Shown: one piece after another, positions 1 to 64,000 of the stretch | Layout of the letters: each line of letters begins with the position of its first letter | Position numbering within the stretch: the stretch's first letter is position 1 | IMG/VR virus record: IMGVR_UViG_3300046171_000252 | Coordinates: 124,001-188,000 of that record | DNA length: 64,000 nt | Strand: one strand, 5' to 3' | Program-made: the position numbers and the translations under genes | Notes under the pieces: model-generated | Database searches by the model: none | The model's input: the letters and a program-made list of their open reading frames with translations, nothing else | Told to the model about the DNA's origin: nothing

Positions 1-71
1 GGTTGATACAGAAGTGTATCAACATGATACACTATACTCTATATAATTATGTAATCGATTAGGAGGTATTA

Positions 72-155
72 ATGAACTTCACCACCACTGCCTTAGCAGC
101 TGGAACTCTAATGACTATTTTTATTGGAGTTCCCATTACTACATTTGTTTCTTAG
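72..155 (+). CDS. 27-aa hydrophobic peptide (MNFTTTALAAGTLMTIFIGVPITTFVS)
   Basis: AGGAGG Shine-Dalgarno at 61-66, ATG..TAG; below ORF-track cutoff. Confidence 0.55.
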   Translation: MNFTTTALAAGTLMTIFIGVPITTFVS

Positions 156-158
156 CAC

Positions 159-233
159 ATGGAAATCTTAGCAACCTTTGTCATTTTTGGCGCAGTAATG
201 AGTGGAGCATTTGCACTCACCCCTAAAAAATAA
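159..233 (+). CDS. 24-aa hydrophobic peptide (MEILATFVIFGAVMSGAFALTPKK)
   Basis: ATG..TAA directly after the previous small ORF; single TM-like stretch. Confidence 0.45.
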   Translation: MEILATFVIFGAVMSGAFALTPKK

Positions 234-249
234 ATACTAAATAAAACTG

Positions 250-310
250 AATATCGTCGTCGCAGATGGAGGGGTAACTGGCAAAATCCAGTTAATGCCC
301 CTCTTTTTTT
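250..310 (+). ncRNA. candidate late small RNA ending in an intrinsic terminator
   Basis: TAAATA late-promoter cores at 231-236 and 238-243; GC-rich 5' tail TATCGTCGTCGCAG; hairpin GAGGGGTAACTGG/CCAGTTAATGCCCCTC followed by T7. Confidence 0.5.
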
Positions 311-341
311 GTATCTAAATATCAACGTTAGTGAGAGGAGT

Positions 342-656
342 ATGCTATCTACTCAGTATAGATTGAGATTAGAGTTCATCTGTAAATGTATTGCTAATGG
401 TGAGGAAGTAAAATTAGATGACATGATTTGGGCAGAGAAACTAGCAAAGAGTCATACTACTGCTAGAGATTGGTTGCAAAAAGCACGGAGACAATCTGCT
501 CAACAGATTGAAGAAGGTAGTGCAGATGATTTTCTGAATAGGATGGGATTAGGTGATCCCGACCCATCCAATCATAAAACGGGATTTACTGATGCTGATG
601 ATATTAAAGATTGGTTTCATACTGACAAACCTGATGATTGGAGGCAACGTGATTAA
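342..656 (+). CDS. hypothetical protein (cyanobacterial/cyanophage type)
   Basis: ORF; GAGGAG RBS before ATG 342. Confidence 0.75.
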   Translation: MLSTQYRLRLEFICKCIANGEEVKLDDMIWAEKLAKSHTTARDWLQKARRQSAQQIEEGSADDFLNRMGLGDPDPSNHKTGFTDADDIKDWFHTDKPDDWRQRD

Positions 657-961
657 TGGCAAGTGAATTTGATTACGTTGAAGCACCTACTGAAGGTGAA
701 GTTGATAGGTGGGGATTTACAATTAAACCTTCTATTAGTGATAATGAATTGATTATTATATGTTTAAAAAACGCCCCTTGTGGATCAGACAAGAAACAAG
801 TTGAACGATTGATAAAACATTATGAAGAATAAAGAATCAGATTATGTTTGTGTCACGACATGGAATGCCATGTTTGAATGTATGCGGTATCATTGGGTAC
901 ATAAATCTGAAAAGGATCCTGTGCAATTCGTAAAAAATCTCAACCCAGATGAGGTAATTCT

Positions 962-1255
962 TTGAAGAAACTATTCATAGTTAGTATTGGTGAGAATGAA
1001 TGTGTCACTCACGATGGTTATATTCAAATTGGTATCTTTAATCATTCTGTAGAAAAGCATCTAGAGTTAAATCCTACTATTGATTGGCAAGTAACTTATT
1101 GGATGCCAGATATCTGGGCAAATAGATATAAGAGAGTATCATTTCAACTTACTGAAAAGAAAAACGAAGGTTCACCTAGAACCGATAACGCAACAGACAG
1201 TCGTCCCAGAGATTTTCCAGATCAAGCGACTAATAGATTGGAAAGAACATTATGA
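962..1255 (+). CDS. hypothetical protein
   Basis: ORF with GAGGT RBS, within a run of small ORFs. Confidence 0.6.
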   Translation: MKKLFIVSIGENECVTHDGYIQIGIFNHSVEKHLELNPTIDWQVTYWMPDIWANRYKRVSFQLTEKKNEGSPRTDNATDSRPRDFPDQATNRLERTL

Positions 1256-1710
1256 AAATGTGGGAGACAAAATGCGTCGAGTGTGGTAAAATGGTTCCAG
1301 CGAATCAAGCACCTCAGATAGGGCACCAAGCACCTGATGGTAGTTGGACAAATTCGCTATGTAAACCTTGCTGGATAAAGAAGAACAATGGATAAAATTG
1401 ATACACAAGGCATGAGTCTTCCTGGTAAATCAAAAAAACCAAGTAGTTATGATCCTATGCCAGTAAAGAACCGTACAATCTTCACGCCAGAAGAACGTAT
1501 TGAGTTGAAGCAGATTATCAACGAAGCACTTGATGAGAGAGAAAAAAATGAAGCATTATAATAACTATTACGTCAAGTTTGACGATGATGAATTGCGACA
1601 GATCTTGAAAGAGATTAGTAACGAAGAAGTTAAAGTAAGAATAAGGAGTGCATTGGGAGAGACTGTTGATCCCATAGATAAGTTCCATGCAACTATCGCA
1701 TATTATAATA

Positions 1711-1992
1711 ATGAAGTTTAAAGCACTTGTATTTGTTCGTTTGAGGTCACAGGTTGATGACTCTCCTGGTAATGCTGTGAGAGATGCCTGTAAGCGATTG
1801 TCTGAGTTAGATATTAAAAAACTTAGATTGGGTAAAGTGATTGATGTTTGGTTGGAATCAGAGAGTAGAGAGTATGCTGAGAAGGAACTTGAAATGCTTT
1901 CTGATAGATTCCTTGCTAACACAGTTATGGAAGACTGGGACTATGAACTGACCGAGATTGAAAACTTTCCCAAAGGTATTGACAATGGATGA
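1711..1992 (+). CDS. purS: phosphoribosylformylglycinamidine synthase subunit PurS
   Basis: MKFKALVFVRLRSQVDDSPGNAV...RLGKVID...LANTVMEDW resembles PurS (DPxG, GK, LANxVxE); purC also in window. Confidence 0.85.
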   Translation: MKFKALVFVRLRSQVDDSPGNAVRDACKRLSELDIKKLRLGKVIDVWLESESREYAEKELEMLSDRFLANTVMEDWDYELTEIENFPKGIDNG

Positions 1993-2175
1993 TTTTAACG
2001 CACCAGGATCTAATAAGTCAGGACTCACTCCTGTATTCAAAGATTTTGTAGTTAATATGCAGATAGATAATGTAGTGAAGATCTTAGATGCTAAGATTGA
2101 ACGTTGTAATGTGTACAACAGTGATAATCGAGATGAAGTATACAAACAAATAACTATTACCTACAAAGAAAAACC

Positions 2176-2412
2176 ATGCAAGCAGTAATTTATTCTAACG
2201 GTAGTCAAGAATGTGAGCGTATAGCAGCACTCTTAAGAGCACTAGATGGGGAGTTTTTGGAATATAATCTCAATGAACACTTCACTCAAAGAGCATTTGA
2301 AGCAGAGTTTGGATCTGAAGCAACATATCCACAGGTCTCTATTGGTGCCAAGCATCTTGGTAATATGCACGATACACTTCATTATATGAGCGACAAAGGT
2401 ATGCTTGTTTAG
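2176..2412 (+). CDS. glutaredoxin-like protein (no CxxC)
   Basis: TYPQVSIGAKHLG resembles the glutaredoxin TxPQI..G motif; single Cys. Confidence 0.65.
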   Translation: MQAVIYSNGSQECERIAALLRALDGEFLEYNLNEHFTQRAFEAEFGSEATYPQVSIGAKHLGNMHDTLHYMSDKGMLV

Positions 2413-2413
2413 C

Positions 2414-2442
2414 TTGACAAACTTTTAGTTATCTTCTATAAT
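2414..2442 (+). promoter_or_regulatory. sigma70-type promoter
   Basis: TTGACA-17bp-TATAAT. Confidence 0.8.
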
Positions 2443-2617
2443 GAAAATCTGCATAAATCACAATGGCAAAGAAAAAATACACAAATAAATCTGGAGACAC
2501 TTTTGAGTGGGAGGAGACTGAAGAGATGCGTAAAGCAATAGAAAAATTGCATGAAGACATTCGCAGAAGGAAATTAAAAGAACAAGATGACAAACTAAAC
2601 TATGATACAGGAGGAAA

Positions 2618-2929
2618 ATGAGTATTAAACTTGTAATATTAAAATCCGGTGAATCCGTAATCACTGATGCAAAAGAACTTATTGTTGAAGATAAGGTATG
2701 TGGATATCTTTTTGGTAAACCTCATAAAATAGAATATCGCAAACCAATTCTTCTTTCTGAAGAAAAACAGGTTTCTGATGGAGAAGTTCAAGTTGCATTA
2801 TCTCCATGGATTTTATTGACATCTGAGGATCAAATTCCGGTTCCAACTGATTGGTTAGTTACCATGGTTGACCCCATACAATCAATCAAAGAAATGTATG
2901 TAGAAAGAGTAGGGGAAGAAGATGATTAA
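2618..2929 (+). CDS. conserved T4-like cyanophage protein upstream of gp43 (Sm-like fold suspected)
   Basis: MSIKLVILKSGESVI..., LSPWILL; GGAGG RBS; position. Confidence 0.7.
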   Translation: MSIKLVILKSGESVITDAKELIVEDKVCGYLFGKPHKIEYRKPILLSEEKQVSDGEVQVALSPWILLTSEDQIPVPTDWLVTMVDPIQSIKEMYVERVGEEDD

Positions 2930-3167
2930 ATGTTTAGTTCTTCAAAATGGTTTAATTCTTATTGCAAAAATTGAAGAAATTGATGCAGAAATTGGAGATC
3001 CAAATTGCAAAATCTCTGATGTTGCTTTAGTCAATTCTGATGATACAGTAAGTTCTTGGTTGACCTGTACGGAACAAAAGGATTTGTTGTTTAGATCTGA
3101 AGATATTTTAACAATCGTTGAACCAAAAAGTTCTATTATTAAAGCATACATGGAAATCTCTGAATGA
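2922..3167 (+). CDS. hypothetical protein, paralog-like to the upstream gene
   Basis: MIKCLVLQNG..; overlapping start/stop. Confidence 0.7.
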   Translation: MIKCLVLQNGLILIAKIEEIDAEIGDPNCKISDVALVNSDDTVSSWLTCTEQKDLLFRSEDILTIVEPKSSIIKAYMEISE

Positions 3168-3910
3168 GAGTCTTAAGCATTGATCTAGATTACATTATGG
3201 GTCCGGTCATTGAACTCTATAATGGTCTGATGTTTAATGAAAATCCAACAATAAGATGGGAACAATTTTTTAACAAAACTGATTTTAATGAAAGTCATTT
3301 TCGTATTGATCAGTCAAATCTATTGTTTTGTTATAATACTTTTTTAAAGGCACTTCGCAATTGCGATAGTGTCTCTTTTGGTTATGAGCATGATTCTATT
3401 CTATTCAGTATTGCCGAGCATGAAAATATTGATCTAATTAATATAGATCATCATGATGATGTTTTTGGTGGAGATTATACTGGAGAGATGCCTGATGAAT
3501 ACGCATATCAGGCAGAGTTTTATGAAATTATGGAACACAATAGAGTTCATGAAGGAAACTGGGGTGCCTGGTTAGGGGGGAAAGGAAAGTTAAATTCTTT
3601 TACCTGGATTGGTAATAAGAATAGTGGAAATAAAATACGTAATAAATTTAATGCTGAGGTAGTTCCCAACTATCAAAATGTAGAGAAAGAAGATTATAAG
3701 TTTGATAGTTATAATTTTGACCACATCTTTGTGTGTATGTCTCCGCAATATATTCCACCAAATCACTGGCACTACTTTGCCATGTTCATCAGTGCATTTG
3801 AGGAATTTTCTGGAAAGGATGCTATAATATACACAGAGAAGTTTGAGACCAACGTTCGTCACCAAAGGATTCATAATGAGATTTTACACCAACGTTCAAA
3901 TGGTCGGTGA
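3164..3910 (+). CDS. arginase/deacetylase-fold metallohydrolase (UPF0489-like)
   Basis: VLSIDLDY, LINIDHHDD, EGNW, CMSPQYIP motifs. Confidence 0.6.
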   Translation: MRVLSIDLDYIMGPVIELYNGLMFNENPTIRWEQFFNKTDFNESHFRIDQSNLLFCYNTFLKALRNCDSVSFGYEHDSILFSIAEHENIDLINIDHHDDVFGGDYTGEMPDEYAYQAEFYEIMEHNRVHEGNWGAWLGGKGKLNSFTWIGNKNSGNKIRNKFNAEVVPNYQNVEKEDYKFDSYNFDHIFVCMSPQYIPPNHWHYFAMFISAFEEFSGKDAIIYTEKFETNVRHQRIHNEILHQRSNGR

Positions 3911-6377
3911 CCACTTTCTGGTCCGTGGATATGAGAATGGAAGACACTTTGCTACGAGGGAAAAGTTTTACCCTACACTTTTTGTACCCTCCAATAAAAA
4001 GACAAAGTATAAAACTCTTGAGGGAGACTATGTTGAATCAATAGAACCTGGCACTGTTCGTGATTGTAGGGAGTTTATCAAGAAATATGATGGTGTAGAA
4101 AACTTCAAAATCTATGGAAATGAAAGATACATCTATCAGTATCTCTCTGAGATGTATCCTGAGGAAGAGATTAAATTTGACACTAGTAAAGTTAAAATTT
4201 CTACAATTGATATTGAGGTCAAATCTGAAAATGGATTCCCCGATGTAGAGTCTGCAGCAGAAGAAATTTTGCTTATTACGGTGCAAGATTATACTACTAA
4301 GCAAATTCGTACTTGGGGTCAGGGACCTTTCAATAACAAACAAGAGAATGTTATCTACAAAAGTTTCAGAACAGAATATGAGTTACTGAATGACTTTATA
4401 AACTGGTGGATGATTGAAACCAATACTCCTGAAGTTGTGACCGGATGGAATAGTGAACTTTATGATATGCCATATCTGGTTCGTCGTATTGATCGTATTC
4501 TTGGCGAAAAATTAATGAAACGACTTTCACCTTGGGGGTTGGTGACGGAACGTGAAACTATTATCATGGGTCGCAAACATATTTCTTATGATGTTGGTGG
4601 CGTCACTCAACTTGATTATTTAAATCTGTATAAGAAATTCACTTACAAGGCACAAGAATCTTATCGGTTGGATTATATTGCGAGTGTGGAACTTGGGCAG
4701 AAAAAACTTGATCACTCCGAGTTTGATACTTTTAAAGATTTCTATACAAAGGGGTGGCAGAAGTTTGTAGAATATAATATCATTGACGTGGAACTTGTTG
4801 ACCGAATGGAAGACAAGATGAAATTGATTGAACTTGCAATCACCATGGCATACGATGCTAAGGTGAATTATAATGATGTGTTCTATCAGGTTCGCATGTG
4901 GGATGCGATCATTTACAATTATCTTAAAAAGAGAAACATTGTAATTCCACCCAAAGAACGTTCAGACAAGGATGCAAAGTATGCGGGCGCGTATGTTAAA
5001 CAACCGGTTCCGGGAAAGTATGATTGGGTTGTGTCTTTTGACCTTAACTCTCTCTACCCTCACCTTATTATGCAATACAATATCTCTCCGGAAACACTCC
5101 GGGAGACTAGGCACCCATCAGTTACAGTTGATAAGATACTTAACGAAGAACTAACTTTTGAACTGTATAAGGACAGTGCAGTGTGTGCTAATGGTGCCAT
5201 GTATCGTAAAGATGTCCGTGGGTTCCTACCTGAACTGATGGAGAAGATTTATAAGGATCGCACCATCTACAAGAAGAAGATGCTTATTGCAAAACAAGAT
5301 TATGAAAAAACTCCAACTAAGGTATTGGAAAAAGAGATTGCGAGATGCAACAACATTCAGATGGCTCGCAAGATTCAACTCAACTCTGCATATGGTGCTA
5401 TTGGTAATCAATATTTCCGTTACTACAAACTGGCCAATGCGGAAGCGATTACGCTTTCTGGTCAAGTCTCTATCCGTTGGATTGAGAATAAGATGAACGG
5501 ATTTCTAAATAAGATTTTAAAAACCGAAGAAGTCGATTATGTCATTGCATCTGACACTGACTCAATCTATCTTAATATGGGACCTCTTGTTGATAAATTT
5601 CTTAGTCATAAGTCTGATGATAAAACAAAAGTTGTTGAGTTACTTGATAAGATCTGTGAAGACAAATTGGAACCATTCATCGAACGATCTTATAAGGAAC
5701 TTGCGGATTACGTTGCGGCATATGATCAAAAAATGATTATGAAGCGTGAGAATATTGCAGAACGCGGTATTTGGACTGCGAAGAAACGTTATATTCTCAA
5801 TGTATGGAACAGTGAAGGGGTTCAGTATTCTGAACCTAAACTGAAGATGATGGGTATTGAGGCAGTTAAATCATCCACTCCTGCACCCTGTAGAACGATG
5901 ATTAAGGATGGTCTCAAACTCATGATGAACGGAACTGAAGAGGAAGTAATTAACTTTATCGATAAGTGTCGTAATGACTTTAAGGCACTTCCTCCAGAAC
6001 AAATTGCGTTCCCTCGTTCAGTATCTGATGTCATTAAATACAAATCTCATTCTAGTATCTACACAAAAGGAACCCCAATTCATTGTCGCGGAGCACTTCT
6101 ATTCAATCATTATGTCAAAGAGAAGAAACTGACAAATAAATACTCTCTTATTACTAATGGCGAAAAAATCAAATTTGTTTATTTGAAGAAACCAAATATC
6201 ATTCATGAGAATGTCATCTCATTTATTCAAGACTTTCCTCATGAACTTGGTCTTGACAAATACATAGACTATGACCTACAATTTGAAAAGTCATTTGTCG
6301 AACCACTCAAAGCAATTCTTGATGCGATTGGATGGAATGTGGAGAAAACTGTAAACCTTGAACTATTTTTTGTATAA
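3876..6377 (+). CDS. gp43: family B DNA polymerase, T4 gp43
   Basis: DIEV exonuclease, SFDLNSLYP, KIQLNSAYG, SDTDS, KKRY motifs. Confidence 0.98.
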   Translation: MRFYTNVQMVGDHFLVRGYENGRHFATREKFYPTLFVPSNKKTKYKTLEGDYVESIEPGTVRDCREFIKKYDGVENFKIYGNERYIYQYLSEMYPEEEIKFDTSKVKISTIDIEVKSENGFPDVESAAEEILLITVQDYTTKQIRTWGQGPFNNKQENVIYKSFRTEYELLNDFINWWMIETNTPEVVTGWNSELYDMPYLVRRIDRILGEKLMKRLSPWGLVTERETIIMGRKHISYDVGGVTQLDYLNLYKKFTYKAQESYRLDYIASVELGQKKLDHSEFDTFKDFYTKGWQKFVEYNIIDVELVDRMEDKMKLIELAITMAYDAKVNYNDVFYQVRMWDAIIYNYLKKRNIVIPPKERSDKDAKYAGAYVKQPVPGKYDWVVSFDLNSLYPHLIMQYNISPETLRETRHPSVTVDKILNEELTFELYKDSAVCANGAMYRKDVRGFLPELMEKIYKDRTIYKKKMLIAKQDYEKTPTKVLEKEIARCNNIQMARKIQLNSAYGAIGNQYFRYYKLANAEAITLSGQVSIRWIENKMNGFLNKILKTEEVDYVIASDTDSIYLNMGPLVDKFLSHKSDDKTKVVELLDKICEDKLEPFIERSYKELADYVAAYDQKMIMKRENIAERGIWTAKKRYILNVWNSEGVQYSEPKLKMMGIEAVKSSTPAPCRTMIKDGLKLMMNGTEEEVINFIDKCRNDFKALPPEQIAFPRSVSDVIKYKSHSSIYTKGTPIHCRGALLFNHYVKEKKLTNKYSLITNGEKIKFVYLKKPNIIHENVISFIQDFPHELGLDKYIDYDLQFEKSFVEPLKAILDAIGWNVEKTVNLELFFV

Positions 6378-7384
6378 TGGATTTTTTAAACGAAATTGTA
6401 AAAGAGATTGGAGATGACTATACCAAACTGGCAAAAGACATCGACGACACAGAAACTTACGTGGACACAGGTTCGTACATCTTTAACGGACTCGTTTCAG
6501 GTAGTATATTTGGTGGCGTATCTGGGAATAAGATTACTGCCATTGCTGGCGAGTCTTCTACTGGCAAGACTTTCTTTTCTCTCGCTGTCGTCAAAAACTT
6601 TCTTGATTCTAATCCTGACGGATATTGCCTTTATTTTGACACCGAGGCAGCAGTTAATAAATCTCTTCTCGAAAGCAGAGGAATCGATCTTTCACGTCTG
6701 GTCGTGGTTAATGTAGTAACTGTTGAAGAGTTCCGTAGTAAGGCACTCAAGGCAGTGGATATGTACTTAAAAAAATCTGAAGATGAACGCAAACCCTGCA
6801 TGTTTGTGCTAGACTCTTTAGGAATGCTTTCCACAGAGAAGGAGATTACCGACGCACTCAACGAAAAGCAAGTTCGTGATATGACAAAATCACAACTGAT
6901 TAAAGGTGCGTTTAGGATGTTGACACTTAAACTGGGACAGGCTAAAATTCCTATGATCGTCACCAATCATACCTATGATGTTATCGGCTCTTATGTTCCT
7001 ACTAAAGAGATGGGAGGTGGTAGTGGTCTTAAGTATGCTGCCAGTACCATTATTCATCTCAGCAAGAAGAAAGAAAAGGATGGAACAGAAGTCATTGGAA
7101 ATCTTATCAAGGCAAAGACTGCTAAGTCACGTTTAAGTAAGGAGAATCAAATTGTTACGGTGCGTCTTTATTACGATGAGCGTGGTCTTGATCGATATTA
7201 TGGTCTTCTTGAACTCGGTGAAGCTGCTGGGATGTGGAAAAACGTTGCTGGTCGATATGAGATAGATGGTAAGAAAGTTTATGCCAAGGCAATTCTGAAA
7301 GACCCTGATACGTATTTTACCGAAGAAGTAATGCAGCAACTTGATGCTGCCGCGAAGAAGATTTTCTCCTATGGAACGAATTGA
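6377..7384 (+). CDS. uvsX: RecA-like recombinase UvsX
   Basis: AGESSTGKT Walker A, VLDSLGML, MGGGSGLKYAAS. Confidence 0.95.
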   Translation: MDFLNEIVKEIGDDYTKLAKDIDDTETYVDTGSYIFNGLVSGSIFGGVSGNKITAIAGESSTGKTFFSLAVVKNFLDSNPDGYCLYFDTEAAVNKSLLESRGIDLSRLVVVNVVTVEEFRSKALKAVDMYLKKSEDERKPCMFVLDSLGMLSTEKEITDALNEKQVRDMTKSQLIKGAFRMLTLKLGQAKIPMIVTNHTYDVIGSYVPTKEMGGGSGLKYAASTIIHLSKKKEKDGTEVIGNLIKAKTAKSRLSKENQIVTVRLYYDERGLDRYYGLLELGEAAGMWKNVAGRYEIDGKKVYAKAILKDPDTYFTEEVMQQLDAAAKKIFSYGTN

Positions 7385-8744
7385 GACTACAATTCTCAGA
7401 AACTTAATATGTAACGAAAATTATTCTCGCAAAGTCATTCCATTTATAGAACCAACATATTTTGAGCAAAGAGGTGAAAAAGTAATCTTTGAGGAGATTA
7501 CTCAGTTCATTGTGAAGTACGGTTCTGCCATCACAACAGAAGCACTAAATATTGAGGTTGAAAATCGGACAGATTTAAACGAGAGTGAGATTAAAGAAAC
7601 CAGAGACATCTGCAATTCGTTTACGGATCTTCCAGTAGATAATGAATGGTTAACGGATGCTACTGAAAAGTGGTGTCGTGATCGTGCGATTTATCTTGCA
7701 CTGATGGAATCTATTCACATTGCAGATGGAAATGACGAGAAGAAGAGTAGAGATGCAATTCCTTCCATTCTTTCTGATGCACTGGCAGTTTCTTTTGACA
7801 ACAACATTGGACACGATTACCTAGAAAATTATCAAGAAAGATATGAGTACTATCACAGGAAGGAGGAGAAGGTTTCGTTTGATCTCGAATACCTTAATAA
7901 GATTACGAGCGGGGGCATATCTAATAAGACTCTTACTATCGCGCTTGCTGGTACTGGCGTCGGGAAGTCTTTATTCATGTGCCATGTTGCTAGCTCCGTG
8001 TTGCTCCAAGGGAAAAACGTTCTCTACATTACAATGGAGATGGCAGAAGAGAAAATTGCTGAACGAATTGACGCAAACTTATTAGATGTTGCCATTCAGA
8101 ATATTGTAGATTTGCCTAAGTCAACGTTTGAGAATAAAGTCACTAAGTTGGCAGCAAAAACTCAGGGCACACTTATAATTAAAGAGTATCCAACTGCGAG
8201 CGCACACAGTGGACATTTTAAAGCACTTCTTAGTGAGCTTGCACTTAAGAAATCATTTAGACCTGATATTATTTTCATTGATTACCTTAATATATGTGCT
8301 TCCTCCCGTTATAAGTCGGGGATGTCTGTTAATTCATATAGCTATATTAAGTCTATTGCAGAGGAGCTTAGAGGGTTGGCTGGCGAAGCCGAGGTCCCTA
8401 TCGTATCTGCCACCCAGACCACTCGTAGCGGTTATGGTAGCTCTGACGTTGACCTTACTGACACTTCTGAGTCCTTTGGTCTCCCTGCTACTGCTGATCT
8501 TATGTTTGCCCTTATTAGCACTGAGGAACTTGAACTGATGGGACAGATAATGGTGAAGCAATTAAAGAACAGATACAATGATACTGTAGTCAATAAGAGA
8601 TTTGTGATTGGAATTGATCGTGCCAAGATGCGTCTTTATGATTGCGAACAATCAGCACAAGATAATATACTTGACTCCGGACAGGAAGAGGAGTATAATA
8701 ACGAGGATAGACCCAAGAAATCATTTGAGGGATTTAAGTTTTGA
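7371..8744 (+). CDS. gp41: DnaB-like replicative helicase, T4 gp41
   Basis: AGTGVGKSLFMC, IFIDYLNIC, SATQTTRSG, ESFGLPATAD, KQLKNRYND. Confidence 0.97.
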   Translation: MERIETTILRNLICNENYSRKVIPFIEPTYFEQRGEKVIFEEITQFIVKYGSAITTEALNIEVENRTDLNESEIKETRDICNSFTDLPVDNEWLTDATEKWCRDRAIYLALMESIHIADGNDEKKSRDAIPSILSDALAVSFDNNIGHDYLENYQERYEYYHRKEEKVSFDLEYLNKITSGGISNKTLTIALAGTGVGKSLFMCHVASSVLLQGKNVLYITMEMAEEKIAERIDANLLDVAIQNIVDLPKSTFENKVTKLAAKTQGTLIIKEYPTASAHSGHFKALLSELALKKSFRPDIIFIDYLNICASSRYKSGMSVNSYSYIKSIAEELRGLAGEAEVPIVSATQTTRSGYGSSDVDLTDTSESFGLPATADLMFALISTEELELMGQIMVKQLKNRYNDTVVNKRFVIGIDRAKMRLYDCEQSAQDNILDSGQEEEYNNEDRPKKSFEGFKF

Positions 8745-9034
8745 GAGGATACTATTCAGTCTTTGATCCTGATGGCAAGAAAATTGCTGATTGCGGTGCT
8801 ATCAAAGATGCCGTTAATCTTATTAGAACAAGAGGCGATGGGCATTACTATCAATTTAACCCAATCTATGAAACAGTTGACGTTCAACTCTTGGAAAGAC
8901 CAGAACTTCCTACTAGAGATATTACTATTGATGTGAATAGTAATTCTTATGAAGTAGAAGAACCTGAATACATTGAAGTTCAAGGACAAAAATTACAAAT
9001 ACAACAATCCGAACAACCCAAATTAGACTTATGA
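8741..9034 (+). CDS. hypothetical protein
   Basis: ORF overlapping both gp41 and mazG ends. Confidence 0.6.
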   Translation: MRGYYSVFDPDGKKIADCGAIKDAVNLIRTRGDGHYYQFNPIYETVDVQLLERPELPTRDITIDVNSNSYEVEEPEYIEVQGQKLQIQQSEQPKLDL

Positions 9035-9438
9035 GTAATGTAAACACTGATGCATATCTTGAGTTTGTGAATGCCGTCACATCTCAACCCAGTCAAGATG
9101 CCGATGCCTTTGAGTATCGTATTCAAGAACTTCGTGGAGAGGGATTTGAAACACACCGACTTCTTACTGCTGCTGTAGGAATGTCTGCCGAAGCAGGTGA
9201 GTTTACTGAAGTTGTAAAGAAGATTATCTTTCAAGGTAAACCAGTCAACGAAGAGAATCTGTTTCATCTTAAACGAGAACTTGGAGACATTATGTGGTAT
9301 GTTGCACAAGCATGTATGGGTCTCAATATTTCTCTTGATGATATCATTGAGATGAATGTTGATAAACTCAAATCACGATATCCTGGTGGTGAGTTTGATG
9401 TCCATTATTCTGAAAATCGTGTTGAGGGAGACCTATGA
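9031..9438 (+). CDS. mazG: MazG-like nucleotide pyrophosphohydrolase
   Basis: AEAGEFTEVVKK, ELGDIMWYVAQ, KLKSRYP. Confidence 0.92.
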   Translation: MSNVNTDAYLEFVNAVTSQPSQDADAFEYRIQELRGEGFETHRLLTAAVGMSAEAGEFTEVVKKIIFQGKPVNEENLFHLKRELGDIMWYVAQACMGLNISLDDIIEMNVDKLKSRYPGGEFDVHYSENRVEGDL

Positions 9439-9612
9439 GTCAAGATAAAAAAGTAACATTAGAACTATCTGTCTATCAGGCAGCAGCAGTTCGTCAGTCA
9501 TTATTTACTGATATAAAAGGATATACTTATGATCCTACATGTTGTCCGCAACGTGTGATTGATATTCGTCAAGCAATTGTAAGTATTGATGAACAAATTG
9601 AGGAAATTGTGA

Positions 9613-10653
9613 ATGATAACGAAAGTAGTTGAATCTATTTTAAAGAATGAACTCTATATGGGTTACATCTTTGGTATTATGATCTTGGGTGGTTTCATCC
9701 GGGATTATTCTGCATTAGAAGATGTATATGCTTTAGCAAAGAAATACATCAAGGATAATCGTGTCCTTGTTATTATCACATCATTGTTGGGTGGTATTCT
9801 TCCTATTCCAGGACGTGTTGCTTTATCGGCACCACTTCTTGATGCAATTGCACCACCTGATAAACAACGTCGTTCTGATTTTGGTGTGATTGATTATCTA
9901 TCTGTTCATCATTATTATTGGTGGTCTCCATTAGAGAAGACAGTTGTTCTTCCTATGGCAGTGATGGGAGTTTCTTATTCAACTTTTCTTGGATATACAA
10001 TCATTCCACTTATCATTACTCTTACTTATACCTGGTGGTATATTTTCACAAAAGTTCCTGCCACTTCTGTTATTCCTAATCTAGAATATGTTAGAGAATT
10101 TAATTGGAGACGTGCCATTACTGGGTGGGCACCTCTAATTGCTACTGTTATCCTTCTACTGAATACCGGTAAGGGGGGAGCAATATTCTTTTTCCCTTGG
10201 TTCCTTGGAATGGCAATCTATTATTCTATTGTGTTTAAGGATTGGAAGTGGGGTAAGTGGTTAGATGGTAAGTTTGCTATCATTGCTACTCTTGTCCTTG
10301 CCCTTGGTGGAGTGGTAGGATTAATCAAAGGTCCAGTCATGAACTATCTCCAAGCAGCAACGCCTGAAATGTTAGTTCCTGCATCTCTTGTTGCTATGGT
10401 TGCTGCCTACATTATGGGTTCATCTGGCAAGTATGCTGGTATGACCTCTGCACTTGTGGCAATCTTTGGACCTCAATATCTTGTTTGGTTTCTTTGTACC
10501 GAGTATTCTGGATACTTGATCTCACCCGCACATAAATGTTTGATGATCGGGCAACAATACTTTGGAACACCAATCAGAAAATACTACAACGTTCTTTCTA
10601 GATTGTGTGTTATACTGGTTGGATATGCGGCACTAGTTACATTCGTATTCTAA
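9613..10653 (+). CDS. multi-pass membrane transporter (ion-transporter superfamily, CitMHS/DUF401-like)
   Basis: about 9-10 hydrophobic segments; GGILPIPG, MGSSG, YLISPAHKCL. Confidence 0.65.
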   Translation: MITKVVESILKNELYMGYIFGIMILGGFIRDYSALEDVYALAKKYIKDNRVLVIITSLLGGILPIPGRVALSAPLLDAIAPPDKQRRSDFGVIDYLSVHHYYWWSPLEKTVVLPMAVMGVSYSTFLGYTIIPLIITLTYTWWYIFTKVPATSVIPNLEYVREFNWRRAITGWAPLIATVILLLNTGKGGAIFFFPWFLGMAIYYSIVFKDWKWGKWLDGKFAIIATLVLALGGVVGLIKGPVMNYLQAATPEMLVPASLVAMVAAYIMGSSGKYAGMTSALVAIFGPQYLVWFLCTEYSGYLISPAHKCLMIGQQYFGTPIRKYYNVLSRLCVILVGYAALVTFVF

Positions 10654-10851
10654 TGTATACAATCCTCAACTATCTCATATCATTCTGGACGGTAGTTGTG
10701 ATGAATTGTATACAACCTGTGAACTGGAAATATTGTTATCGTGTTGACCAATGGTTAGTTCCAGAACTTCATGAGGGATGGAAACATTATACTGGTGAGA
10801 TAGTTCCCTATCAGACAGAAAAAGAGTATTTAAAGTCAATAAGAGATTAAT

Positions 10852-10859
10852 TATAAATA
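10852..10859 (+). promoter_or_regulatory. T4-type late promoter
   Basis: TATAAATA; further TAAATA cores at 11896, 13585, 14990 and TATAAATA at 19916. Confidence 0.75.
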
Positions 10860-10886
10860 TCTTTATAAGAATTGTGTTGTCTGGAA

Positions 10887-11711
10887 ATGAACTCCAAAGA
10901 AATTAATAGTATTGCAGAAGCATATGCTAAAATGAATATCCGAGGAAATGATTCTGAGGAGCAAAAAAAGCGTCTTGAGAAGAAGCGTGGTATGAAACTG
11001 GACGATCATCCACAATTTAAAAAGGAAGCAAAATTAGATCCTGTTGGTCAGGAAGATGAAGATATTAATAATGATGGTAAGAAAGACAAAACAGATAAGT
11101 ATTTGAAGAATCGTCGTAAGGCAATCGGTAATGCAATTGCCAAAGAGCAAGTTCATCTAAATGATATTTCCAAGACTTACTTAGATCAGATTGCGACTAA
11201 TGAAGATGAAATTGATGAGGCACTGACTGGTGAGCGTCGTCAGGCAGCTGCAAAGAAAATGAATACCGCAAAGTCTGGTAGTGATCGTGCCACTGCATTT
11301 AATCTTGCCACTCGCAATGACATGGGTTCTTCTTACCAGAAGAAATCAACCGGTGGTAAGGGTAGTAGATTCCCTGGATATGGAGACAGAGGTGCTGGTA
11401 ATGCAGCAGCACGTCGTCAAGGTAAGGAACCTATGAGACAAGGACCTGAAAAGAAAGTTTCTGAAGAAACCTTGAAAGCAACCGGATTGTTCTCTGAAAA
11501 AGAGATTGCTGCTATAGAAGAAGCAATGAGTTCTTATGACAAAAATCGTAAGAGAGCAGCACAAAGAGCAGCAGACAGAAATGCTGCCAGAGCTGCTGGT
11601 AAGACTGGTGTAGTTCCTGGTGTAGGTTATGTAACTCCTAATAAGGAGAGAGAAACTTATACTGATGAGAAGGGCACCGAACGCCATAAGTCAGGAGCAA
11701 AAATGTCATGA
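10887..11711 (+). CDS. basic modular protein, putative internal head protein
   Basis: K/R/G-rich modules between acidic IDEA/VSEE/IEEA linkers; DxNNDG Ca-loop-like motif. Confidence 0.65.
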   Translation: MNSKEINSIAEAYAKMNIRGNDSEEQKKRLEKKRGMKLDDHPQFKKEAKLDPVGQEDEDINNDGKKDKTDKYLKNRRKAIGNAIAKEQVHLNDISKTYLDQIATNEDEIDEALTGERRQAAAKKMNTAKSGSDRATAFNLATRNDMGSSYQKKSTGGKGSRFPGYGDRGAGNAAARRQGKEPMRQGPEKKVSEETLKATGLFSEKEIAAIEEAMSSYDKNRKRAAQRAADRNAARAAGKTGVVPGVGYVTPNKERETYTDEKGTERHKSGAKMS

Positions 11712-11902
11712 TGAAGTCCTATCGGAATTTCTCTGAGGACATTGAGCAGCGTCGTCAGGCAATGAAGCAAAGGTCTAGTCAGCAACTACAAAAATTTAAA
11801 GCAAGAACTGCTGGTGCTCAACAAGAAAGACAGGCAGATACTGCTGATCGCGAAAACCTAAAAAAAGAAATCAAAAAAGAATTGCAACAAGACTCTAAAT
11901 AA
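11708..11902 (+). CDS. small coiled-coil protein with capsid-targeting-like N-terminus
   Basis: MKSYRNFSEDIE start. Confidence 0.6.
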   Translation: MMKSYRNFSEDIEQRRQAMKQRSSQQLQKFKARTAGAQQERQADTADRENLKKEIKKELQQDSK

Positions 11903-11919
11903 TTTAAAATTTTTTTGAT

Positions 11920-13440
11920 ATGTCTAAAAATATTACTATTCCGGGATATCTTGATGGTCCTTTGGGAGTTATTCTAGAGGCGATTGATAGCACTCGTGGT
12001 GTGGAAACTTCTCCTATTCCAATGAGTGTTAATCAAAGCGATGTTGATGAAAACCCTGACACTACCAAAACAGTTCTTTTTAAGGCAAAGATTCATGTAA
12101 ATCCGAGTAGAAGAACTGCTATTAGAGATGAGATTGTTGAGTATTTAAATGGTGTTTTGGATAAGGGCAATTTTAGTGATTTTGTAGAAGTAAGAAGTGG
12201 TACACCAACAAAACCTGACTCTGAGCAATTTGATGTTGTAGTCAAATATTCTGGCAAAAAACCACAAGTAATTAGAATACTAGTTAAACCAACTAATGCT
12301 GGTGGTTCTGGCGGTGGTGCTGCTAAAACTAAAATACAAGAAGTTGGTCAAGCATTATTCACTGCCATAAGATATCTTAAGAATAAAGACCTTGAGTGTC
12401 ATCCCGATGATATTTCAAACTGTTTGACGACTGCTGATTATGAGGCAGGTATGGAGTATGTGGATTGTAATAAAGAAGTCAAAATAGATGAAATAATGGG
12501 ACTTGAGCAGCAATGGAAAGATGCATTTATTTTAGGTGCTAATAAAATTCATAAGGAAGTTGGTGAAAGTGGATGGGAATTTTTGAGGGGAGATAGAATA
12601 GTTGATGATGGAGCACTTAAGAAAGCTTTCACTAGAGTAAAGAAAAATAGTCCGGCTGCACCAGATAATGAAGATAAATGGAATCCCTCTGACATATGGA
12701 TGATAAAGAAAAGTGAAAAGAATGCCATAGTATCAAAACTTGCAGAAGAAAATACGATAGATTGCTTAAATGAATATATTGCTTCAAAGTTTAAAGATAA
12801 AGAATTTATTGGATTATCTTTGAAGAAACTTGGTTCAAGTGCTAGATGGACTACGATGAATCCACCTAATACAAAACAACTTGATAAAGCAAAAAAGGTC
12901 AGATTTATTAGATCTAAAACTTTGCAGGAACTGACAGCATTCTCTGCCATGGATGTATATTTTGTTTTTGCACCATCAGGAAGTAAGACTAAGGATAGTT
13001 TTCAGGCAAGAAATTTTGCAGGAACTAATAGGGGAGATTGGAAGTTGGAAATTAAAGGGGAATTTGCTGCTCAGGGAAAAATTCAGGGGCAGGTAATGAG
13101 AAATCTTTTGACTGCTGCTGGTTTTTCTAAACCTGTTCCTAATGAACCATCTTTTGATGATTGCAAACCAGGATCTAATAAGGTGCAGGCAATTAATAAA
13201 GAAATTTACGATATAATGAATGGGTTAAGTCCTAAACCAAAAGGATGGAATGCTAAAACTGCACAAGCAGAAATTCGCACAAAGGATGCTTCATGGAGGT
13301 ATAGTAAGTTGGCAGGACTAAGACTTTTGGAATGGTTGATGAGTCTCCCTCAATCGGATGCAAATCGTGCTACGAAGGAGATGTATCTTTATGCATCTTC
13401 TCAAACTGATAAATCATCTGTTCATTATAAAATTTATTAG
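11920..13440 (+). CDS. putative PD-(D/E)XK-family nuclease
   Basis: TKIQE...DKWNPSDIW...IGLSLKK; TAAATA at 11896. Confidence 0.55.
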   Translation: MSKNITIPGYLDGPLGVILEAIDSTRGVETSPIPMSVNQSDVDENPDTTKTVLFKAKIHVNPSRRTAIRDEIVEYLNGVLDKGNFSDFVEVRSGTPTKPDSEQFDVVVKYSGKKPQVIRILVKPTNAGGSGGGAAKTKIQEVGQALFTAIRYLKNKDLECHPDDISNCLTTADYEAGMEYVDCNKEVKIDEIMGLEQQWKDAFILGANKIHKEVGESGWEFLRGDRIVDDGALKKAFTRVKKNSPAAPDNEDKWNPSDIWMIKKSEKNAIVSKLAEENTIDCLNEYIASKFKDKEFIGLSLKKLGSSARWTTMNPPNTKQLDKAKKVRFIRSKTLQELTAFSAMDVYFVFAPSGSKTKDSFQARNFAGTNRGDWKLEIKGEFAAQGKIQGQVMRNLLTAAGFSKPVPNEPSFDDCKPGSNKVQAINKEIYDIMNGLSPKPKGWNAKTAQAEIRTKDASWRYSKLAGLRLLEWLMSLPQSDANRATKEMYLYASSQTDKSSVHYKIY

Positions 13441-13441
13441 T

Positions 13442-13666
13442 ATGAAACCTGAAATAAAAGAACTAGTAAAATCCTTCAAATCAAAGAAGAAAAATGAGCG
13501 GGAAAGATATAATGATTTTCTTTATCATTGCTTTATGGCATATCATGATAAAGTAAAATCAAAATCGCCAGATAAGGTTAAGAATAAATATATTATTATG
13601 AGGGATAGTATGCTTAAATACCTCATAGCACATGAACAAGAAGTAATAGAACAATTAAGTAAATGA
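13442..13666 (+). CDS. hypothetical protein
   Basis: ORF filling the gap and coupled to the next gene. Confidence 0.55.
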   Translation: MKPEIKELVKSFKSKKKNERERYNDFLYHCFMAYHDKVKSKSPDKVKNKYIIMRDSMLKYLIAHEQEVIEQLSK

Positions 13667-15012
13667 AGTCTTTCTTTCAATTTCTGCGTGAGAGTACTGC
13701 TGTTCAACAAGCCACCCGTCTTGGATTAAAGACTGATGGTCATGGTGGATGGTATGATAATAAGGGAGAGTTTGTTGCAAAGACAGAAAAGGGAACACTA
13801 AAATTTTTTAATAAGCGTCAGAGAGTAGGAAAGCAAGATCCGCCACAAACTGATAAAGAAAAGAATTTATCTGCAACATCATCGGCACCTGCTGCCGCAC
13901 CAGAGGAACCCACACAGGCAAAAGCAGCACCGGAACAAGAACCACAAAAAGATGCCAACACTCCTGTAGTATTAGAACCACCTGAAGTTGAGAAGACAAA
14001 AGGAACTCTCACAATTGCCTTTGGTAGATTTAATCCTCCTACTACCGGACATGAAAAACTTTTGGATACAGTTTCCAAGTCATCCGATGATGGTGATTAT
14101 GTTATTGTTCCATCGCGTAGTCAAGACCCCAAAAAGAATCCATTAGATACTGATACTAAAGTCTCTATCATGAGACAGATGTTCCCTCAACACAGTGAGA
14201 GAATTGTTAATGACCCTCAGAACAGAACCATCTTTGATGTCTTGAAGAAGGCACATATGGATGGGTATGCCAATGTAAGAATTGTTGGTGGTGCAGATCG
14301 CCAGAAAGAATTTGACAAGTTGGTTAATAATTATAATGGTAAGATGTATCAGTTTGATAATGTAGAGGTTCGTTCTGCCGGTGATCGTGATCCGGACTCT
14401 GATGATGTAGAAGGAATGTCTGCATCAAAGCAAAGAAAGGCAGCAGTAGAAAATAATTTTGATGCATTCTATAAAGGTATTCCCTCCTCAATGTCTAAGA
14501 AGGCAGCAAAGGAAATGTTTAATAATATTCGTCTTGCGATGAATGTTTCTGAAGGATGGAACATGTGGGAAATCTCTCCTATATTTGATTGGAAGAATCT
14601 TCGTGAAAATTATATCAAAAAGAATATATTCAACCTGGGTGAAATTGTTGAAAATTTAAATCATGGACTGGTTGGTAGAATTATTCGTAGAGGCACTAAT
14701 TATCTAATCTGTGTCACAGAGGATAACATTATGTTTAAGTCCTGGATTAAGGATGTTATGGAATCTAAGAAAGAAATGCCTAATGTTGCACCCAAAGATA
14801 GAGCAGCAATTAATGCTCGTGCGAAGAATGTTTTTAAGAAAGATTTAAAAGGAACTGTGGTTGGCATAAACGAACAAAAGAATACTGAGGTGTCTGGAGT
14901 TCCTGGTGATCAACGACTTATTGGAACTGATGCACACTTTAAATATGTAAAGTCTTTGGTTCCTGGAAGTGACTGGGGAAAACAATTCATAAATAAGTAT
15001 AGAAAAAAGTAA
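13663..15012 (+). CDS. HIGH-class cytidylyltransferase-like nucleotidyltransferase
   Basis: FGRFNPPTTGHEKL, KNPL, VGGADR, GMSASK. Confidence 0.85.
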   Translation: MKSFFQFLRESTAVQQATRLGLKTDGHGGWYDNKGEFVAKTEKGTLKFFNKRQRVGKQDPPQTDKEKNLSATSSAPAAAPEEPTQAKAAPEQEPQKDANTPVVLEPPEVEKTKGTLTIAFGRFNPPTTGHEKLLDTVSKSSDDGDYVIVPSRSQDPKKNPLDTDTKVSIMRQMFPQHSERIVNDPQNRTIFDVLKKAHMDGYANVRIVGGADRQKEFDKLVNNYNGKMYQFDNVEVRSAGDRDPDSDDVEGMSASKQRKAAVENNFDAFYKGIPSSMSKKAAKEMFNNIRLAMNVSEGWNMWEISPIFDWKNLRENYIKKNIFNLGEIVENLNHGLVGRIIRRGTNYLICVTEDNIMFKSWIKDVMESKKEMPNVAPKDRAAINARAKNVFKKDLKGTVVGINEQKNTEVSGVPGDQRLIGTDAHFKYVKSLVPGSDWGKQFINKYRKK

Positions 15013-15030
15013 CTATTTGTTTGTTTCCAA

Positions 15031-16257
15031 ATGAGTAACACGATATCTGAAGAACCAAATACACAACAACCAGGTGGTGCTGTTGATAAAGTAAGGAAGG
15101 CTGCGAGGCAACTTGCTTATGATGTTCGCTACAAAGTAAAGGGACAATTTAAGGATGGCCAGAAATCTGATGCCGCATCCTTGAAGCGTGCTTACATGCA
15201 GCAACTGGGTAAGTCTCCTGCTCCTGGTCCTGTCAAAGTAATGGCAAAAAAGATGCTTATTGGAGAAGCATATGATTTAGTTGATGTATCTGATACTGTC
15301 AATGAATCTGTTGTCAATGCACTTCTGAAAGTCTTTGCCAAGAAGACTCAGTTGGAAGATGCAGATGGAAATGTCGCATATGAGGTGACTGACATCGTTC
15401 AGGAGGAGATGAAGGATACGAAGTATAAAATTAGAGTTACTGATAAATCAACCGGTAAGACTTATGTCAGAATGGCAGACCGTGAAAAGATTAGTCAGTT
15501 GAGAGCAGACCCTAGAATCTCTTCTGTTGAGATGACCGGATACGGTGATTCATATGACAAACCTGTCGGTAAAGGAAAGGGTGAAGAAGAAAAGAAGGAG
15601 ACCGCAAAGGAAGAATTCATCCATGAGGTAAATGTAGAGGATGATAATCCTGATGCAAATACCAAGAAGATTGATGTAATGAAAGGTAAGAATAAAATTA
15701 TCATCAATCCAACTCAGTCTGAGGAGATGAAACCCGGAGAGGATACATCTGCAGAAAAGACCAAAGAGAGTTCTGCCGATAAGAGAATCAGAATGGTTAA
15801 GAGAAAGATTCTCCAGAGCAAGATGCAAGCAGTTCGTCAGGGTGCCGGTGCAGATATTGTTGCTCATACTGAATTAGAGGGTGAAGAAATTTCTGAGAAA
15901 GCAGGAAGCGAGTGTCCTCCCGAGTCTTCTTCCAAAAAAGAAAAAGAAGATACTGATGATTACAGAAGTATGCCTGCAAAGGTCAATATGGTTAGAAACA
16001 AATTGAGAGCAATGGGTCTCAAGATGTCGTATGAACCAGAAGGTGATATGGTTGAAGCAACTGAAGATTCATTGAAGGATCGCCGCATGGAGCGTGGTGG
16101 TGTTGGTGGCAACATTCGTTATGACAAAGCACCTAAACCTACCAACACTGCTGGTAAAAAGAAACCCTATGATGGTATGTCTGCAGTTGAAAAAGTAAAG
16201 GCAAGTATCCGTGCCAAGTACGGACAGGGTGCCATTATTGATACTAAGAAAAAGTAA
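15031..16257 (+). CDS. modular acidic/basic protein, putative internal head protein
   Basis: repeated (I/V)xE linkers; SYEPEGDMVE and HTELEGEEISE. Confidence 0.65.
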   Translation: MSNTISEEPNTQQPGGAVDKVRKAARQLAYDVRYKVKGQFKDGQKSDAASLKRAYMQQLGKSPAPGPVKVMAKKMLIGEAYDLVDVSDTVNESVVNALLKVFAKKTQLEDADGNVAYEVTDIVQEEMKDTKYKIRVTDKSTGKTYVRMADREKISQLRADPRISSVEMTGYGDSYDKPVGKGKGEEEKKETAKEEFIHEVNVEDDNPDANTKKIDVMKGKNKIIINPTQSEEMKPGEDTSAEKTKESSADKRIRMVKRKILQSKMQAVRQGAGADIVAHTELEGEEISEKAGSECPPESSSKKEKEDTDDYRSMPAKVNMVRNKLRAMGLKMSYEPEGDMVEATEDSLKDRRMERGGVGGNIRYDKAPKPTNTAGKKKPYDGMSAVEKVKASIRAKYGQGAIIDTKKK

Positions 16258-16457
16258 TGCCTGCAGTATCACAAAAGCAACAGAAGTTCTTTGGAATAGT
16301 TCGTGCCATCCAAAAAGGAGAAATGGCACCGACGACTCCTGAGACTGCAAAGGCAGCTGCCGATATGAAGAAGAAAGATGTGAAGGACTTTGCATCTACT
16401 AAACATAAAGGTCTTCCTGAGAAAAAATCTCTCAAAGAGTTTTTGGAGAATATATAG
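16257..16457 (+). CDS. small basic protein (DUF3008-like)
   Basis: MPAVSQKQQKF...DFASTKHKGLPEKK. Confidence 0.7.
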   Translation: MPAVSQKQQKFFGIVRAIQKGEMAPTTPETAKAAADMKKKDVKDFASTKHKGLPEKKSLKEFLENI

Positions 16458-16478
16458 TATTAGTAATTGAGATTTACC

Positions 16479-16679
16479 ATGCTTGCATTCCTATTACCAT
16501 TAGCATCCAAAATCATTAAAGATGCAGTATCTAAAATTCCAGAAAATGAAGAACTGGGTGAGAAAATGGTTGAGATCTGTCTTGTTATTCTTGCTAAGGC
16601 AGTTAAGTTGACCAAAACTGATATGGATGATCAACTTCTTGAAGTCGTAACCAAATCAATTAACGCACGTAAAGAGTAG
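16479..16679 (+). CDS. conserved cyanophage hypothetical protein
   Basis: amphipathic helix, TKTDMDDQL. Confidence 0.65.
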   Translation: MLAFLLPLASKIIKDAVSKIPENEELGEKMVEICLVILAKAVKLTKTDMDDQLLEVVTKSINARKE

Positions 16680-16682
16680 AAA

Positions 16683-18170
16683 ATGAACCAGAAACACATT
16701 AAGGAAGAGGGTCTGCGTGATTGGTTTGGTAAATCTAAATCAAAAGGTGGCAAAAAAGGATGGGTCAATGTCGTGACAGGAGATTCCTGTGCAAGTGACA
16801 AACCCGGTGAAGGTATTCCTAAATGTGTTTCTTCTTCTAAAAGGGCAAGTATGTCCAAGAAAGAAAGAGTTGCTGCTCAGGCAGCAAAGAGAAGAGAAGA
16901 TCCTGGTCAACAAAAGAAGTCTGGAGCATCTAAACCCACTATGGTAAAAACTGACCGTAAAGTAAGAAAAGAGGCAATGGAAGTTAATGGCGCACTTGAT
17001 GAAAATGTTTCATCTGGAAAATCACGTCTGGCTAAAATGGGTAGGGTTTCCGGAAAACCTACTGGTGCCATTACTAATACAGAAAAATCGGCAGAATTAA
17101 AAAAACAAAAAGACACAGAAAAGTCAAAGGATAAAGCAGTTGCAAATAAAGTTGATGTATCAGGAATGAGTCCTTTTGATGCAGCCAGGGTAAAGAAGAG
17201 AGCAGAATTTAAAGCAGAAAAGGAAAGATTGAGAGCACAGAAAAAAATGAGAAGAGAAGAGACTGAAGTACTTGATGAAGCAAAAGATAAGAAAGGTAAA
17301 GGCAGTGGATCTAAAGATGCCTGTTATCATAAGGTGAAGTCTCGTTATTCTGTATGGCCTTCTGCTTATGCATCTGGAGCACTTGTAAAATGTCGTAAGG
17401 TTGGTGCTGCCAACTGGGGTAATAAGAGTGAAGAGACTGAATTTGATTCTATCTCCTTCCAACAATTTCAAGAGAAGTGTTGGAAAGGTTATGAGAAGAA
17501 AGGTATGAAAAAAATGTTTGGTAAGAAATATCCAAACTGTGTTAAGAAGGAGGGATATGCACCTGGTGATGTGGATCAGAAAGTCGGTGCTGTCACTGCT
17601 ATTCCTAAGAGCGAACAGGATGCTGCCAAAGCAAGAATACTTGCAAAGACAAAGGCAAAAATGAAGAAAGAGGAAGTTGAAGAAATTGGTGAGGGTAAGT
17701 ATTCTAGTTCAGTCAGAGCCACCTATGGCGGAAAGACAGAAACTTTCCCTGTAGAGATTTATAGAAAAAAGTCAAAAAAAGCAGAGGCAAAAAAAGTAGA
17801 GGTAAAAGAAGGTGATGGCGATCCTTGCTGGGATACTCATAAACAAGTTGGCATGAAGAAGAAAGGTGGCAAGATGGTGCCTAACTGTGTGCCAAAAAAC
17901 GAGGAGGTAGAGACTCAGAATGAAGGAGCAGCATGGACAAAAAAATCCGGTAAGTCAGAATCCGGAGGACTCAATGAAAAAGGACGTAAGTCTTATGAAA
18001 GAGAAAATCCTGGTAGTGATCTAAAAGCACCATCTAAAAAGAAAGGCAACAAACGTAGAGCATCATTCTGTGCTAGAATGAAAGGTATGAAAAAGAAACT
18101 AACCTCTGCTAAAACTGCAAGAGATCCTGATAGCAGAATTAATAAGTCTCTTAGAGCTTGGAATTGCTGA
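16683..18170 (+). CDS. Lys-rich polyprotein-like protein with about 8 modules
   Basis: modules separated by Glu-rich linkers; two CW...GMKK..GK..PNCV repeats. Confidence 0.75.
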   Translation: MNQKHIKEEGLRDWFGKSKSKGGKKGWVNVVTGDSCASDKPGEGIPKCVSSSKRASMSKKERVAAQAAKRREDPGQQKKSGASKPTMVKTDRKVRKEAMEVNGALDENVSSGKSRLAKMGRVSGKPTGAITNTEKSAELKKQKDTEKSKDKAVANKVDVSGMSPFDAARVKKRAEFKAEKERLRAQKKMRREETEVLDEAKDKKGKGSGSKDACYHKVKSRYSVWPSAYASGALVKCRKVGAANWGNKSEETEFDSISFQQFQEKCWKGYEKKGMKKMFGKKYPNCVKKEGYAPGDVDQKVGAVTAIPKSEQDAAKARILAKTKAKMKKEEVEEIGEGKYSSSVRATYGGKTETFPVEIYRKKSKKAEAKKVEVKEGDGDPCWDTHKQVGMKKKGGKMVPNCVPKNEEVETQNEGAAWTKKSGKSESGGLNEKGRKSYERENPGSDLKAPSKKKGNKRRASFCARMKGMKKKLTSAKTARDPDSRINKSLRAWNC

Positions 18171-18272
18171 CAAATAAATTTTTTGGTGAATACAAATAGT
18201 TAAATAATAATTGTATAGCAACGATACAATTTAACTACACTAGATTAGAATCCAATCACATACTATAAACAT

Positions 18273-18539
18273 ATGGACGAAACTAAAGAGGTGTCTGATT
18301 TTTCTATGACCAGGAATGAATGTCCTAAGTGTGGGGCATTATGGTTAAATGGTCAGCATTATTGGGTAGGCACTGGAAAGTTGGGAGACCCTCATGATTT
18401 GGCTGGACTAGTTTGTAATAAACATGCCGATAACCAATGTATAAATCCTTGTAGGGGTTCTACTTCTGGAGATACTTGGGAGAAACGTCTTGAATTCTTA
18501 AATAAAGCACTTGAATCTTATGAGTCACCGAATAACTGA
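18273..18539 (+). CDS. Cys-rich (zinc-finger-like) protein
   Basis: CPKC...C...C..C. Confidence 0.65.
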   Translation: MDETKEVSDFSMTRNECPKCGALWLNGQHYWVGTGKLGDPHDLAGLVCNKHADNQCINPCRGSTSGDTWEKRLEFLNKALESYESPNN

Positions 18540-18702
18540 AATAAAACCTGAACATTTTTTGACAAAAGAAGAATGTCAGGAAATGATTGATAAAGCAATT
18601 GACAAACACAATAAAACTGCTACAATTATTAGTGCTATTCTTGGGGGAATTCTTTTAACCTTTTATTCTCATGGAGTTCTTTCGTTAGTTGGTCGTGTTT
18701 AA
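18520..18702 (+). CDS. small membrane protein
   Basis: C-terminal TM helix. Confidence 0.6.
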   Translation: MSHRITEIKPEHFLTKEECQEMIDKAIDKHNKTATIISAILGGILLTFYSHGVLSLVGRV

Positions 18703-18788
18703 TACTAAAAGTTCGTCATGAACTCATAACAAAAGTTGAGTATAATCACGCAAAAATATTATAGATAGTGTAGTTATTTGAGATTAAT

Positions 18789-19112
18789 ATGAAGTACTTT
18801 TTTGCACTTCTCATTACACTATTTTTTGCCATGCCAGCATGGGCAGTTGATGTCTCAATGGGTTCTGACGGAAACCTAGTATTTGAACCAAATGAGATTA
18901 CAATCTCTGCTGGTGAGACAGTTCATTTTGTAAACGAAGCATTACCTCCTCACAATATTATTGTAGAGGCTCGTCCGGATCTTTCTAGAGAAGCACTATT
19001 ATTTGCTCCCGGAGAAACACAGGATGTTGTATTTGCTGATGCAGGAGACTATAATTTCTTCTGTGGTCCTCATCAGGGAGCAGGTATGACTGGCGTCATT
19101 CACGTAAATTAA
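18789..19112 (+). CDS. petE: plastocyanin
   Basis: signal peptide ..AWA, PPHN, FFCGPHQGAGM copper ligands. Confidence 0.95.
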   Translation: MKYFFALLITLFFAMPAWAVDVSMGSDGNLVFEPNEITISAGETVHFVNEALPPHNIIVEARPDLSREALLFAPGETQDVVFADAGDYNFFCGPHQGAGMTGVIHVN

Positions 19113-19122
19113 ATTAATTAAA

Positions 19123-19593
19123 ATGAAAGTAGGAATGATTGGGTTAGGTCGTACTGGTGAAGGTATGGCCCGCCGTATGATCGAAAAAGGAATTGAAGTT
19201 TGGGGTTATAGTAGTACTAACTATGAAAATGCCTGTGGACAATATGAAGCAGGGCACCTTAGTGGATGTGTAACTTCAATAGAGTATCTTGTCCGAGCAG
19301 TTAAAACTGATAATAAAAAATTTACTAGTGCTGGTAGAATTCCTGGCATCTTTCAGATTACACTCCCAGAGCAAAAGGCAGAAGACACACTTGATGAGTT
19401 GCTACCTTTACTTGAAGAGGGTGATATTATTATTGATCACAGCACCAGTGACATAAAAAAATGTCAGGAACTTGAAAAGTATTGTTCTAAGTTAGGTATA
19501 TCCTATATCTTCTCTGGTGTATATGGATCACCTGGTTCTATTAATGTTTGTTCAAAAATTTTTCAATCCTTATCACCAGGTAATATTAAATGA
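19123..19593 (+). CDS. NAD(P)-binding domain of 6-phosphogluconate dehydrogenase family (N-terminal domain only)
   Basis: MKVGMIGLGRTGEGMARRM, GDIIIDHS; catalytic C-terminal domain absent. Confidence 0.75.
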   Translation: MKVGMIGLGRTGEGMARRMIEKGIEVWGYSSTNYENACGQYEAGHLSGCVTSIEYLVRAVKTDNKKFTSAGRIPGIFQITLPEQKAEDTLDELLPLLEEGDIIIDHSTSDIKKCQELEKYCSKLGISYIFSGVYGSPGSINVCSKIFQSLSPGNIK

Positions 19594-19721
19594 CCTTAGC
19601 TGATGTCTTACTTTTCGGATCACTACCCTTTATATGTGCCACCGCATATTTCGGGTACAGAAGAGGTGAAAATAACTATTATGAAACCGACTCCTACTCA
19701 GGAAATGGAACAGCGCATTAG
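19590..19721 (+). CDS. ndhP: NdhP-like single-TM subunit of NDH-1L (43 aa)
   Basis: MTLADVLLFGSLPFICATAYFGYRRGENNYYETDSYSGNGTAH; TM plus FG..N.YY.TD.Y.GNG.AH tail as in cyanobacterial NdhP; ATGA overlap with upstream gene. Confidence 0.75.
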   Translation: MTLADVLLFGSLPFICATAYFGYRRGENNYYETDSYSGNGTAH

Positions 19722-19902
19722 AATGCGATTTGCATTCGCAATGTCTTCCTTTGGTAGAATGTTCATGCCAAATAAAATCACACATGAGATGAGAGCACTT
19801 TGTAATGAATGGTCTATGATTGAAGAGCAACCACCTCAAGGTGATTTATATAAAGTAGATAGATATTTTTTGGAATTGTGGAAAAGTCGTGGTGAAGACT
19901 AA
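19705..19902 (+). CDS. hypothetical protein
   Basis: 3' part of ORF 19603..19902; start codon uncertain. Confidence 0.55.
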   Translation: MEQRIRMRFAFAMSSFGRMFMPNKITHEMRALCNEWSMIEEQPPQGDLYKVDRYFLELWKSRGED

Positions 19903-19957
19903 ACTAATTATATTTTATAAATATCTTTAGGAAAAGATTCTTGCGGGTACAAAAACA

Positions 19958-21052
19958 ATGTCTCTTTGGGGAAAAAATGACAATAAACTTTCAACAGGAA
20001 CAGTTTCGGTAAATCATGCTAACCGAACTGTAGTTGGAAGCGGAACAACTTTTGGAGTAGCAGGTAATGGTGTAGTTGGTGATATTATCCGATTCGGTCA
20101 ACCATTAAGTGGTGCTGATGGATATTTTGGAGAAGCAGTTATCGTATCCGTTGCCAGTACTTTATCAATTAAAATTGATTCAGTAGAAGGATTGAGTGCG
20201 CGAGATATTACCGATAAAGCTTATCAGGTGACACAATCTCCAAAATCTACTCCTACTGATGCTGCTTTTAATAAGTTTTCAAGAGCAGTTGAAGAGCGTG
20301 GTGATCTCAAAATAACAACGGCAGTCAGTGGTGATGTCGCGGTTGGTGGAACTTCTATCACTATTACGGGTGATGCATCGGCATCTAGTCTTTTAGATAG
20401 TGACGTTCTTATCATCACTCATGGTGAGAGAAGAAAGAGGAGACAATTTAGTGAAGTCTATGGTATTGTAAGTGGTGGAAGCACTATTCTTGTTAAGAAT
20501 GGATTGAAAGGCGTACATAATATTTACAAAACTGATGGTACGGAATATAACATTGGTGCTAGTTCTATCATCCTTAGAGAGGCACTTTTCCGTACTGCTT
20601 TTGATGGTGGCATCGATGGAGCACATATAGACGAACTTTCTGTAGGTGATACATTTACTGCTGGAACCAACTCCATTGGAATTGGAACCATAAACGATAG
20701 AACTGAAACGAGTGCTACGGTTGTATTAAATACTGGTCTTACACAAAAAATTGATGCAAGTATTTTTGGAGCAAAAGTCACTATAAAGAGGGGAGCACTT
20801 AGTGGTTCCTTAGTTGAAGTTCGTGGTAAAGAAACTGTATCAGGTGATGAGACACAAGTTCTTGGTGTTTCAACTGATGGTACTGCACATGCTAATGGCA
20901 GTGCTTGGGAAGTTCCTCATGCTGGATGGGTGGGTGTTACGACATACATGGACATGCATGGAAATCTAAGAGTTAAGAAAGAAACTCTTGTTGCCATGTC
21001 TGGCATTGCAACTGGTAATGCACCAATCTACGATTCGAACCCATTTGCATAA
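19958..21052 (+). CDS. probable virion structural protein
   Basis: TATAAATA at 19916; G/T/S-rich beta character; MSLWG.. and HAGWVG..RVKKETLVAMS. Confidence 0.65.
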   Translation: MSLWGKNDNKLSTGTVSVNHANRTVVGSGTTFGVAGNGVVGDIIRFGQPLSGADGYFGEAVIVSVASTLSIKIDSVEGLSARDITDKAYQVTQSPKSTPTDAAFNKFSRAVEERGDLKITTAVSGDVAVGGTSITITGDASASSLLDSDVLIITHGERRKRRQFSEVYGIVSGGSTILVKNGLKGVHNIYKTDGTEYNIGASSIILREALFRTAFDGGIDGAHIDELSVGDTFTAGTNSIGIGTINDRTETSATVVLNTGLTQKIDASIFGAKVTIKRGALSGSLVEVRGKETVSGDETQVLGVSTDGTAHANGSAWEVPHAGWVGVTTYMDMHGNLRVKKETLVAMSGIATGNAPIYDSNPFA

Positions 21053-21068
21053 TTTGTAATAATATAAT

Positions 21069-21440
21069 ATGAGATTTGATGAATTGAACGAAAGTAATTA
21101 TTTACTTTTTGCTATAAAATTTTATAACAACCCTCAATCTGTTACTAGAGAAGATTTTGAGGATGATTTGAAGCGAATAAAATATATTAAAAGACTTCTG
21201 AAACGGTATAAAAATACTGGTGAATTAAAAATTCATCTAATTTTAAATCATTTGACTGTATTGTTTAATGTATTTGATGAGGCTGCCGTGCCTCTTTTAT
21301 TTTATAACTTAGAAAGAGAACTTTGGCCTTTCATAAAAAGTTTCTTATTATATTTGAATAGATTACCAGAATACCCATACACTGAAATAAATAGTATACA
21401 AGAAGATCTAAATTGTTTATCATCTCTTAATTCGGTCTAA
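21069..21440 (+). CDS. conserved T4-like hypothetical protein
   Basis: FEDDLKRIKYIKRLLKRY..LILNHL. Confidence 0.75.
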   Translation: MRFDELNESNYLLFAIKFYNNPQSVTREDFEDDLKRIKYIKRLLKRYKNTGELKIHLILNHLTVLFNVFDEAAVPLLFYNLERELWPFIKSFLLYLNRLPEYPYTEINSIQEDLNCLSSLNSV

Positions 21441-21934
21441 TGGATAAAGTAGATACACTCATTACTAAAATTAGACAACTTAGAGAAGCAGCACCTACTA
21501 ACTCTACTGGTGCTGGAATTGCTAGGTTTGATAAATTTCTATTTCCCATTGATGATGATACTTTAACTCAAGACTACCAAACTCCTGCTGAGGTTGGATT
21601 AGCAAAGGATGAGTTCATGGGTGTATATCCTGTTATGAAGTTGCAACTCAATAAGAGTAGTGACGGACCTTCAATTGATTCTATGGTAGATGCGTCAAAG
21701 GAGTATATGAACGTGATAGATGATAGAAGACTTAGTAATATTATGAATTTGTCCAGATCAATTAAAGAAGAGGTTGCAGCAGCACCTACGAATAATGTTG
21801 GTGGTGGTGCAATTGCCGGAACTGCACCTGCCGGTGATGATCCTCCGGTTAGGTTAAAGAAGAAAAGAAAACCAACACCAATTGGTCGCTATGGAACCCG
21901 TAGAACCTGGATGCAAAATCTCAGAAATGGATAA
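21440..21934 (+). CDS. protein with two (L/I)xE-APTN..G.G.IA modules
   Basis: LREAAPTNSTGAGIA and IKEEVAAAPTNNVGGGAIA. Confidence 0.7.
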   Translation: MDKVDTLITKIRQLREAAPTNSTGAGIARFDKFLFPIDDDTLTQDYQTPAEVGLAKDEFMGVYPVMKLQLNKSSDGPSIDSMVDASKEYMNVIDDRRLSNIMNLSRSIKEEVAAAPTNNVGGGAIAGTAPAGDDPPVRLKKKRKPTPIGRYGTRRTWMQNLRNG

Positions 21935-22313
21935 AGATAGCGTTAATTCAGCAATACTAGAAAGAGTTGAGAGAGTTGTAGAAGCACTGCAAGATAACTC
22001 CATCAAGATGGGTGAGTTATTAGCAGTTCATAATGAGAAATTAGATAAGCAAGATCGTATTGATGCAGTTCTCTTTGAGAAAATAGAATCCTTGCATAAG
22101 GATATGGATCGTGCCACGGATGAAATAAAGAAAGGATGTGAAAGGGATATAAGAAAGATTGATGATCGTCTTCGTCTTATGGAAAAGAAGATGTGGAGCA
22201 TTGCTGGTTCTCTCATTGTAATATCATTTTTGGTTAGCGTGCCGGGTCAAAGAATTATGGCAAACGTCTTGACACCAAACGCATCACCGACTATAATAAG
22301 AGAAGCAAAATAG
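21927..22313 (+). CDS. coiled-coil protein with C-terminal TM helix
   Basis: heptad pattern, then MWSIAGSLIVISFLVSV. Confidence 0.7.
   Translation: MDKDSVNSAILERVERVVEALQDNSIKMGELLAVHNEKLDKQDRIDAVLFEKIESLHKDMDRATDEIKKGCERDIRKIDDRLRLMEKKMWSIAGSLIVISFLVSVPGQRIMANVLTPNASPTIIREAK
22269..22297 (+). promoter_or_regulatory. sigma70-type promoter for primase/nrdAB
   Basis: TTGACA-17-TATAAT inside the upstream CDS. Confidence 0.7.
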
Positions 22314-22326
22314 TAAATTATTTGTA

Positions 22327-23298
22327 ATGGATTTGGTTGACGCCAAATATATTGGACTAGTTTCTTCACGACTTAAGAAATTTAAGAGAATCAAGGAAAA
22401 CCTTTTTAATTTTCGTTGTCCTATTTGTGGAGACTCGCAGAAGCAAAAAAATAAAGCACGAGGATATTTCTATCGTGTAAAAAATAACGTCAACTTCAAG
22501 TGCCATAATTGTGGTGCCAGTTTATCGTTTAATAATTTTCTTAAGCAGATAGATGCGACTCTTCACAAACAATATACACTTGAGAAATTCAAAGAAGGTC
22601 ATACAGGAAAAAACTTTGTAGTTCAAGAACCTAAGTTTGAATTTACCAAACCTGTATTCAAAAAATCTCTAGGGTTGCCAAAGGCATCTTCAAGTCCTAT
22701 TTCGTCAGAATATCTCACAAAACGTGGGATAGATCCTGACAAGTTTTATTTTGCCGACAAGTTCATGGAGTGGACAAATAGTCAGAAATCAACCTTTGAT
22801 AATATCATTAGGGATGAGAATCGCATTGTAATCCCAATGTATGATGAGGATAAAAATCTTATTGGTTTTCAGGGTAGAGCACTGGGCAAATCATTCACTA
22901 AATACATCACCGTAATGTTGAATGAGGATGCACCAAAAGTATATGGACTTGACACTATTGACAAAAAATCTACCGTTTACATTACAGAAGGACCATTCGA
23001 CAGCACGTTCATTTGCAACTCAATTGCTATGTGCGGAGCTGATGTTGATGTCAGTGGTTGGGGTATTAGCAATCCTGTTTGGGTCTATGATAACGAACCA
23101 CGCAATCGAGAAATCGTCAATCGAATCAGTAGAACAATCGATAATGGCAACTCCATAGTGATTTGGCCAAATAACATAATTGAGAAAGATATTAATGATA
23201 TGGTTCTTTCTGGACATGATGTCATGTCTATGGTAAAATCAAACACCTACTCGGGTTTAGAAGCAAAAATTAAATTTAACAATTGGAAAAAAATATGA
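22327..23298 (+). CDS. gp61: DNA primase, T4 gp61
   Basis: CPICGDS..CHNC zinc finger, FQGR, ITEGPFDS, YDNEPRN, KDINDM. Confidence 0.95.
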   Translation: MDLVDAKYIGLVSSRLKKFKRIKENLFNFRCPICGDSQKQKNKARGYFYRVKNNVNFKCHNCGASLSFNNFLKQIDATLHKQYTLEKFKEGHTGKNFVVQEPKFEFTKPVFKKSLGLPKASSSPISSEYLTKRGIDPDKFYFADKFMEWTNSQKSTFDNIIRDENRIVIPMYDEDKNLIGFQGRALGKSFTKYITVMLNEDAPKVYGLDTIDKKSTVYITEGPFDSTFICNSIAMCGADVDVSGWGISNPVWVYDNEPRNREIVNRISRTIDNGNSIVIWPNNIIEKDINDMVLSGHDVMSMVKSNTYSGLEAKIKFNNWKKI

Positions 23299-25595
23299 CC
23301 AATGGAATCAATGTAAAAAAGCGCAACGGAAGAGGGAAGGAACCACTTCTTCTTGAGAAGATGCATAGAATGGTTGATGAGGCATGTACCGACCTTGCAG
23401 GAGTCTCTGCATCGCAGGTAGAGATGCAATCTGGTATTCAGTTCTATGATGGTATTACAACTGCAGAAATTCAAGAGATTTTGATTCGCTCTGCTTCAGA
23501 CTTGATCGACTTAGACCATCCTAATTATCAGTTTGTCGCTGCTCGTCTCTTATTGTTTTCTATCCGCAAGCAATTGTATGGACGTAGGCATGAAATTCCA
23601 AAGGTAAAGGACCATATATCAAGTTGTGTAGAAAAGGGTGTATATGATCCAGAACTTTTAACTTTATATTCAGATGAGGAGTTTGATAAACTTCAGTCGT
23701 TTATCGACCATGATCGTGATTATTTGTTTACATTTGCCGGTCTTCGTCAGGTTGCGGATAAATACCTAGTGCAGGATAGAAGCAGCGGTGTTTTATATGA
23801 AACTCCACAGTTCATGTATATTTTGATTGCTGCTACAATTTTTTCAAAATATCCAAAAGAAACCCGTCTGGATTACGTTAAAAAATATTATGATGCAATC
23901 TCCAAACACAGACTCAACATCCCCACGCCAATCATGGCAGGAGTTAGAACACCTCTTAGACAGTATGCCAGCTGTGTTCTTGTTGATGTTGATGACACCC
24001 TCGATAGTATCTTTACTAGCGATATGGCTATTGGGAAATATGTTGCTCAACGTGCAGGCATCGGTATCAACGCAGGCAGAATCCGTGGCATCAACAGTAA
24101 GATCCGAGGTGGAGAAGTACAACACACAGGTGTTGTCCCGTTCCTTAAAAAGTTTGAATCAACTGTACGATGTTGCACTCAGAATGGGATTCGTGGTGGT
24201 TCCGCAACAGTCCACTTCCCAATCTGGCACATCGAAATCGAAGACATCCTAGTTCTTAAGAACAATAAGGGTACAGAAGACAACCGAGTGAGGAAACTTG
24301 ACTACTCAATCCAAATTTCAAAACTTTTCTACGAACGTTTCATTACGAATGGAGAGATTAGCTTATTCTCACCGAATGACGTACCAGGTCTCTATGATGC
24401 TTTTGGTACTGACGCATTTGACGATTGCTATGTGGACTATGAATCAGATCAGTCTGTTCCAAGAAAGACTGTCAAGGCACAGGATCTCTTTCTAGACCTT
24501 TTAAAAGAAAGGGCAGAGACTGGTCGTCTTTACATTATGAATATTGACCACTGTAACTCTCATTCTTCTTTTATTGACAAAGTTGAGATGAGCAATCTAT
24601 GTCAAGAAATTACTCTACCTACGAAACCTTTACAACATATTGATGATGAAGATGGGGAAATTGCTTTGTGCATCCTTAGTGCTATTAACATTGGTAAAAT
24701 TAGGGACCTTGAAGATCTTGATGTTCTTTGTGATCTTGCTGTTAGGAGTCTTGATGAACTCATTGACTTTCAAGGATACCCCGTCAGAGCAGCAGAGATT
24801 GCCACTAAGGCACGTCGTTCGTTAGGAATCGGTTATATTGGTCTGGCACATTATCTTGCCAAACATGGAGTCAAATACGACCAACCAGATTCTTGGAAAC
24901 TGGTTCATGATTTAACTGAGGCATTCCAATACTATTTGATTCAGGCAACTGTCAACGTTGCAAAAGAAAAGGGTGCATGTGAATACAGTCATCGCACCAA
25001 GTACGGGAATGGAATTCTTCCGATTGATACATATAAACATGATGTAGATGAAATTGTGCCGAATGAGCTTCAGTACGATTGGGAGAGTCTTAGAACTCAG
25101 GTTTTGGAATACGGGGTACGGAACTCAACATTGTCCGCACAAATGCCTTCGGAGAGCAGTTCCGTTGTGTCAAACGCAACAAATGGAATTGAACCACCTA
25201 GAGGATACTTGTCCGTTAAGAAATCGAAGAAAGGTCCTTTGAAGCAAATAGTTCCACAATATGGAACCCTTAAAAATAATTATACGTTGCTTTGGGATAT
25301 GCCTGGGAATACTGGGTATATTAATATTGTTGCAGTTATGCAGAAATTCTTCGATCAAGCAATTTCTGGAAACTGGTCCTATAATCCAGAGCATTATGAA
25401 AATTCTGAAGTTCCTGTTAGTGTAATGGCACAGGATCTTTTAACTACATATAAGTACGGTTGGAAGACCTCTTATTACCAAAATACATACGATAATAAAA
25501 ACGATGAAGTAGAGGAATCTACGGAGTCTCTTGATAGTTTAATTTCTCAATTAGAAAACGCGGAGGAGGAAGACTGTGAGTCTTGTACAATTTAA
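23295..25595 (+). CDS. nrdA: class Ia ribonucleotide reductase alpha subunit
   Basis: ATP cone, SCVL, SNLCQEI, C-terminal CESC. Confidence 0.97.
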   Translation: MTNGINVKKRNGRGKEPLLLEKMHRMVDEACTDLAGVSASQVEMQSGIQFYDGITTAEIQEILIRSASDLIDLDHPNYQFVAARLLLFSIRKQLYGRRHEIPKVKDHISSCVEKGVYDPELLTLYSDEEFDKLQSFIDHDRDYLFTFAGLRQVADKYLVQDRSSGVLYETPQFMYILIAATIFSKYPKETRLDYVKKYYDAISKHRLNIPTPIMAGVRTPLRQYASCVLVDVDDTLDSIFTSDMAIGKYVAQRAGIGINAGRIRGINSKIRGGEVQHTGVVPFLKKFESTVRCCTQNGIRGGSATVHFPIWHIEIEDILVLKNNKGTEDNRVRKLDYSIQISKLFYERFITNGEISLFSPNDVPGLYDAFGTDAFDDCYVDYESDQSVPRKTVKAQDLFLDLLKERAETGRLYIMNIDHCNSHSSFIDKVEMSNLCQEITLPTKPLQHIDDEDGEIALCILSAINIGKIRDLEDLDVLCDLAVRSLDELIDFQGYPVRAAEIATKARRSLGIGYIGLAHYLAKHGVKYDQPDSWKLVHDLTEAFQYYLIQATVNVAKEKGACEYSHRTKYGNGILPIDTYKHDVDEIVPNELQYDWESLRTQVLEYGVRNSTLSAQMPSESSSVVSNATNGIEPPRGYLSVKKSKKGPLKQIVPQYGTLKNNYTLLWDMPGNTGYINIVAVMQKFFDQAISGNWSYNPEHYENSEVPVSVMAQDLLTTYKYGWKTSYYQNTYDNKNDEVEESTESLDSLISQLENAEEEDCESCTI

Positions 25596-26760
25596 GATAA
25601 ACAAAGAAAAAAAACCAGTGGTTGAATCCATGACTGTTTTTAACTCTGAGGAAGTTGACACTAAAAAGCAACCAATGTTTTTTGGTAAACCACTGGGTAT
25701 TCAGAGATACGATTCTTATAAGTATCCAATTTTTGACAAACTCACAACGCAGCAGTTGGGATATTTCTGGAGACCAGAGGAAGTTTCTCTTCAGAAAGAT
25801 CGTGCTGATTATCAAACACTACGTCCAGAACAAAAGCATATTTTTACTTCTAACTTGAAGTATCAGATTATGCTTGATTCGGTTCAGGGTCGTGGTCCTG
25901 GTATGGCATTTATCCCATATTGCTCTCTTCCTGAATTAGAGGCATGTATGGAGGTCTGGGGGTTCATGGAGATGATCCATAGTCGTTCATATACTCATAT
26001 CATCAAGAACATTTATCCTGACCCCTCTGATGTATTTGATCACATTCTGAATGATGATCGCATTGTTGAACGTGCCATGACGGTTACTCAGGCATATAAT
26101 GAGTTTATTAATGCAGCACATCATTATGATAATTCTAATGATTGGCAACATGCATTGGAGCAAGTTCCTTATGCATTAGAATCCAGATATGAACTCAAGC
26201 GCAAACTCTTTAGAGCAGTTGCGAATGTTAATATCCTTGAAGGTATTCGCTTTTACGTATCATTTGCTTGTAGTTTTGCTTTTGGTGAACTCAAACTTAT
26301 GGAAGGAAGTGCAAAGATCATCTCACTGATTGCTAGAGATGAGAATCAGCATCTTGCTATTACTCAGAATATTCTGAAGAAGTGGAGAGAAGGTGATGAT
26401 CCTGATATGAAAAAAATCTTTAAAGAAGAAGAACAATGGTTGATTGGTGCATTTGAAAACTGTGTTAATCAAGAAAAACTTTGGGCAGAATATCTGTTCA
26501 AGAATGGTTCAATGATTGGTTTGAATGATAAATTGCTTCAGCAATATGTAGAATGGATTGCCAATCGTAGAATGAAAGCAATTGGACTAAAACCAATCTA
26601 TGACATACCCGCAAAGAATAACCCACTCCCCTGGACGGAACATTGGATTTCGTCGAAGGGTCTTCAAGTTGCTCCTCAAGAAACTGAGGTTGAGTCTTAC
26701 ATCGTCGGAGGAATCAAACAAGATGTCACCGAAAACACATTCGCAGGATTTAGTCTCTGA
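25576..26760 (+). CDS. nrdB: ribonucleotide reductase beta subunit
   Basis: FWRPEE, EMIHSRSY, EGIRFY, RDENQH, APQETEVESY. Confidence 0.97.
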   Translation: MSLVQFKINKEKKPVVESMTVFNSEEVDTKKQPMFFGKPLGIQRYDSYKYPIFDKLTTQQLGYFWRPEEVSLQKDRADYQTLRPEQKHIFTSNLKYQIMLDSVQGRGPGMAFIPYCSLPELEACMEVWGFMEMIHSRSYTHIIKNIYPDPSDVFDHILNDDRIVERAMTVTQAYNEFINAAHHYDNSNDWQHALEQVPYALESRYELKRKLFRAVANVNILEGIRFYVSFACSFAFGELKLMEGSAKIISLIARDENQHLAITQNILKKWREGDDPDMKKIFKEEEQWLIGAFENCVNQEKLWAEYLFKNGSMIGLNDKLLQQYVEWIANRRMKAIGLKPIYDIPAKNNPLPWTEHWISSKGLQVAPQETEVESYIVGGIKQDVTENTFAGFSL

Positions 26761-26886
26761 TTCTGAAGAAGAAAAATCTTTAGAGGCATACAGAGAGGCA
26801 GCAAAATCGGATGCCTTTCTGTTTGGTGACTATGATGGATACTCTGCTTTTACTGAAGATAAATAAATTCCAGATGATGGAGTGAT

Positions 26887-27327
26887 TTGACAGATTATGA
26901 AAATCCCTGGAAGTTTAAGGGAACCGATTTTTTATCTGAGAATATTGACGATAACTTCGGTTTTGTCTATCTCATTACAAATCTCAAAAACGGTCGCCAG
27001 TATATTGGAAGAAAATACTTCTGGTCAAATAGAAAGCCTAGAGGTAAATCTAGGAGAGTTAAATCTGAAAGCGACTGGAAAAAATACTACGGCAGTTCTG
27101 ATGAACTTAACAAAGACCGTAAAGAGATTGGAAACGAATTTTTTACAAGAGAAATTTTAAGTCTACATAAGACCAAAGGAAAGGTCAATTATGAAGAGAC
27201 GAAACAACTTTTCATCAATAACGTTCTAACCGAAGCCCTTGACGACGGAGGACCTCTCTACTATAATAGCAATATTCTAGGAAGGTACATGAAGAAAAAT
27301 TATGGTAACTTTGGAACAAACTCTTGA
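26887..27327 (+). CDS. GIY-YIG endonuclease (position as for T4 denA)
   Basis: GFVYLITN...YIGRK, YNSNI; downstream of nrdB. Confidence 0.8.
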   Translation: MTDYENPWKFKGTDFLSENIDDNFGFVYLITNLKNGRQYIGRKYFWSNRKPRGKSRRVKSESDWKKYYGSSDELNKDRKEIGNEFFTREILSLHKTKGKVNYEETKQLFINNVLTEALDDGGPLYYNSNILGRYMKKNYGNFGTNS

Positions 27328-27517
27328 ACGCAATTACCATTGGGTCATAGATCGTATTCATTATCTTTGTGAAATTGATAAGGAAAAAACATTAACTTTG
27401 GATGCTTTAGATGATGCTTATGCTATTCAAAAAGAATTCTCTGAATGGTTGGACCCAAACATAGATGATCATGATGTATTTTCTCTTGAATACATAGGAG
27501 ATGACTCCTTGTCTTGA
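27302..27517 (+). CDS. hypothetical protein
   Basis: ORF. Confidence 0.6.
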   Translation: MVTLEQTLERNYHWVIDRIHYLCEIDKEKTLTLDALDDAYAIQKEFSEWLDPNIDDHDVFSLEYIGDDSLS

Positions 27518-27542
27518 CAACCTTGAAATGATGTCCTATAAT
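27514..27542 (+). promoter_or_regulatory. sigma70-type promoter
   Basis: TTGACA-17-TATAAT. Confidence 0.8.
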
Positions 27543-27576
27543 ACGAAAGCACTGAAGAGGTTCCTTTTTTAATGGT

Positions 27577-27975
27577 ATGATTTTAGAAACACTCCTGGCA
27601 CTAACGCCCATTGACTACGACCATTTGGCAAGAGCAGTCAAGGTTGAAGCAGCCCCTAACACTATGGATGAATACTGTGTAGCAGTGTCTATCCTTAATC
27701 GTGTCAGATCTCCTCTTTACCCAAATACTGTTGCTGGCGTAGTTTATGCTCCCGGACAATATGAAGGATTTCGTTATTGGAGACCAGTTGCTTCTACAAC
27801 TTTAGTGAATGAATTCAAATCTGATAAGGGAAGAGAAAACTTTCTCAAAGCATACAGTATCATTGGGGACCGAACAAGTTTCAAAGGACAGCGGATGCTA
27901 CCGTATCGTGTTGTATCAGAAGATCCAATGTGCGATTCAAAAGGCAATTTCTTCCATTATCACTGGCAGTCATGA
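27577..27975 (+). CDS. SleB/Hydrolase_2-like cell wall hydrolase
   Basis: LARAVKVEA, VAVSILNRV, YPNTVAGVVYAPGQYEG. Confidence 0.8.
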   Translation: MILETLLALTPIDYDHLARAVKVEAAPNTMDEYCVAVSILNRVRSPLYPNTVAGVVYAPGQYEGFRYWRPVASTTLVNEFKSDKGRENFLKAYSIIGDRTSFKGQRMLPYRVVSEDPMCDSKGNFFHYHWQS

Positions 27976-28259
27976 CCTATCCAGCACCAATTATTGCACC
28001 TTATGATGAGTGGTTCAGTGAACCAATTTTAACAGAAACTCAAATGGAGTATCAAAAACTAATGAAAGAATCTGGCGACGACATTATTGTAAATATGGAT
28101 GGTGGAGTTGGTGGTTCTTGGAAAGTCGAAACTGAACCTGTCAATATTCATGAAGTGATGTATGATATGGCAACCAAAACTGGCAAGACTACAACTCAAT
28201 TAGACCCTATTGGCGCATCGGAAAATTTTCAAGGAGGTTCGGAAAATCTATATGGATAA
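27972..28259 (+). CDS. hypothetical protein
   Basis: coupled ORF. Confidence 0.55.
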   Translation: MTYPAPIIAPYDEWFSEPILTETQMEYQKLMKESGDDIIVNMDGGVGGSWKVETEPVNIHEVMYDMATKTGKTTTQLDPIGASENFQGGSENLYG

Positions 28260-28473
28260 TGATTGGCGTTATAGTGAAGATAAATTAAAAATTCGTCAAC
28301 AAGCACTTAGTATTCTTTTGAAAAAATATGGTTCTGAACTTAATTCAACAAGAGAATCTAAATACAAATCCCAATCTATATACGAATGTGCCCATGATTG
28401 GGTATCCCAAGGTAATGTAAATTGTAATGGCATTGCCAAATACTACGAGGCTTATTATGCAAAAAGTAATTAA
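28252..28473 (+). CDS. hypothetical protein
   Basis: IYECAHDWVSQG. Confidence 0.6.
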   Translation: MDNDWRYSEDKLKIRQQALSILLKKYGSELNSTRESKYKSQSIYECAHDWVSQGNVNCNGIAKYYEAYYAKSN

Positions 28474-28711
28474 TGTTTTAGCAGTCCTATCATTTGTAGG
28501 AACTGCAGGTATCGTCGGTGGCGGTACTGCACTATATCTCAATAAGGATTCTATTATTGAGAACGCAAAGAACCAAATTGCAGCAGCTGCCGGAGAAGCA
28601 ATTGCTGGTGCTCTTCCTGGAATGATGGATTCTGCAATGCCAGAACTTCCTAGTGCCACTGGTGGTGCTCTACCACTTCCTACAACTACTGGACCCGCTC
28701 TACCTTTCTGA
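28457..28711 (+). CDS. small membrane-anchored protein
   Basis: N-terminal TM, Pro-rich tail. Confidence 0.7.
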   Translation: MQKVINVLAVLSFVGTAGIVGGGTALYLNKDSIIENAKNQIAAAAGEAIAGALPGMMDSAMPELPSATGGALPLPTTTGPALPF

Positions 28712-28712
28712 T

Positions 28713-29384
28713 ATGAAAAAGATTATTATGGCCTTGATGGCAGCATGTCTTGCTGTCCCTGCTGCAATTGCAGATCCTCTTAAAGATGAAGATTACTTCA
28801 CCATGCATTCTATGGGATGTATGATTCTTCAAGAGTGTACTGATGATGTAGATGAAGTGTCCTCTCTTCTGGATGTTTCTTCTCAGTATAATAACACTGA
28901 AGCATTTACTCCAGTAGCAAATGAGTTTAACAATATGCTTATGTCATTGAACCAAGTGGGAGTGAATGTATATCTTGCGGATGAGAAGTATTTTCCAGTA
29001 GGGCATCGTGGTGTCTATCATACTGTTTCTAATAACTTCTTTTTAAATAGAAGGTTCATGAATCGTCCTGGTACACTGATGTCCGTGATGCGTCATGAAG
29101 GATGGCACGCTGCACAAGATTGTATGGCAGGGACTATTGATAATAGTTTGATTGCTATCATCAAACCTGAAGATCAAGTTCCACCACTATGGAAAGAGAT
29201 TGTGGAACGTACATATCCACCTTCAGCACAACCCTGGGAAGCAGAAGCAACCTGGGCAGGTAAGACTGAGGGTATGACTATGGCAGCACTGAGTGCATGT
29301 GCAACTGGTGAGATGTGGAATGTATATCCTCCTACACCACTGACTAGAGAGTATCTAGTCAAAGAAGGTTATATTTCTAAATAA
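28713..29384 (+). CDS. secreted HExxH zinc metallopeptidase-like protein
   Basis: signal peptide; MRHEGWHAAQDC; distal EAEA. Confidence 0.7.
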   Translation: MKKIIMALMAACLAVPAAIADPLKDEDYFTMHSMGCMILQECTDDVDEVSSLLDVSSQYNNTEAFTPVANEFNNMLMSLNQVGVNVYLADEKYFPVGHRGVYHTVSNNFFLNRRFMNRPGTLMSVMRHEGWHAAQDCMAGTIDNSLIAIIKPEDQVPPLWKEIVERTYPPSAQPWEAEATWAGKTEGMTMAALSACATGEMWNVYPPTPLTREYLVKEGYISK

Positions 29385-29405
29385 AGGTGCGTTGCTCCAT
29401 ACGGA

Positions 29406-29849
29406 ATGCCGGAAGAAGTTAAGAAGGAAGATACCAAGAAAAAAGGTATTCTTGGAAAGATGAAGGAGGCAGCAAGTGACAAAGAAGAGCAGCTTGATAT
29501 TCTTTCTACTTTTGTTAGGCTTGGCATCCTTGTTTGGAGCGGCGGAATACTCACGCTGGCGTACATCCAGTTACCACCTGTACTCGGTATTCCCGAGCAA
29601 AAACTAGATCCAACTTTTATCGCGAGTGTCTTTACTGGGGTGCTCGCGACTTTTGGTGTTCAGGCAGCAAAGAAAGGTGGCAATGGAAATGGTAATGGAT
29701 CTTCCACTGGTGGTATCAGTAAAGCAGATATGGAAAGATTGATTGCTGCTGCAGCACAAACTGCACCTGCTCAAACCATTCGTGTAGAGCAAGCACCAAT
29801 CAAGTTCATCACTAAGGATGATGAACCACCCGTAAAACCTACCGTATAA
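29406..29849 (+). CDS. two-TM membrane protein
   Basis: two hydrophobic helices; TAAATA near 29378. Confidence 0.75.
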   Translation: MPEEVKKEDTKKKGILGKMKEAASDKEEQLDILSTFVRLGILVWSGGILTLAYIQLPPVLGIPEQKLDPTFIASVFTGVLATFGVQAAKKGGNGNGNGSSTGGISKADMERLIAAAAQTAPAQTIRVEQAPIKFITKDDEPPVKPTV

Positions 29850-29853
29850 TCTT

Positions 29854-30422
29854 ATGACCTTCTTTAAATGGACTGCATTAGGAGTTGGTGGTGTTGTTGC
29901 CGTAGCACACATCGGTGTTTTGGGACACATCATTACATCAACCAAAGTGCCAGAAGCACCAGTTATTAATTTTCCTAGGGGAGATTATTCCTCATATAAA
30001 ATTGAGGCAGATAAAGAAGGTTATAGTGTAGAGTATAAAGCAAACGACCCTGCTGTTCTTGAGTCCCAAAAATCTTATCTTTAGATAAAAATAAGAGCGG
30101 ATTCTTCGGCGGAAAAACTAATGAAGTTAGAAGAGAGTGGCGTAAAGATCAATTTACTATGGATGGCACTAGAAATATAGGAGGTGCCGTTGGAGACGGC
30201 GAGGGAAAGTCTGCAAAAGAAATAGAGTGTATCGTGGCGGACGCTGGAGCACGGTCACAAGGTGCGATGGCAGGAAGTAGTATTGCTGCTGGAGTCGGTG
30301 TTCCTGCTGTGATTGGAATCCCATATGTTGGATGGTTAGCAGCTGGTTGGGTAGCACTTTTGGGTGGTAGAGTAGGTTCTAATATTGGTTCTACTGTTGG
30401 TTCTGTGTTTAACGATTGTTAG
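29854..30422 (+). CDS. membrane protein with C-terminal glycine zipper (one frameshift near 30073, probable sequencing indel)
   Basis: ORFs 29854..30084 and 30159..30422 join after a 1-nt correction. Confidence 0.65.
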
Positions 30423-30505
30423 TATTTTAAGGTCATGAAGTCATAACAAAAGGGGTAAAAATAAACGCTAATTGAATAGATAAGATATACTACGAAGTAT
30501 ATAAA

Positions 30506-30637
30506 ATGATCCCTCAATTTGCACACTGGATCGGACAAAACCCTTTGTTAATTGAGTGTGGGAGCGTATTAATGCTTGCTCCCATAGCATACTACTGTAA
30601 TGATTCTCTCAAGAATCCTCAAAAATATAAAGAATAA
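30506..30637 (+). CDS. 43-aa peptide
   Basis: MIPQFAHWIGQNPLL..; downstream of the repeated 21-bp motif. Confidence 0.45.
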   Translation: MIPQFAHWIGQNPLLIECGSVLMLAPIAYYCNDSLKNPQKYKE

Positions 30638-30741
30638 TAATATAGAATTATGAGCGCAATATTCGTGTTTTCCTTTGTTTCATTGCTGTGTTTTGCAATG
30701 CATATTACTTGGCCCCTACCACATAGGAGTGGGTTTAAAAA

Positions 30742-30939
30742 ATGAATTTACTACTAAGTCCTCATGTCAACCCAAATGATCCTGTGTGGTCGGTGATTCT
30801 ATGCGTAATCATTGGTGTCGGATTGACACTGGGTTATGTTATATACATATTAAAGATATCATACATGGAGTTAGAAGATGGGCGCTATGGTTCCACCCAG
30901 CAGAAAAAGCTGCTACAACTTCCGAGTGACGGAGATTAA
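30742..30939 (+). CDS. small membrane protein
   Basis: single TM. Confidence 0.55.
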   Translation: MNLLLSPHVNPNDPVWSVILCVIIGVGLTLGYVIYILKISYMELEDGRYGSTQQKKLLQLPSDGD

Positions 30940-31339
30940 TCGTGTTCTTGACGGGGATACTATTGATGTCACCATTGATCTTGGGTTTGATCTATACAAG
31001 AAAGAAAGAGTTAGAGTTGCAGGAGTTGATACGCCGGAGAAGAGAACTAGAAACTTAGAGGAGAAGGCACTTGGAATCGACGCAACCAACTGGCTCGAAG
31101 CGAAACTGGAAAGTACTTTGGCTGGTGATGATGAGTTGTCTGTTAGGACTGAACTTGTTGGTGGCACTGGGAAATACGGGCGTCTTCTGGGTTGGCTTTA
31201 CATTGGGGACGCAGATGTGTCCCTCAACGAACAAATGATTGAGCAAGGTTATGCTCATCCATATGATGGAGGAACAAAGGACATGAACTTAGAAGCACTT
31301 AGAGAAATTAGGAGGGCACATGGTACGCTTGTTGACTAA
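30878..31339 (+). CDS. staphylococcal nuclease (thermonuclease)-like protein
   Basis: VLDGDTI, RVRVAGVDTPE, GKYGRLLG, LNEQMIEQGYA. Confidence 0.9.
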   Translation: MGAMVPPSRKSCYNFRVTEINRVLDGDTIDVTIDLGFDLYKKERVRVAGVDTPEKRTRNLEEKALGIDATNWLEAKLESTLAGDDELSVRTELVGGTGKYGRLLGWLYIGDADVSLNEQMIEQGYAHPYDGGTKDMNLEALREIRRAHGTLVD

Positions 31340-31456
31340 AATTAAAGATTGGGATAAGGCAATGGCAAATAAAATTCAGGACAAGTTTAACTTGACTGAT
31401 TATCAGATGCTTTGTCTTGCATTTGGAAAAGGATTTATTATTGGAGCAATTCTATT

Positions 31457-31660
31457 ATGAGAAGAGAAATGTTAGATGCTCTCAAGGCACTTGCTATTGG
31501 GAACATTAAAAAAGCAAAGATGAATATTGAAATTTATCTTGTCAATCCAGTTGGCATTGGTGAGCACCCAGATGTGCTTGGTGCAATCCAGGATCAAATT
31601 GATGCGATTGCAAAGGAAGAAGAACGTCTGGAAGTTATTAAAAAGTATTTGGAAGATTAA
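31457..31660 (+). CDS. conserved phage hypothetical protein
   Basis: NPVGIGEHPD. Confidence 0.7.
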   Translation: MRREMLDALKALAIGNIKKAKMNIEIYLVNPVGIGEHPDVLGAIQDQIDAIAKEEERLEVIKKYLED

Positions 31661-31897
31661 CTAGTGGACACATCTGACCTGGATGATTATTCCCTTGGAG
31701 ATGGTGAATGGTACACAGAAATGACACTTGGCATAGATGAGGTTCGTGCATTATATGAACATTTTTCTTTTGCTTTAGAAACTTGGCCGGGGTCTCCTAG
31801 AAGACCCACACATGAACAAGAACTGCTTATGGTAATGAAAATGAGATTTTTTGCAATGCTACAGGATTATAATTTTTATAATAACTAAGAACTTATA

Positions 31898-32698
31898 ATG
31901 ATTCCAGAAATCCAGTTAGGTAATATTGATATTGGAGTTAATCAAGTTAGTAATTTGATTATTAATGATACACCTGACTGGTTAAAAACTCCGCCTGCAG
32001 CAATGCCAATATACCCACCCGTGACTACACAGGTGGGTGTTCCTATTGTTAATATACCTGGATGTGTTGAGTCTCACAGAGATAGTAGTGAGAATCAAAC
32101 ACTCAAAGAAGAAGATAGAGATGGCGTCCAAGTATTCTGTGATGCAGGAACACCTAGCTATAGTCCAATAGATTATGATCCACGCAGACTAGAGATAACA
32201 ACAACATCTCCGCCACCCCCACCATACAAAGCACCTGATACAAAACCACCAGAGACACCCAAATCTCCTACACCACCACCTCCACCTGCGAAGGCAGAGT
32301 GTCCGAGTAGAGCACAAGAATTAAAAAACCCTGTAGGAAAGATCCTAGAGGGTAATAAAAAGATTACTAGGTATGAGACAGTCGGAAAAGAATGTCTTCC
32401 TGTATTTGAAAATTTAAATATACCGGATCAGATTGTCCAGAACATACCATCAGCAGGTGCAGTAACTGTTACCGCATCTATCGCTGTGGTGGCAACGACC
32501 TCGGCACTGCTTGCAAAACCTCTTGCTGATCTTTTGTTAAAAGTGGTGAAACCTGTGACGAAGAAAGTGGTGAAGAAGATTGCTGCCTTACGGGGTAAGA
32601 AACCCCCGGTACTGTCTGAGTCTGAGAGGAAGGCGGAGCAACGTGATCGGAACCGTGCGATAAAGGTCCTACGTTCGGCACTGAAACCGAAGGGATAG
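31898..32698 (+). CDS. Pro-rich membrane-associated protein
   Basis: PGCV, poly-Pro linker, C-terminal TM and basic tail. Confidence 0.75.
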   Translation: MIPEIQLGNIDIGVNQVSNLIINDTPDWLKTPPAAMPIYPPVTTQVGVPIVNIPGCVESHRDSSENQTLKEEDRDGVQVFCDAGTPSYSPIDYDPRRLEITTTSPPPPPYKAPDTKPPETPKSPTPPPPPAKAECPSRAQELKNPVGKILEGNKKITRYETVGKECLPVFENLNIPDQIVQNIPSAGAVTVTASIAVVATTSALLAKPLADLLLKVVKPVTKKVVKKIAALRGKKPPVLSESERKAEQRDRNRAIKVLRSALKPKG

Positions 32699-33758
32699 TA
32701 TGACGATGTTGCTTGACGGTATTAACATTTTGTACTACGACATCGGCACATATTTTAAAATAAGGACTTCTGGGATGGAAACTGATTCCTCTCTGCATTA
32801 ATTCTCCACAATTCTTAAGTCTCGCAATCTCAAAATCTAATCTCTTATTGGCAACCAATTGTTGTTGCATTTGGATCTGAGTATCTGCTGCTTGTTTACA
32901 ACGTTCTTGTAGTCCACCATCAAGTGGGAAAGAAAGTGTTGCAGATAAACCAAGACTGGTACTGTAATTTCTACTATCACCAGTTCTCACTGGTTTTTGC
33001 CAGAGTTCACGGCCTGGATTATCGGGGACACCATCACCCTGCATTTCCATAACAATGATAGTCATGTCTGCACCATCTTCATAGGCACGAACAGTTTCTC
33101 CAGCAGTATTCGTATATGTTCTATTATCATAGTGTGGTTCCCACGGCCAATTCTTTACTACCTTTTGAGTCTCTACTAACTGACCATTAAAATCTCTATT
33201 GTCATATTGAGGTTCCATGTAGTGTGTTTCAAATGGATCCTTTTCATTACGAGCATGAGTAATGAATGGTGTGATGTTAGCAGTCGGACCTTGACAAGCA
33301 ATACCCCCACCATATTGGTTAGTGATATATGGTCCTTGTAAGACCTGAATAGCTTGGTTCGTAACTGAGCCTGAACTATTAGCTATTGGGTTTGCTGTCG
33401 CACTTACACCCCCGACATCTGCCGCCAGTGTGGCAGGGACAGTCGCAAGTTGAGTTAGACATAGTACTATTGGGTAAAGATACTTGTTGTGTCGGTTACG
33501 CTGGTAACTTCTGTTGTTCTTTGAATCACAGTTTGATTTGTCACTCCTGGTCCCATGTAGGTCTGAGTGAACTGAAATGCTGCTCCTGGTTCTGCGATTG
33601 TGAAATTCTGTCCATTTAAATCGAGACCAGAGTTGGCACTTGTTACTTGCCCCTCTGTTCCTCCTAATGGATTCACTATCACTGAATTTGTTGTTGGGTT
33701 CGGACTCAGGGATTGTCCCCCGTTGGTCACGTTTGTTCCCGATACTGAATATTGCCAT
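32478..33758 (-). CDS. secreted protein, true start unclear (signal-like segment begins near 33491)
   Basis: KYLYPIVLCL..ATLA|ADVGGVSATANP..; no in-frame ATG at the signal peptide. Confidence 0.7.
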   Translation of the reverse strand: MAIFSIGNKRDQRGTIPESEPNNKFSDSESIRRNRGASNKCQLWSRFKWTEFHNRRTRSSISVHSDLHGTRSDKSNCDSKNNRSYQRNRHNKYLYPIVLCLTQLATVPATLAADVGGVSATANPIANSSGSVTNQAIQVLQGPYITNQYGGGIACQGPTANITPFITHARNEKDPFETHYMEPQYDNRDFNGQLVETQKVVKNWPWEPHYDNRTYTNTAGETVRAYEDGADMTIIVMEMQGDGVPDNPGRELWQKPVRTGDSRNYSTSLGLSATLSFPLDGGLQERCKQAADTQIQMQQQLVANKRLDFEIARLKNCGELMQRGISFHPRSPYFKICADVVVQNVNTVKQHRHTIPSVSVPNVGPLSHGSDHVAPPSSQTQTVPGVSYPVRQQSSSPLSSSQVSPLLTKDQQEVLQAVPRSLPPQR

Positions 33759-33937
33759 CCTGTTGCATAATCTATAGAGTTAATCGTCTCAGTCACTTTA
33801 CTTGTCGTTTCCGTGTGACTCGTCATACTTCCCTGTGTGAAATTTGGGACCACGGGGACCGCCAGGGCAGCGGCAGGAATAAGACTTACTCCCACCGCAG
33901 ACATCACAATATATATGATTGTCTTTCCAGAAGTCAT
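33467..33937 (-). CDS. secreted Thr/Ser-rich beta protein
   Basis: signal peptide ..AALA|VPVVPNF; GGAGG RBS. Confidence 0.75.
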   Translation of the reverse strand: MTSGKTIIYIVMSAVGVSLIPAAALAVPVVPNFTQGSMTSHTETTSKVTETINSIDYATGWQYSVSGTNVTNGGQSLSPNPTTNSVIVNPLGGTEGQVTSANSGLDLNGQNFTIAEPGAAFQFTQTYMGPGVTNQTVIQRTTEVTSVTDTTSIFTQ

Positions 33938-33957
33938 GTTTTCTGACCTCCATTTAT

Positions 33958-34452
33958 TTAGTGTAGAATTGAGAGCTCACTTACGAATTGGCCAGTAGCA
34001 TTCGTACCAGCTCCACCAGCTGTCAAAGTAATTGCACCAGCAGTAGAGAGAGTACCTGCAAGAGAACCAGCAGCTCCTGCAGTTGTAGATGTAACATTAC
34101 CAAAGTTTGCTACATCACCAACAGTGACTGCACTAGTTGGAATCGCATCAGCCTGTGTGTAAGACTGAGAGAAACTAAAAGCACTACCAGGATTATCTTG
34201 AGTGGCAGCAATTGTACCAGGAGCATAAACTCCACTACTAATTGCACCAGTAGAAATTGTATTAACTGTTGTTCCGTCAGTAGTATCTACACCGCTGCCT
34301 GAAATTGAAAATGTACTGCCAAGTCTTGTGACATTAGAAGCAGCAGCATCAACGGTTAACTGAACACTAGAAGATATTTTATGAGTAAGAGCACCTGCAT
34401 TTGCTGCTGGTGCGGTCATCAATAACATTATGAAAGGTAGAAACCGTTTCAT
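33958..34452 (-). CDS. secreted Ser/Thr/Gly/Ala-rich beta protein
   Basis: MKRFLPFIMLLMTAPAANA signal; minus-strand TAAATA at 34485-34490. Confidence 0.8.
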   Translation of the reverse strand: MKRFLPFIMLLMTAPAANAGALTHKISSSVQLTVDAAASNVTRLGSTFSISGSGVDTTDGTTVNTISTGAISSGVYAPGTIAATQDNPGSAFSFSQSYTQADAIPTSAVTVGDVANFGNVTSTTAGAAGSLAGTLSTAGAITLTAGGAGTNATGQFVSELSILH

Positions 34453-34540
34453 ACTTTTTACCAAAAATGGTGTATAGGTATTTTTATTTAGCTTGACCTT
34501 TTTTTAATTTGGTGTTATAGTACCTAAAGATACAACAAAT

Positions 34541-34614
<74 letters not shown>

Positions 34615-34633
34615 TTGTCCTTTTCTATTTCTT

Positions 34634-34837
34634 ATGGGCAAATATGATTTTGGTGGGCAACCACCAATAGCAGTCAACATCCTCAGACTCATTAGTGAGT
34701 TAGAAGGTTCTTCCCAAATGCTTAAATATATGGGATTTGAAGAAGATATGAATGCGATCAATGAAATGAAGAAGAGATACTATAAACTCTACTTCAAGAC
34801 CAATAAGGAAGAAAAGGCAAAAAACAATCCTCTGTAG
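34634..34837 (+). CDS. hypothetical protein; stop codon lies inside tRNA-Asn
   Basis: ORF track. Confidence 0.6.
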   Translation: MGKYDFGGQPPIAVNILRLISELEGSSQMLKYMGFEEDMNAINEMKKRYYKLYFKTNKEEKAKNNPL

Positions 34838-34899
34838 CTCAGCGGTAGAGCCGACGACTGTTAATCGTCTGGTCGCAGGTTCGAATCCTGCCGGGGGAG
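34828..34899 (+). tRNA. tRNA-Asn(GTT)
   Basis: TCCTCTG/CGGGGGA, GACGA-CTGTTAA-TCGTC, GTTCGAA. Confidence 0.93.
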
Positions 34900-34979
34900 T
34901 TGACAGGATATTCATCTTGTCGTATACTATGCTTGTCCGTGTGAAGGAAGTGTTTGAGGGATTTTTCTCTCACCACTCT

Positions 34980-35050
34980 GCGGGTTTAGTTTAGAGGTAA
35001 AACTAAAGGTTTCCAACCTTTCGTCAGGAGTTCGATTCTCCTAACCCGCT
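34980..35050 (+). tRNA. tRNA-Gly(TCC)
   Basis: GCGGGTT/AACCCGC, AAAGG-TTTCCAA-CCTTT. Confidence 0.92.
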
Positions 35051-35198
35051 TTCGGATTCCCGTAATCCGAGCATAGTATAAATACTTAACCATTTGTCTT
35101 TCAGTAATTAAAGTAACAAATGGTGATATTAACACGGGACAGTCGAGTCCCTATTCATCTGCGGGTATCCATTCCGCAAGTAACTAAAGGTAAAACAA

Positions 35199-35568
35199 AT
35201 GTTTAAAACGACTATCGCTGCAGCTGCCGCTGCAATTGCTCTTGCTCCAGCTGCTGCCCTAGCCGGTCCCTACGTCAACGTAGAGACAAATGCAGGTTGG
35301 GTTGGCGACGATTATACTGCTGCCACGACAGATCTTCACGTAGGATTTGAAGGCGAAGTAGGTGCTGCTTCTTACTACGTCCAGGCTGGTCCTGCAATCG
35401 TCGCTGTTGACGGTGAAGAGACTGACACCCAGTTCTCTGGTAAAGGCAGGAGTTGGCGTCCCCGTTTCCGATGCTATCGGAGTATACGGTGAGCTCTCCT
35501 TCTTGACCGCAGAAGACGATGATGATTTCGGTGTTGGTGGTAAGTTGGGCGTCAAGTACAACTTCTGA
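35199..35568 (+). CDS. small outer-membrane beta-barrel protein (frameshift near 35443, probable sequencing indel)
   Basis: signal peptide, alternating beta strands, C-terminal KLGVKYNF. Confidence 0.75.
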
Positions 35569-35606
35569 TCTTCAATATAGACACATAAACATCTAGATGT
35601 TATACT

Positions 35607-35634
35607 GGGGGTGCGACGGCATCCCCTTTTTTTT
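35607..35634 (+). terminator. intrinsic terminator
   Basis: GGGGGTGC-GACG-GCATCCCC followed by a T-run. Confidence 0.8.
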
Positions 35635-35839
35635 ATGAAAAAATATTTATAACTTTCATAACGAATCCAGGAACGCTGACCTCCCTTCTGTTACTGGGAA
35701 TGATAGCACTGATAGGGACACTGCATAACCATGCTCACTATGCAATGACTATGGATGCAGATTCTTACGTTAGACAATGGTGTAGAGCATCAGCAGAAAA
35801 CAAAAAGACCTGCATTCGTTATGGTGGAGACATGGACTA

Positions 35840-35868
35840 TTGACAAAACTTTATCTTTCCTATATAAT
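35840..35868 (+). promoter_or_regulatory. sigma70-type promoter of the hli cluster
   Basis: TTGACA-17-TATAAT. Confidence 0.8.
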
Positions 35869-35895
35869 ATGTAAAGAAACATTACGGAGTGTATC

Positions 35896-36114
35896 GTGAC
35901 TGTAACAACCAATGATCGTGGACAACAGAATCTGTTTGCCAAAGAACCCCAGATGTACGTCTCTCAGACTGATGCAGAGCGTTACGGTTATGAGTCATAT
36001 GCAGAACGTGCAGAGAAATTGAATGGACGCACTGCTATGCTTGGATTTGTTGCTGCTGTCATCTCTTATGCTACTTCCGGTAGTGTATTTTTCTTTGGTG
36101 TCTTCGGATTCTGA
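35896..36114 (+). CDS. hli: high-light inducible protein
   Basis: AEKLNGRTAMLGF chlorophyll-binding motif. Confidence 0.9.
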   Translation: MTVTTNDRGQQNLFAKEPQMYVSQTDAERYGYESYAERAEKLNGRTAMLGFVAAVISYATSGSVFFFGVFGF

Positions 36115-36199
36115 TGACTGAAGTTATTTTCACCGTCACGACAGTTGCTTTTTTCTGTCTTCTCGGTTATACTGTGGAACAACTTTCAGAAACCTACTG

Positions 36200-36427
36200 A
36201 TGGAAAACTCTCTACTTGAAATTCTGACTTATTATGTAATTGGAGGAGCACTGCTTGTCGGTGCGCCAGCAGTATTCTTTTTCGTAGTCTTCATGTCAGC
36301 TCTTCAAAATACGAAGGGTCGCATGGTAGGATACAAAGACCACAAACAGTATGGTGACATTTCATCTTATGAGAATGCACCAGTAGACCAAAGCAAATTT
36401 TATTTTACACTAGGAGAAAACACATGA
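36200..36427 (+). CDS. small membrane protein
   Basis: N-terminal TM. Confidence 0.65.
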   Translation: MENSLLEILTYYVIGGALLVGAPAVFFFVVFMSALQNTKGRMVGYKDHKQYGDISSYENAPVDQSKFYFTLGENT

Positions 36428-36531
36428 ACGAAAACGCAGAACGCATCAATGGTTGGGCAGCAATGATCGGAGTCATTGCCGCAATGGGTAGTTATGCAAC
36501 AACAGGACAAATCATTCCAGGTATTTGGTGA
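36424..36531 (+). CDS. hli: high-light inducible protein (35 aa)
   Basis: MNENAERINGWAAMIG...TGQIIPGIW. Confidence 0.92.
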   Translation: MNENAERINGWAAMIGVIAAMGSYATTGQIIPGIW

Positions 36532-36595
36532 TGGGATTTGTAGTAGCAGCACTGCTGTTTCTTATTCCAATTGGTGCAGCAGTTAGGAAATCATC

Positions 36596-36739
36596 ATGAG
36601 TATAGAATGGGCACAGGCAATTATTTTTTTCTTGGCACCCCTATTCTTTATGCTCCTCTTCATAGAAACTAATGAAGATGATGATGGACCACCAGATGGT
36701 GGAATGATGACGCCAGTATATGCACCAAACCCTGTGTAG
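36596..36739 (+). CDS. small membrane protein with DDDGPPDGGMMTPVY tail
   Basis: translated by eye. Confidence 0.55.
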   Translation: MSIEWAQAIIFFLAPLFFMLLFIETNEDDDGPPDGGMMTPVYAPNPV

Positions 36740-36972
36740 TAACCAACACATTTAATTGACAGATAATAATCTTACTGCTTAAATAAAGGCAGTAGGATTA
36801 TTTTTATGCCTCGCAATTCAATAACAAAAGAACAATTAAAATGTGATGTTCTTAAATTAAAAAATCAATTGAAAGATGAGTTTTGTTCTGAATCTAAAAA
36901 AGAAATTGCAGACATGTATTTAAATTTAGTTCTTGACAAAATTAATGAGTATAGATTATAATATTGTCATGG

Positions 36973-37044
36973 GGGCGATTAGCGCAGCGGTAGCGCAGTT
37001 GCTTTACACGCAATTGGTCGGCGGTTCGAATCCGTCATCGCCCA
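36973..37044 (+). tRNA. tRNA-Val(TAC)
   Basis: GGGCGAT/ATCGCCC, GTTGC-TTTACAC-GCAAT, GTTCGAA. Confidence 0.93.
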
Positions 37045-37090
37045 TATAAATAAATGAAATACTGAAGAAGTAAGATTTCATTATAAACCA

Positions 37091-37339
37091 ATGATTAAAA
37101 TTAGGTGTCTCTCCTGCAACACGGAGTTAGTAAGCACTAGTAAAGTGCAATTTTGTGGATGTTCAAATCAAATGAGTATTGTAGATAATAAAATTGGTGC
37201 CAAAGATTTGGATAAAGTTGTAATGGTATCTAATAATATAGAAAGAAAAATTGATAGTCATTTTTCTAGAGATGAACTTTGCTATCAAGAAGAAAGGCGC
37301 AAACGTAAAATTCGTAAATTAGATTTTGAAATAAGATAA
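37091..37339 (+). CDS. zinc-ribbon protein
   Basis: CLSC..CGC. Confidence 0.65.
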   Translation: MIKIRCLSCNTELVSTSKVQFCGCSNQMSIVDNKIGAKDLDKVVMVSNNIERKIDSHFSRDELCYQEERRKRKIRKLDFEIR

Positions 37340-37600
37340 ATAATAATACTTAAATCCACAACTTACCGTGTAGCTTTTGGTGAGGAGGTTTAAGAGAAGC
37401 ATTTTAAAATCAAAATGACAGATAGATCTATTGGGTCTGAACTAAATGAGGTTCGCAAAAAACTCAATGATATAGAAAAGAAACAAGAGTTTCTTGAGAA
37501 AGTTATTCAATTAGAAAGAGAGAGGCAACAACGAAGAGGTGAAATACCTTCATAAAATATAGTCGTTGCCGAAAAGTAAATAACATGCTATACTCAACAA

Positions 37601-37690
37601 GTTGAGAAATCAACTGCGGTAATCCCCTTGGCAGTTTAGGATTAGCGGCGATAGGAACTGCCGAGTGCCAGAATTAAAACTGGCACTCTT
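37601..37690 (+). ncRNA. candidate pseudoknotted small RNA
   Basis: TTGCCG-17-TATACT promoter (37566-37594, extended -10); GAAA hairpin; P1 TAATCC/GGATTA crossing P2 GGCAGTT/AACTGCC; terminal hairpin GAGTGCCAG/CTGGCACTC. Confidence 0.6.
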
Positions 37691-37739
37691 GACTACATAA
37701 TTACTATACCGTATAATACACAGGTAAACAAACAGGACA

Positions 37740-37958
37740 ATGGTACTGACTGAAAAATTCAAGAAAGACATTCAAACTCTTTGGGGAGCAGTGAATGGCG
37801 ATTTTTATCTTGATGTAAAGAATCCAAAACTTTTCAAAAAAGTTCGTCGTTTTTATGAATCTCAGGGAGTCATCTTTTCTGATGATGCTCTTGATAATTA
37901 TGAAATTTTGATTGATTGTATTATTCAGGATCTAGAAACTAGTGAGGTTTCACGATGA
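37740..37958 (+). CDS. conserved cyanophage hypothetical protein
   Basis: LDVKNPKLFKKVRRFYE; promoter TTGACT-17-TATAAT upstream. Confidence 0.75.
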   Translation: MVLTEKFKKDIQTLWGAVNGDFYLDVKNPKLFKKVRRFYESQGVIFSDDALDNYEILIDCIIQDLETSEVSR

Positions 37959-38236
37959 ACGATCTAGATCCCAAGTCTGTTGTTTCAACAAAGACTACTG
38001 TCATTCACGAGAGGTTTCCCTATCGTTTTGTACAGAGAGGTTACATTCAATTGAATGGTAAACCTGACTTCCGTTTGCAAAAAGCAAATGAGTATACTAA
38101 GAAGTATTCTGACATTTATCTGTTTGACAATGGAGATCAGATGCTCCTTGCTATTGAAGACCCTGAGTACCCTAAATGGTTAGATCCAGATGGTGTTCCT
38201 TGTTATGTTAAAGACTCTGTGTCATTTGAAAACTAA
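37955..38236 (+). CDS. conserved cyanophage hypothetical protein
   Basis: ERFPYRFVQ..NGKPDFRLQK. Confidence 0.75.
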   Translation: MNDLDPKSVVSTKTTVIHERFPYRFVQRGYIQLNGKPDFRLQKANEYTKKYSDIYLFDNGDQMLLAIEDPEYPKWLDPDGVPCYVKDSVSFEN

Positions 38237-38246
38237 GTCAACCCCC

Positions 38247-38287
38247 TGAGAGTTTCTTGCTTCTCTCAAGAGCAAGTGGCGTGCATG
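38247..38287 (+). ncRNA. pseudoknot-like RNA element upstream of an epimerase gene (wcaG/manA-motif-like)
   Basis: GAGAG/CTCTC interleaved with CTTGCT/AGCAAG, then TGGCGTGCATG. Confidence 0.5.
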
Positions 38288-38300
38288 TAAAGACCTTCAG

Positions 38301-38335
38301 GGAGAGTTGCATAAACTCTCCTTTTTTGGTATAAT
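38301..38335 (+). terminator. terminator overlapping the sigma70 promoter of the glycan island
   Basis: GGAGAGTT/AACTCTCC followed by T6; TTGCAT-17-TATAAT embedded. Confidence 0.7.
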
Positions 38336-38364
38336 CTAAATATACGGACTAACAATATTTAAAT

Positions 38365-39386
38365 ATGAAAAGAGCATTGATTACTGGTGGTGCGGGGTTC
38401 ATCGCACACCATTTGATTTCCCAAATTTTAAAGAATACTGACTGGGAAGTTGTGACTCTTGATCGTCTTGATTTTAGTGGCAATCTGAACCGCCTTCAGG
38501 ATGTTCTCCAAGAGTTTTCTCCAGAAGATCGCTCTCGTGTGAGAGTTGTATTTCATGATTTGAAAGCAGCAGTCAATCCACTTATTGCTGCCGATATTGG
38601 TAGAGTGGATTATATTCTGCATCTTGCTGCTGGTTCTCATGTCGATCGTAGTATTGATTATCCCATGGAATTTGTCATGGATAATGTTGTGGAACTTGCA
38701 ACATCCTTGACTATGCTCGTGGTCTTGACCACATTGAGAGGTTTGTATACTTCAGCACTGATGAAGTATTTGGTCCTGCTCCTAATGGAATCAACTATGG
38801 TGAGTATGATAGGTACAATTCTACCAACCCATATAGTGCAGCTAAGGCAGGTGGAGAAGAACTGGCAGTAGCATTTGAGAATACTTACGGACTTCCTGTA
38901 TACATTACTCACACGATGAATGTATTCGGTCAGCGTCAGCATCCAGAAAAGTTCATTCCGATGTGTATCAAGCGTGTTCGTGATGGTGAAGCAATCACCA
39001 TTCATAGTGATGAGACCAAAACAATTCCTGGTTCTCGTCATTATATTCATGCGGAGGATGTTTCTGATGCTCTGCTCTTCCTTCTGGCACAAGACACTGT
39101 GGTTGAAAATGGAAACTATGGTGGTGCCAAGTGTCCTAAATTCAACATTGTTGGTGCCGAGGAACTAAACAACCTGCAACTGGCACAGATCATTGCAGAT
39201 GTTCAGGGTAAAGAACTCAAGTATGATATGGTTGATTTCCATTCCACACGTCCGGGACATGATCTTCGCTATGCACTTTCGGGTGAAAAAATGCGTAAGA
39301 TGGGATGGGAACCAGAAAACATTCGTGATCGTATTCGTGAAGTTGTTGAGTGGACACTTGCCAATGAGCGTTGGATCAAACTATAA
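38365..39386 (+). CDS. rfbB: dTDP-glucose 4,6-dehydratase (frameshift near 38690, probable sequencing indel)
   Basis: TGGAGFIA, HLAAGSHVDRSI, STDEVFG, YSAAK, RPGHDLRY across two frames. Confidence 0.85.
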
Positions 39387-39411
39387 TAGATAAAGGAGGT
39401 TTATTACTAAC

Positions 39412-40455
39412 ATGTCTGAATATACAAAGACGGCACTAGTTCTTGGTGCTGGTGGTTTTATCGGAAGTCACATGGTTAAGCAACTTCGTTCCGAAGGATA
39501 CTGGGTTCGTGGTGTTGATTTAAAGCGTCCTGAGTTCTCTGACACGGAAGCAAATGAATTCATTCAAGGTGACTTGCGTGATAGAAGTTTTGTTCGCCGT
39601 TGCATTCGTACCACTGGCGTTAATGGTGGGTTCTATGCACAGATCGTAGATAAGTTTCTTTCACCTTTTGATGAGATTTATCAGTTTGCTGCTGATATGG
39701 GTGGTGCAGGTTTCGTATTCACTGGTGAGAATGATGCAGACATCATGCACAATTCTGTGTCTATCAATCTGAATGTTCTTGAGGAACAACATCTACTTAA
39801 TTTGGATAAGGATGTAAATAAAACTAAAATTTTCTATTCTGGTTCAGCATGTATGTATCCAGAACACAATCAACTAGACCCCGATAACCCCGACTGCCGT
39901 GAAGAATCAGCATATCCAGCAAACCCTGATTCGGAATATGGGTGGGAGAAATTATTTTCTGAGAGATTATACTTTGCTTATAATCGCAATCATGGTATTC
40001 CTGTCAGGGTGGCACGTTACCACAATATTTTTGGTCCCGAAGGAACCTGGGACGGTGGAAGGGAGAAGGCACCAGCTGCAATCTGCCGTAAAGTTGCTTA
40101 CCTCCCGGAGTCAGGTGGAGCAATCGAGGTGTGGGGAGATGGCCTACAAACTCGTTCCTTCCTGTTCGTTGACGAATGCGTTGAAGCAACTAGAAGACTG
40201 ATGGACAGTGACTTTATGGGTCCTGTGAATATTGGTTCCGAAGAGATGGTTACTATTAACCAACTTGTAGATACTGCTGCTAAGGTTGCTGACAAGGAAG
40301 TCACCAAGATTCATATTGATGGACCTCTGGGAGTTCGTGGACGCAACTCTAATAATGATGTGATCCGTAAGGAACTTGGGTGGGACTATTCTCAAACTCT
40401 TGAGGAGGGTATTCGTAAGACTTATAATTGGATTCAGGAACAAATTCAAAAATGA
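39412..40455 (+). CDS. GDP-mannose 3,5-epimerase-like SDR
   Basis: AADMGGAGF, SACMYPE, GGREKAPAA, WGDGLQTRSF, GVRGRNS. Confidence 0.85.
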   Translation: MSEYTKTALVLGAGGFIGSHMVKQLRSEGYWVRGVDLKRPEFSDTEANEFIQGDLRDRSFVRRCIRTTGVNGGFYAQIVDKFLSPFDEIYQFAADMGGAGFVFTGENDADIMHNSVSINLNVLEEQHLLNLDKDVNKTKIFYSGSACMYPEHNQLDPDNPDCREESAYPANPDSEYGWEKLFSERLYFAYNRNHGIPVRVARYHNIFGPEGTWDGGREKAPAAICRKVAYLPESGGAIEVWGDGLQTRSFLFVDECVEATRRLMDSDFMGPVNIGSEEMVTINQLVDTAAKVADKEVTKIHIDGPLGVRGRNSNNDVIRKELGWDYSQTLEEGIRKTYNWIQEQIQK

Positions 40456-41519
40456 TTAAAATTTATACTTATTCTCACAATAGACCCGACCTAATCAAAC
40501 CTCAATACGAAAGTCTTAAAAGACATATTAAAGATGACTTTGAATTTATCGTATTCAATAATGAACGGGCAGGATCTAATCCATTTAGTGGATACTCACC
40601 TGATAGAGTTCAGGAGATTTTTGATGTTTGTAATGAGATTGGTATAGAATGTATCAGAGTTGACCTAGACCCTCAGTATCAGTTCATTAATGGATACAAA
40701 CAATTTGAAGGTGATTCATTTACTGGTGATGGAAGTCAAGTTTGTGGGTATGCATTCACATGGGGATGGCAACATTACATCTCCAAGAATGATTGTATCT
40801 CTTTGATAATTGATTCTGATATGTTCTTCATCAAAGACATATCAATTGCAGAAATGATTGAAGGATACAACCTGTCTATCATTCCATCCTATAGATATAG
40901 TAGAAAATATAGTGATGGTGATCCTGGAGAGATTGCTTTGAAGTATCCTTGGAATGGTATTGTCATTGCTGATATTCCTAATCTTCCCAATCCTTCTGAA
41001 CTTAAATGGGATCTTGGAATATTCAACGGACAACCATGTGATGTTGGTGGAGGAGGACATAAGTATCTTTCTGATTATGAGAATGAATTAAAAATTAAAT
41101 ACATGGATCAGGTAAGCGTTCAAAGGGATGCTGACTCTGGGGATAAGCATAGTCCTCCTCCTGGATATATTGAAATGGGATTTAATGGATGCTCTCCAAT
41201 GCATGTCAATCTTGTAGAGAAAGAGTTTCACATTCTTGATTACCAACATTCCGATACTCAAACTTTTCCTCATCAAAAGGAAAGAGAGAACTACTGGCAG
41301 TATGTTTATGATTGCTTTACTTACATGGTTGACTATGGAAGTTATTATCAGTTTCCCAAACCAACATTTATTGACTTGATAAAATTTGAGGAAGATGATA
41401 GTATGGAGGATGCATTCGTTCTACATTATAAAAATGCAAGCAATGGAAATGCTTGGCAATCTGATGATTATAATGCATTGAAAACAAGATCACTCAATAG
41501 AGTTTTAGGTGTAAATTAA
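40452..41519 (+). CDS. putative GT-A glycosyltransferase
   Basis: IIDSDMF DxD motif, DVGG, LHY. Confidence 0.55.
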   Translation: MIKIYTYSHNRPDLIKPQYESLKRHIKDDFEFIVFNNERAGSNPFSGYSPDRVQEIFDVCNEIGIECIRVDLDPQYQFINGYKQFEGDSFTGDGSQVCGYAFTWGWQHYISKNDCISLIIDSDMFFIKDISIAEMIEGYNLSIIPSYRYSRKYSDGDPGEIALKYPWNGIVIADIPNLPNPSELKWDLGIFNGQPCDVGGGGHKYLSDYENELKIKYMDQVSVQRDADSGDKHSPPPGYIEMGFNGCSPMHVNLVEKEFHILDYQHSDTQTFPHQKERENYWQYVYDCFTYMVDYGSYYQFPKPTFIDLIKFEEDDSMEDAFVLHYKNASNGNAWQSDDYNALKTRSLNRVLGVN

Positions 41520-42377
41520 ATGAATATTGCTATTTTAGGATCTGCTGGACAGATCGGTGCTTATCTAGAAGAGTATCTAAAAGAGAAAGGGCACGATGTT
41601 ATTGGTGTTGATATAGTTGAAGGTCCACAGAATGATCTTCGTGTAACACCAAACACTTATGTTGAAAGTATTATTAAGAATGCAGACTTTGTATTCTTTC
41701 TATCTTTTGATGTGGGTGGTTCTCGCTATTTGAAAAAGTATCAACATACTTTTCAGTTCATTAATAACAATACTCGTATGATGGCAAATACTTTTGCCTT
41801 ACTTGAGAAGTATCGGAAGAGGTTTGTGTTCGCATCATCTCAGATGAGTAACATGACTTATTCACCTTATGGTGTCATGAAGCGTGTTGGTGAACTTCAT
41901 ACCACAGCATTGAACGGATTGATTGTTAAGTTCTGGAATGTGTATGGTATTGAAAAAGATATGGAGAAGGCTCATGTGATTACTGACTTCATCCGTAAGG
42001 GATTCGAAGAAGGAGAATTTGAAATGATGACTGACGGCACAGAAGAGCGTCAGTTCCTGTATGCCGAGGACTGCTGTGAGGCACTGGAAACTGTAATGGA
42101 AAACTTTACAGATTTCAAACCAGAAGACCCACTTCACATTACATCATTCCACTCTAATACTGTTAGAGAGATTGCTAATATTATCCAGGGTTGTTTTGGA
42201 TTAATTGATAAGTATGATGTAAAGATCAACTCTGGACTTGCTAAAGACAGTGTTCAGATGGATAAAAGAAATGAGGCAGACAATTATATTTTAAACTGGT
42301 GGGTTCCCAAGACTACTATTGATGTGGGCATCAGAAAAGTATTCAACGAAATGAAGAAGGACTATGAGAATATTTGA
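41520..42377 (+). CDS. NAD-dependent epimerase/dehydratase
   Basis: GSAGQIG, YGVMK, RQFLYAED. Confidence 0.85.
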   Translation: MNIAILGSAGQIGAYLEEYLKEKGHDVIGVDIVEGPQNDLRVTPNTYVESIIKNADFVFFLSFDVGGSRYLKKYQHTFQFINNNTRMMANTFALLEKYRKRFVFASSQMSNMTYSPYGVMKRVGELHTTALNGLIVKFWNVYGIEKDMEKAHVITDFIRKGFEEGEFEMMTDGTEERQFLYAEDCCEALETVMENFTDFKPEDPLHITSFHSNTVREIANIIQGCFGLIDKYDVKINSGLAKDSVQMDKRNEADNYILNWWVPKTTIDVGIRKVFNEMKKDYENI

Positions 42378-43140
42378 TTGTTTTATTTTCAATCATGAGG
42401 TAGAACTCTTAGAAATAAGAATGAATATCTTAAATGATTATGTTGATAAGTTTGTTATTACTGAAGGTAATATGACTTTCTCTGGACTACCCAAAGAGAG
42501 TCATTTTTTGAATAACAAAGATAGATTTGCCAAGTGGGAAGATAAGATTATCTTAAATCAGATTGAATTACCAGATCTTGAAGGTCCATGGCACAGAGAA
42601 ATCTATTCACGAAATGCTATGGTAAGACCTGACATTTTTAATGATGATGATCTGATTTTGATGAGTGATGGTGATGAGATTCCTAATCCCGAAATCTTAG
42701 AACATGCATCCGAGTGGGTCTCTGATGATACTCACTTCACATTTGAACAGTCTTGCTATGCATATTGGATAAACAATCTATACTCCAATAAGTGGTTTGG
42801 TAGTAGAGCAGCTACTTATAAACACATCAAAAATACTACAGTTGATGATATACGAGAAGGAACAGAGGATGAAAATAAGATATCTGGATCTATTATAACT
42901 AATGGTGGATGGCACTTTACGTATTTGGGTAATGAGGAACACATCCGACAGAAGATAAATTCATTCTGTGATAGACAATTTGATATTCCGGAAGTAACAG
43001 AGAACATCTCTAAGAATCTGGAAAGCGGTCAGGATGTTCTTAACAGGTCTCATATCTCTTATCAAAGAGTAGAACTTGATGAGTCATTCCCGCAACATAT
43101 TATTGACAACCAAGAAAAATATTCGCACTTAATTAAATGA
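42364..43140 (+). CDS. GT17-like glycosyltransferase (MGAT3 type)
   Basis: FDCFIFNHEVELLEIR, SDGDEIP, GGWHFTYLG. Confidence 0.85.
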   Translation: MRIFDCFIFNHEVELLEIRMNILNDYVDKFVITEGNMTFSGLPKESHFLNNKDRFAKWEDKIILNQIELPDLEGPWHREIYSRNAMVRPDIFNDDDLILMSDGDEIPNPEILEHASEWVSDDTHFTFEQSCYAYWINNLYSNKWFGSRAATYKHIKNTTVDDIREGTEDENKISGSIITNGGWHFTYLGNEEHIRQKINSFCDRQFDIPEVTENISKNLESGQDVLNRSHISYQRVELDESFPQHIIDNQEKYSHLIK

Positions 43141-44180
43141 TTGTTTCTGAAATTTATAATGGTTCTGGTCTTGGAAACCAGTTGTGGAATATCGTAGCAC
43201 CACGATGTATTGCCGAGCATCGTGGATTTAGATGGGGTGTGCGAAGAGACACTAATAATAGTGCTCAGGGTAGTAGTAAAGTTCCTTCGGTTGGATTGAA
43301 AACATTTAAAGGATGTCAGTTCCTACCAGACATTGATTTTGGTGATGAAGTAATCGGTGGTGTCACCACTGTTGAAGGTCAAGAACCAGATGTTCTTCCT
43401 GATGGTATTGAATATTATGCCAGAGAAAGAGTTGATGAATATCCTTTAGGTCTTCATGCTCTGTCTGGCGAAGATGCTATGATTTATGATGAACTTCTTT
43501 ATAATACGATTCCTGATAATACTAAGGTTGATGGAACATTTCAGAGACTGAGATATATTAATGATCGTCGTGATGACATTATTCAGTGGTTGAAACCTAG
43601 TATTACAGTCACAGAATATAGTAGTGATGATTTTTGTGTAATTCAGTTCAGGGGTGGTGAGTATCTTATCACCTCTGCCTGGTGCCCTCCTGAGTATTAC
43701 AGAATGGCAGCAGATAGAATGTTGGAGATTAATCCTAACATGAAGTTTGGCGTGATTACAGACGACCCAGAGAATGCACGAAAGTTTATTCCTTGGGCTC
43801 CGATTATCGGTTCCTCTGCAACCAGTGAAGTTGATCCACTTGCTCATCTACAGGGTTCGGGATTCTATGAATACAAGGGTGGTCCAATCGGTATTGATTA
43901 TTCCATTCTTAATAATGCAGTCAACTCTATTATTACTTCATCCACCTTTGCTTTTTGGCCAGCATGGACTAATACTAAAGCAGAGATTATCATTGCTCCT
44001 AAGTATTGGAATGATTACAAACGTTCTGATGGATACTGGAGAGGCGATGATAACATTGTAGATGACTGGGATTATATTGATATGAAAGGTGCTATGATGA
44101 GTGGTGTGGATTGTAAGGAAGAGTATAGGAAGTATAGAAAAAAACATGCTTTCTATTTTAATAAACCCGAAGTTGTGTAA
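43137..44180 (+). CDS. GT11-like (alpha-1,2-fucosyltransferase-type) glycosyltransferase
   Basis: GLGNQLW, QFRGGEY, SSTFAFWPAW. Confidence 0.75.
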   Translation: MIVSEIYNGSGLGNQLWNIVAPRCIAEHRGFRWGVRRDTNNSAQGSSKVPSVGLKTFKGCQFLPDIDFGDEVIGGVTTVEGQEPDVLPDGIEYYARERVDEYPLGLHALSGEDAMIYDELLYNTIPDNTKVDGTFQRLRYINDRRDDIIQWLKPSITVTEYSSDDFCVIQFRGGEYLITSAWCPPEYYRMAADRMLEINPNMKFGVITDDPENARKFIPWAPIIGSSATSEVDPLAHLQGSGFYEYKGGPIGIDYSILNNAVNSIITSSTFAFWPAWTNTKAEIIIAPKYWNDYKRSDGYWRGDDNIVDDWDYIDMKGAMMSGVDCKEEYRKYRKKHAFYFNKPEVV

Positions 44181-44860
44181 TGTTTAATACTGATAATATT
44201 CAGTCTGGTAATGACCCTTTTGACTATTGGATTCTTGATAACTTTTTAGATATTGAGGATGCAAAACAACTTAGTAAAGAATTCATTGACTATGATAGTC
44301 CTGCAGAGGACATCGTTCATTATCAAGGATGGATTGCCGAGAAGAAGACATGTAATAAGTGGGATAGATTTCCACCTTTAACTTACAAGGTCTTTACTAA
44401 TTTACTGGCATCTAATTTTATTTCTACACTTTCTGACATCACCGGAGTTAATCCTTTGTATCCTGACATTGGATTGCACGGTGGGGGTTGGCATATGCAT
44501 GGAAAGGGTGGTAGACTATCAGTTCACTTAGACTATTCTATTCATCCAAAATTGAACTTGCAGAGAAAACTAAATCTTATTCTATATCTTGAAGAAGATT
44601 ATGATCCTGCATGGGGTGGCAGTCTTCAGTTCTGGTCTCATGACGAGAAGACGAAAAAACCAAAGGATAAGATAAGAGAAGTAGAACCAATCTTTAATAG
44701 AGCAGTTCTATTTGACACAACTCAAAACTCATGGCATGGATTTCCAGAACCAATCCATCCACCTGCAGGTAAGATGAGAAAAAGTTTCGCAGTATATTAC
44801 ATGACTGACATCACACAAACTGCAGAAGAAAGATACAGAGCACATTATGTTGGAGTATAA
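44180..44860 (+). CDS. 2OG-Fe(II) oxygenase
   Basis: HLD, SWHG, RKS. Confidence 0.85.
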   Translation: MFNTDNIQSGNDPFDYWILDNFLDIEDAKQLSKEFIDYDSPAEDIVHYQGWIAEKKTCNKWDRFPPLTYKVFTNLLASNFISTLSDITGVNPLYPDIGLHGGGWHMHGKGGRLSVHLDYSIHPKLNLQRKLNLILYLEEDYDPAWGGSLQFWSHDEKTKKPKDKIREVEPIFNRAVLFDTTQNSWHGFPEPIHPPAGKMRKSFAVYYMTDITQTAEERYRAHYVGV

Positions 44861-45628
44861 ATGCTAGACCTAAGAAAAGTTACTTTATTTGCAATCTATG
44901 TTCCTTGGGACAAATCAAATATTTCTGCTGAAGATTTTCAGGATGGTGAACAAGAAAAATCAATTGACAACGGACTTCGGGATACAATCAAAGCAATCTA
45001 TACATGCATGGAGAGCGCAAAGTTTGGTGCTGTTCGGTTAATAACATCAAAAGAAGTTATTAATGAATATGCTGGCAAACTCTCCTCAGATGGAATCAGC
45101 GTTGAACTACCGAATATTCCCATATGTAATATGAAAGATTATGCCAGATACATGATCTATCATCTAACAGAACATGTGGATACTAAATTTGTTTTAACAA
45201 TTCAACATGATGGGTTTATTCTAAATCCAAGTGCATGGAGAGATGACTTCTTTGATTATGATTACGTTGGTGCTCCATGGCCATGGCGAGAGCAAGGATT
45301 TGTGACTCCTTTCGGGGAGCACATTGCTGTTGGTAATGGTGGTTTCTCACTGAGAAGTAAGAAACTTTTAGATGTTCCTGGTAAGGTTGATGTTCCTTTT
45401 GATGTTGTTGCCATGAATGACTTCTATAAGATGTTTGGTGGGGTCAATTGGAATGAGGATGGAAACATCTGTGTGCATAATAGGCACATTTTTGAAGAGC
45501 AGGGATGTAAGTTTGCACCTGTGGAGGTTGCAAAAGACTTCTCCCATGAAAGTCCATTAGATGTTAATCGCGGTATTATACCCTTTGGATATCATGGCAA
45601 TTTGCCTGCAGGCGTAGTAATTAATTAA
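44861..45628 (+). CDS. DUF5672-like putative glycosyltransferase
   Basis: IQHDG, YDYVGAPW, GNGGFSLRS, NED, FGYH. Confidence 0.8.
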   Translation: MLDLRKVTLFAIYVPWDKSNISAEDFQDGEQEKSIDNGLRDTIKAIYTCMESAKFGAVRLITSKEVINEYAGKLSSDGISVELPNIPICNMKDYARYMIYHLTEHVDTKFVLTIQHDGFILNPSAWRDDFFDYDYVGAPWPWREQGFVTPFGEHIAVGNGGFSLRSKKLLDVPGKVDVPFDVVAMNDFYKMFGGVNWNEDGNICVHNRHIFEEQGCKFAPVEVAKDFSHESPLDVNRGIIPFGYHGNLPAGVVIN

Positions 45629-45637
45629 GGAGTTCAA

Positions 45638-46426
45638 ATGAAATTTGACATAGATCATTCCACACCATACTTCATGGAAATCTTCCAGAATGTATCTGAT
45701 GATGATATGACTGGTGGTTCTGAGGCAATCAAAGTCATCTCTGAGTATCATAAGAAGAATCATTATCTTTTGAATACTGGTGCTGTGGGGTATGACCCAC
45801 CTTCCTGGTCTGAGGAGGATAATGTATTCCCATCTGATGCCCCCGTGCATCCTATGACTCACATTGAGTGGGCTGCAATTCTGAAGAGCATGAATCTTGA
45901 AGGTGATGTTCTTGAATTTGGTGTTGCATGTGGAGGAACGATTAGAGACATTGCCTTTATCAATCCCGACAAGAGGATTCATGGATTTGATCACTTTCAA
46001 GGACTAGAGCAAACTTCACAATTCATTCCGGATTATGCTGGTTGGCACGAAGGTGCATTCTGTCTTAATGGTCCTGAATATCCTCAGACCTATGAGCGTG
46101 TGATTGAAGACCTTTCTCAGTGGGATAATATTGGTATTGTGGTTGAGGATGTTCATAAACTTACCGAACCCGAAGAGTTTGAAATTGGTAAGATTTGTGC
46201 AGTGCATATTGATGTTGACATCTATGAACCAACAGTTTCATCACTGAAGTTTGTTGATAAGTGTGAGTGGGATAAAATCTATATGAGGTTTGATGACTGG
46301 CACGGACACGAACCTGATTATGATTCACATGAAAGACTTGCATGTAAGGAGTGGATTGAGAAGAACAACTATACATTTGAACTTCTACGAAACGGATTGC
46401 ATGGTGAGATGATTGTTTCACGATGA
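45638..46426 (+). CDS. TylF/MycF-like sugar O-methyltransferase
   Basis: LEFGVACG, GFDHFQGL, HIDVDIYE, FDDW. Confidence 0.75.
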   Translation: MKFDIDHSTPYFMEIFQNVSDDDMTGGSEAIKVISEYHKKNHYLLNTGAVGYDPPSWSEEDNVFPSDAPVHPMTHIEWAAILKSMNLEGDVLEFGVACGGTIRDIAFINPDKRIHGFDHFQGLEQTSQFIPDYAGWHEGAFCLNGPEYPQTYERVIEDLSQWDNIGIVVEDVHKLTEPEEFEIGKICAVHIDVDIYEPTVSSLKFVDKCEWDKIYMRFDDWHGHEPDYDSHERLACKEWIEKNNYTFELLRNGLHGEMIVSR

Positions 46427-47223
46427 CTGTAGCATTTAATCATCTAGGTAAACTGGGGCAACTGGGAAACCAGATGTTTCAGTATGCTGCTACCAAGGGT
46501 ATTGCATCTAAAGTAGGTGCTTCATTCATGATTCCCAATCATCAAGAAATTTTTGATGATGGCATAGGAAATCGATATACGATTCTATTGTTTGATGCAT
46601 TCAAACTTACGAGTGCCACGAATCTTGGGACTCTGCAAACTGAAAAGTATGTCCAAGAACCAAAATTTGAATTTACCCCTGAATTTTTTGATCTTAACGG
46701 GTCAGAAGATTTTTCTTTGTGGGGATTCTTTCAGACTGAAAAATACTTCAAGCACATTGAAGATGAGATAAGAAATGACTTTGCTTTCCGTGATGAGATT
46801 GTGGAAGAGTGTAGTGCAATCATGGAGGGATTTGATAATCCAATAGCACTTCATGTTCGCAGAGGTGATTTTCTTCATAACTCTGGCAATCATCCCCCAT
46901 TAGGACTTGAATATTATGCCGAAGCATTAAAAAACTTTAATGATGATAGAGAGGTTATAATATTTTCTAATGACCCAGAGTGGTGTAAAGAGCAAGAGTT
47001 GTTTGAGAGTGATAGATTTGCCGTGTCAGAAGGTGGCAATCAGTTCTATGATTTGTGCCTGATGTCTATGTGTAATGATTTTATTATTGCCAACTCATCA
47101 TTCTCTTGGTGGGGTGCATGGTTAGCAAACAGGGGTAAGGTGATTGCTCCTAAGAAGTGGTTTGGACCTAATCTAAATCATGATACAAAAGATTTGTATT
47201 GTAACGACTGGAAAGTATTATGA
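46423..47223 (+). CDS. GT11 glycosyltransferase
   Basis: GQLGNQMFQYA, HVRRGDF, NSSFSWWGAWL. Confidence 0.9.
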   Translation: MTVAFNHLGKLGQLGNQMFQYAATKGIASKVGASFMIPNHQEIFDDGIGNRYTILLFDAFKLTSATNLGTLQTEKYVQEPKFEFTPEFFDLNGSEDFSLWGFFQTEKYFKHIEDEIRNDFAFRDEIVEECSAIMEGFDNPIALHVRRGDFLHNSGNHPPLGLEYYAEALKNFNDDREVIIFSNDPEWCKEQELFESDRFAVSEGGNQFYDLCLMSMCNDFIIANSSFSWWGAWLANRGKVIAPKKWFGPNLNHDTKDLYCNDWKVL

Positions 47224-47927
47224 AAGTATCAATAGCATGTCCGACATTTGAATACTATGGTAGAGGTGTAGAAGTTCTGGATGATATGTTCAGGACTATT
47301 GCTGCTCAGACATTTAAGGATATTGAGGTTGTCATTTCAGATCACAGTAAAACCGATGTGATTGAAGATTACTGCAAAGAGAATGAGCACAACCTGAATA
47401 TCAAATACATTCGCAATGAGAATGGCAGAGGTAATCCTTCCATCAATACTAACAATGCGATTGATAATTGTAGTGGTGAGATTATTAAAATCTTTCAACA
47501 GGATGACTTCTTCTATGATACAGAGGCAGTAGAGAAGATGTATGATGCCATGACAAACTCAGATGCTAAATGGTTTGTATGTGGTGCGGTCCATACTCGT
47601 GATGACGGACATACATTCTTTAATCCCATGTATCCGAGATGGGATGATAAGATAATGCTAGAACCAGGTTATAACTTTATTGGTGGTGTATCTGTCACGG
47701 CAATCAAAAAAGAGGTGACTGTAAGGTATGACCCTGAACTCAGAATGTTACTGGATGTAGATTTTTACTATCAGAATGTGTTAAACTATGGTATGCCAAT
47801 CTTCTATCGTGATACTTTGATTGTTAATAGAGTCCGAGATAATGATACTCTGATGGCAGAAGTGAGTGAAGAAGAGATTGAAGAAGAATTTCAGTATTGT
47901 TTCAAGAAGCATGGTATTAGTAGATGA
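47220..47927 (+). CDS. GT2 glycosyltransferase
   Basis: KVSIACPT, VVISDHS, QDDF. Confidence 0.8.
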   Translation: MKVSIACPTFEYYGRGVEVLDDMFRTIAAQTFKDIEVVISDHSKTDVIEDYCKENEHNLNIKYIRNENGRGNPSINTNNAIDNCSGEIIKIFQQDDFFYDTEAVEKMYDAMTNSDAKWFVCGAVHTRDDGHTFFNPMYPRWDDKIMLEPGYNFIGGVSVTAIKKEVTVRYDPELRMLLDVDFYYQNVLNYGMPIFYRDTLIVNRVRDNDTLMAEVSEEEIEEEFQYCFKKHGISR

Positions 47928-48757
47928 ATCATAAGTATTATTTTTCAGTTGCCGCAATGTTCAAGAATGAAAGTTGGACATTGAAGGAATGGGTTGAACA
48001 CTATAAGTTGCATGGAGCAGATCATATCTATCTGGTAGATGACTTCAGTGATGATGATTATCTGCCTATCCTGCAACCTTATATTGATTCTGGATATGTG
48101 ACTCTGTTTAAGAGTGATGTAGATGAGAGATTTACGGGGCGACAAGTTCATGTCACGAATAAGTATTTCCTTCCTATTGCAAAAGAATCTAAGTGGATTG
48201 CACAGGTTGATGTAGATGAGTTTCTGTATAGTCCAAAGGTTGTTGATATTAAAAAAATTCTAAAACAATATGAAGACTATGGTAGAGTAATTACTAACTG
48301 GGTATGGTTCAACTCTAATGATTTTATTGAACATCCTGAAGGTGGCATTGTCAATAACTTCAATAAGAGAGCAGAGTATAATGTAAGAGTCTGGGCTACA
48401 TTGTATAGTCATGCCAATCCAAAAGGACAGGATGAACCAGAGTGGCAGAACCTAGATGCTCCGAAGTGCATTGTGAATACTGACTTTGGTATTGAACATT
48501 TTGCAGTTCATGATGCATTTAATAATGGAGAGACAATCAATCTATCATACAAGACAAATGAAAATGACCCAGAATTGCTTTTGAATCATTATCAATTACA
48601 ATCTAGAGAGTATTGGGAAACTGTTAAGATGAATAGAGGTGATTGCAATCACTGGTATACTGGAAACAAAAGAGGATGGCACGCTTTCTATTCATTAGAC
48701 GTTGGTAATATAATTGATGACAGACTTAAAGAACAAAATATGGAGATAGTTCTATGA
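47924..48757 (+). CDS. GT92/GT2-like glycosyltransferase
   Basis: FKNES..LKEWVEHY, VDVDEF, LNHY. Confidence 0.8.
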   Translation: MNHKYYFSVAAMFKNESWTLKEWVEHYKLHGADHIYLVDDFSDDDYLPILQPYIDSGYVTLFKSDVDERFTGRQVHVTNKYFLPIAKESKWIAQVDVDEFLYSPKVVDIKKILKQYEDYGRVITNWVWFNSNDFIEHPEGGIVNNFNKRAEYNVRVWATLYSHANPKGQDEPEWQNLDAPKCIVNTDFGIEHFAVHDAFNNGETINLSYKTNENDPELLLNHYQLQSREYWETVKMNRGDCNHWYTGNKRGWHAFYSLDVGNIIDDRLKEQNMEIVL

Positions 48758-49620
48758 CAATTGGAATGAATAATCTAGGCACGAATGGGAGACTGGGAAA
48801 CCAGATGTTTCAATATGCCGCACTAGTAGGTATTGCCAAACAAGGTGGATTTGATTTTAGAATCCCCGACCATTCAAAGGCAACATACTTTGACCGCAAA
48901 TCTGGTCCAAATATTATTACGGAGTATCATCAATTGCAGCACTGCTTTGAGATGCTCCATTGTGGTGATAGGTATGGACTGGTGGATGGTGATGAGATTG
49001 AATTGCATGAATCTCATGAGTTCTGTGAGGAGTTATTCAATGAGTGTCCAAATCATGTATCCCTGAACGGATACTTTCAAACAGAAAAGTATTTTAAGAA
49101 TGCAGAGAAACTTATCCGACTGGACTTTAGATTCAAGAAGCATATCATTGAAGAGGTTCAATCGCACTTCAAGGAATATCTAGATCAAAAACCTGTATGT
49201 ATTTTGGTAAGAGATTTCAACCCAGAATTTGATTATCCAAATTGTGAGAACAATCATATCAATGTCTCACTAGAGTTTTATGAGAAGGCAATTGAATCCT
49301 TAGGTAAGGACAGAACTTATATTGTATGCTCTAATAGTATTGACCTTTGTAAGAAGCAAAAGTTATTTCAAGGAGACAATTTTATCTTCAATGAGGTTGT
49401 TCCCGAAGAGATATATAAAGGACACTTTGACTTATGTTTAATGTCAATGTGTCAGGACTTCATCGTTTCCAATAGCACATTTGGATGGTGGGGTGCCTGG
49501 TTAGGAAATGGAGAAGGGAAGAGAGTTATACTACCGTCCCCTTGGTATGGACCCGGACTTTCTCATATTAGTGTTGATGATTTGTATCCAGATGGATGGG
49601 AGAAAATTGAATGGAAGTAA
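48754..49620 (+). CDS. GT11 glycosyltransferase
   Basis: GRLGNQMFQYA, NSTFGWWGAWL. Confidence 0.88.
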   Translation: MTIGMNNLGTNGRLGNQMFQYAALVGIAKQGGFDFRIPDHSKATYFDRKSGPNIITEYHQLQHCFEMLHCGDRYGLVDGDEIELHESHEFCEELFNECPNHVSLNGYFQTEKYFKNAEKLIRLDFRFKKHIIEEVQSHFKEYLDQKPVCILVRDFNPEFDYPNCENNHINVSLEFYEKAIESLGKDRTYIVCSNSIDLCKKQKLFQGDNFIFNEVVPEEIYKGHFDLCLMSMCQDFIVSNSTFGWWGAWLGNGEGKRVILPSPWYGPGLSHISVDDLYPDGWEKIEWK

Positions 49621-50384
49621 CAGTTGTAAGTCATGCCGGTATTGCCAATAGAATTAAGAATCTATTGAGTGCCATGGCACAACATGATAAAGTTTATACT
49701 CCACATGATACAATCTCATTTCTCTTTCCATCTATTTCTAAGGTAGATGAAGTTGTGAATCCTTATCCAGAGGATTGGAGATTGTATGTTGATCCTGAAG
49801 AAGAAAAATACATAGACAACTACAAAACAATTGACCTGATGTATGAGAAGACTCCGCAGTATTTTGTGGATAAGTATCTCAATCTACTTGGAACTCTAGA
49901 AATCAATCAGGATATTCTTGATTATGTAAATGAGTTTACCGAATCTTGGGATGATATGGTTGGTGTTCATATTAGGTCATGGTATTGTGCCAAGAAAGTT
50001 TTTCATGATAATAGCATCTTTGAAAGAGAGATAGATAGGTTAGCAGAAGACAAGAAATTCTTTTTCTGTTCTGACAACTCTGATGTCTATAAACATTTTG
50101 CAGACAGATATCCCGACAGAGTAATTTTATACGATAGACAAATATTCAATGACCCCAAATTGGCTGAGTCCGGACATCATGATGATATTCAATTAACTAC
50201 TGATGCCTTTATTGAGTTGTTGATACTATCCAAGTGTGCTACAATTGTTGGTACATATGCCAGTTCTTTTGATGAACTCGCATGGTGGATGAGTGGGTGT
50301 AAATCAAAAGTGATTATACCAGAACCAATTAATTGTGAGCAAGAACTGAACAACTTTAACGATCTGATTTACGTAAAAAAATGA
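49611..50384 (+). CDS. GT-B fucosyltransferase-like protein (NodZ/GT23-like)
   Basis: GIANR, GVHIR, FFCSD, SSF. Confidence 0.7.
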   Translation: MEVTVVSHAGIANRIKNLLSAMAQHDKVYTPHDTISFLFPSISKVDEVVNPYPEDWRLYVDPEEEKYIDNYKTIDLMYEKTPQYFVDKYLNLLGTLEINQDILDYVNEFTESWDDMVGVHIRSWYCAKKVFHDNSIFEREIDRLAEDKKFFFCSDNSDVYKHFADRYPDRVILYDRQIFNDPKLAESGHHDDIQLTTDAFIELLILSKCATIVGTYASSFDELAWWMSGCKSKVIIPEPINCEQELNNFNDLIYVKK

Positions 50385-51139
50385 TTACATTAGAAGCAAC
50401 GAAACAAGTGGCAGATGATTCTCCGGATCATATCTGTCCGGTTGGTGCGATTAGAGATAACTTCACATCAGAGGGATTGATTGAAGAAGTCAAAGATGGA
50501 TTTGAGAACGAACAAATTTCCATGCTAGATCTTGGATGTGCCGGTGCTCAGTTTGTTGTTGATTTTATTAATAGAGGTGATATTGGTATAGGATTGGAGG
50601 GTAGTAGTAATTCTCTTGGTGGTATTGGTAAGGACAACTGGGATAAGTATCACAATAAAAATTTGTTCCTATGTGATATCACAAAAGATTATCAACTCTA
50701 TGATGATGGAGAACCCATGGAGTTTGATTTCATTCACTCGGAAGAAGTGTTTGAACACATTGCACCCGAAGATATTGACAACATGCTTATTAATATCTTT
50801 AAGCATCTGAAGGAGGGTGGTCTTTGTGTATTTGGAGTTTCTCTTGTTCCTGATGTAAGGAATGAGAAAGGTGAGGACATGGTGCCACCTTTTGCTCCAG
50901 AAGATAGAACTATCGGATATGAAGGAGAACTCTTTACTCTTCATCAATCTGTGTTCCCTGCAACCTGGTGGAAAGAAAAAATTGAGTCAGCAGGGTTTAA
51001 AATTTTCGAGGAAGGACTTCATGATGAGAACCACTTTGGATATCTTTTTAATCACATTGTTCGTGGTGCCGGATACTCTGGCAATGTTCCTGGTTATAAA
51101 GGATGGGATGAGTCCGCGTATTTCTGTTGCACAAAATGA
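50381..51139 (+). CDS. class I SAM-dependent methyltransferase
   Basis: LDLGCAGA, EVFEHI. Confidence 0.85.
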   Translation: MITLEATKQVADDSPDHICPVGAIRDNFTSEGLIEEVKDGFENEQISMLDLGCAGAQFVVDFINRGDIGIGLEGSSNSLGGIGKDNWDKYHNKNLFLCDITKDYQLYDDGEPMEFDFIHSEEVFEHIAPEDIDNMLINIFKHLKEGGLCVFGVSLVPDVRNEKGEDMVPPFAPEDRTIGYEGELFTLHQSVFPATWWKEKIESAGFKIFEEGLHDENHFGYLFNHIVRGAGYSGNVPGYKGWDESAYFCCTK

Positions 51140-51963
51140 TTGATCTTAAGAATTGTACTTTTATCATTCCCGTAAGGATTGAGAGTGAAGATAGAATGCG
51201 TAATGTTATTACAGTTCTGTGTTATCTTCTTGAAAACTTTGATACTAAAGTTATTCTCAAAGAAGTGGATGTAGAGTCTGTATTTCAGGAAGCAGTTCTA
51301 CCACAAATTAAAGAATATCTTGGTGATGCACTTAACAATCTAACGCATGTCTTTGAGAAATCTGATGACCCTGTGTTCTATAGGATGAAGATTCTTAATG
51401 AAATGATTGATATGGCAGACACTCCAGTCATTGCCAACTATGACTGTGATGTTCTGTTCAGACCAGAAACATATACAGAATCGGTTGAGATGGTCATGAA
51501 TGGATGTGATATTGTATATCCATATGGATTTGGTGAGTATCAGAGACAAGTCTTTGCCGATGATGAAGATGTGAGTGAGTTTCTTTCTAATGATTTTAAC
51601 TTTGACATCCTTGATAATAAGTCAAAGATGTATGATGCTCAGTATGGGCACGTTCAATTTGTAGATAGAAAATCCTATATTGATGCAGGTATGGAGAATG
51701 AAAACTTCCGAGGTTCTTCTCCTGAAGATAAGGAGAGATTCTATAGATTTGAAAAAATGGGTTATAATGTTGGTAGAATAGATCATCAGGTTTATCACCT
51801 AGAACATAGTAGAGGTAGAAACTCTTGGCCAAATTCAGTTCAAGGCAATCCATACATGAGAGAAAACTTTGAGGTATGGGAATCAATTCAGAACATGTCT
51901 GGTGAAGAGTTGAGAGAATACTATTCCAATCAAGAGTATCTGAAAAAGTATGTTAATTGCTAG
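51136..51963 (+). CDS. GT2/GT7-like glycosyltransferase
   Basis: FIIPVR, YDCD, ENENFRGSSPED, YHLEH. Confidence 0.8.
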   Translation: MIDLKNCTFIIPVRIESEDRMRNVITVLCYLLENFDTKVILKEVDVESVFQEAVLPQIKEYLGDALNNLTHVFEKSDDPVFYRMKILNEMIDMADTPVIANYDCDVLFRPETYTESVEMVMNGCDIVYPYGFGEYQRQVFADDEDVSEFLSNDFNFDILDNKSKMYDAQYGHVQFVDRKSYIDAGMENENFRGSSPEDKERFYRFEKMGYNVGRIDHQVYHLEHSRGRNSWPNSVQGNPYMRENFEVWESIQNMSGEELREYYSNQEYLKKYVNC

Positions 51964-52897
51964 TTGTCCATTAAGAATTTCCCTGTTCGGAGGTTCTACT
52001 GATAATCCATATTTCGTAGAGAAGTATGGGTATGGTTCTGTAATTAGTTTCACATGTGATCTTAAGACATATGTAACTATCAGTCAGGACAAAATTGGTT
52101 TCAATAAAGAACAACACAAATATATCATCAACTATTCAAAGAGAGAGGAAGTCTCCAAGGTTGAGGATATACAGAATGAAGTTGTAAGAACTGTATTGGA
52201 GCATTTTAATATGCCACCAGTACAGGTTACTCTTACCAGTGATGCTTATTCACAAGGAAGTGGATTGGCATCTTCGTCTTCTTATACAATAAGTCTTATC
52301 AAGGCATGTTCTTTGTTCTTGAAGATTACAATGACAGAAAGTGAGATATGTAAATTGGCATATCAACTTGAAAGAGTATATAATCCTTATTGTGGATATC
52401 AAGATCCGTATGGATGTGGTGTCGGTGGATTTAAAAGAATTGAATTCATGAATAATGATTGTATCAAGTATGAGTTTCTTCCAACAGAACTATTTGATAA
52501 GTATGATACTCATCTTATCTTCACAGGTGTCACGAGAAACTCTAAGAAGATTCTTAAAAATGTAACTGATAATTTGGAGAAAGTAAAACCACTTCTTGAC
52601 ACAGTAGTCTGTGCATATCAAAGTCTTTCTCAAAATGACTATGAGTTGTTTTTCAAGTATCTAAATCATGGATGGCAACAAAAGAAAGAAACGAGTAGTT
52701 CAATATGTGAGAATGAACTCATTAAAGAGATTGATTCTTCTTTGGAAAATAGTCCATCGGTCTTGTCGCATAAATTATGTGGGGCAGGTAATGGAGGATT
52801 TTTCTTAGTATTCTCTAATAAGGACAGCTTGAATATTCCTTATGAATCTGTTAGAATAAATGTATCGCCAAATGGGGTAACGGGTAGATGTCTTTGA
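51950..52897 (+). CDS. hddA: HddA-like GHMP sugar (heptose-7-P) kinase
   Basis: PLRISLFGGSTD, GSGLASSS, GYQD, KLCGAGNGG. Confidence 0.8.
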   Translation: MLIASCPLRISLFGGSTDNPYFVEKYGYGSVISFTCDLKTYVTISQDKIGFNKEQHKYIINYSKREEVSKVEDIQNEVVRTVLEHFNMPPVQVTLTSDAYSQGSGLASSSSYTISLIKACSLFLKITMTESEICKLAYQLERVYNPYCGYQDPYGCGVGGFKRIEFMNNDCIKYEFLPTELFDKYDTHLIFTGVTRNSKKILKNVTDNLEKVKPLLDTVVCAYQSLSQNDYELFFKYLNHGWQQKKETSSSICENELIKEIDSSLENSPSVLSHKLCGAGNGGFFLVFSNKDSLNIPYESVRINVSPNGVTGRCL

Positions 52898-53694
52898 TTA
52901 CGTTAGAAACTGAAAATCCTGTTGCGATTGATTCTCCCGATCATATTGCACCAGCAGGAACGATTGTAGATAATCGCACGAATGTTGATTATGTAAATGC
53001 AGTAAAGAATTACTTTGATAGACCATTCAAAGTATTGGATATGGGATGTGCTGGAGCACAGATGATTGCAGATTATATTGATGCTGGATATGTTGCCGTA
53101 GGACTTGAGGGTTCTACGCATGTTCTTACGGGTGCAGGGTCTCACAACTGGGACAAGTATCATAATAAGAATCTATTCAATGTAGATTTGTCAAAACCAT
53201 TTCAACTGAAAGAAGATGGTGGGGACATGAAGTTTGACTTTATCCATAGTTGGGATGTTGTTGAGCATATTCATCCTGATGATCTGGGTGTCTGGTTTGA
53301 TAATGTTAAGAATCACCTGACAGATGATGGTGTGTTCTGTTGTGTTCTTGCAACTACTCCTGATTATGAAATGAAAGATGGTGAACTTGTAATTCGTCAT
53401 CGGTCAATGTTCAACTCTGCGGAGTGGGTCAACATCTTCTTTGATAATGGATTTGAACTCTGCGTTGAGAATAATTGGCACTCTTATCCTGTGGGTAGAA
53501 ACTATCCCGACAGTGTAAAACCACAATGCTATCATGAAGCAGCAGGTGTAGTCGGAACAGAAAATGGATTATACTTTGGTTATCTCTTTGGTGATGCTCA
53601 GTTCAGCAACCATGACAACAAAGGTGCAAACATTTATTTCTGTGTAAGAAAAAAACAAAACCACGAACAGCGTATTCCATCTAACTGGGACTGA
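52888..53694 (+). CDS. class I SAM-dependent methyltransferase, paralog of 50381
   Basis: LDMGCAGA, DVVEHI. Confidence 0.85.
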   Translation: MSLITLETENPVAIDSPDHIAPAGTIVDNRTNVDYVNAVKNYFDRPFKVLDMGCAGAQMIADYIDAGYVAVGLEGSTHVLTGAGSHNWDKYHNKNLFNVDLSKPFQLKEDGGDMKFDFIHSWDVVEHIHPDDLGVWFDNVKNHLTDDGVFCCVLATTPDYEMKDGELVIRHRSMFNSAEWVNIFFDNGFELCVENNWHSYPVGRNYPDSVKPQCYHEAAGVVGTENGLYFGYLFGDAQFSNHDNKGANIYFCVRKKQNHEQRIPSNWD

Positions 53695-53697
53695 ATT

Positions 53698-54201
53698 ATG
53701 AATCCATTTAAAGAGTATATTGAAGTTCTTGAATGTGCCCACATGGGCAATGAGTTTGAGAAGTTTCAAGAAGCATTCAAAAATCACAGCAGAATTATCA
53801 TCCTTGGCAACGGAGGTAGCAGTTCAGTTGCATCTCATATCTCTCAGGACTATATGAAGTTCAGGGGTAAGAAAGTTTCGATTCTTTCTGACCCATCCAT
53901 GTTGACCATGCTTACAAATGATTTTGGGTATGAAAATGCATATCAAAAGTTTCTAGAGTATTATGTGGAGGATGAAACTCTTGTTGTTCTGATGAGTTCT
54001 GGTGGAGAATCAAAGAATATTTTGAATTGTTTAACCTGGTGTGAAGAAAACAAGGTCAACTATGGTATTCTGACGGGGTTCTCTCCTGAAAATACTATTA
54101 GAACTAGGGCAACCAATGCCCTTTGGAATTACTATATCTCTAGTCAAGACTATGGTGTGGTAGAATGTGTTCATCAGATTTTCCTGCACGGAGTCGTATG
54201 A
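53698..54201 (+). CDS. gmhA: sedoheptulose-7-P isomerase (SIS domain)
   Basis: GNGGSSSVASH, NDFGYE, SSGGESKN, ECVH. Confidence 0.82.
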   Translation: MNPFKEYIEVLECAHMGNEFEKFQEAFKNHSRIIILGNGGSSSVASHISQDYMKFRGKKVSILSDPSMLTMLTNDFGYENAYQKFLEYYVEDETLVVLMSSGGESKNILNCLTWCEENKVNYGILTGFSPENTIRTRATNALWNYYISSQDYGVVECVHQIFLHGVV

Positions 54202-54950
54202 GATATTGCTTTGATATTGATGGCACACTTTGCCATACTCCTTGCAATCCAGATGGACATGGTATGAGGTATGAAGAAGCAACTTCATTTCCATGGATGG
54301 TTGGTCATGTTAATCGTCTTTATGATGAAGGACATTACATTATTATGATGACTGCTCGTGGAAGAGGGTCTGGAATTGATCATGGTGATTTGACTCGCAA
54401 TCAACTTGCAATGTGGGGATACAAGTATCATGAACTTGAACCTATGTTTCATAAACCAACTGCGGACCTTTTTATTGATGATAAGGGTATTGATGTAAAT
54501 GAGTGGTTAAAACAACAACCACAAACTAAAGGTGTTATTGCCGGTGCATTTGATGTTATTCATCCTGGATACATTAGAATGTTTTCTGAAGCAAAACAAT
54601 ACTGTAATCATTTAACTGTTGCTCTTCATGTTGACCCATCCACCGAAAGGTCTCATAAACTTTCACCGGTCCAATCTGCCGATGAGCGTAAAGAGATTCT
54701 TCTGGGAATGAAGAACATTGATGATGTTGTTCTTTATAATAATGAGGAAGAATATCTGTCCTATCTCAAGAGTGGTGATTATGAGATTCGTTTTCTTGGC
54801 ACAGACTATAAGGATGGAACATATTCAGGTAAAGAAATAGACATTGATATTGTTTGGTTGGATAGAGAAAATCATAATTACTCTACTACAAAACTAAAAA
54901 CAGATATTTTTAAATCAATTTTACCAAGGGCATCTGAGAACTATGATTAA
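54198..54950 (+). CDS. fusion of HAD phosphatase and cytidylyltransferase-like domain
   Basis: FDIDGT, TARG, FIDDK; then GAFDVIHPGY, GTDY, YSTT. Confidence 0.82.
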   Translation: MRYCFDIDGTLCHTPCNPDGHGMRYEEATSFPWMVGHVNRLYDEGHYIIMMTARGRGSGIDHGDLTRNQLAMWGYKYHELEPMFHKPTADLFIDDKGIDVNEWLKQQPQTKGVIAGAFDVIHPGYIRMFSEAKQYCNHLTVALHVDPSTERSHKLSPVQSADERKEILLGMKNIDDVVLYNNEEEYLSYLKSGDYEIRFLGTDYKDGTYSGKEIDIDIVWLDRENHNYSTTKLKTDIFKSILPRASENYD

Positions 54951-55839
54951 AAGTTTAGTAACTGGAGGAGCAGGATTCATCGGATCTAATCTGGTGGATG
55001 CATTACTTGAACAAGGACACATGGTCGTATGTGTTGATAATGAAAGTGCAAGTAATGAAGAGTTCTATTGGAATAGAGATGCTATTAACATTAAGGCAGA
55101 TGTAACTGATTATAAAATAATGAGAAACTGCATGACAGACATTGATTATGTTTTTCATCTAGCAGCAGAGTCGCGTCTTCAACCTGCAATTGAGAATCCA
55201 ATTGAAGCTATTGTAAAGAACTGCGTTGGAACTACAACTATTCTGCAGTGTGCCAGAGAAGCAGGTGTAAAGAAAGTTATGTATTCTTCCACTTCTTCTG
55301 GATATGGAATGAACTCATATCCGAATGTTGAAACACAACCAGATGATTGTTTGAATCCTTACTCTGCATCTAAGGTTGCAGCAGAAAAATTCTGTAAGAT
55401 GTATACAGATCTATATGGACTTAAGACTGTTGTATTCAGATACTTTAATGTATATGGAGAAAGGTCTCCTGTCTTTGGTCAGTATGCTCCTGTCATTGGA
55501 ATCTTCCTGAAGCAAAAGAACGAAGGTCAACCTCTTACTATTGTGGGTGATGGGTCTCAAAGGAGAGACTTTATTCATGTGAAAGATGTTGCTGCCGCAA
55601 ATATTCTTGCCGCAACTGCTGATATTCCTGAGGAGTATTATGGTCAGGTGTTTAATATTGGTAGTAGTGACAGCATTTCTATTCAGGAGATTGCAAATCT
55701 AATTTCAGATGATCAGGTTTATATTCCGAAGAGAGAAGGTGAAATGGAGACTACTTTTGCTAATATAGATAAGGCAAAAGAAATTCTTGGTTGGACTCCC
55801 AAGATTAATGTTTCGGATTGGATTCGTGAAAACCTATGA
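54943..55839 (+). CDS. NAD-dependent epimerase (UDP-glucose 4-epimerase-like)
   Basis: TGGAGFIGS, YSASK, RYFNVYG, RDFIHV. Confidence 0.88.
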   Translation: MIKSLVTGGAGFIGSNLVDALLEQGHMVVCVDNESASNEEFYWNRDAINIKADVTDYKIMRNCMTDIDYVFHLAAESRLQPAIENPIEAIVKNCVGTTTILQCAREAGVKKVMYSSTSSGYGMNSYPNVETQPDDCLNPYSASKVAAEKFCKMYTDLYGLKTVVFRYFNVYGERSPVFGQYAPVIGIFLKQKNEGQPLTIVGDGSQRRDFIHVKDVAAANILAATADIPEEYYGQVFNIGSSDSISIQEIANLISDDQVYIPKREGEMETTFANIDKAKEILGWTPKINVSDWIRENL

Positions 55840-56747
55840 GCAAGTTTGTAGTATTGAAGTCTGCGGGACTGGGTAATAGAATTAAGTTATATGTGTCTTA
55901 CCTGCAGAGGTATGACGAACTTTTGATTGAAAAGGAACCTGACTTATATCTCTTTGAGAATTTCAAGTTATGTAATAAGGAAGAGGATATCAAAATCTAT
56001 CCTTGGACTCATTCTGGATGGAGACTTCTAGTTAATGAAGATGAGGTTCAATACTGCGACAAATACAAAACTATAGATCAACTCTATAATGATACTCCAC
56101 AATACTTTATTGATAAGTATCTTCCTGTATGGCAGAAGTTAAGAATTCAACCAGACATTCAAAAGATTATTGACGACTTTACGCAGGACTGGGACAAGGA
56201 AGATATGGTTGGAATCCATGTTAGAACTAATCTGCCACCAGTTGATGACGGAAGTCGTAGTGTCTGGATGGACTATGAAGGATTTGAGAAAGAGATTGAG
56301 AAGTATCCATCTACTCAGAAGTTTTTCCTTGCCACAGACCATGAACCAATAGTCGGATATTACAAGTCTAGATATCCTGGACAGATTATTACATTCCCTA
56401 GGAACGATATTGTTAGGCACGACAATCATACTGATAATGTGAGTCAGACAATCGGTGCATTTCTTGATATGTATTTGTTGTCTCAATGCTATAAGAAGTT
56501 GATTCTTACATGGGGAACTTCTTTCTCGGAATGTTCCTGGTGGTTTGGTGGATGTAGAGCTGAAGTGGTGATGCCAACACTTTGGGACAAAATTCCAACA
56601 GACTTTTACGATATCATTTACAATAAGAAGAATGTGTCCTATAATCTAGGAGGAGAATCAGTCTTTGCTGAGGGTTGTCGCACGTATGCTCCTCTCAGTT
56701 TCGGAAATAACTACACTATCAAAAATTGGATGGTCCATCATGAATAG
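55836..56747 (+). CDS. fucosyltransferase-like protein, paralog of 49611
   Basis: GLGNRIK, GIHVR, FLATD, TSFS. Confidence 0.7.
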   Translation: MSKFVVLKSAGLGNRIKLYVSYLQRYDELLIEKEPDLYLFENFKLCNKEEDIKIYPWTHSGWRLLVNEDEVQYCDKYKTIDQLYNDTPQYFIDKYLPVWQKLRIQPDIQKIIDDFTQDWDKEDMVGIHVRTNLPPVDDGSRSVWMDYEGFEKEIEKYPSTQKFFLATDHEPIVGYYKSRYPGQIITFPRNDIVRHDNHTDNVSQTIGAFLDMYLLSQCYKKLILTWGTSFSECSWWFGGCRAEVVMPTLWDKIPTDFYDIIYNKKNVSYNLGGESVFAEGCRTYAPLSFGNNYTIKNWMVHHE

Positions 56748-57495
56748 GATAGAAGACTACAACAAATTAAAAATAGGTATTGTAACCTGGATTAAAGATT
56801 ATGTTGAAAAGAATGAGATTAAATCCCTTGTTATAGGAGTATCTGGAGGAATTGATTCTGCAGTAGTCTCTACCTTATGTGCAGAAACAGGACTACCAAC
56901 CTATGTGGTTGCCATGCCTCTGCATTCTAAAATTGAAAATAGTACATTATCAAGTGATCATTGTAAATTTTTGCAAGAGAGATACGCCAACATCAGGCAT
57001 AACCGAGTAGAACTGTCGGGTGTTTATGATCAGTTCATGCACAGTTTAACTTGGTGGACTGGTGATAAATTTAATGGCAATGAACTCTCCAATGCAAATA
57101 CAAAGTCTCGTCTTCGTATGGTGACTCTGTATCAAATTGCCGGATCTGTTGGTGGCATCGTTGTCGGCACCGGTAATAAGGTTGAAGATTATGGTGTAGG
57201 ATTCTACACTAAATATGGTGATGGCGGTGTTGATATAGCACCCATCGCAGACTTATACAAAACTGAAGTATGGGAACTTGGAAAGCATCTTAATATAGAT
57301 AAACGAATTATAGATGCAAAACCAACGGATGGTCTGTGGAATGATGGACGAACTGATGAAGATCAAATTGGTGCATCCTATGAGGACTTAGAACATGCCA
57401 TGGAATATGGTAATGGTCCTGCCGTAAGAATCTTGCATGATTATAACTGCAAGAACAAGCATAAGATGAACCCTATTCCGACTTTTAAATTATGA
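56740..57495 (+). CDS. nadE: NH3-dependent NAD+ synthetase
   Basis: GVSGGIDS, SRLRM, GFYTKYGDG, KTEV, PTDGLW..RTDEDQIG. Confidence 0.92.
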   Translation: MNRIEDYNKLKIGIVTWIKDYVEKNEIKSLVIGVSGGIDSAVVSTLCAETGLPTYVVAMPLHSKIENSTLSSDHCKFLQERYANIRHNRVELSGVYDQFMHSLTWWTGDKFNGNELSNANTKSRLRMVTLYQIAGSVGGIVVGTGNKVEDYGVGFYTKYGDGGVDIAPIADLYKTEVWELGKHLNIDKRIIDAKPTDGLWNDGRTDEDQIGASYEDLEHAMEYGNGPAVRILHDYNCKNKHKMNPIPTFKL

Positions 57496-58604
57496 AAATT
57501 GGACTTATTGGTGCAGGAAGACTTGGTATCTGTCTTGCTCTCTTGATTGAAAGAGCAGGATATGATGTCTTAGTGTCTGATATCAGAGAAGACTACGTTT
57601 CTAATCTGAATAAAAAGAGAATTAATACCAATGAACCGGGGGTCGGATGGTATCTCAAACAAACTGAAAGATTTGAAGCAACCACCGACAATCAACGTGT
57701 CATCAATGAGTGTGATATTATAATTTGTCTTGTTGCAACTCCTTCTCTTGATGATGGTTCTTATGATGTAAGTTCTGTCTGGAAAGTTGTTGAAGACTTC
57801 AAGAGTTCATCTGCAAAACTAAGTGGTAAAACTTTTATAGTTGGTTGCACGACAAATCCAGGTGACTGCGAACAATTTGCAGAACAATTAGATTCCTTTG
57901 GTATTGATGTTTTCTATAATCCAGAGTTTATTGCTCAGGGTTCTGTCATCAAAGATTTGCAGAATGCAGACATGGTTCTGATTGGTGGTGAAGGTAAGTA
58001 TCTTGAAGAGATTAAACAGATCTACTTTAAGATTCAAGTCAGTGCACCAAAAATTTATACGATGAGCACTACTGCTGCCGAACTTGTAAAGTTGGCAGTC
58101 AATTGTTATTTGACTACTAAGATTTCATATGCCAATATGGTGGGCGAGGTCATGTCTCTGTCCGGAATGGGAGATGAAATAGAAGATGTTTTATCTGCTA
58201 TTGGTGCTGATAGTCGTGTCGGGTCTAAGTATCTTAAGTTTGGATATGGGTATGGTGGTCCTTGTCTTCCTAGGGACAATCGTGCCTTTGCTGCTCATGC
58301 TAAAAAACTTGGATTGGAATATAATCTTGGGTCAACCACAGATAAATTTAATACCGAACACAATAAGTTTTTGGTTGACTGGGTAGTTCGCAATAATGAA
58401 AAAGAACTTCCTTTTGCTTTTTCATATGTTTCATACAAAGAAGGAACCGATATTGTAGAAGAAAGTCAACAATATCGTCTATGTCTTGAATTATTAAATC
58501 TTGGTTATAAAGTTTATGTTGTGGATGATCTTGTAGAATCCCAATGTGATGATAGAATTATTTGGGGAATCCCTTCTGAAGAAGTATTTTGGATTGAATT
58601 ATGA
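57492..58604 (+). CDS. ugd: UDP-glucose/GDP-mannose dehydrogenase
   Basis: GAGRLG, NPEF, AELVKLAVN, GGPCLPRD. Confidence 0.88.
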   Translation: MKIGLIGAGRLGICLALLIERAGYDVLVSDIREDYVSNLNKKRINTNEPGVGWYLKQTERFEATTDNQRVINECDIIICLVATPSLDDGSYDVSSVWKVVEDFKSSSAKLSGKTFIVGCTTNPGDCEQFAEQLDSFGIDVFYNPEFIAQGSVIKDLQNADMVLIGGEGKYLEEIKQIYFKIQVSAPKIYTMSTTAAELVKLAVNCYLTTKISYANMVGEVMSLSGMGDEIEDVLSAIGADSRVGSKYLKFGYGYGGPCLPRDNRAFAAHAKKLGLEYNLGSTTDKFNTEHNKFLVDWVVRNNEKELPFAFSYVSYKEGTDIVEESQQYRLCLELLNLGYKVYVVDDLVESQCDDRIIWGIPSEEVFWIEL

Positions 58605-59403
58605 ATGATATCGGAGACAAAAATAAAGCAATACATAAACTCAAAGGACTTCCTCACATCTACTGCATCAATCTAGATGACAAGGTAGATAGATGGGAAT
58701 CAATGGAGTCTCAGTTTAAGTATTGGGAGATTGAAAATTATACTCGTGTGTCTGCTTATGATGGTCGTGAGGATGATCTTGGTTCAATGTTGAAGGGACG
58801 TTATCCTGATAATATGTCTTCTGGCGAGGTGGGGTGTGTTACATCTCATCTCAAAGCACTCAAAGAATTTTTGGATTCTGATGAAAAATGTGCTCTTATT
58901 ATGGAAGATGATTGTGATATCAATACTGTTAGTTACTGGCCTTTTTCTTGGAAGAACTTCTTTTGCAAAGTTCCTTATGATTATGATGTAGTTCAACTTG
59001 CAATCATTAATCCTGCACAGGTTAATGTAAAAATGCATAGAAGGTTTGTCAATGATTTTTCTACAGGCATGTTATTTAATTAATCGTCGGTATGCTCAGA
59101 AGTTGCTTGATCTTCATACCAGAGGCGATAAATACAAACTTGACAATGGAGTTAAACCTCGTGCTGTTGCCGATGATTTGATTTACAATTCTGGTAATAC
59201 TTTTGCCATTCCACTCTTTCTTTATAAGATAGAGTTGGGTTCAGACATTCATGATGCTCATGTTGATGTATTTCATAAAAGCAGTTATGAAGGGTCTATG
59301 GAACTTCTGGAAAAATGATGCATCATCTATTGAGGACTGGGATGGTCTGTTTGACTATGACCCATACTTTGGAACACTTCCTCCTGGATGGGAGGGCAAA
59401 TGA
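58601..59403 (+). CDS. GT25 glycosyltransferase (two +1 G indels near 59067 and 59292)
   Basis: YCINL, SGEVGCVTSH, IMEDD, ACYLINR. Confidence 0.8.
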
Positions 59404-59572
59404 TGAATGATGATAGTGTAAATGATCTATGGGAAGATATGGCACGACTCAATATGCTTTATGAAGAGTTGTGCTGGGATCACGATGATGTCCTTGAATT
59501 TGTTCCTGACTATAATGAGGACGTAATTGTCATCCGGAACAAAAGCAGGAAAAAATCATCCAGGCACAGGGG

Positions 59573-59606
59573 TTGACAGAGACCCAAAACAGTGGTATTA
59601 TAAATA
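59573..59606 (+). promoter_or_regulatory. overlapping sigma70 and T4-late promoters for psbA
   Basis: TTGACA-17-TATTAT with TATAAATA at 59599-59606. Confidence 0.8.
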
Positions 59607-59647
59607 AGTCAGCAGGTTAAGGAACCAACACATTTCTTAACAAGTCT

Positions 59648-59756
59648 TCACACCCCTCAAACCAAGACCTATAGGGTGTATAAAAACGTCTTTCATACCT
59701 GTATCTAAGGGTGATACAGGAATAGTAAAACCATCATTTCCCTGATGATCTTACTT
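59648..59756 (+). ncRNA. structured psbA leader (PhotoRC-II-like motif)
   Basis: CACCC/GGGTG, CCTGTATC/GATACAGG and ATCA/TGAT stems; complementary AGGG/CCCT loops; family name recalled, not searched. Confidence 0.65.
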
Positions 59757-59769
59757 TTTTTTCAGTACA

Positions 59770-60855
59770 ATGGCTAACGCTACACTTCAACAAAATCAAT
59801 CCCAATCGTCATGGAATAACTTCTGTGATTGGGTCACAAGCACTGACAACCGTCTGTATGTCGGTTGGTTCGGAGTCCTCATGATTCCAACTCTGCTTGC
59901 TGCTACAAAATTTGCTTCATCGTTGCATTCGTTGCTGCTCCTCCTGTGGACATTGACGGCATTCGCGAACCAGTTGCTGGTTCACTCATGTATGGAAACA
60001 ACATCATTTCTGGTGCTGTCGTCCCCTCTAGCAACGCAATCGGTCTCCACTTCTACCCCATCTGGGAAGCTGCATCTTTGGATGAATGGCTTTACAATGG
60101 CGGTCCTTTCCAACTGGTTATCTTCCACTTCCTTATCGGCATCTATGCATATATGGGACGTGAGTGGGAACTCTCTTACCGTTTAGGTATGCGTCCATGG
60201 ATCTGTGTTGCATACTCTGCACCAGTCGCTGCTGCGAGTGCAGTATTCCTCGTCTATCCTTTCGGTCAAGGTTCTTTCTCTGATGCTATGCCTCTTGGTA
60301 TCTCTGGTACTTTTAACTACATGCTTGTATTCCAAGCAGAACACAATATCCTTATGCACCCGTTCCACATGCTCGGTGTTGCTGGGGTATTCGGTGGATC
60401 TTTGTTCTCTGCTATGCACGGAAGTCTCGTTACTTCCTCGCTTGTTCGTGAAACGACTGAAACTGAGTCACAGAACTATGGTTATAAGTTCGGTCAAGAG
60501 GAAGAGACCGTACAACATCGTTGCTGCCCACGGGTACTTCGGTCGCTTGATCTTCCAATACGCATCATTCAACAACTCCCGTTCCTTGCACTTCTTCCTT
60601 GCTGCATGGCCTGTTGTCGGCATCTGGTTCACCGCACTTGGCGTCTCCACGATGGCATTCAACCTGAACGGTTTCAACTTCAACCAGTCCATCCTTGATG
60701 GTCAGGGTCGTGTGTTGAACACCTGGGCAGACGTTCTGAATCGTGCTGGTCTTGGTATGGAAGTTATGCATGAGCGTAACGCACACAACTTCCCACTCGA
60801 CCTTGCTGCTGCTGAGTCAACTCCTGTTGCACTCACCGCACCCACAGTCGGTTGA
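59770..60855 (+). CDS. psbA: photosystem II D1 (indels near 59908 and 60510, net +3)
   Basis: [38 protein letters not shown] across frames. Confidence 0.96.
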
Positions 60856-60882
60856 TATATCTGCTATAATTAATAGGAAGCA

Positions 60883-60911
60883 AGGGGGGTCTTCGGATCC
60901 CCTCTTTTTTT
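60883..60911 (+). terminator. intrinsic terminator with C(UUCG)G loop
   Basis: GGGGGGTC-TTCG-GATCCCCT followed by a T-run. Confidence 0.85.
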
Positions 60912-60944
60912 ACTTACAAATGTTAAGTTTAATTACTTATTCTC

Positions 60945-61208
60945 ATGAACGGAAAATTAGATCCAGAAGAAAGAATCTTGGATGATGTCTTACCAGAACC
61001 ACCGAAATGGTTTTCTCAAACTTCTGACGAACCATATGATAGACATCACTATCGATTTGTGTATTCAGACGGTCAAAGTAAAATCTTTGAGAGTTATGAA
61101 CGAGCACAACAAGAATGGTTCAATCTTCCAACAGTATTCAAATCTCATATAGAAGTTTTGGATATTAAAAACAAAAAACAAAAAAATTTAAAAGGAGGTT
61201 TTAAATAG
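60945..61208 (+). CDS. hypothetical protein between psbA and psbD
   Basis: [12 protein letters not shown]. Confidence 0.7.
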
Positions 61209-62274
61209 TGACAACATCAACATTAGTACAACAACAGGGGAGGGGATGGTTTGATGTACTCGACGACTGGCTTAAGCGGGATCGTTTCGTTTTTATTGGC
61301 TGGTCTGGACTTCTTCTTCTACCCACTGCTTATCTTGCTATTGGCGGTTGGCTTACTGGCACGACTTTCGTTACGAGCTGGTATACCCATGGTCTCGCTA
61401 GTTCCTATCTTGAGGGTGCAAACTTTCTTACAGCGTCAGTTAGCACTCCAGCTGACGCTATGGGTCATTCTCTTCTTCTTCTCTGGGGTCCTGAGGCTCA
61501 GGGGGATTTCGTCCGCTGGATCCAACTTGGGGGACTCTGGAATTTTGTGGCACTACACGGAGCATTTCGCCCTCATTGGTTTCATGCTTCGTCAATTCGA
61601 GTTGGCTAGGTTAATTGGAATCCGTCCCGTACAATGCTATTGCTTTCTCTGGGCCTATCGCTGTATTCGTGTCAGTGTGTTTCCTCATCTATCCTCTCGG
61701 ACAGTCCAGCTTGGTTCTTTGCGCCGACGTTTCGGTGTCGCGGCGATATTCAGGTTCCTTCTCTTCCTACAGGGCTTTCCATAACTGGACGCTCAACCCA
61801 TTCCATATGATGGGAGTTGCTGGTATACTGGGAGGAGCACTACTCAGTGCTATTCATGGCGTAACTGTAGAGAATACATTGTATGAAGATGGAGAGCAAG
61901 CAAATACCTTTAAGGCGTTTGATTCAACTCAGGAAGAGGAAACTTATTCTATGGTCACTGCAAACCGCTTCTGGTCGCAGATCTTCGGCATTGCGTTTTC
62001 TAACAAGCGTTGGCTTCATTTCTTCATGTTGTTTGTGCCTGTTATGGGTCTATGGACATCCAGTATTGGCATTATTGGTCTTGCTCTCAATCTTCGTGCT
62101 TACGATTTCGTGAGTCAAGAGATCAGAGCAGCAGAAGATCCTGAGTTTGAGACATTCTATACAAAGAATATCCTACTCAATGAAGGACTTCGTGCATGGT
62201 TGGCACCAGTTGATCAACCACATGAGTCATTCGTTTTTCCAGAGGAAGTTCTTCCTCGTGGTAATGCTTTATAA
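61208..62274 (+). CDS. psbD: photosystem II D2 (several insertions at 61560-61780)
   Basis: [36 protein letters not shown]. Confidence 0.95.
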
Positions 62275-62375
62275 TATTTTTATATCGTGAAGCGATTAGA
62301 ATTTTTTAATCGCTTCATTTATCCTTTAATAGGGATTCTTCTCATTAAAACTTCAACCTTAAACTTAAATAAGAT

Positions 62376-62630
62376 ATGATTAAATCACTCTTTAGTTTCA
62401 TGTTTGCTGCTCTAATGTGGGTGCAAGTTCCGCAGTGGAGTGACGACTGGTCTAAGTGTTCAGTTGATGTGCCAGACACAGCATGTCATTGGTATATCAC
62501 TGCCCCTGATAGCACGATGGGTGAAGGGTTCAGTTGGGCAAATGCTCCCTGGTTTAGTGTTGAAGGTCTCAGAGATATTGGAGAACTTCATGACACTATG
62601 GCATCAATTCAAAAAAGTTCCGAACTATGA
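62376..62630 (+). CDS. hypothetical secreted or membrane protein
   Basis: Trp-rich ORF after TAAATA. Confidence 0.6.
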   Translation: MIKSLFSFMFAALMWVQVPQWSDDWSKCSVDVPDTACHWYITAPDSTMGEGFSWANAPWFSVEGLRDIGELHDTMASIQKSSEL

Positions 62631-62842
62631 ATCACTATCTAGTATTTGTTTATGGTGTTTGCTTCGCACTTATTGGTGGTGCTGCATTCGCAATGATGTG
62701 GGCAAATATCATGTCAATTGATATGAAACCCAGACCAATCAGACCAATCAAATCTAAACATCCTGAAGCACCTGAACCAGGTGAAGAGTTGATGTATGTA
62801 GATTTGACCAGAGAAAAACTTGAGGATTTGTATAATGATTAA
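62627..62842 (+). CDS. DUF2973-like membrane protein
   Basis: TM, HPE, EELMYV. Confidence 0.55.
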   Translation: MNHYLVFVYGVCFALIGGAAFAMMWANIMSIDMKPRPIRPIKSKHPEAPEPGEELMYVDLTREKLEDLYND

Positions 62843-63233
62843 GTCATTGGGATTTTTACTTCTTCGTTTATCAATAGGCATCATGCTTATTCATCATGGA
62901 TACGAGAAACTAGAGAACATTGAAAACTTTGCGGATGCATTTGTAAGACCATTACATCTTCCATTCCCAGTTTTCTTCTCATATATCGCAGCATTCTCTG
63001 AGATTGTGGGAAGTTGGTTTGTTATCTTTGGACTTGCTACTCGGTTCGGTGCCTTGGCAATCTTGGGCACTGTATCATTTGGAATCTATCATGCCTTAGT
63101 TACAGCAGGATTCAATATCTATTTGTTAGAACTTCTGGTTCTTTATTGGGGAGGTGCAGCATGTATCGTTCTCAATGGTGGTGGTAAGTTCTCAATAGAT
63201 CATCTAATAGTAAGACAATTTAATTCATTGTAG
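62835..63233 (+). CDS. DoxX family membrane protein
   Basis: LLLRL..HGYEK, SEIVG, GLATR, GGGKFSID. Confidence 0.85.
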   Translation: MIKSLGFLLLRLSIGIMLIHHGYEKLENIENFADAFVRPLHLPFPVFFSYIAAFSEIVGSWFVIFGLATRFGALAILGTVSFGIYHALVTAGFNIYLLELLVLYWGGAACIVLNGGGKFSIDHLIVRQFNSL

Positions 63234-63242
63234 AAAAACTGT

Positions 63243-63320
63243 ATGAAGAAAAATAGAGGATGTTGCGGAGCAGGATGTTATGACTGTCCATTCAAACCAC
63301 CTCCTAGACCATCCTCTTGA
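63243..63320 (+). CDS. 25-aa Cys-rich peptide
   Basis: MKKNRGCCGAGCYDCPF. Confidence 0.5.
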   Translation: MKKNRGCCGAGCYDCPFKPPPRPSS

Positions 63321-63370
63321 CGGGGGTGGTTTCTTATTGTATAATATGAGGGTTAAACACCCTCTTTTTA

Positions 63371-64000
63371 ATGGAAGTAATTACAGAAGGCAAGGTTAAA
63401 ACTGTTTATCGGGGTGATGATGCACAGCAAGTCATTATTGAGTATCATGATAAAGTGACTGCTGGTAATGGAGAGAAGGAAGATCATCCTTTAGGAAAAG
63501 GATCTCTCTGTTGCAGCATCTCATCAATTATCTTTGAGAAACTTGCCAAAGAAAATATTCCAACACATTATATTAATATGGTTGGTGCTAATAAGATGGT
63601 ATGTAAGAAGGTAGAAATTGTCCCATTAGAAGTTATCTGTAGAAATCGTGCTGCCGGATCTATTGTTCGTGAGACAACTCTGGTAGAAGGTGCTCCACTA
63701 CCACAACCGATTGTTGAGTTCTTTCTGAAAGATGATAGCAAACACGATCCTCTCCTAACACCAGACCGAGTGCGTCTGATGGGATATGATCCCGAACCTT
63801 TCATTGAGATGACCCTACGGATTAACGATTATCTCAGGCAGATGTTCTACATCATGGGTATTGATCTGGTTGATTTTAAAGTTGAGTATGGTTATGATGC
63901 TCATGGTGATTTGTATCTTGCCGATGAGATTAGTCCTGATAGTATGAGACTGTGGAAGATTGGTAGTGATGAGAGATTTGATAAAGACTTATTCAGGAAT
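63371..64000 (+). CDS. purC: SAICAR synthetase (runs off the window end)
   Basis: EGKVK, PLEVICRN.AAGS, KDD..HDP, DFKVEYG, LADEISPDSMRLW, DKD; promoter at 63317-63345. Confidence 0.93.
   Translation, partial: MEVITEGKVKTVYRGDDAQQVIIEYHDKVTAGNGEKEDHPLGKGSLCCSISSIIFEKLAKENIPTHYINMVGANKMVCKKVEIVPLEVICRNRAAGSIVRETTLVEGAPLPQPIVEFFLKDDSKHDPLLTPDRVRLMGYDPEPFIEMTLRINDYLRQMFYIMGIDLVDFKVEYGYDAHGDLYLADEISPDSMRLWKIGSDERFDKDLFRN

Follow-up and report, generated by a model that had tools for sequence, protein, structure and literature searches.

A single-copy module of about 75 nt, conserved in about 300 records of viruses of marine cyanobacteria and in more than 170 distinct metagenomic variants, carries a short tail that is the exact antisense of part of the 5S ribosomal RNA of the host. 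The module consists of a late-promoter box, the tail and an intrinsic terminator, and we infer, from sequence and comparison alone, that it probably encodes a small RNA of about 60 nt whose 5' end base-pairs with host 5S rRNA or its precursor. We encountered it in a stretch of 64,000 nucleotides (the window; positions 124,001 to 188,000 of IMG/VR record IMGVR_UViG_3300046171_000252), which is part of the 207.6-kb genome of a T4-like cyanomyovirus. A first-pass annotation had noted tandem TAAATA cores, an unusually GC-rich tail, and a hairpin with a T-run with no open reading frame before it. That description proved accurate. It had also proposed a stand-alone late sRNA whose 5' tail is the binding end, with a partner near 37.6 kb of the window. 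That interpretation is partly supported: the architecture stands, the partner does not. The features are collected in table 1.

Table 1. Features in and around the module, in window coordinates (all on the + strand).
Position	Feature	Basis
19–47	Sigma-70-like early promoter (TCAACA, 17 nt, TATAAT) of the two tiny upstream ORFs	10 of 12 matches
72–155; 159–233	Two tiny hydrophobic ORFs, 27 aa and 24 aa; upstream context, not part of the RNA	ORF scan; no Pfam or PHROG family
229–236	First late-promoter-like box, AATAAATA (TAAATA at 231–236), overlapping the stop codon of ORF 159–233 at 231–233; probably not the box in use	Not at the family's conserved spacing from the tail
236–243	T4-type late promoter box, ACTAAATA (TAAATA at 238–243), followed by the AT-rich AAACT	Aligns with the family's conserved box
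249	Predicted transcription start (G249), 6 nt after the box	Inferred from T4 late promoter geometry
249–265	Predicted 5' single-stranded seed, antisense to host 5S rRNA nt 63–79; 15 contiguous pairs over 249–263 with 5S nt 65–79 (two of them G–U), a mismatch at 264 and a pair at 265; conserved core 251–263	Host genome matches, duplex calculations and comparison of relatives
251–265	GC-rich tail, ATATCGTCGTCGCAG	53% GC in a 37% GC genome
266–277	Three-codon ATG..TAA	ORF scan
269–303	Terminator hairpin: lower stem 269–274 with 298–303, upper stem 275–281 with 288–294, loop 282–287 (conserved CAAAAU), 3-nt bulge 295–297	−23.2 kcal/mol, z = −3.9 against shuffles; covariation
304–310	T7 run, predicted 3' end of an RNA of about 56–62 nt	Sequence and comparison of relatives
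315–321	Separate late box (CTAAATA) of the downstream gene	Sequence
342–656	Downstream gene, preceded by a Shine–Dalgarno sequence; full-length member of phrog_507, function unknown	PHROG search

Is the box a genuine signal in this genome? T4 late promoters consist of an 8-bp box close to TATAAATA, at −13 to −6, with no −35 element and an AT-rich stretch just downstream (PMC2988020), transcription starting about one helical turn downstream, and the cyanophage consensus is NATAAATA (PMC2984593). The second box of the window fits this definition. The motif [AC]TAAATA occurs 67 times on the + strand and eight times on the − strand of the 207.6-kb genome, and 34 of the 67 lie 8–60 nt before an ORF start, against 10–11 of 65–91 for permuted motifs, which show neither the strand bias nor the bias toward gene starts. 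No ORF of 20 aa or more starts between 244 and 308 on the + strand, and this is the only place in the genome where such a box is followed within 140 nt by a strong hairpin and T-run with no ORF between them. The hairpin and its T-run fit an intrinsic terminator; a simple terminator scan did not list the hairpin because of its bulge, which reflects a limit of the scan and is not evidence against the hairpin. One small correction to the first-pass annotation is needed, in that the tail is not entirely free: a weak 4-bp helix costs about 2.6 kcal/mol to open.

How widely is the module conserved? Sensitive BLAST showed that the approximately 75 nt from the second box to the T-run are 73–93% identical in 291–299 cyanophage records, always at one place per record and mostly unannotated, whereas the flanks do not match. 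The window's own genome holds one copy. Few Prochlorococcus phage records appear among these hits (4 of 299), so the module may be missing or strongly diverged in many of them; in P-SSM2 (AY939844 146745–151727) the place upstream of the gp43 gene block, which in S-SM2 holds hsp20 plus the module, has the nol gene with a 12-nt spacer. The module sits behind at least eight different upstream genes: it follows a gp212-like gene in Syn9, an hli gene in S-MS29, hsp20 in S-SM2 and psbA in S-PRM1. S-PRM1 keeps the box and a tail identical to that of the window, but has an unrelated terminator hairpin. The tail is therefore conserved independently of the hairpin. In Syn9 the annotated start codon of gp213 follows the T-run of the module directly (DQ149023 about 164180–164189; positions 1560–1569 of our Syn9 locus, L002), leaving no room for a ribosome-binding site, so that either the start is mis-annotated or gp213 depends on read-through.

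We scanned IMG/VR using only the hairpin loop and the T-run as bait. Of 119 usable sites, 113 carry the tail, giving 110 unique sequences. Of these, 104 have TAAATA upstream of the tail (family consensus [AC]TAAATA) and 71 have it at exactly 8 nt before TATCG, as in the window. About half follow hsp20; the rest follow a Gly-rich protein, tiny peptides like those of the window, psbA (locus L043, for example) and others. The same peptide end (..LTPKK) precedes the module in several IMG/VR contigs and in S-B43-like phages, where the two-peptide mini-operon is conserved at 73%. The hairpin covaries: 96% of cells are paired against 86.5% in shuffles, and there are 90 double-sided changes against 28, a number reached by 0 of 500 shuffles, with slid controls far lower, although four loop-proximal pairs were fixed by the bait. 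Across 173 unique members the median predicted length of the RNA is 58 nt. There are 119 different hairpins of 10–18 bp, all stable and followed by a T-run. The tail has a median predicted unpaired probability of 0.90. In the family as a whole, tail positions are 90–100% conserved. An unconserved tail had been named beforehand as an outcome that would reduce the element to the terminator of the upstream peptides; this is clearly not what was found. The comparative evidence strongly supports a stand-alone late transcription unit whose 5' tail is the functional, binding end, though transcription and binding themselves remain inferences.

In roughly 70% of the relatives (locus L004, positions 1501–1600, and most of loci L006–L125 of our set) the 3' arm of the hairpin contains TTGAC, the −35 box of a sigma-70 promoter, and a TATAAT-like box follows 17 nt later, just after the T-run. 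The T-run thus forms part of the spacer of this early promoter for the next gene, and the A-tract of the loop sits where an UP element would be. Late promoter, predicted sRNA, terminator and early promoter are in this way packed into about 100 nt. Much of the conservation of the 3' arm and loop can be explained by this embedded promoter. The window copy has TTAATG in place of TTGAC and no TATAAT; it has CTAAATA at 315–321 instead. Syn9 and S-PRM1 likewise lack the sigma-70 promoter, yet all three keep the box and the tail.

With what might the tail pair? We looked first within the phage. RNAduplex over the window's own genome found only moderate sites, and complements of the tail in five phage genomes are no commoner than a reversed-pattern control. 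In each of five marine Synechococcus genomes, reached through their psbA loci, the complement of the tail has exactly two perfect matches, and both are the 5S rRNA genes. The match is to 5S nt 65–77, the loop E/helix V strand; the wider stretch of nt about 63–79 comprises the end of helix II, junction loop A, the 5' strand of helix V and the 5' strand of loop E. In Syn9 the duplex is 15 perfect pairs at −29.4 kcal/mol, against calculated opening costs of about 9.6 kcal/mol for 5S and 2.6 kcal/mol for the sRNA; for the window RNA, cofolding gains 9.5 kcal/mol. The module itself was not found in 301 host-family genomes, which gives no support to a host origin.

Is this match meaningful? By our calculation a perfect match of 12 specified bases somewhere in a 2.4-Mb genome is not rare on its own (about 0.3 expected), and BLAST of the whole 5S gene against the phage collection finds nothing, because the match is too short for its statistics. 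The case rests instead on the extensions and the covariation. All 110 elements carry an ungapped antisense run of 13–23 nt anchored at the same 5S position, and lineages with extra bases before or after the core extend the match into neighbouring 5S sequence, including the helix IV/loop D hairpin. One long-form element (L054) has the 5S genes as its best genome-wide BLAST hit in four of five genomes (25–26 nt, 92% identity, E = 0.004, antisense orientation); on the other hand, a second long form (L075) did not single out 5S.

The substitutions in the 13-nt core follow the pattern that RNA pairing predicts. Among the 173 members (35 haplotypes) there are 42 haplotype-level transitions that keep a pair by wobble (C>U opposite G, A>G opposite U) and only two that break one, both at the frayed 3' edge. 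There is no U>C or G>A in the core. Strand-symmetric mutation bias cannot produce this pattern. Furthermore, the 5S rRNA of 30 picocyanobacteria is polymorphic at five positions within the paired stretch, and phage tails exist with the complementary change at each of them, although the targeted scans over-sample some variants. The clearest case is G6>U, which matches 5S C72A, a variant seen only in small, Prochlorococcus-like genomes (12 of 21) and in none of nine Synechococcus-type sequences. The G6>U tails lie on two different contig lineages in different genomic contexts, of unknown host, whose nearest isolates are Prochlorococcus phages: P-SSM2/P-SSM5 for one and P-SSM7/P-RSM6 for the other. 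In the long forms the loop D variant is mirrored as well. Not everything fits, however. One double variant (L333) sits on a contig that resembles Synechococcus phages. Tail position 10 is G in about 38% of elements, whereas the matching 5S C68 variant was seen in only two of 30 hosts, and S-RIM8, isolated on WH7803 (5S G68), carries the G, giving a G–G mismatch. We considered that position 10 tracks the host G68/C68 polymorphism and rejected this as a general rule.

We conclude that positions 236–310 of the window encode, more probably than not, a small RNA of a family conserved across T4-like cyanophages (Kyanoviridae). What the sequences establish is the conserved, single-copy module that moves between genomic contexts, a tail of 13–17 nt that is antisense to 5S rRNA, and variation that preserves the pairing. 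What we infer is that the RNA is a discrete transcript made late from the box, starting near 249 (T4-type late transcription depends on gp55/gp33/gp45, and g33/g45 homologues are reported for cyanomyoviruses; PMC2984593); that the same tail is carried earlier in the 3' UTR of whichever gene lies upstream, in the window from the promoter of the tiny ORFs; and that the 5' end base-pairs with 5S rRNA. In assembled ribosomes the target strand is structured and protein-bound, and 5S rRNA is very abundant. The most plausible form of the target would be nascent, precursor or free 5S rRNA, in which the loop E strand is not yet locked by protein bL25 and the 50S subunit. The effect is a matter of speculation; the likely consequence would be interference with 5S folding or incorporation (new ribosome assembly), or marking of 5S for double-strand-specific cleavage.

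Could the complementarity have another explanation? The RNA may be real but act on host or phage mRNAs that share the seed complement, the 5S match being incidental, or it may compete for something that recognizes this 5S strand. Typical bacterial sRNAs act on mRNAs through seeds of 7–12 nt, the first 10 nt of the tail are its invariant part, the frequent G at position 10 does not fit 5S pairing, and host genomes hold several one-mismatch sites outside 5S. We nevertheless consider this unlikely, since the long forms extend the match specifically into adjacent 5S sequence, tail variants mirror 5S polymorphisms, and no site above the control level was found in the five phage genomes. It is less likely still that the module is only a regulatory cassette, the terminator of one gene fused to the promoter of the next, with no separate functional RNA. 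The arrangement in most relatives and the variable contexts recall the PeSL cassettes of T4-type phages, but a cassette does not explain an invariant tail, its fixed spacing from a late box, its 5S complementarity or the wobble-only substitutions, nor why the window, Syn9 and S-PRM1 keep box and tail without the sigma-70 promoter.

That the tail is a relic of captured host rDNA, or is kept similar by recombination with host 5S genes, seems improbable. The long forms do look like trimmed antisense copies of 5S nt about 55–95, and cyanophages often carry host-derived DNA, but a neutral relic would not stay nearly invariant across about 300 diverged genomes while its flanks decay, the substitutions are strand-asymmetric in the way RNA pairing predicts, and 13–25 nt of identity is very short for recombination. 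Least likely of all is the partner at 37.6 kb proposed by the first-pass annotation. There are nine complementary bases with wobbles, but the duplex is −17 kcal/mol with a large interior loop, 2.3% of genome windows score as well, and the site is not among the top 20 genome-wide. The element there (window 37600–37662) is itself unannotated and conserved at 87–90%, but in only 53 cyanophage records (S-SCSM2R, SynMITS9220M01, ACG-2014f and others) against 299 for the tail module. It lies between a small ORF ending at 37556 and the gene starting at 37741, is followed by a strong hairpin at about 37667–37692, and has no Rfam family and no consistent host match.

How does the module compare with known systems? 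PeSLs are stem-loops placed just upstream of sigma-70-like early promoters in plastic, intergenic regions of T4-like phages, next to different genes, and are linked to gene shuffling (PMC2839356, PMC4122927). Most relatives of the present element have that arrangement, but PeSLs are multi-copy within a genome, with variable stems and no conserved upstream tail, whereas this element is single-copy, follows a late box at fixed spacing and carries the antisense tail; the window copy has no sigma-70 promoter at all. In architecture it resembles enterobacterial sRNAs with a seed at the extreme 5' end followed only by a terminator (RybB, MicC, OmrA/B) and promoter-bearing 3'-UTR sRNAs (DapZ, MicL), which have their own promoter overlapping the end of an upstream gene, a Rho-independent terminator and a length of about 60–80 nt. 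Those RNAs act on mRNAs, usually with Hfq; here the best complement is a ribosomal RNA, the promoter is of the phage late type and no chaperone is known. The CfrI RNA of cyanophage S-PM2 (reviewed in PMC12197685) is likewise a non-coding RNA encoded by a cyanomyovirus, and some copies of the present module lie directly after psbA, but CfrI is about 225 nt long and cis-antisense to phage psbA/F-CphI, whereas this predicted RNA is on the sense strand and complementary in trans to a host RNA. C/D-box guide RNAs of archaea and eukaryotes also recognize rRNA through 10–20 nt of antisense. The module has no C box (RUGAUGA), its CUGA (247–250) lies 5' of the antisense stretch where a D box would lie 3' of the guide, and bacteria and these phages are not known to have the methylation machinery, so that the resemblance is only in the logic of targeting.

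No Rfam 15 family matched the window at gathering score, and nothing relevant appeared at E up to 10 in positions 1–700. Literature searches on the sequence itself, cyanophage sRNAs, anti-5S RNAs and Syn9 ncRNAs found no mention of the sequence or of an anti-5S phage RNA, although a published description elsewhere cannot be excluded; the cyanophage RNAs listed in PMC12197685 (wcaG, manA, glnA, abiF, CfrI) do not include it. Phage-encoded small RNAs are few and none is known to aim at ribosomal RNA, so that while trans-antisense sRNAs are familiar, the class of target would be unprecedented. It is possible, though we hold this only tentatively, that cyanomyoviruses encode a dedicated antisense RNA against host 5S rRNA that blocks 5S maturation or bL25 binding, or docks on ribosomes, and that evolves in step with host 5S variants; it would be the first phage sRNA known to target a ribosomal RNA. 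If so, one of the most abundant virus groups in the ocean carries a conserved RNA directed at a core ribosome component of the planet's main marine phototrophs. This would open a new mode of host takeover, or of control over ribosome biogenesis, and would give a compact sequence marker that may carry host information for uncultured cyanophages.

Elsewhere in the window, psbA (59770–60858) reads as D1 only at its two ends in one frame, the middle part being in the frame of ORF 59865–60698, which implies two frameshifts. psbD (61208–62274) also appears split between two frames (61208–61609 and 61615–62274). This could be assembly error in the virus record, or the genes could be genuinely disrupted. 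A PhotoRC-II RNA motif (59638–59733, 77.5 bits) lies upstream of psbA and four tRNA genes lie at 34541–37044, both expected features of cyanomyoviruses.

What the first reader, a model, noticed from the sequence alone, without database searches (positions are those of the whole stretch)
10852..21934. Late-expressed capsid-cargo locus with T4 capsid-targeting-like sequences
Seen: repeated TAAATA promoters, plus MKSFFQFLRE|S (13663), MKSYRNFSE (11711), KSLKEFLE (end of 16257) and internal SFQQFQE (16683). Established: T4 internal proteins use an N-terminal MKT(Y/F)xEFxxE-type capsid-targeting sequence that gp21 removes. Neighbouring ORFs 10887, 15031 and 21440 share (L/I/V)xE-delimited modules. 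Inference: an expanded internal-protein system that delivers enzymes and peptides with the DNA, possibly for anti-defence or host takeover.
Basis: partly seen in the sequence, partly recalled or inferred. Interest (0 to 1): 0.75.

Follow-up and report, generated by a model that had tools for sequence, protein, structure and literature searches.

The report
Capsid-cargo gene island in a cyanophage
Between its DNA-replication genes, a T4-like cyanophage has a block of probably late-expressed genes, an NMNAT-like enzyme plus several basic, modular proteins, that carry the N-terminal address tag and protease-cut motifs phage T4 uses to load proteins into its head; this would explain why the enzyme keeps being found in cyanophage particles.

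Summary
The window is part of a 207.6-kb T4-like cyanomyovirus (nearest named relative: S-SKS1). The locus fills the variable slot between gp41/mazG and gp61/nrdA.

All four quoted peptide motifs are present. Only one is a convincing T4-type capsid-targeting sequence (CTS): the cytidylyltransferase-like/NMNAT-like ORF at 13663 starts MKSFFQFLRE|S, against T4 IPII/IPIII MKTYQEFIAE|A.
- M1, F4, F7 and E10 are (nearly) invariant in homologs down to 40% identity.
- The motif is almost exclusively N-terminal: 75 of 78 occurrences in 355,000 residues.
- At least 10 unrelated ORF families in the same slot or genomes carry it.
- Orthologs of this enzyme were found by mass spectrometry in virions of S-SM1, S-SZBM1 and S-CREM2, and an NMNAT-like protein in S-SCSM1. 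None of the papers read gives a packaging mechanism.
- In P-HM2, RNA-seq makes the syntenic genes a late island flanked by middle genes.

Raw counts of (L/I/V)xE and of ATAAATA are not above chance. Comparative data still show modules swapped exactly at hydrophobic-x-E junctions, and leaders exchanged in front of one module.

The 11920 ORF and petE/gnd are not supported as cargo. Cleavage, packaging and ejection in this phage remain inferred.

Verdict: a new member of the T4 internal-protein kind.

The parts
10852..10859 (+). Late-promoter-like box TATAAATA, 27 nt before the ATG at 10887
   Evidence: The same box and spacing precede the scaffold, sheath and other structural genes of this genome. 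The cyanophage late consensus NATAAATA is taken from PMC2984593.
10887..11711 (+). 274-aa basic (pI 9.6) modular protein with a DxDxDG-like 'VGQEDEDINNDGKKDKTDKYLKNRR' module that also occurs inside long polyproteins of other phages
   Evidence: It matches parts of phrog_9737, phrog_3326, phrog_4359, phrog_38880 and phrog_764. Its I109-D-E111|A site is kept in 17 of 30 homologs.
11708..11902 (+). 64-aa basic ORF. From its second Met (11711-11737) it reads MKSYRNFSE, a variant leader
   Evidence: Found only in five close relatives (L007-L011). Weak candidate.
11920..13440 (+). 506-aa ORF (phrog_1462) with no leader; not supported as cargo
   Evidence: The AF2 model (pLDDT 71) gives only weak Pol-beta-type nucleotidyltransferase matches (E about 0.01, low TM). 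Its positional counterpart in S-SZBM1 (SSZBM1_142) is absent from the virion list.
13442..13666 (+). Conserved 74-aa basic ORF (MKPEIKELVKSF...) whose end overlaps the start of the next gene
   Evidence: Present in 64 of the related loci.
13663..13692 (+). CTS-like leader MKSFFQFLRE, with the predicted gp21 cut after E10
13663..15012 (+). 449-aa precursor: leader, small conserved N-domain, variable Pro/Ala/Glu linker, (T/H)xGH nucleotidyltransferase core (about 113-295) and a C-terminal beta domain
   Evidence: Pfam PF01467 scores 31.5 bits against a cut-off of 21. phrog_395 E 3e-103. The AF2 core matches NMNAT/NadD/PPAT folds. G129-H130 and S253-A254-S255-K256..R258 are invariant.
14988..14995 (+). 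Late-promoter-like box CATAAATA, 35 nt before the ATG at 15031
   Evidence: Metatranscriptome contigs from two runs begin at 15015 and 15025 (weak).
15031..16257 (+). 408-aa basic polyprotein-like ORF. Conserved hxE sites: MSNTISE|E (31/31), LIGE|A (41/45), EEFIHE|V at 15610-15627 (23/43), EISE|K (28/31), and SYEPEGDMVE|A at 16027-16056
   Evidence: Its last about 65 residues exist as a stand-alone 68-90-aa ORF starting MK[ST]FK.FI.E|EGYD in six other loci.
16257..16457 (+). 66-aa DUF3008 module ending KKSLKE|FLENI (tail at 16425-16454)
   Evidence: Pfam DUF3008 scores 23.5 bits, just below the cut-off of 24. phrog_28725 E 1e-36. In 33 related ORFs the module ends KHKGLP.KK.[VIL]x(x)E and is then fused to divergent modules.
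16479..16679 (+). 66-aa conserved hydrophobic/amphipathic ORF (MLAFLLPLASKII...; T4-GC 424)
   Evidence: The ortholog PHM2_168 is Late (D) in P-HM2.
16683..18170 (+). 495-aa very basic (pI 9.9) chain of short Cys-containing modules ending in DUF6321. N-terminus MNQKHIKE|E. The internal SFQQFQE|KCW lies at 17454-17474
   Evidence: In L012, L015 and L046 it is fused to DUF3008 in one ORF.
18599..18626 (+). Sigma-70-like promoter (11 of 12 matches plus TG) ahead of petE (18789-19112) and a truncated gnd (19123-19593). This is a metabolic-gene insert, not cargo
19916..19923 (+). Late-promoter-like box TATAAATA, 34 nt before the ATG at 19958
19958..21052 (+). 364-aa ORF (MSLWGKNDN...) related to the cyanophage virion 'head protein' family; no leader
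   Evidence: phrog_3086 and phrog_26159. SSZBM1_136 and Syn1_166 match phrog_613 'head protein' plus phrog_26159. SSZBM1_136 is in the virion proteome. PHM2_169 is Late (E). Pairwise similarity to SSZBM1_136 is weak (E 0.009).
21069..21440 (+). DUF7207 protein (123 aa), conserved in all cyanomyovirus loci examined
   Evidence: PHM2_170 is Late (E).
21440..21934 (+). 164-aa ORF made of two copies of [amphipathic leader ending L/I-x-E | AAPTN...GGG]. Sites: KIRQLRE|AAPTNS (21467-21487) and LSRSIKE|EVAAAPTNN (21749-21769). It copies the MCP cut site and mature N-terminus
   Evidence: Both hxE sites are kept in 13/13 and 27/27 homologs. About 65-aa single-module versions occur in more than 20 loci, and one (L049) has an MKTFRQFMDE leader instead. 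BLASTP against the phage's own gp23 gives E 0.005 exactly across the cut site.
22269..22297 (+). Perfect sigma-70-type promoter (TTGACA-17-TATAAT) before the gp61 primase gene; marks the end of the island

Best explanation
The locus is the cyanomyovirus counterpart of the T4 internal-protein system. It sits as an island of probably late-transcribed genes between gp41/mazG and gp61.

Proposed mechanism:
1. Late in infection, NATAAATA promoters drive these genes together with the head genes. (Inferred here; shown for orthologs in P-HM2.)
2. The NMNAT-like nucleotidyltransferase precursor (13663 ORF) uses its 10-residue amphipathic leader MKSFFQFLRE to join the gp22 scaffolding core of the prohead. 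(Inferred from identity with the T4 CTS at the functional positions.)
3. The gp21 prohead protease cuts after L8-x-E10, as it cuts the major capsid protein at FLGE|AAP, and leaves the mature enzyme inside the head. (Inferred.)
4. The neighbouring basic ORFs (10887, 15031, 16257, 16683, 21440) are chains of short modules joined by conserved hydrophobic-x-Glu sites. They are probably taken into the core and cut into small basic proteins and peptides. In relatives the same modules are either free-standing genes with their own MK(S/T)FxxF(L/I)xE leader or fused behind such a junction.
5. The contents leave the head with the DNA. The enzyme could act before any phage gene is expressed, for example on the NAD+ or nucleotide supply. 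(Speculative.)

The 11920 ORF, petE, gnd and the 19958 'head protein' lie in the same interval but are not part of this mechanism.
For: Leader:
- T4 IPIII and IPII start MKTYQEFIAE|A. The window ORF starts MKSFFQFLRE|S. In T4, residues 4 and 7 decide targeting and residues 8 and 10 decide processing (PMC9026906).
- 118 of the 120 closest homologs keep MK[SNT][FL]xxF[LI]xE; the other two start differently, apparently called from a later Met.
- M1, F7 and E10 are invariant and K2 and F4 nearly so in 16 sequences down to 40% identity, while the following 60-100 residues are indel-rich.
- The same leader is on the enzyme in P-TIM68, S-RIM2 and S-SZBM1, in S-SM1 and in the OM43 phage Melnitz-2.

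Specificity:
- The core motif occurs 5 times in the genome's 268 proteins, and 2 of these are at residue 4 after MKx. Strict pattern: 2 observed against 0.003 expected.
- In 355,000 residues of 86 loci, 75 of 78 occurrences are N-terminal.
- The second genomic carrier is a 96-aa ORF directly after gp23, starting MKDFNKFIEE|AA.
- At least 10 unrelated ORF families carry the leader.

Machinery:
- gp21 matches PF03420 at E 7e-35.
- Portal, scaffold and MCP genes are present.
- The MCP sequence FLGE|AAP aligns with T4 FLTE|AEIGG.

Virions:
- T4-GC190 'cytitidyltransferase' is an experimentally determined virion protein of S-SM1.
- SSZBM1_140, its neighbour _139 and _136 are in the S-SZBM1 virion proteome.
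- S-SCSM1 NMNAT and S-CREM2 ORF154 were also detected in virions.

Timing:
- PHM2_161-165 and 168-171 are Late. g41, mazG, PHM2_160, g61 and nrdA are Mid.
- Promoter boxes lie at structural-gene spacing before 10887, 15031 and 19958.

Modules:
- The stand-alone ORF MK.F..FL.E|LNRFEK... equals the module that follows ...SYEPEGESIDE| in a 519-aa polyprotein.
- The stand-alone ORF MK[ST]FK.FI.E|EGYD... equals the C-terminal module of the 15031 ORF after ...SYEPEGDMVE|.
- DUF3008 always ends in [VIL]x(x)E before divergent partners.
- The AP(T/V)NN module carries either an MDIDRIIS.VR.LKE| leader or an MKTFRQFMDE| leader.
- Site conservation is given.
Against: - There are no proteomic, N-terminal-sequence or expression data for this phage itself.
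- The ATAAATA count is not above chance, and hxE counts are not enriched over composition.
- hxE sites are equally conserved inside the folded enzyme core, so conservation alone does not mark a cut site.
- In S-SZBM1 the second leader-bearing ORF (_191) is not in the published virion list.
- In P-HM2 and Syn1 the enzyme gene is split and its catalytic part lacks the leader.
- Authors of the virion proteomes caution that the enzyme might be an abundant late protein that co-purifies.
- SSZBM1_139, the virion-detected neighbour, is not pairwise-alignable to the 15031 ORF and shares only PHROG-level modules.
- The 15031 and 16683 ORFs have no CTS-type leader, only a short MxxxIxE|E start.
- Ejection into the host is untested anywhere in cyanophages.
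Confidence: 0.6

Rival explanations
1. Only the nucleotidyltransferase, and perhaps one or two small ORFs, is capsid cargo. The rest of the interval is an ordinary hypervariable island of unrelated late and metabolic genes. Its modular, charged proteins have other roles, and their hxE sites are a by-product of Lys/Glu-rich composition.
For: - hxE counts are not above composition-matched shuffles.
- There is no BLASTP paralogy inside the locus.
- petE and gnd have their own sigma-70-like promoter.
- The 11920 ORF has no leader and no virion evidence.
- The 15031 ORF cannot be aligned to the virion-detected SSZBM1_139.
Against: - Module boundaries coincide exactly with ...E| in at least four independent fusion, fission or leader-swap cases (also 42 and 44).
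- Both hxE sites of the 21440 family are kept in 100% of homologs and resemble the MCP cut site.
- The whole syntenic block is late in P-HM2.
- SSZBM1_139 is in virions and shares PHROG modules with ORFs 10887 and 16683.
Confidence: 0.25
2. The leader-bearing and modular basic proteins are prohead-core or DNA-condensing components, analogous to T4 gp67/gp68 and the gp22-derived internal peptides. They are needed for head assembly or charge neutralisation, and are degraded or retained rather than delivered as effectors.
For: - All ORFs from 10887 to 18170 are basic, pI 8.9-10.
- T4 core proteins are likewise cut at many (L/I)xE sites, and fragments stay in the head (PMC9026906).
- The 21440 family copies the MCP N-terminus, which suggests an interaction with the shell or with the protease.
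- The island is conserved in position across cyanomyoviruses.
Against: - The gene and module content of the slot is highly variable between close relatives. That fits accessory cargo better than essential scaffolding.
- One member is a conserved enzyme with intact catalytic motifs, which has no obvious use as scaffold.
Confidence: 0.2
3. The conserved N-terminus is not a capsid-targeting signal. It could be an oligomerisation or membrane helix, or a translation-initiation constraint, and the enzyme appears in virion preparations as an abundant late contaminant.
For: - The authors of the S-SCSM1 and S-CREM2 proteomes raise contamination as a possibility.
- emPAI is low (0.26) in S-SZBM1.
- The AF2 confidence for residues 1-8 is low.
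Against: - The variation pattern is at protein level: positions 3, 5, 6 and 9 vary while 1, 2, 4, 7, 8 and 10 are fixed.
- The same leader sits on at least 10 unrelated proteins, and one of them lies beside the MCP gene.
- It matches a tag experimentally sufficient for packaging in T4.
- The enzyme, or an NMNAT-like protein, was detected in four independent virion proteomes made by different laboratories and methods.
Confidence: 0.1

Closest known systems
Phage T4 internal proteins IPI/IPII/IPIII with their capsid-targeting sequence (Mullaney and Black 1996; reviewed in PMC9026906)
   Same: - A 10-residue N-terminal leader M-K-(S/T)-(Y/F)-x-x-F-(I/L)-x-E, followed by a small residue.
- The phage encodes gp21, gp22 and gp23 homologs.
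- The cargo is basic.
- The leader is found on unrelated cargo proteins.
- The gene content is hypervariable.
   Different: - The main cargo is a 449-aa enzyme with a long linker, not an 8-20-kDa protein.
- The genes form a late island between gp41 and gp61.
- Several members are multi-module chains rather than single proteins.
- Cleavage, copy number and ejection have not been shown.
T4 Alt (packaged ADP-ribosyltransferase) and the T4 core proteins gp22/gp67/gp68, which gp21 cuts into internal peptides
   Same: - An enzyme is carried in the head and processed by the prohead protease.
- Core proteins are cut at multiple (L/I)xE sites and leave small peptides in the head.
   Different: - There is no sequence relationship.
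- The modules here are shuffled between genes and phages, and can be free-standing with a CTS or fused behind a junction. This has not been described for T4 in the papers read.
Virion-associated cytidylyltransferase/NMNAT-like proteins of cyanophages: T4-GC190 in S-SM1, SSZBM1_140, S-SCSM1 ORF91 and S-CREM2 ORF154
   Same: - For S-SM1 and S-SZBM1: the same protein family (PF01467, phrog_395), the same genomic slot, detected in purified particles, and the CTS-like start checked here. The S-SCSM1 and S-CREM2 proteins were not aligned here.
   Different: - The published reports leave open whether the enzyme is carried or is a contaminant, and none of the papers read mentions a targeting sequence.
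- The window's protein has a 37-residue insertion near the C-terminus relative to the 412-aa form.
Ejection-protein 'bolus' of giant phages (SPN3US, phiKZ), processed by a gp21-like prohead protease
   Same: Many head-internal proteins are matured by cleavage after Glu in a short x-E motif. (Own knowledge; PMC5694885 was listed but not read in detail.)
   Different: Different phage lineage, no T4-type N-terminal CTS, and a different motif context.

Membership tests
T4-type CTS-targeted internal (head-cargo) proteins | N-terminal leader of about 10 residues resembling MKTYQEFIAE: aromatic at 4, Phe at 7, aliphatic at 8, Glu at 10 | tested here: met
   The 13663 ORF (MKSFFQFLRE) was compared with T4 ipII/ipIII translated from NC_000866. 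Functional positions are from PMC9026906. Conservation. The 11711 ORF meets it only partly (Y4, F7, S8, E9).
T4-type CTS-targeted internal (head-cargo) proteins | The phage encodes the gp21 prohead protease and a gp22 scaffolding core, and its MCP is cut at hxE | tested here: met
   PF03420 hit at G000:102657-103106, E 7e-35. Scaffold and MCP are adjacent. The MCP site FLGE|A aligns with T4 FLTE|A. Actual cutting of the MCP is inferred.
T4-type CTS-targeted internal (head-cargo) proteins | The leader is removed by gp21 after the Glu | not testable with these tools
   Requires N-terminal or semi-tryptic proteomics, or an in-vitro protease assay.
T4-type CTS-targeted internal (head-cargo) proteins | The protein is present in mature virions | tested here: inconclusive
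   No data for this phage. Orthologs were detected in S-SM1, S-SZBM1 and S-CREM2 virions, and an NMNAT-like protein (not aligned here) in S-SCSM1 virions. The S-SM1 and S-SZBM1 orthologs carry the leader.
T4-type CTS-targeted internal (head-cargo) proteins | Late expression together with the head genes | tested here: inconclusive
   NATAAATA boxes lie at structural-gene spacing, but the motif count is not above chance. The orthologous block is Late in P-HM2 RNA-seq. Metatranscriptome contigs cover the locus but give no timing.
T4-type CTS-targeted internal (head-cargo) proteins | Ejected into the host with the DNA | not testable with these tools
   No data in any cyanophage in the papers read.
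Cytidylyltransferase-like (PF01467) / NMNAT-like nucleotidyltransferases | Pfam model above the gathering score | tested here: met
   31.5 bits against a cut-off of 21, residues 118-231.
Cytidylyltransferase-like (PF01467) / NMNAT-like nucleotidyltransferases | (T/H)xGH motif and a C-terminal ISST-like motif conserved | tested here: met
   GRFNPPTTGHEKLL with G129 and H130 invariant. S253-A254-S255-K256..R258 are invariant in 16 sequences. Assigning these as the catalytic motifs rests on my own knowledge of the family.
Cytidylyltransferase-like (PF01467) / NMNAT-like nucleotidyltransferases | Rossmann-like nucleotidyltransferase fold | tested here: met
   The AF2 core (pLDDT 80-90 over 113-295) matches NadM, NadD, archaeal NMNAT and PPAT at probability 1.0, with TM by target 0.5-0.7. 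There was no hit by sequence alone in the PDB.
Cytidylyltransferase-like (PF01467) / NMNAT-like nucleotidyltransferases | Substrate (NMN/NaMN versus another phospho-substrate) | not testable with these tools
   Needs an enzyme assay.
DUF3008 (PF11450) | Pfam model above the gathering score | tested here: not met
   23.5 bits against a cut-off of 24: marginal. PHROG matches are strong (phrog_28725, E 1e-36), so it is homologous to phage DUF3008-like modules but just below Pfam's curated line.
Cyanophage virion 'head protein' family (phrog_613 / T4-GC 537) | Match to the family profile | tested here: inconclusive
   The 19958 ORF matches phrog_3086 and phrog_26159, not phrog_613. SSZBM1_136 and Syn1_166 match phrog_613 plus phrog_26159. 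They share the MSL(W/Y)G start, position and late box. Pairwise E is 0.009.

The most novel reading that the evidence does not exclude
The mazG-gp61 island of cyanomyoviruses and related marine T4-like phages is a natural plug-and-play protein-delivery cassette.
- Any module becomes head cargo either by acquiring the 10-residue MK(S/T)FxxF(L/I)xE leader or by being fused behind a hydrophobic-x-Glu junction of a carrier polyprotein. Evolution shuffles modules between these two states.
- Its constant member, an NMNAT-like enzyme, is injected with the DNA to secure NAD+ or nucleotide metabolism, or to pre-empt NAD+-depleting defences, before any phage gene is expressed.
- A further constant member (the 21440 family) is a decoy that copies the capsid protein's own cleavage site and mature N-terminus. 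This device is shared with Aeromonas T4-like phages.
Probability: 0.25. Interest if true: 0.8.

Novelty: new member of a known kind. Interest (0 to 1): 0.55.

Why it matters
Four virion proteomes have reported a cytidylyltransferase/NMNAT-like enzyme in cyanophage particles. Their authors could not say whether it is cargo or a contaminant.

A T4-type targeting leader, conserved from Synechococcus and Prochlorococcus phages to an OM43 phage, gives a concrete and testable packaging mechanism. It also gives a simple sequence rule for predicting other head cargo in the most abundant marine myoviruses.

If the cargo is delivered, these phages begin infection with an enzyme and a set of small basic proteins already in the cell. 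That bears on host takeover and on counter-defence such as NAD+ reconstitution.

The leader could also serve as a tool for loading foreign proteins into cyanophage heads, as the CTS does in T4.

Tried and rejected
- Counting (L/I/V)xE against composition-matched shuffles gave no enrichment in ORFs 10887, 15031 and 21440. I dropped the count argument and used junction conservation and module swaps instead.
- BLASTP of all locus proteins against each other found no paralogy. The shared-module idea holds only at PHROG-profile level and against relatives.
- The ATAAATA count against dinucleotide shuffles is not enriched.
- The enzyme has no hit in the PDB by sequence.
- The structure of the 11920 ORF gave only weak, low-TM Pol-beta nucleotidyltransferase matches. 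I do not claim a function or cargo status for it.
- Pairwise comparison of the 15031 ORF with the virion-detected SSZBM1_139 and with P-TIM68 gp159 showed no convincing alignment.
- Pfam and PHROG scans of several other leader-bearing proteins (621, 524, 401, 301, 130 and 117 aa) found no known domains.
- Metatranscriptome contigs cover parts of the locus, and two begin just downstream of the 14988 box. They are assembler contigs from mixed relatives and show neither timing nor true 5' ends.
- The 'glycerol-3-phosphate cytidylyltransferase' with diel expression in PMC7238727 is a different gene family.
- The Syn9 transcriptome paper (PMC5029184) is not held.
- I considered stop-codon read-through from the 16257 ORF into the next gene, because the two are in the same frame. 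I rejected it because more distant relatives do not keep the frame (coordinates).
- tblastn of the 21440 ORF against named phages found only 7 records, so the spread of that family could not be measured this way.

Full report
WHAT THE WINDOW IS

The window is bases 124001-188000 of a single 207,616-base virus record. The record is a T4-like cyanomyovirus, and its nearest named relative is Synechococcus phage S-SKS1.

The finding's interval lies between gp43, uvsX, gp41 and a MazG-like gene upstream and the gp61 primase, nrdA and nrdB downstream. S-SKS1, P-TIM68, S-RIM2, S-SZBM1, Syn1, P-HM2 and S-SM1 all have a variable set of genes in the same slot.

The + strand ORFs of the interval are:
- 10887-11711: 274 aa.
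- 11708-11902: 64 aa.
- 11920-13440: 506 aa.
- 13442-13666: 74 aa.
- 13663-15012: 449 aa, PF01467.
- 15031-16257: 408 aa.
- 16257-16457: 66 aa, DUF3008-like.
- 16479-16679: 66 aa.
- 16683-18170: 495 aa, DUF6321 at the C-terminus.
- Two small ORFs.
- petE at 18789-19112.
- A gnd fragment at 19123-19593.
- 19603-19902.
- 19958-21052: 364 aa.
- 21069-21440: DUF7207.
- 21440-21934: 164 aa.

CHECK OF THE OBSERVATION

Their weight differs a great deal.

MKSFFQFLRE is the true N-terminus of the PF01467 protein.
- A strict pattern (M, K/R, aromatic at 4, F at 7, aliphatic at 8, E at 10) is met by 2 of 268 predicted proteins of the genome, against 0.003 expected when the first 25 residues are shuffled.
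- The second carrier is a 96-aa ORF immediately after the major capsid gene, starting MKDFNKFIEE|AA.
- In 2,116 ORFs from 86 related or comparison loci, the strict pattern occurs 76 times against 0.04 expected. Of 78 occurrences of the core anywhere in 355,337 residues, 75 are at the N-terminus.

The other three motifs are weaker.
- MKSYRNFSE (11711) is a variant with E at position 9 and no aliphatic residue at 8. It is found only in five near-identical relatives.
- KSLKEFLENI is a C-terminal tail, conserved in L007-L011, L014 and L083, and at the end of a 301-aa fusion in L009. Its LKE aligns with the [VIL]x(x)E that ends the DUF3008 module in 33 related ORFs. It marks a module junction, not a leader.
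- SFQQFQE is an internal hxE (hydrophobic-x-Glu) site before a Cys-Trp module, kept in 5 of 6 aligned homologs.

Promoters. NATAAATA boxes lie at 10852, 13583, 14988, 19916 and 21386.
- The count of ATAAATA is not above chance: 15 against 19.9 in shuffles.
- The non-random features are the strand bias (14:1 in the window, 45:3 in the genome) and the position. 24 of 45 genomic sites lie 8-50 nt upstream of an ATG, including those before the scaffold and sheath genes.
- The boxes before 10887, 15031 and 19958 have that spacing.

The (L/I/V)xE counts in ORFs 10887, 15031 and 21440 are not above composition-matched shuffles.

THE LEADER IS A T4-TYPE CAPSID-TARGETING SEQUENCE BY EVERY TEST AVAILABLE HERE

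Match to T4.
- T4 ipIII and ipII, translated from NC_000866, start MKTYQEFIAE|AS and MKTYQEFIAE|AR.
- The T4 literature shows that these ten residues suffice for packaging. Residues 4 and 7 carry the targeting and residues 8 and 10 carry the processing by gp21 (PMC9026906).
- The window protein has F4, F7, L8 and E10.

Conservation.
- Of the 120 closest database homologs, 118 start MK[SNT][FL]xxF[LI]xE. Two start differently, apparently called from a later Met.
- In an alignment reaching 40% identity, M1, F7 and E10 are invariant and K2 and F4 nearly so. Positions 3, 5, 6 and 9 vary, and the next 60-100 residues are full of indels. That is a protein-level constraint on one face of a short helix.
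- The same start is on the enzyme of P-TIM68 (MKSFTSFFTE|A), S-RIM2 (MKKFSAFLTE|A), S-SZBM1 (MRFRQFIIE|A), S-SM1 (MKKFSAFLNE|A) and the OM43 phage Melnitz-2 (MKKFSEIIE|A).
- P-HM2 and Syn1 have a split gene whose catalytic part lacks the leader.

Machinery.
- The phage encodes the gp21 protease (PF03420, E 7e-35), a scaffold and a capsid protein.
- The capsid propeptide junction FLGE|AAP aligns with the T4 junction FLTE|AEIGG.

THE CARGO ENZYME

- The core (residues about 113-295) has the GRFNPPTTGHEKLL and SASKQR motifs, both invariant.
- Its AF2 model (pLDDT 80-90 in the core) matches NadM, NadD, archaeal NMNAT and PPAT structures.
- Sequence alone finds nothing in the PDB.
- The substrate is unknown.

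EVIDENCE FROM RELATIVES THAT THE FAMILY IS IN VIRIONS AND IS LATE

Virion proteomes.
- Sullivan et al. 2010 list T4-GC190 'cytitidyltransferase' as a cyanophage-core gene and an experimentally determined virion protein of S-SM1.
- The S-SZBM1 virion proteome contains SSZBM1_140 (the enzyme), its downstream neighbour _139 and the 'virion structural protein' _136 from the same slot.
- S-SCSM1 and S-CREM2 give the same result for the enzyme. Both papers say they cannot exclude co-purification.
- None of the papers read mentions a targeting sequence. Full-text searches for 'capsid targeting sequence' together with cyanophage terms returned only T4 reviews.

Timing in P-HM2 RNA-seq.
- Late: PHM2_161-165 and 168-171. 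These include the two halves of the enzyme gene, the small MLAFLL-type protein, the head protein, DUF7207 and a 21440-like protein.
- Middle: g41, mazG and PHM2_160 on one side, and PHM2_172, PHM2_173, g61 and nrdA on the other.
- The slot is therefore a late island inside the replication module.

In the window, a perfect sigma-70-type promoter (22269-22297) precedes gp61, and a strong one (18599-18626) precedes petE. This suggests that petE and gnd are a separately regulated insert.

MODULES AND JUNCTIONS

The basic ORFs 10887, 15031, 16257 and 16683 (pI 9.0-9.9) match overlapping sets of PHROG families in pieces. Relatives show the same pieces in other combinations.

Four cases place a module boundary exactly after a Glu preceded by a hydrophobic residue.
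1. 117-aa ORFs starting MK[NKR]F[EN][ED]FL[TS]E|LNRFEK... in three loci are homologous to the C-terminal module of a 519-aa protein that begins right after ...MSYEPEGESIDE|.
2. 68-90-aa ORFs starting MK[ST]FK.FI.E|EGYD... in six loci are homologous to the last 65 residues of the window's 15031 ORF, which follow ...MSYEPEGDMVE|. The SY(E/D)(P/M)(E/D)G..hxE motif recurs about 30 times at such places.
3. DUF3008 ends in KHKGLP.KK.[VIL]x(x)E before at least eight different partners.
4. The 21440 ORF is two copies of [amphipathic leader ending LRE| or IKE|] followed by an AAPTN...GGG module. Both sites are kept in 13/13 and 27/27 homologs. More than 20 loci have a single-module ORF of about 65 aa starting MDIDRIIS.VR.LKE|. 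One locus has MKTFRQFMDE| in front of the same module.

Other conserved sites in the 15031 family are MSxxIxE|E at the very N-terminus (31/31), LIGE|A (41/45), EEFIxE|V (23/43) and EISE|K (28/31).

Caveat: hxE sites inside the folded enzyme core are just as conserved. The argument therefore rests on the boundary coincidences, not on conservation as such.

WHAT DOES NOT BELONG

- The 11920 ORF (phrog_1462) has no leader. Its positional counterpart in S-SZBM1 (SSZBM1_142) is not in the virion list, and its model gives only weak Pol-beta-type nucleotidyltransferase similarity.
- petE and the truncated gnd are metabolic genes.
- The 19958 ORF shares the MSL(W/Y)G start, the position and one PHROG domain with the virion 'head protein' family, and it has a late box. 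It has no leader, so it is probably a structural protein and not internal cargo.

MOST LIKELY MECHANISM, AND WHAT IS SHOWN OR INFERRED

Shown here:
- The sequence features, their conservation, and their statistical specificity for N-termini.
- The presence of the T4 head-maturation genes.
- The module swaps at E| boundaries.

Shown by others for orthologs:
- Presence in virions.
- Late transcription.

Inferred:
- Binding of the leader to the scaffolding core.
- Removal of the leader by the prohead protease.
- Cutting of the polyprotein-like ORFs at the conserved junctions.

Speculative:
- Ejection with the DNA.
- A role in NAD+ or nucleotide supply, or in counter-defence.

My confidence by claim:
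- About 0.7 that the enzyme is leader-targeted head cargo.
- About 0.45 that most of the neighbouring basic ORFs are processed head cargo too.
- 0.6 for the explanation as a whole.

COMPARISON WITH WHAT IS KNOWN, AND NOVELTY

This works like the T4 IP/CTS system, and it meets the sequence-level and gene-content criteria of that system. The biochemical criteria (cleavage, packaging in this phage, ejection) could not be tested.

The virion association of the enzyme is already published. What appears to be new, within the literature I could search, is:
- the recognition of the T4-type leader on the enzyme;
- the leader's spread over many unrelated cyanophage ORFs;
- the interchange between free-standing, leader-bearing genes and junction-fused modules.

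I rate it a new member of a known kind, of moderate interest to phage biologists.

LIMITS

- Gene calls are my own ORF calls.
- The 86 loci are phylogenetically related. Occurrence counts therefore overstate independence, and the count of at least 10 distinct carrier families is the safer number.
- Only one proteome-bearing genome (S-SZBM1) was scanned whole. One of its two leader-bearing ORFs is in the virion list.

Noticed in passing
window 21440-21934; own gp23 at G000:C1:104490-105863 (L087:5491-6864): The 164-aa ORF copies the capsid protein's maturation site and mature N-terminus.
- LRE|AAPTNSTGAG..IARFD in the ORF against LGE|AAPANSTTGGTGAISNFD in gp23. BLASTP E is 0.005 for the first copy and 0.29 for the second, both on gp23 residues 40-84.
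- Aeromonas phage 44RR does the same: ORF031c, next to gp41, resembles the mature N-terminus of its own gp23.
- The S-SM1 homolog is even annotated 'major head protein'.
It may be a decoy substrate or a shell-binding peptide conserved across T4-like phages.
   Followed up: partly
G000:C1:106098-106388 (outside the window, just after gp23; L087:7099-7389): A 96-aa ORF starting MKDFNKFIEE|AASK. It has a Cys-rich module (also found inside a DUF3008 fusion in L009) and a Gly-Asn repeat tail. It is the best second candidate for CTS-targeted cargo in this genome.
   Followed up: partly
window 19123-19593: The gnd-like ORF holds only the N-terminal NAD-binding domain of 6-phosphogluconate dehydrogenase (156 aa). 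A relative (L009) has a 345-aa version. The next ORF (19603-19902) is unrelated.
   Followed up: partly
window 18599-18626 and 22269-22297: Two near-perfect sigma-70-type promoters. One is about 160 nt upstream of petE. The other (12 of 12 matches) lies just before the gp61 primase gene. They bracket the second part of the late island.
   Followed up: no
window 39412-58604: About 20 co-directional genes of 230-370 aa. They include several NAD-dependent sugar epimerases/dehydratases and a UDP-glucose/GDP-mannose dehydrogenase. This is a large polysaccharide or cell-envelope modification cluster.
   Followed up: partly
window 59638-59733 and 59770-61800: A PhotoRC-II RNA motif lies upstream of psbA. 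The Photo_RC match covers only profile positions 17-203 of one 277-aa ORF, and overlapping ORFs follow it, so psbA looks interrupted or split. No group I intron model reached threshold.
   Followed up: no
window 34541-37044: Four tRNA genes in a region of higher G+C (0.43-0.44) that has minus-strand ORFs, including a 426-aa ORF with no Pfam match.
   Followed up: no
window 9613-10653: A 346-aa multi-pass membrane protein (DUF401). It is present in only 7 of the related loci and is inserted just upstream of the island.
   Followed up: no
L095 (Melnitz-2) 838-2094; L004-L006, L093, L094 (T4-GC 71 / DUF6267): Many relatives have a late-expressed DUF6267 gene of about 400 aa with a KWDG motif in this slot. 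It is absent from the window. In Melnitz-2 it carries a 17-residue N-terminal extension ending YITE|.
   Followed up: no
window 14758-14872 and about 14790-14900 (residues 375-410 of the 13663 ORF): The window's enzyme has a 37-residue insertion that the common 412-aa form lacks. A metatranscriptome contig skips 113 nt at 14758-14872. This probably reflects the shorter allele in related phages, not splicing.
   Followed up: no

What the first reader, a model, noticed from the sequence alone, without database searches (positions are those of the whole stretch)
13663..15012. HIGH-class nucleotidyltransferase that appears designed for packaging and processing
Seen: a targeting-like N-terminus, a small GWYD domain, a Pro/Ala linker, the FGRFNPPTTGH catalytic core (NadD/CoaD-like fold), then VSE|G, LRE|N, VME|S and INE|Q-delimited tail modules. 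Inference: an injected NTase acting at the start of infection, for example on NAD or nucleotide signals, rather than an LPS enzyme. The substrate is unknown.
Basis: inference. Interest (0 to 1): 0.62.

Follow-up and report, generated by a model that had tools for sequence, protein, structure and literature searches.

The report
Head-packaged adenylyltransferase of a cyanophage
This gene of a T4-like marine cyanophage encodes an NMNAT/PPAT-type adenylyltransferase whose first ten residues closely match the leader that phage T4 uses to load proteins into its head, which explains why its relatives turn up in purified virions; the gene family and its presence in virions were already known, and its substrate is still unknown.

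Summary
It is the cyanomyovirus core gene T4-GC190 / phrog_395, usually labelled 'cytidyltransferase'. It lies between gp41/mazG and gp61/nrdAB.

The main result concerns residues 1-10 (MKSFFQFLRE|S). They match the T4 IPII/IPIII capsid targeting sequence (MKTYQEFIAE|A) at the four positions that matter in T4: aromatic residues at 4 and 7 for targeting, and L/I at 8 and E at 10 for cleavage. The decapeptide is conserved across orthologues, including three found in virions by mass spectrometry (S-SM1, S-SCSM1, S-CREM2). It is missing from S-PM2, whose protein was not detected. The same genome encodes a T4-type prohead protease, and its gp23 has an FLGE|A site.

The catalytic domain (113-297) keeps its invariant catalytic motifs. 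Its fold matches PPAT and NMNAT equally well, not sugar cytidylyltransferases. A separate RfaE/TagD-like enzyme sits in the glycan cluster.

Only the N-terminal cleavage site beats chance. The internal 'xE|' sites do not, although two fall at predicted domain borders.

Packaging is well supported. Injection, time of action and substrate (a weak lean to NMN/NaMN) are inferred. Virion association and an NAD role were already proposed in the literature. I found no earlier report of the leader.

The parts
13663..15012 (+). Whole CDS, 449 aa plus stop. Orthologue of cyanophage core gene T4-GC190 / phrog_395.
   Evidence: (phrog_395 E 3e-103)
13663..13692 (+). Residues 1-10: T4-type capsid-targeting-sequence-like propeptide with a predicted prohead-protease cut after E10.
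   Evidence: T4 IPII/IPIII N-termini translated; functional positions 4, 7, 8 and 10 from PMC9026906; conservation
13693..13827 (+). Residues 11-55: small helix plus three-strand 'GWYD' domain. It is a mobile module also present twice in the S-H34 'Ser/Thr kinase'. Function unknown.
   Evidence: (phrog_3561)
13828..13998 (+). Residues 56-112: disordered P/A/E/Q-rich linker of variable length.
13999..14553 (+). Residues 113-297: HIGH-class (PF01467) adenylyltransferase domain of the PPAT/NMNAT type.
   Evidence: (VIA Z 14.0 for PPAT, 12.8 for NadM)
14020..14052 (+). Residues 120-130: the (T/H)xGH nucleotide-binding signature. Some orthologues have H at the first position.
14413..14436 (+). Residues 251-258: second signature, equivalent to ISxTxxR. 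S253 and R258 are invariant.
14554..14763 (+). Residues 298-367: linker helix plus a five-strand SH3-like (KOW/Tudor-like) barrel. It is a separate small ORF in S-RSM4 and S-PM2, where it is mislabelled 'ribonucleotide reductase alpha subunit'.
14764..14874 (+). Residues 368-404: basic, disordered, strain-specific 37-aa insert.
   Evidence: a contig lacking 14759-14871
14875..15009 (+). Residues 405-449: conserved C-terminal tail ending in the invariant FIN motif followed by a basic KYRKK end. Role unknown.
10852..10859 (+). TATAAATA, a T4 late-promoter-like box 27 nt before the first ATG (10887) of the gene island that contains the CDS. Weak evidence.
10887..18170 (+). Context: a same-strand island of five large and three small genes. 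All five large products have [LI]xE within the first 20 residues. Two have relatives among S-SCSM1 'virion proteins': one is an orthologue and one shares a module. These are candidate co-packaged proteins.

Best explanation
The gene encodes a modular enzyme that is loaded into the phage head. Shown or directly read: residues 1-10 have the form of the T4 capsid targeting sequence; the phage encodes the T4-type prohead protease gp21; its major capsid protein carries the same F-L-x-E|A cleavage context; and orthologues with this leader are found in purified virions. Inferred: late in infection the leader takes the protein into the scaffolding core of the prohead, gp21 cuts after E10, and the roughly 49-kDa mature protein stays in the head with the DNA and enters the next host with it, as T4 internal proteins and CTS fusions do. 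The mature protein consists of the GWYD domain, a flexible linker, the adenylyltransferase, an SH3-like barrel and a basic tail. The catalytic domain is an intact HIGH-class adenylyltransferase that transfers AMP from ATP to a phosphorylated acceptor. The acceptor is not established. The weak lean is towards NMN/NaMN, giving NAD+ or NaAD, and the phage's own NadE could complete the NaAD-to-NAD+ step. My odds: packaging through the leader about 0.75, delivery into the host about 0.6, a pyridine-nucleotide acceptor about 0.4.
For: Leader: T4 IPII/IPIII begin MKTYQEFIAE|A. In T4, residues 4 and 7 direct targeting and residues 8 and 10 direct cleavage (PMC9026906). Here these are F4, F7, L8 and E10, conserved in 80 IMG/VR orthologues and in alignment A1.

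The leader persists where the domain behind it has diverged or is absent (S-RIM2, S-SM1, S-CREM2).

Protease and substrate context: PF03420 E 7e-35 in the same genome. Own gp23 has FLGE54|A and T4 gp23 has FLTE65|A. A 96-aa ORF right after gp23 starts MKDFNKFIEE|A.

Virion proteomics of orthologues: S-SM1 (PMC3037559), S-SCSM1 (the flanking genes are also 'virion protein') and S-CREM2. All three carry the leader. S-PM2 lacks it and was not detected.

Enzyme: Pfam PF01467 at 31.5 bits against a cut-off of 21. Catalytic motifs are invariant. AF2 pLDDT is about 85. VIA Z is 14.0 for PPAT, 12.8 for NadM and 12.4-12.8 for NadD, with no sugar cytidylyltransferase in the top 50. More family members hit NMNAT models than PPAT models (NadD 8/10, NadR 6/10, CoaD 5/10). 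NadE is present (TIGR00552 at 178.6 bits against a cut-off of 63.65).
Against: There is no direct evidence for this phage, which is known only as a metagenome-derived genome: no virion data, no N-terminal peptide, no assay.

The published virion detections carry the authors' own caveat that abundant proteins may co-purify in CsCl. S-SCSM2R did not show the protein among its 23 virion proteins.

The gene lies in the replication/nucleotide module, not the head module.

Lineages with a leaderless, stand-alone NTase (S-RSM4, S-PM2, jumbo phages) show that the enzyme is useful without packaging.

The late-promoter box is not enriched in the window (6 found against 4.7 expected).

On substrate, all NMNAT and PPAT models score far below their curated cut-offs. 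Structure ties the two. The genome has no NAMPT and no Nudix gene. Jumbo-phage homologues sit next to a methylase, not next to NAD genes.
Confidence: 0.6

Rival explanations
1. The protein is an ordinary cytoplasmic auxiliary metabolic enzyme (NMNAT-like, feeding NadE) that works inside the infected cell. Its appearance in virion preparations is carry-over of an abundant protein, and the N-terminal resemblance to the T4 leader is coincidental.
For: The gene sits in the replication/nucleotide module. Authors warn of CsCl carry-over. It was not detected in S-SCSM2R virions. Leaderless stand-alone versions exist. NadE is in the same genome.
Against: The leader matches T4 at all four functionally mapped positions and is conserved while the residues just after it vary and carry indels. 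Only 3 such starts occur in the genome, one of them right after gp23. There are three independent virion detections, all in leader-bearing orthologues, with neighbouring genes also detected.
Confidence: 0.2
2. The protein is packaged as described, but the acceptor is not a pyridine nucleotide. The enzyme would be PPAT-like (4'-phosphopantetheine) or would act on a different phosphorylated small molecule, possibly a nucleotide signal used by host defence.
For: The top structural matches are PPATs (Z 14.0, rmsd 2.9 A over 155 residues). The first motif is TxGH, as in the PPATs aligned, and the PKKNPL loop is identical to P. aeruginosa PPAT. A JGI source names a 90%-identical protein PPAT. The 'NMNAT' label in the literature rests on a CDD hit of E 5.8e-5. 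There is no NAMPT.
Against: PPAT and NMNAT differ by about 1 Z unit, which is a tie. The profile search against PDB sequences ranks archaeal NMNAT first (E 0.05 against 0.37 for PPAT). The GRFxP start of the motif is shared with the NadM-type NMNATs aligned. More family members hit NMNAT models. No CoA-pathway genes turned up in the genes scanned here, but no targeted search for them was run.
Confidence: 0.3
3. After packaging the protein is cut at several internal sites (after E297, E315, E367 and E404) into separate modules.
For: [LIVM]xE is mildly enriched (10 against 5.5, p about 0.03). E297 and E367 are conserved and sit at predicted domain borders next to disordered segments. S-RSM4 and S-PM2 have the gene split at the E297 border. 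S-CREM2 ends two residues after the E367 equivalent.
Against: Conservation of these sites is no greater than that of [LIVM]xK or [LIVM]xD. E315 lies in a helix. INE404 is in a strain-specific insert. In distant orthologues the residue three positions before E297 is not hydrophobic.
Confidence: 0.15
4. The protein is a sugar-phosphate or glycerol-phosphate cytidylyltransferase for LPS or cell-wall glycan synthesis, as the database label 'cytidyltransferase' suggests.
For: The Pfam family name is CTP_transf_like, and this is the GenBank label in hundreds of records.
Against: No GCT, CCT or RfaE structure appears in the top 50 structural matches. No sugar-NTase model is among the NCBIfam hits. 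The gene is core in cyanomyoviruses with and without glycan clusters. This genome has a separate RfaE/TagD-like NTase inside the sugar cluster.
Confidence: 0.03

Closest known systems
Cyanomyovirus core gene cluster T4-GC190 / PHROG phrog_395 ('cytidyltransferase'; S-SM1 SSM1_190, P-SSM2 PSSM2_194, S-SCSM1 ORF91 'NMNAT')
   Same: It is a direct orthologue. It scores phrog_395 E 3e-103, is 67% identical to S-SKS1 and 45% to S-SCSM1 over the full length, and lies in the same position between gp41/mazG and gp61/nrdA.
   Different: It carries a 37-aa strain-specific insert (368-404). The family has never been assayed, so its names are guesses.
T4 internal proteins IPI, IPII and IPIII with their capsid targeting sequence
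   Same: The N-terminal decapeptide has the same key positions (aromatic at 4 and 7, L/I at 8, E at 10, small residue at 11). The same protease family is present in the genome, and orthologues are found in virions.
   Different: The T4 IPs are proteins of about 95-195 aa with no annotated enzyme domain. This cargo is a multi-domain enzyme of about 49 kDa, and the gene is not next to the head genes. Cleavage and packaging have not been shown here.
T4 Alt (packaged, gp21-trimmed ADP-ribosyltransferase)
   Same: Like Alt, it would be an enzyme carried in the head, trimmed by the prohead protease and injected with the DNA (the injection is textbook knowledge). It is also possibly linked to NAD chemistry.
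   Different: The fold is unrelated. Alt consumes NAD+, whereas this enzyme would make a dinucleotide. Alt is not CTS-targeted (own knowledge).
NadM/NadD/NadR NMN(NaMN) adenylyltransferases
   Same: It shares the Rossmann-like HIGH fold (Z 12.4-12.8), the GRFxP...GH start of motif 1 (as in the NadM-type chains aligned) and the second SxxxxR motif. The best profile hit in the PDB is M. jannaschii NMNAT.
   Different: Identity is 12-17%, and all curated models score far below their cut-offs. The acceptor pocket has not been assessed.
Bacterial PPAT (CoaD)
   Same: PPATs give the highest structural Z (14.0). The TxGH motif and the PKKNPL loop are shared.
   Different: TIGR01510 scores 22.9 bits against a cut-off of 103.3. 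No CoA-pathway context was seen.
NARP2-type phage NAD+ reconstitution (Nampt + Nmnat; Osterman et al. 2024, cited in PMC12801897)
   Same: A phage-encoded NMNAT-like enzyme could restore NAD+.
   Different: The defining partner Nampt is absent from the complete genome, and there is no Nudix or PnuC context.

Membership tests
HIGH-class nucleotidylyltransferase superfamily (Pfam PF01467) | Profile score above the gathering threshold | tested here: met
   31.5 bits against a cut-off of 21, residues 118-231
HIGH-class nucleotidylyltransferase superfamily (Pfam PF01467) | (H/T)xGH signature and the second ISxTxxR-like signature | tested here: met
   TTGH at 127-130 and SASKQR at 253-258. G129, H130, S253 and R258 are invariant across 10 divergent homologues.
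HIGH-class nucleotidylyltransferase superfamily (Pfam PF01467) | Rossmann-like alpha/beta fold | tested here: met
   AF2 pLDDT about 85. VIA Z 14.0, rmsd 2.9 A, 155 of 159 residues of PPAT 3pxu aligned.
NMN/NaMN adenylyltransferase (NadD, NadM, NadR) | Curated equivalog model score | tested here: not met
   For the NTase domain alone (residues 105-305): TIGR01526 22.9 bits against 341, TIGR00482 19.7 against 112, NF002243 13.2 against 127. The whole protein scores 20.8, 17.6 and 15.5.
NMN/NaMN adenylyltransferase (NadD, NadM, NadR) | Adenylyl transfer to NMN or NaMN | not testable with these tools
   No assay is possible, and the acceptor pocket was not modelled.
NMN/NaMN adenylyltransferase (NadD, NadM, NadR) | Genomic company of NAD-pathway genes | tested here: inconclusive
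   NadE is present at 56665-57495. NAMPT/NAPRTase and Nudix are absent. NadE is 42 kb away inside a sugar cluster.
Phosphopantetheine adenylyltransferase (CoaD) | Curated equivalog model score | tested here: not met
   TIGR01510 22.8 bits for the domain alone (21.1 for the whole protein) against a cut-off of 103.3. The structural match ties with NMNAT.
T4-type CTS-targeted head-internal proteins | N-terminal leader of about 10 residues with aromatic residues at 4 and 7, L/I at 8 and E at 10 | tested here: met
   F4, F7, L8, E10. Compared with T4 IPII/IPIII translated; determinants from PMC9026906; conserved.
T4-type CTS-targeted head-internal proteins | T4-type prohead protease (Peptidase_S77) encoded by the same phage | tested here: met
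   PF03420 E 6.9e-35 at genome positions 102657-103106
T4-type CTS-targeted head-internal proteins | Protein physically present inside virions | not testable with these tools
   Known only for the orthologues of S-SM1, S-SCSM1 and S-CREM2, from published mass spectrometry. This phage is uncultured.
T4-type CTS-targeted head-internal proteins | Leader removed by the protease after E10 | not testable with these tools
   The supplements of the two proteome papers hold no peptide-level data.
Cyanophage T4-GC190 / phrog_395 | Profile match and conserved position in the genome | tested here: met
   phrog_395 E 3e-103. Same neighbours as PSSM2_194, which is annotated 'T4-GC: 190', and as the S-SKS1 orthologue.
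NARP2-type NAD+ reconstitution pathway | Nampt partner gene in the phage | tested here: not met
   PF04095 is absent from the genome, which is 100% complete by CheckV. The control search found it in 8 of 14 reference genomes.

The most novel reading that the evidence does not exclude
The whole 10.9-18.2 kb island would encode a set of gp21-trimmed, head-packaged effector proteins. These would be the adenylyltransferase, the 506-aa protein whose orthologue is a virion protein, and the lysine/glutamate-rich modular proteins. Cyanomyoviruses would then inject an enzymatic cocktail. The adenylyltransferase would act in the first moments of infection on a nucleotide other than a standard cofactor precursor, for example to make or cap a signalling or defence-related nucleotide, and so would define a new substrate class for the HIGH fold.
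Probability: 0.12. Interest if true: 0.8.

Novelty: new member of a known kind. Interest (0 to 1): 0.45.

Why it matters
T4-like cyanophages are a major cause of death of Prochlorococcus and Synechococcus. This gene is one of the few cyanophage-specific core genes, and relatives are very abundant in marine metagenomes: all 8,000 candidates scored in the word search passed E <= 1e-5. Its function has been open since 2010.

Recognising a T4-type targeting leader turns the repeated but ambiguous finding that the protein turns up in virion preparations into a mechanism that can be tested. It predicts an exact mature N-terminus at residue 11. It also suggests a simple sequence rule for finding other head-packaged cargo in marine phage genomes. 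If the enzyme is delivered with the DNA, it would be a naturally occurring enzyme carrying a T4-type targeting leader.

Tried and rejected
1. Complex prediction of residues 1-60 with the phage's gp22 scaffold gave no verdict (score 0.00). This is no evidence either way.

2. ESM Atlas look-alike searches for the GWYD domain and the SH3-like domain gave nothing usable.

3. PADLOC defence models gave no hit for this protein or its neighbours.

4. I looked for peptide-level mass-spectrometry data that could show a mature N-terminus at residue 11. None is held in the supplements of PMC9602691 or PMC10665884.

5. I looked for an NAD-gene context around distant jumbo-phage homologues. They sit next to a small methylase gene, with no NAMPT.

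6. A link to the ligase-like gene T4-GC71, which is adjacent or fused in S-SM1, S-RIM2, S-RSM4 and S-PM2, was rejected for this phage. Its copy lies about 75 kb away.

7. The late-promoter argument is weak. TATAAATA is not enriched in the window.

8. RNA evidence: contigs from RNA libraries of three studies lie on parts of the gene. Contigs cannot prove transcription, strand or timing.

9. The internal protease sites were tested and found no better conserved than control tripeptides.

10. The big representative-protein search was not run.

Compliance: no alternative genetic code was used. Read laying was given 4,401 letters.
Full report
WHAT IS THERE

The window belongs to a complete 207.6-kb T4-like cyanomyovirus genome and covers genome positions 124001-188000. 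The closest cultured relatives are Synechococcus phage S-SKS1 (67% amino-acid identity) and Prochlorococcus phage P-SSM2.

The gene lies in the replication and nucleotide-metabolism module. DNA polymerase, uvsX, gp41 and mazG lie upstream. gp61 and nrdA/B lie downstream. It is the orthologue of PSSM2_194, which is annotated 'T4-GC: 190', and it matches phrog_395 'cytidyltransferase' at E 3e-103. All 8,000 candidates scored in the word search passed E <= 1e-5, so the family is common in marine data.

ANATOMY

AlphaFold2 on a 29-sequence alignment, together with the alignments, gives seven parts.

- Residues 1-10: a short helix.
- Residues 11-55: a small helix plus three-strand domain holding the invariant H27, G28, G29 and W30 (pLDDT 75-80).
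- Residues 56-112: a disordered P/A/E/Q-rich linker of variable length.
- Residues 113-297: a well-modelled Rossmann-like domain (pLDDT about 85) carrying FGRFNPPTTGH (120-130) and a second signature at 251-258.
- Residues 298-367: a linker helix and a five-strand SH3-like barrel. A separate fold of this part gave pLDDT about 80 for the barrel. The best matches were Tudor and KOW barrels at Z 6-8, which is a generic fold.
- Residues 368-404: a basic, disordered insert. It is absent from the common 412-aa variants and from one environmental contig.
- Residues 405-449: a conserved tail ending in an invariant FIN motif followed by basic residues.

No other gene of the genome shares these modules.

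THE N-TERMINUS IS THE KEY FEATURE

I translated the T4 internal-protein genes from the T4 record. IPII and IPIII begin MKTYQEFIAE|A, and IPI begins MKTFKEF. The protein here begins MKSFFQFLRE|S.

A review of T4 head assembly reports that only the first ten residues of IPIII are needed for packaging. Residues 4 and 7 matter most for targeting, and residues 8 and 10 for cleavage. Asp at position 10 blocks cleavage but not targeting (PMC9026906). Here those positions are F4, F7, L8 and E10.

In 80 IMG/VR orthologues and in alignment A1, M1, K2 and F7 are invariant and F4 and E10 are kept in at least 90%. The residues immediately after position 10 vary and carry indels.

The leader survives where the domain behind it has diverged (S-RIM2 and S-SM1, MKKFSAFL.E|A) and where that domain is missing altogether (S-CREM2, MKNFSSFLTE|A).

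A strict pattern found only three such starts among 4,326 ATG/GTG/TTG-started ORFs (nested starts counted) in the whole genome. One is this protein. One is a 63-aa ORF in the same island. One is a 96-aa ORF immediately after the major capsid gene.

The genome encodes the T4-type prohead protease (PF03420, E 6.9e-35). Its gp23 carries FLGE54|A where T4 gp23 has its FLTE65|A site. The T4 cleavage position after Glu65 is textbook knowledge.

PUBLISHED PROTEOMICS AGREES

T4-GC190 is listed as a cyanophage core gene and an experimentally determined virion protein of S-SM1, and as not detected in S-PM2 (PMC3037559). The S-SCSM1 orthologue, 45% identical over the full length, was found in the virion proteome. 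The genes on both sides of it are annotated 'virion protein' (PMC9602691). The S-CREM2 orthologue was found with 3 peptides (PMC10665884).

All three detected proteins carry the leader. In S-PM2 the NTase domain has no leader. It is annotated as fused behind the C-terminal half of a ligase-like protein, and the SH3-like domain is a separate ORF. That makes three positives with the leader and one negative without it. The sample is small, and the S-PM2 study also missed several true structural proteins.

Both recent papers already propose that a virion-carried NMNAT-like enzyme could enter the host, and both warn of CsCl carry-over. A full-text search for 'capsid targeting sequence' together with 'cyanophage' returned only the T4 review. 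As far as this library shows, the leader has not been reported for this family.

THE ENZYME

Pfam PF01467 is passed at 31.5 bits against a cut-off of 21. Against 30-39%-identical homologues, including stand-alone proteins of about 190 aa from S-RSM4 and Pseudomonas phage PA5oct, the invariant residues include G121, R122, P125, P126, G129, H130, S151, K157, N159, P160, L161, D212, R213, S238, G240, R242, S253 and R258. Catalysis is therefore under selection.

Foldseek and VIA-align place the domain with PPAT (Z 14.0, rmsd 2.9 A, 155 residues), NadM NMNAT (Z 12.8) and NadD (Z 12.4-12.8). No sugar or glycerol-phosphate cytidylyltransferase is in the top 50.

A family profile against PDB sequences ranks M. 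jannaschii NMNAT first, but weakly (E 0.05; NadM 0.19; PPAT 0.37). Across ten family members, NMNAT models are hit more often than PPAT models (NadD 8, NadR 6, CoaD 5). Every score is far below the curated cut-offs.

The 'NMNAT' name in the S-SCSM1 paper rests on a CDD hit of E 5.8e-5.

The protein is therefore an adenylyltransferase of the PPAT/NMNAT type, and its acceptor is unknown. I lean weakly towards NMN or NaMN.

GENOME CONTEXT FOR THE SUBSTRATE

The phage encodes a bona fide NadE (window 56665-57495; TIGR00552 at 178.6 bits against 63.65). NadE would convert NaAD, the product of a NaMN adenylyltransferase, into NAD+. However, the genome has no NAMPT/NAPRTase and no Nudix gene. NadE sits 42 kb away among NAD-dependent sugar enzymes. 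Jumbo-phage homologues lie next to a small methylase gene rather than NAD genes.

A second HIGH-class enzyme at 54165-54950 is RfaE-domain-II/TagD-like. It sits beside SIS, epimerase and UDP-glucose dehydrogenase genes.

THE INTERNAL 'xE|' SITES

The protein has ten [LIVM]xE tripeptides against 5.5 +/- 2.0 expected (p about 0.03). Five are conserved in at least 90% of orthologues, but [LIVM]xK (5 of 11) and [LIVM]xD (3 of 5) are conserved just as well.

E297 and E367 do fall at predicted domain borders next to disordered segments. S-RSM4 and S-PM2 split the gene at the first border, and S-CREM2 ends at the second. E315 is inside a helix. INE404 is in the strain-specific insert. Multi-site processing remains possible but is not supported.

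THE ISLAND

Genes 10887-18170 all lie on the + strand. They start 27 nt after a TATAAATA box (10852) and end before a strong sigma-70-like promoter in front of petE. The only + strand terminator-like site inside is a weak six-pair stem at 11278. The box alone is not significant (6 found against 4.7 expected).

All five large proteins of the island have [LI]xE within their first 20 residues, against 22% of crude gene calls genome-wide. gp21, gp22, gp23 and the 96-aa ORF have it too. This was a post-hoc test.

The 506-aa protein is homologous to the S-SCSM1 virion protein gp282 (E 7e-22). The 274-aa protein shares a 36-residue module at 72% identity with virion protein gp280. The island may therefore encode several co-packaged proteins.

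EXPRESSION

Contigs from RNA libraries of three studies lie on parts of the gene, some with no differences. Contigs cannot show transcription, strand or timing.

VERDICT

The new element is the precise T4-type leader. Injection, early action and the substrate are inferences. The gene family, its presence in virions and the NAD hypothesis were already published. I therefore rate this a new member of a known kind with moderate interest.

Noticed in passing
window 10887-18170: This is a same-strand island of five large and three small genes. All five large products have [LI]xE within their first 20 residues, against 22% genome-wide. Two have relatives among S-SCSM1 'virion proteins': one is an orthologue and one shares a module. 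The island may be a block of co-packaged, protease-trimmed head proteins sitting inside the replication module.
   Followed up: partly
window 11920-13440: A 506-aa protein (phrog_1462, no Pfam hit) is homologous to S-SCSM1 virion protein gp282 (E 7e-22). By eye it has a PSD...SLKK pattern reminiscent of PD-(D/E)xK nucleases. This was not tested.
   Followed up: partly
genome 106098-106388 (outside the window; L092:8099-8389): A 96-aa ORF directly after gp23 starts MKDFNKFIEE|A, which is like the T4 leader, and ends in a long Gly/Asn repeat. It is a candidate small internal head protein.
   Followed up: partly
window 11711-11902: A 63-aa basic ORF in the island starts MKSYRNFSE|D. This is the third leader-like start in the genome.
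   Followed up: no
window 54165-54950: A second HIGH-class nucleotidyltransferase, RfaE domain II / TagD-like (TIGR02199 E 1e-14), lies next to SIS, epimerase and UDP-glucose dehydrogenase genes. It is the likely sugar-nucleotide enzyme of a large glycan cluster (about 39-59 kb).
   Followed up: partly
window 56665-57495: A bona fide NH3-dependent NAD+ synthase NadE (TIGR00552 at 178.6 bits against a cut-off of 63.65) lies inside the sugar cluster. The genome has no NAMPT and no Nudix gene.
   Followed up: partly
window 14759-14871: A 37-codon insertion/deletion polymorphism. One environmental contig and the common 412-aa protein variants lack this stretch. It is strain variation, not splicing.
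   Followed up: yes
L085:2034-2288 (S-RSM4_062), L096:6559-6834 (S-PM2p144): The small ORFs labelled 'ribonucleotide reductase alpha subunit' or 'NrdB' in many cyanophage records are the stand-alone SH3-like domain of this protein family. The label is an annotation error that has spread (phrog_4808).
   Followed up: yes
L091:19296-20270 (S-SM1), L085:281-1483 (S-RSM4), L096:3026-4805 (S-PM2): A ligase-like gene with a KWDG motif (T4-GC71) lies directly upstream of, overlaps or is fused to the NTase gene in several cyanomyoviruses. In this phage its copy lies elsewhere, at about genome position 62.4 kb.
   Followed up: partly
L088:1985-4009 (S-H34 'serine/threonine kinase'): The GWYD module occurs twice in a 675-aa kinase-like protein. 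Kinases are also reported in cyanophage virion proteomes (PMC10665884), so the module may mark packaged proteins.
   Followed up: no
L097 and L098 (Asteriusvirus CRJP21, Erwinia phage Kaldavass): In jumbo phages the stand-alone homologue of about 180 aa is always next to a small DNA methylase gene. The meaning of this conserved pair is unknown.
   Followed up: no
window 16683-18170 and 16257-16457: The 495-aa island protein ends in DUF6321 (E 4e-22). The 66-aa ORF and several neighbours share short modules with many PHROG families of unknown function, which indicates extensive module shuffling among these lysine/glutamate-rich proteins.
   Followed up: no
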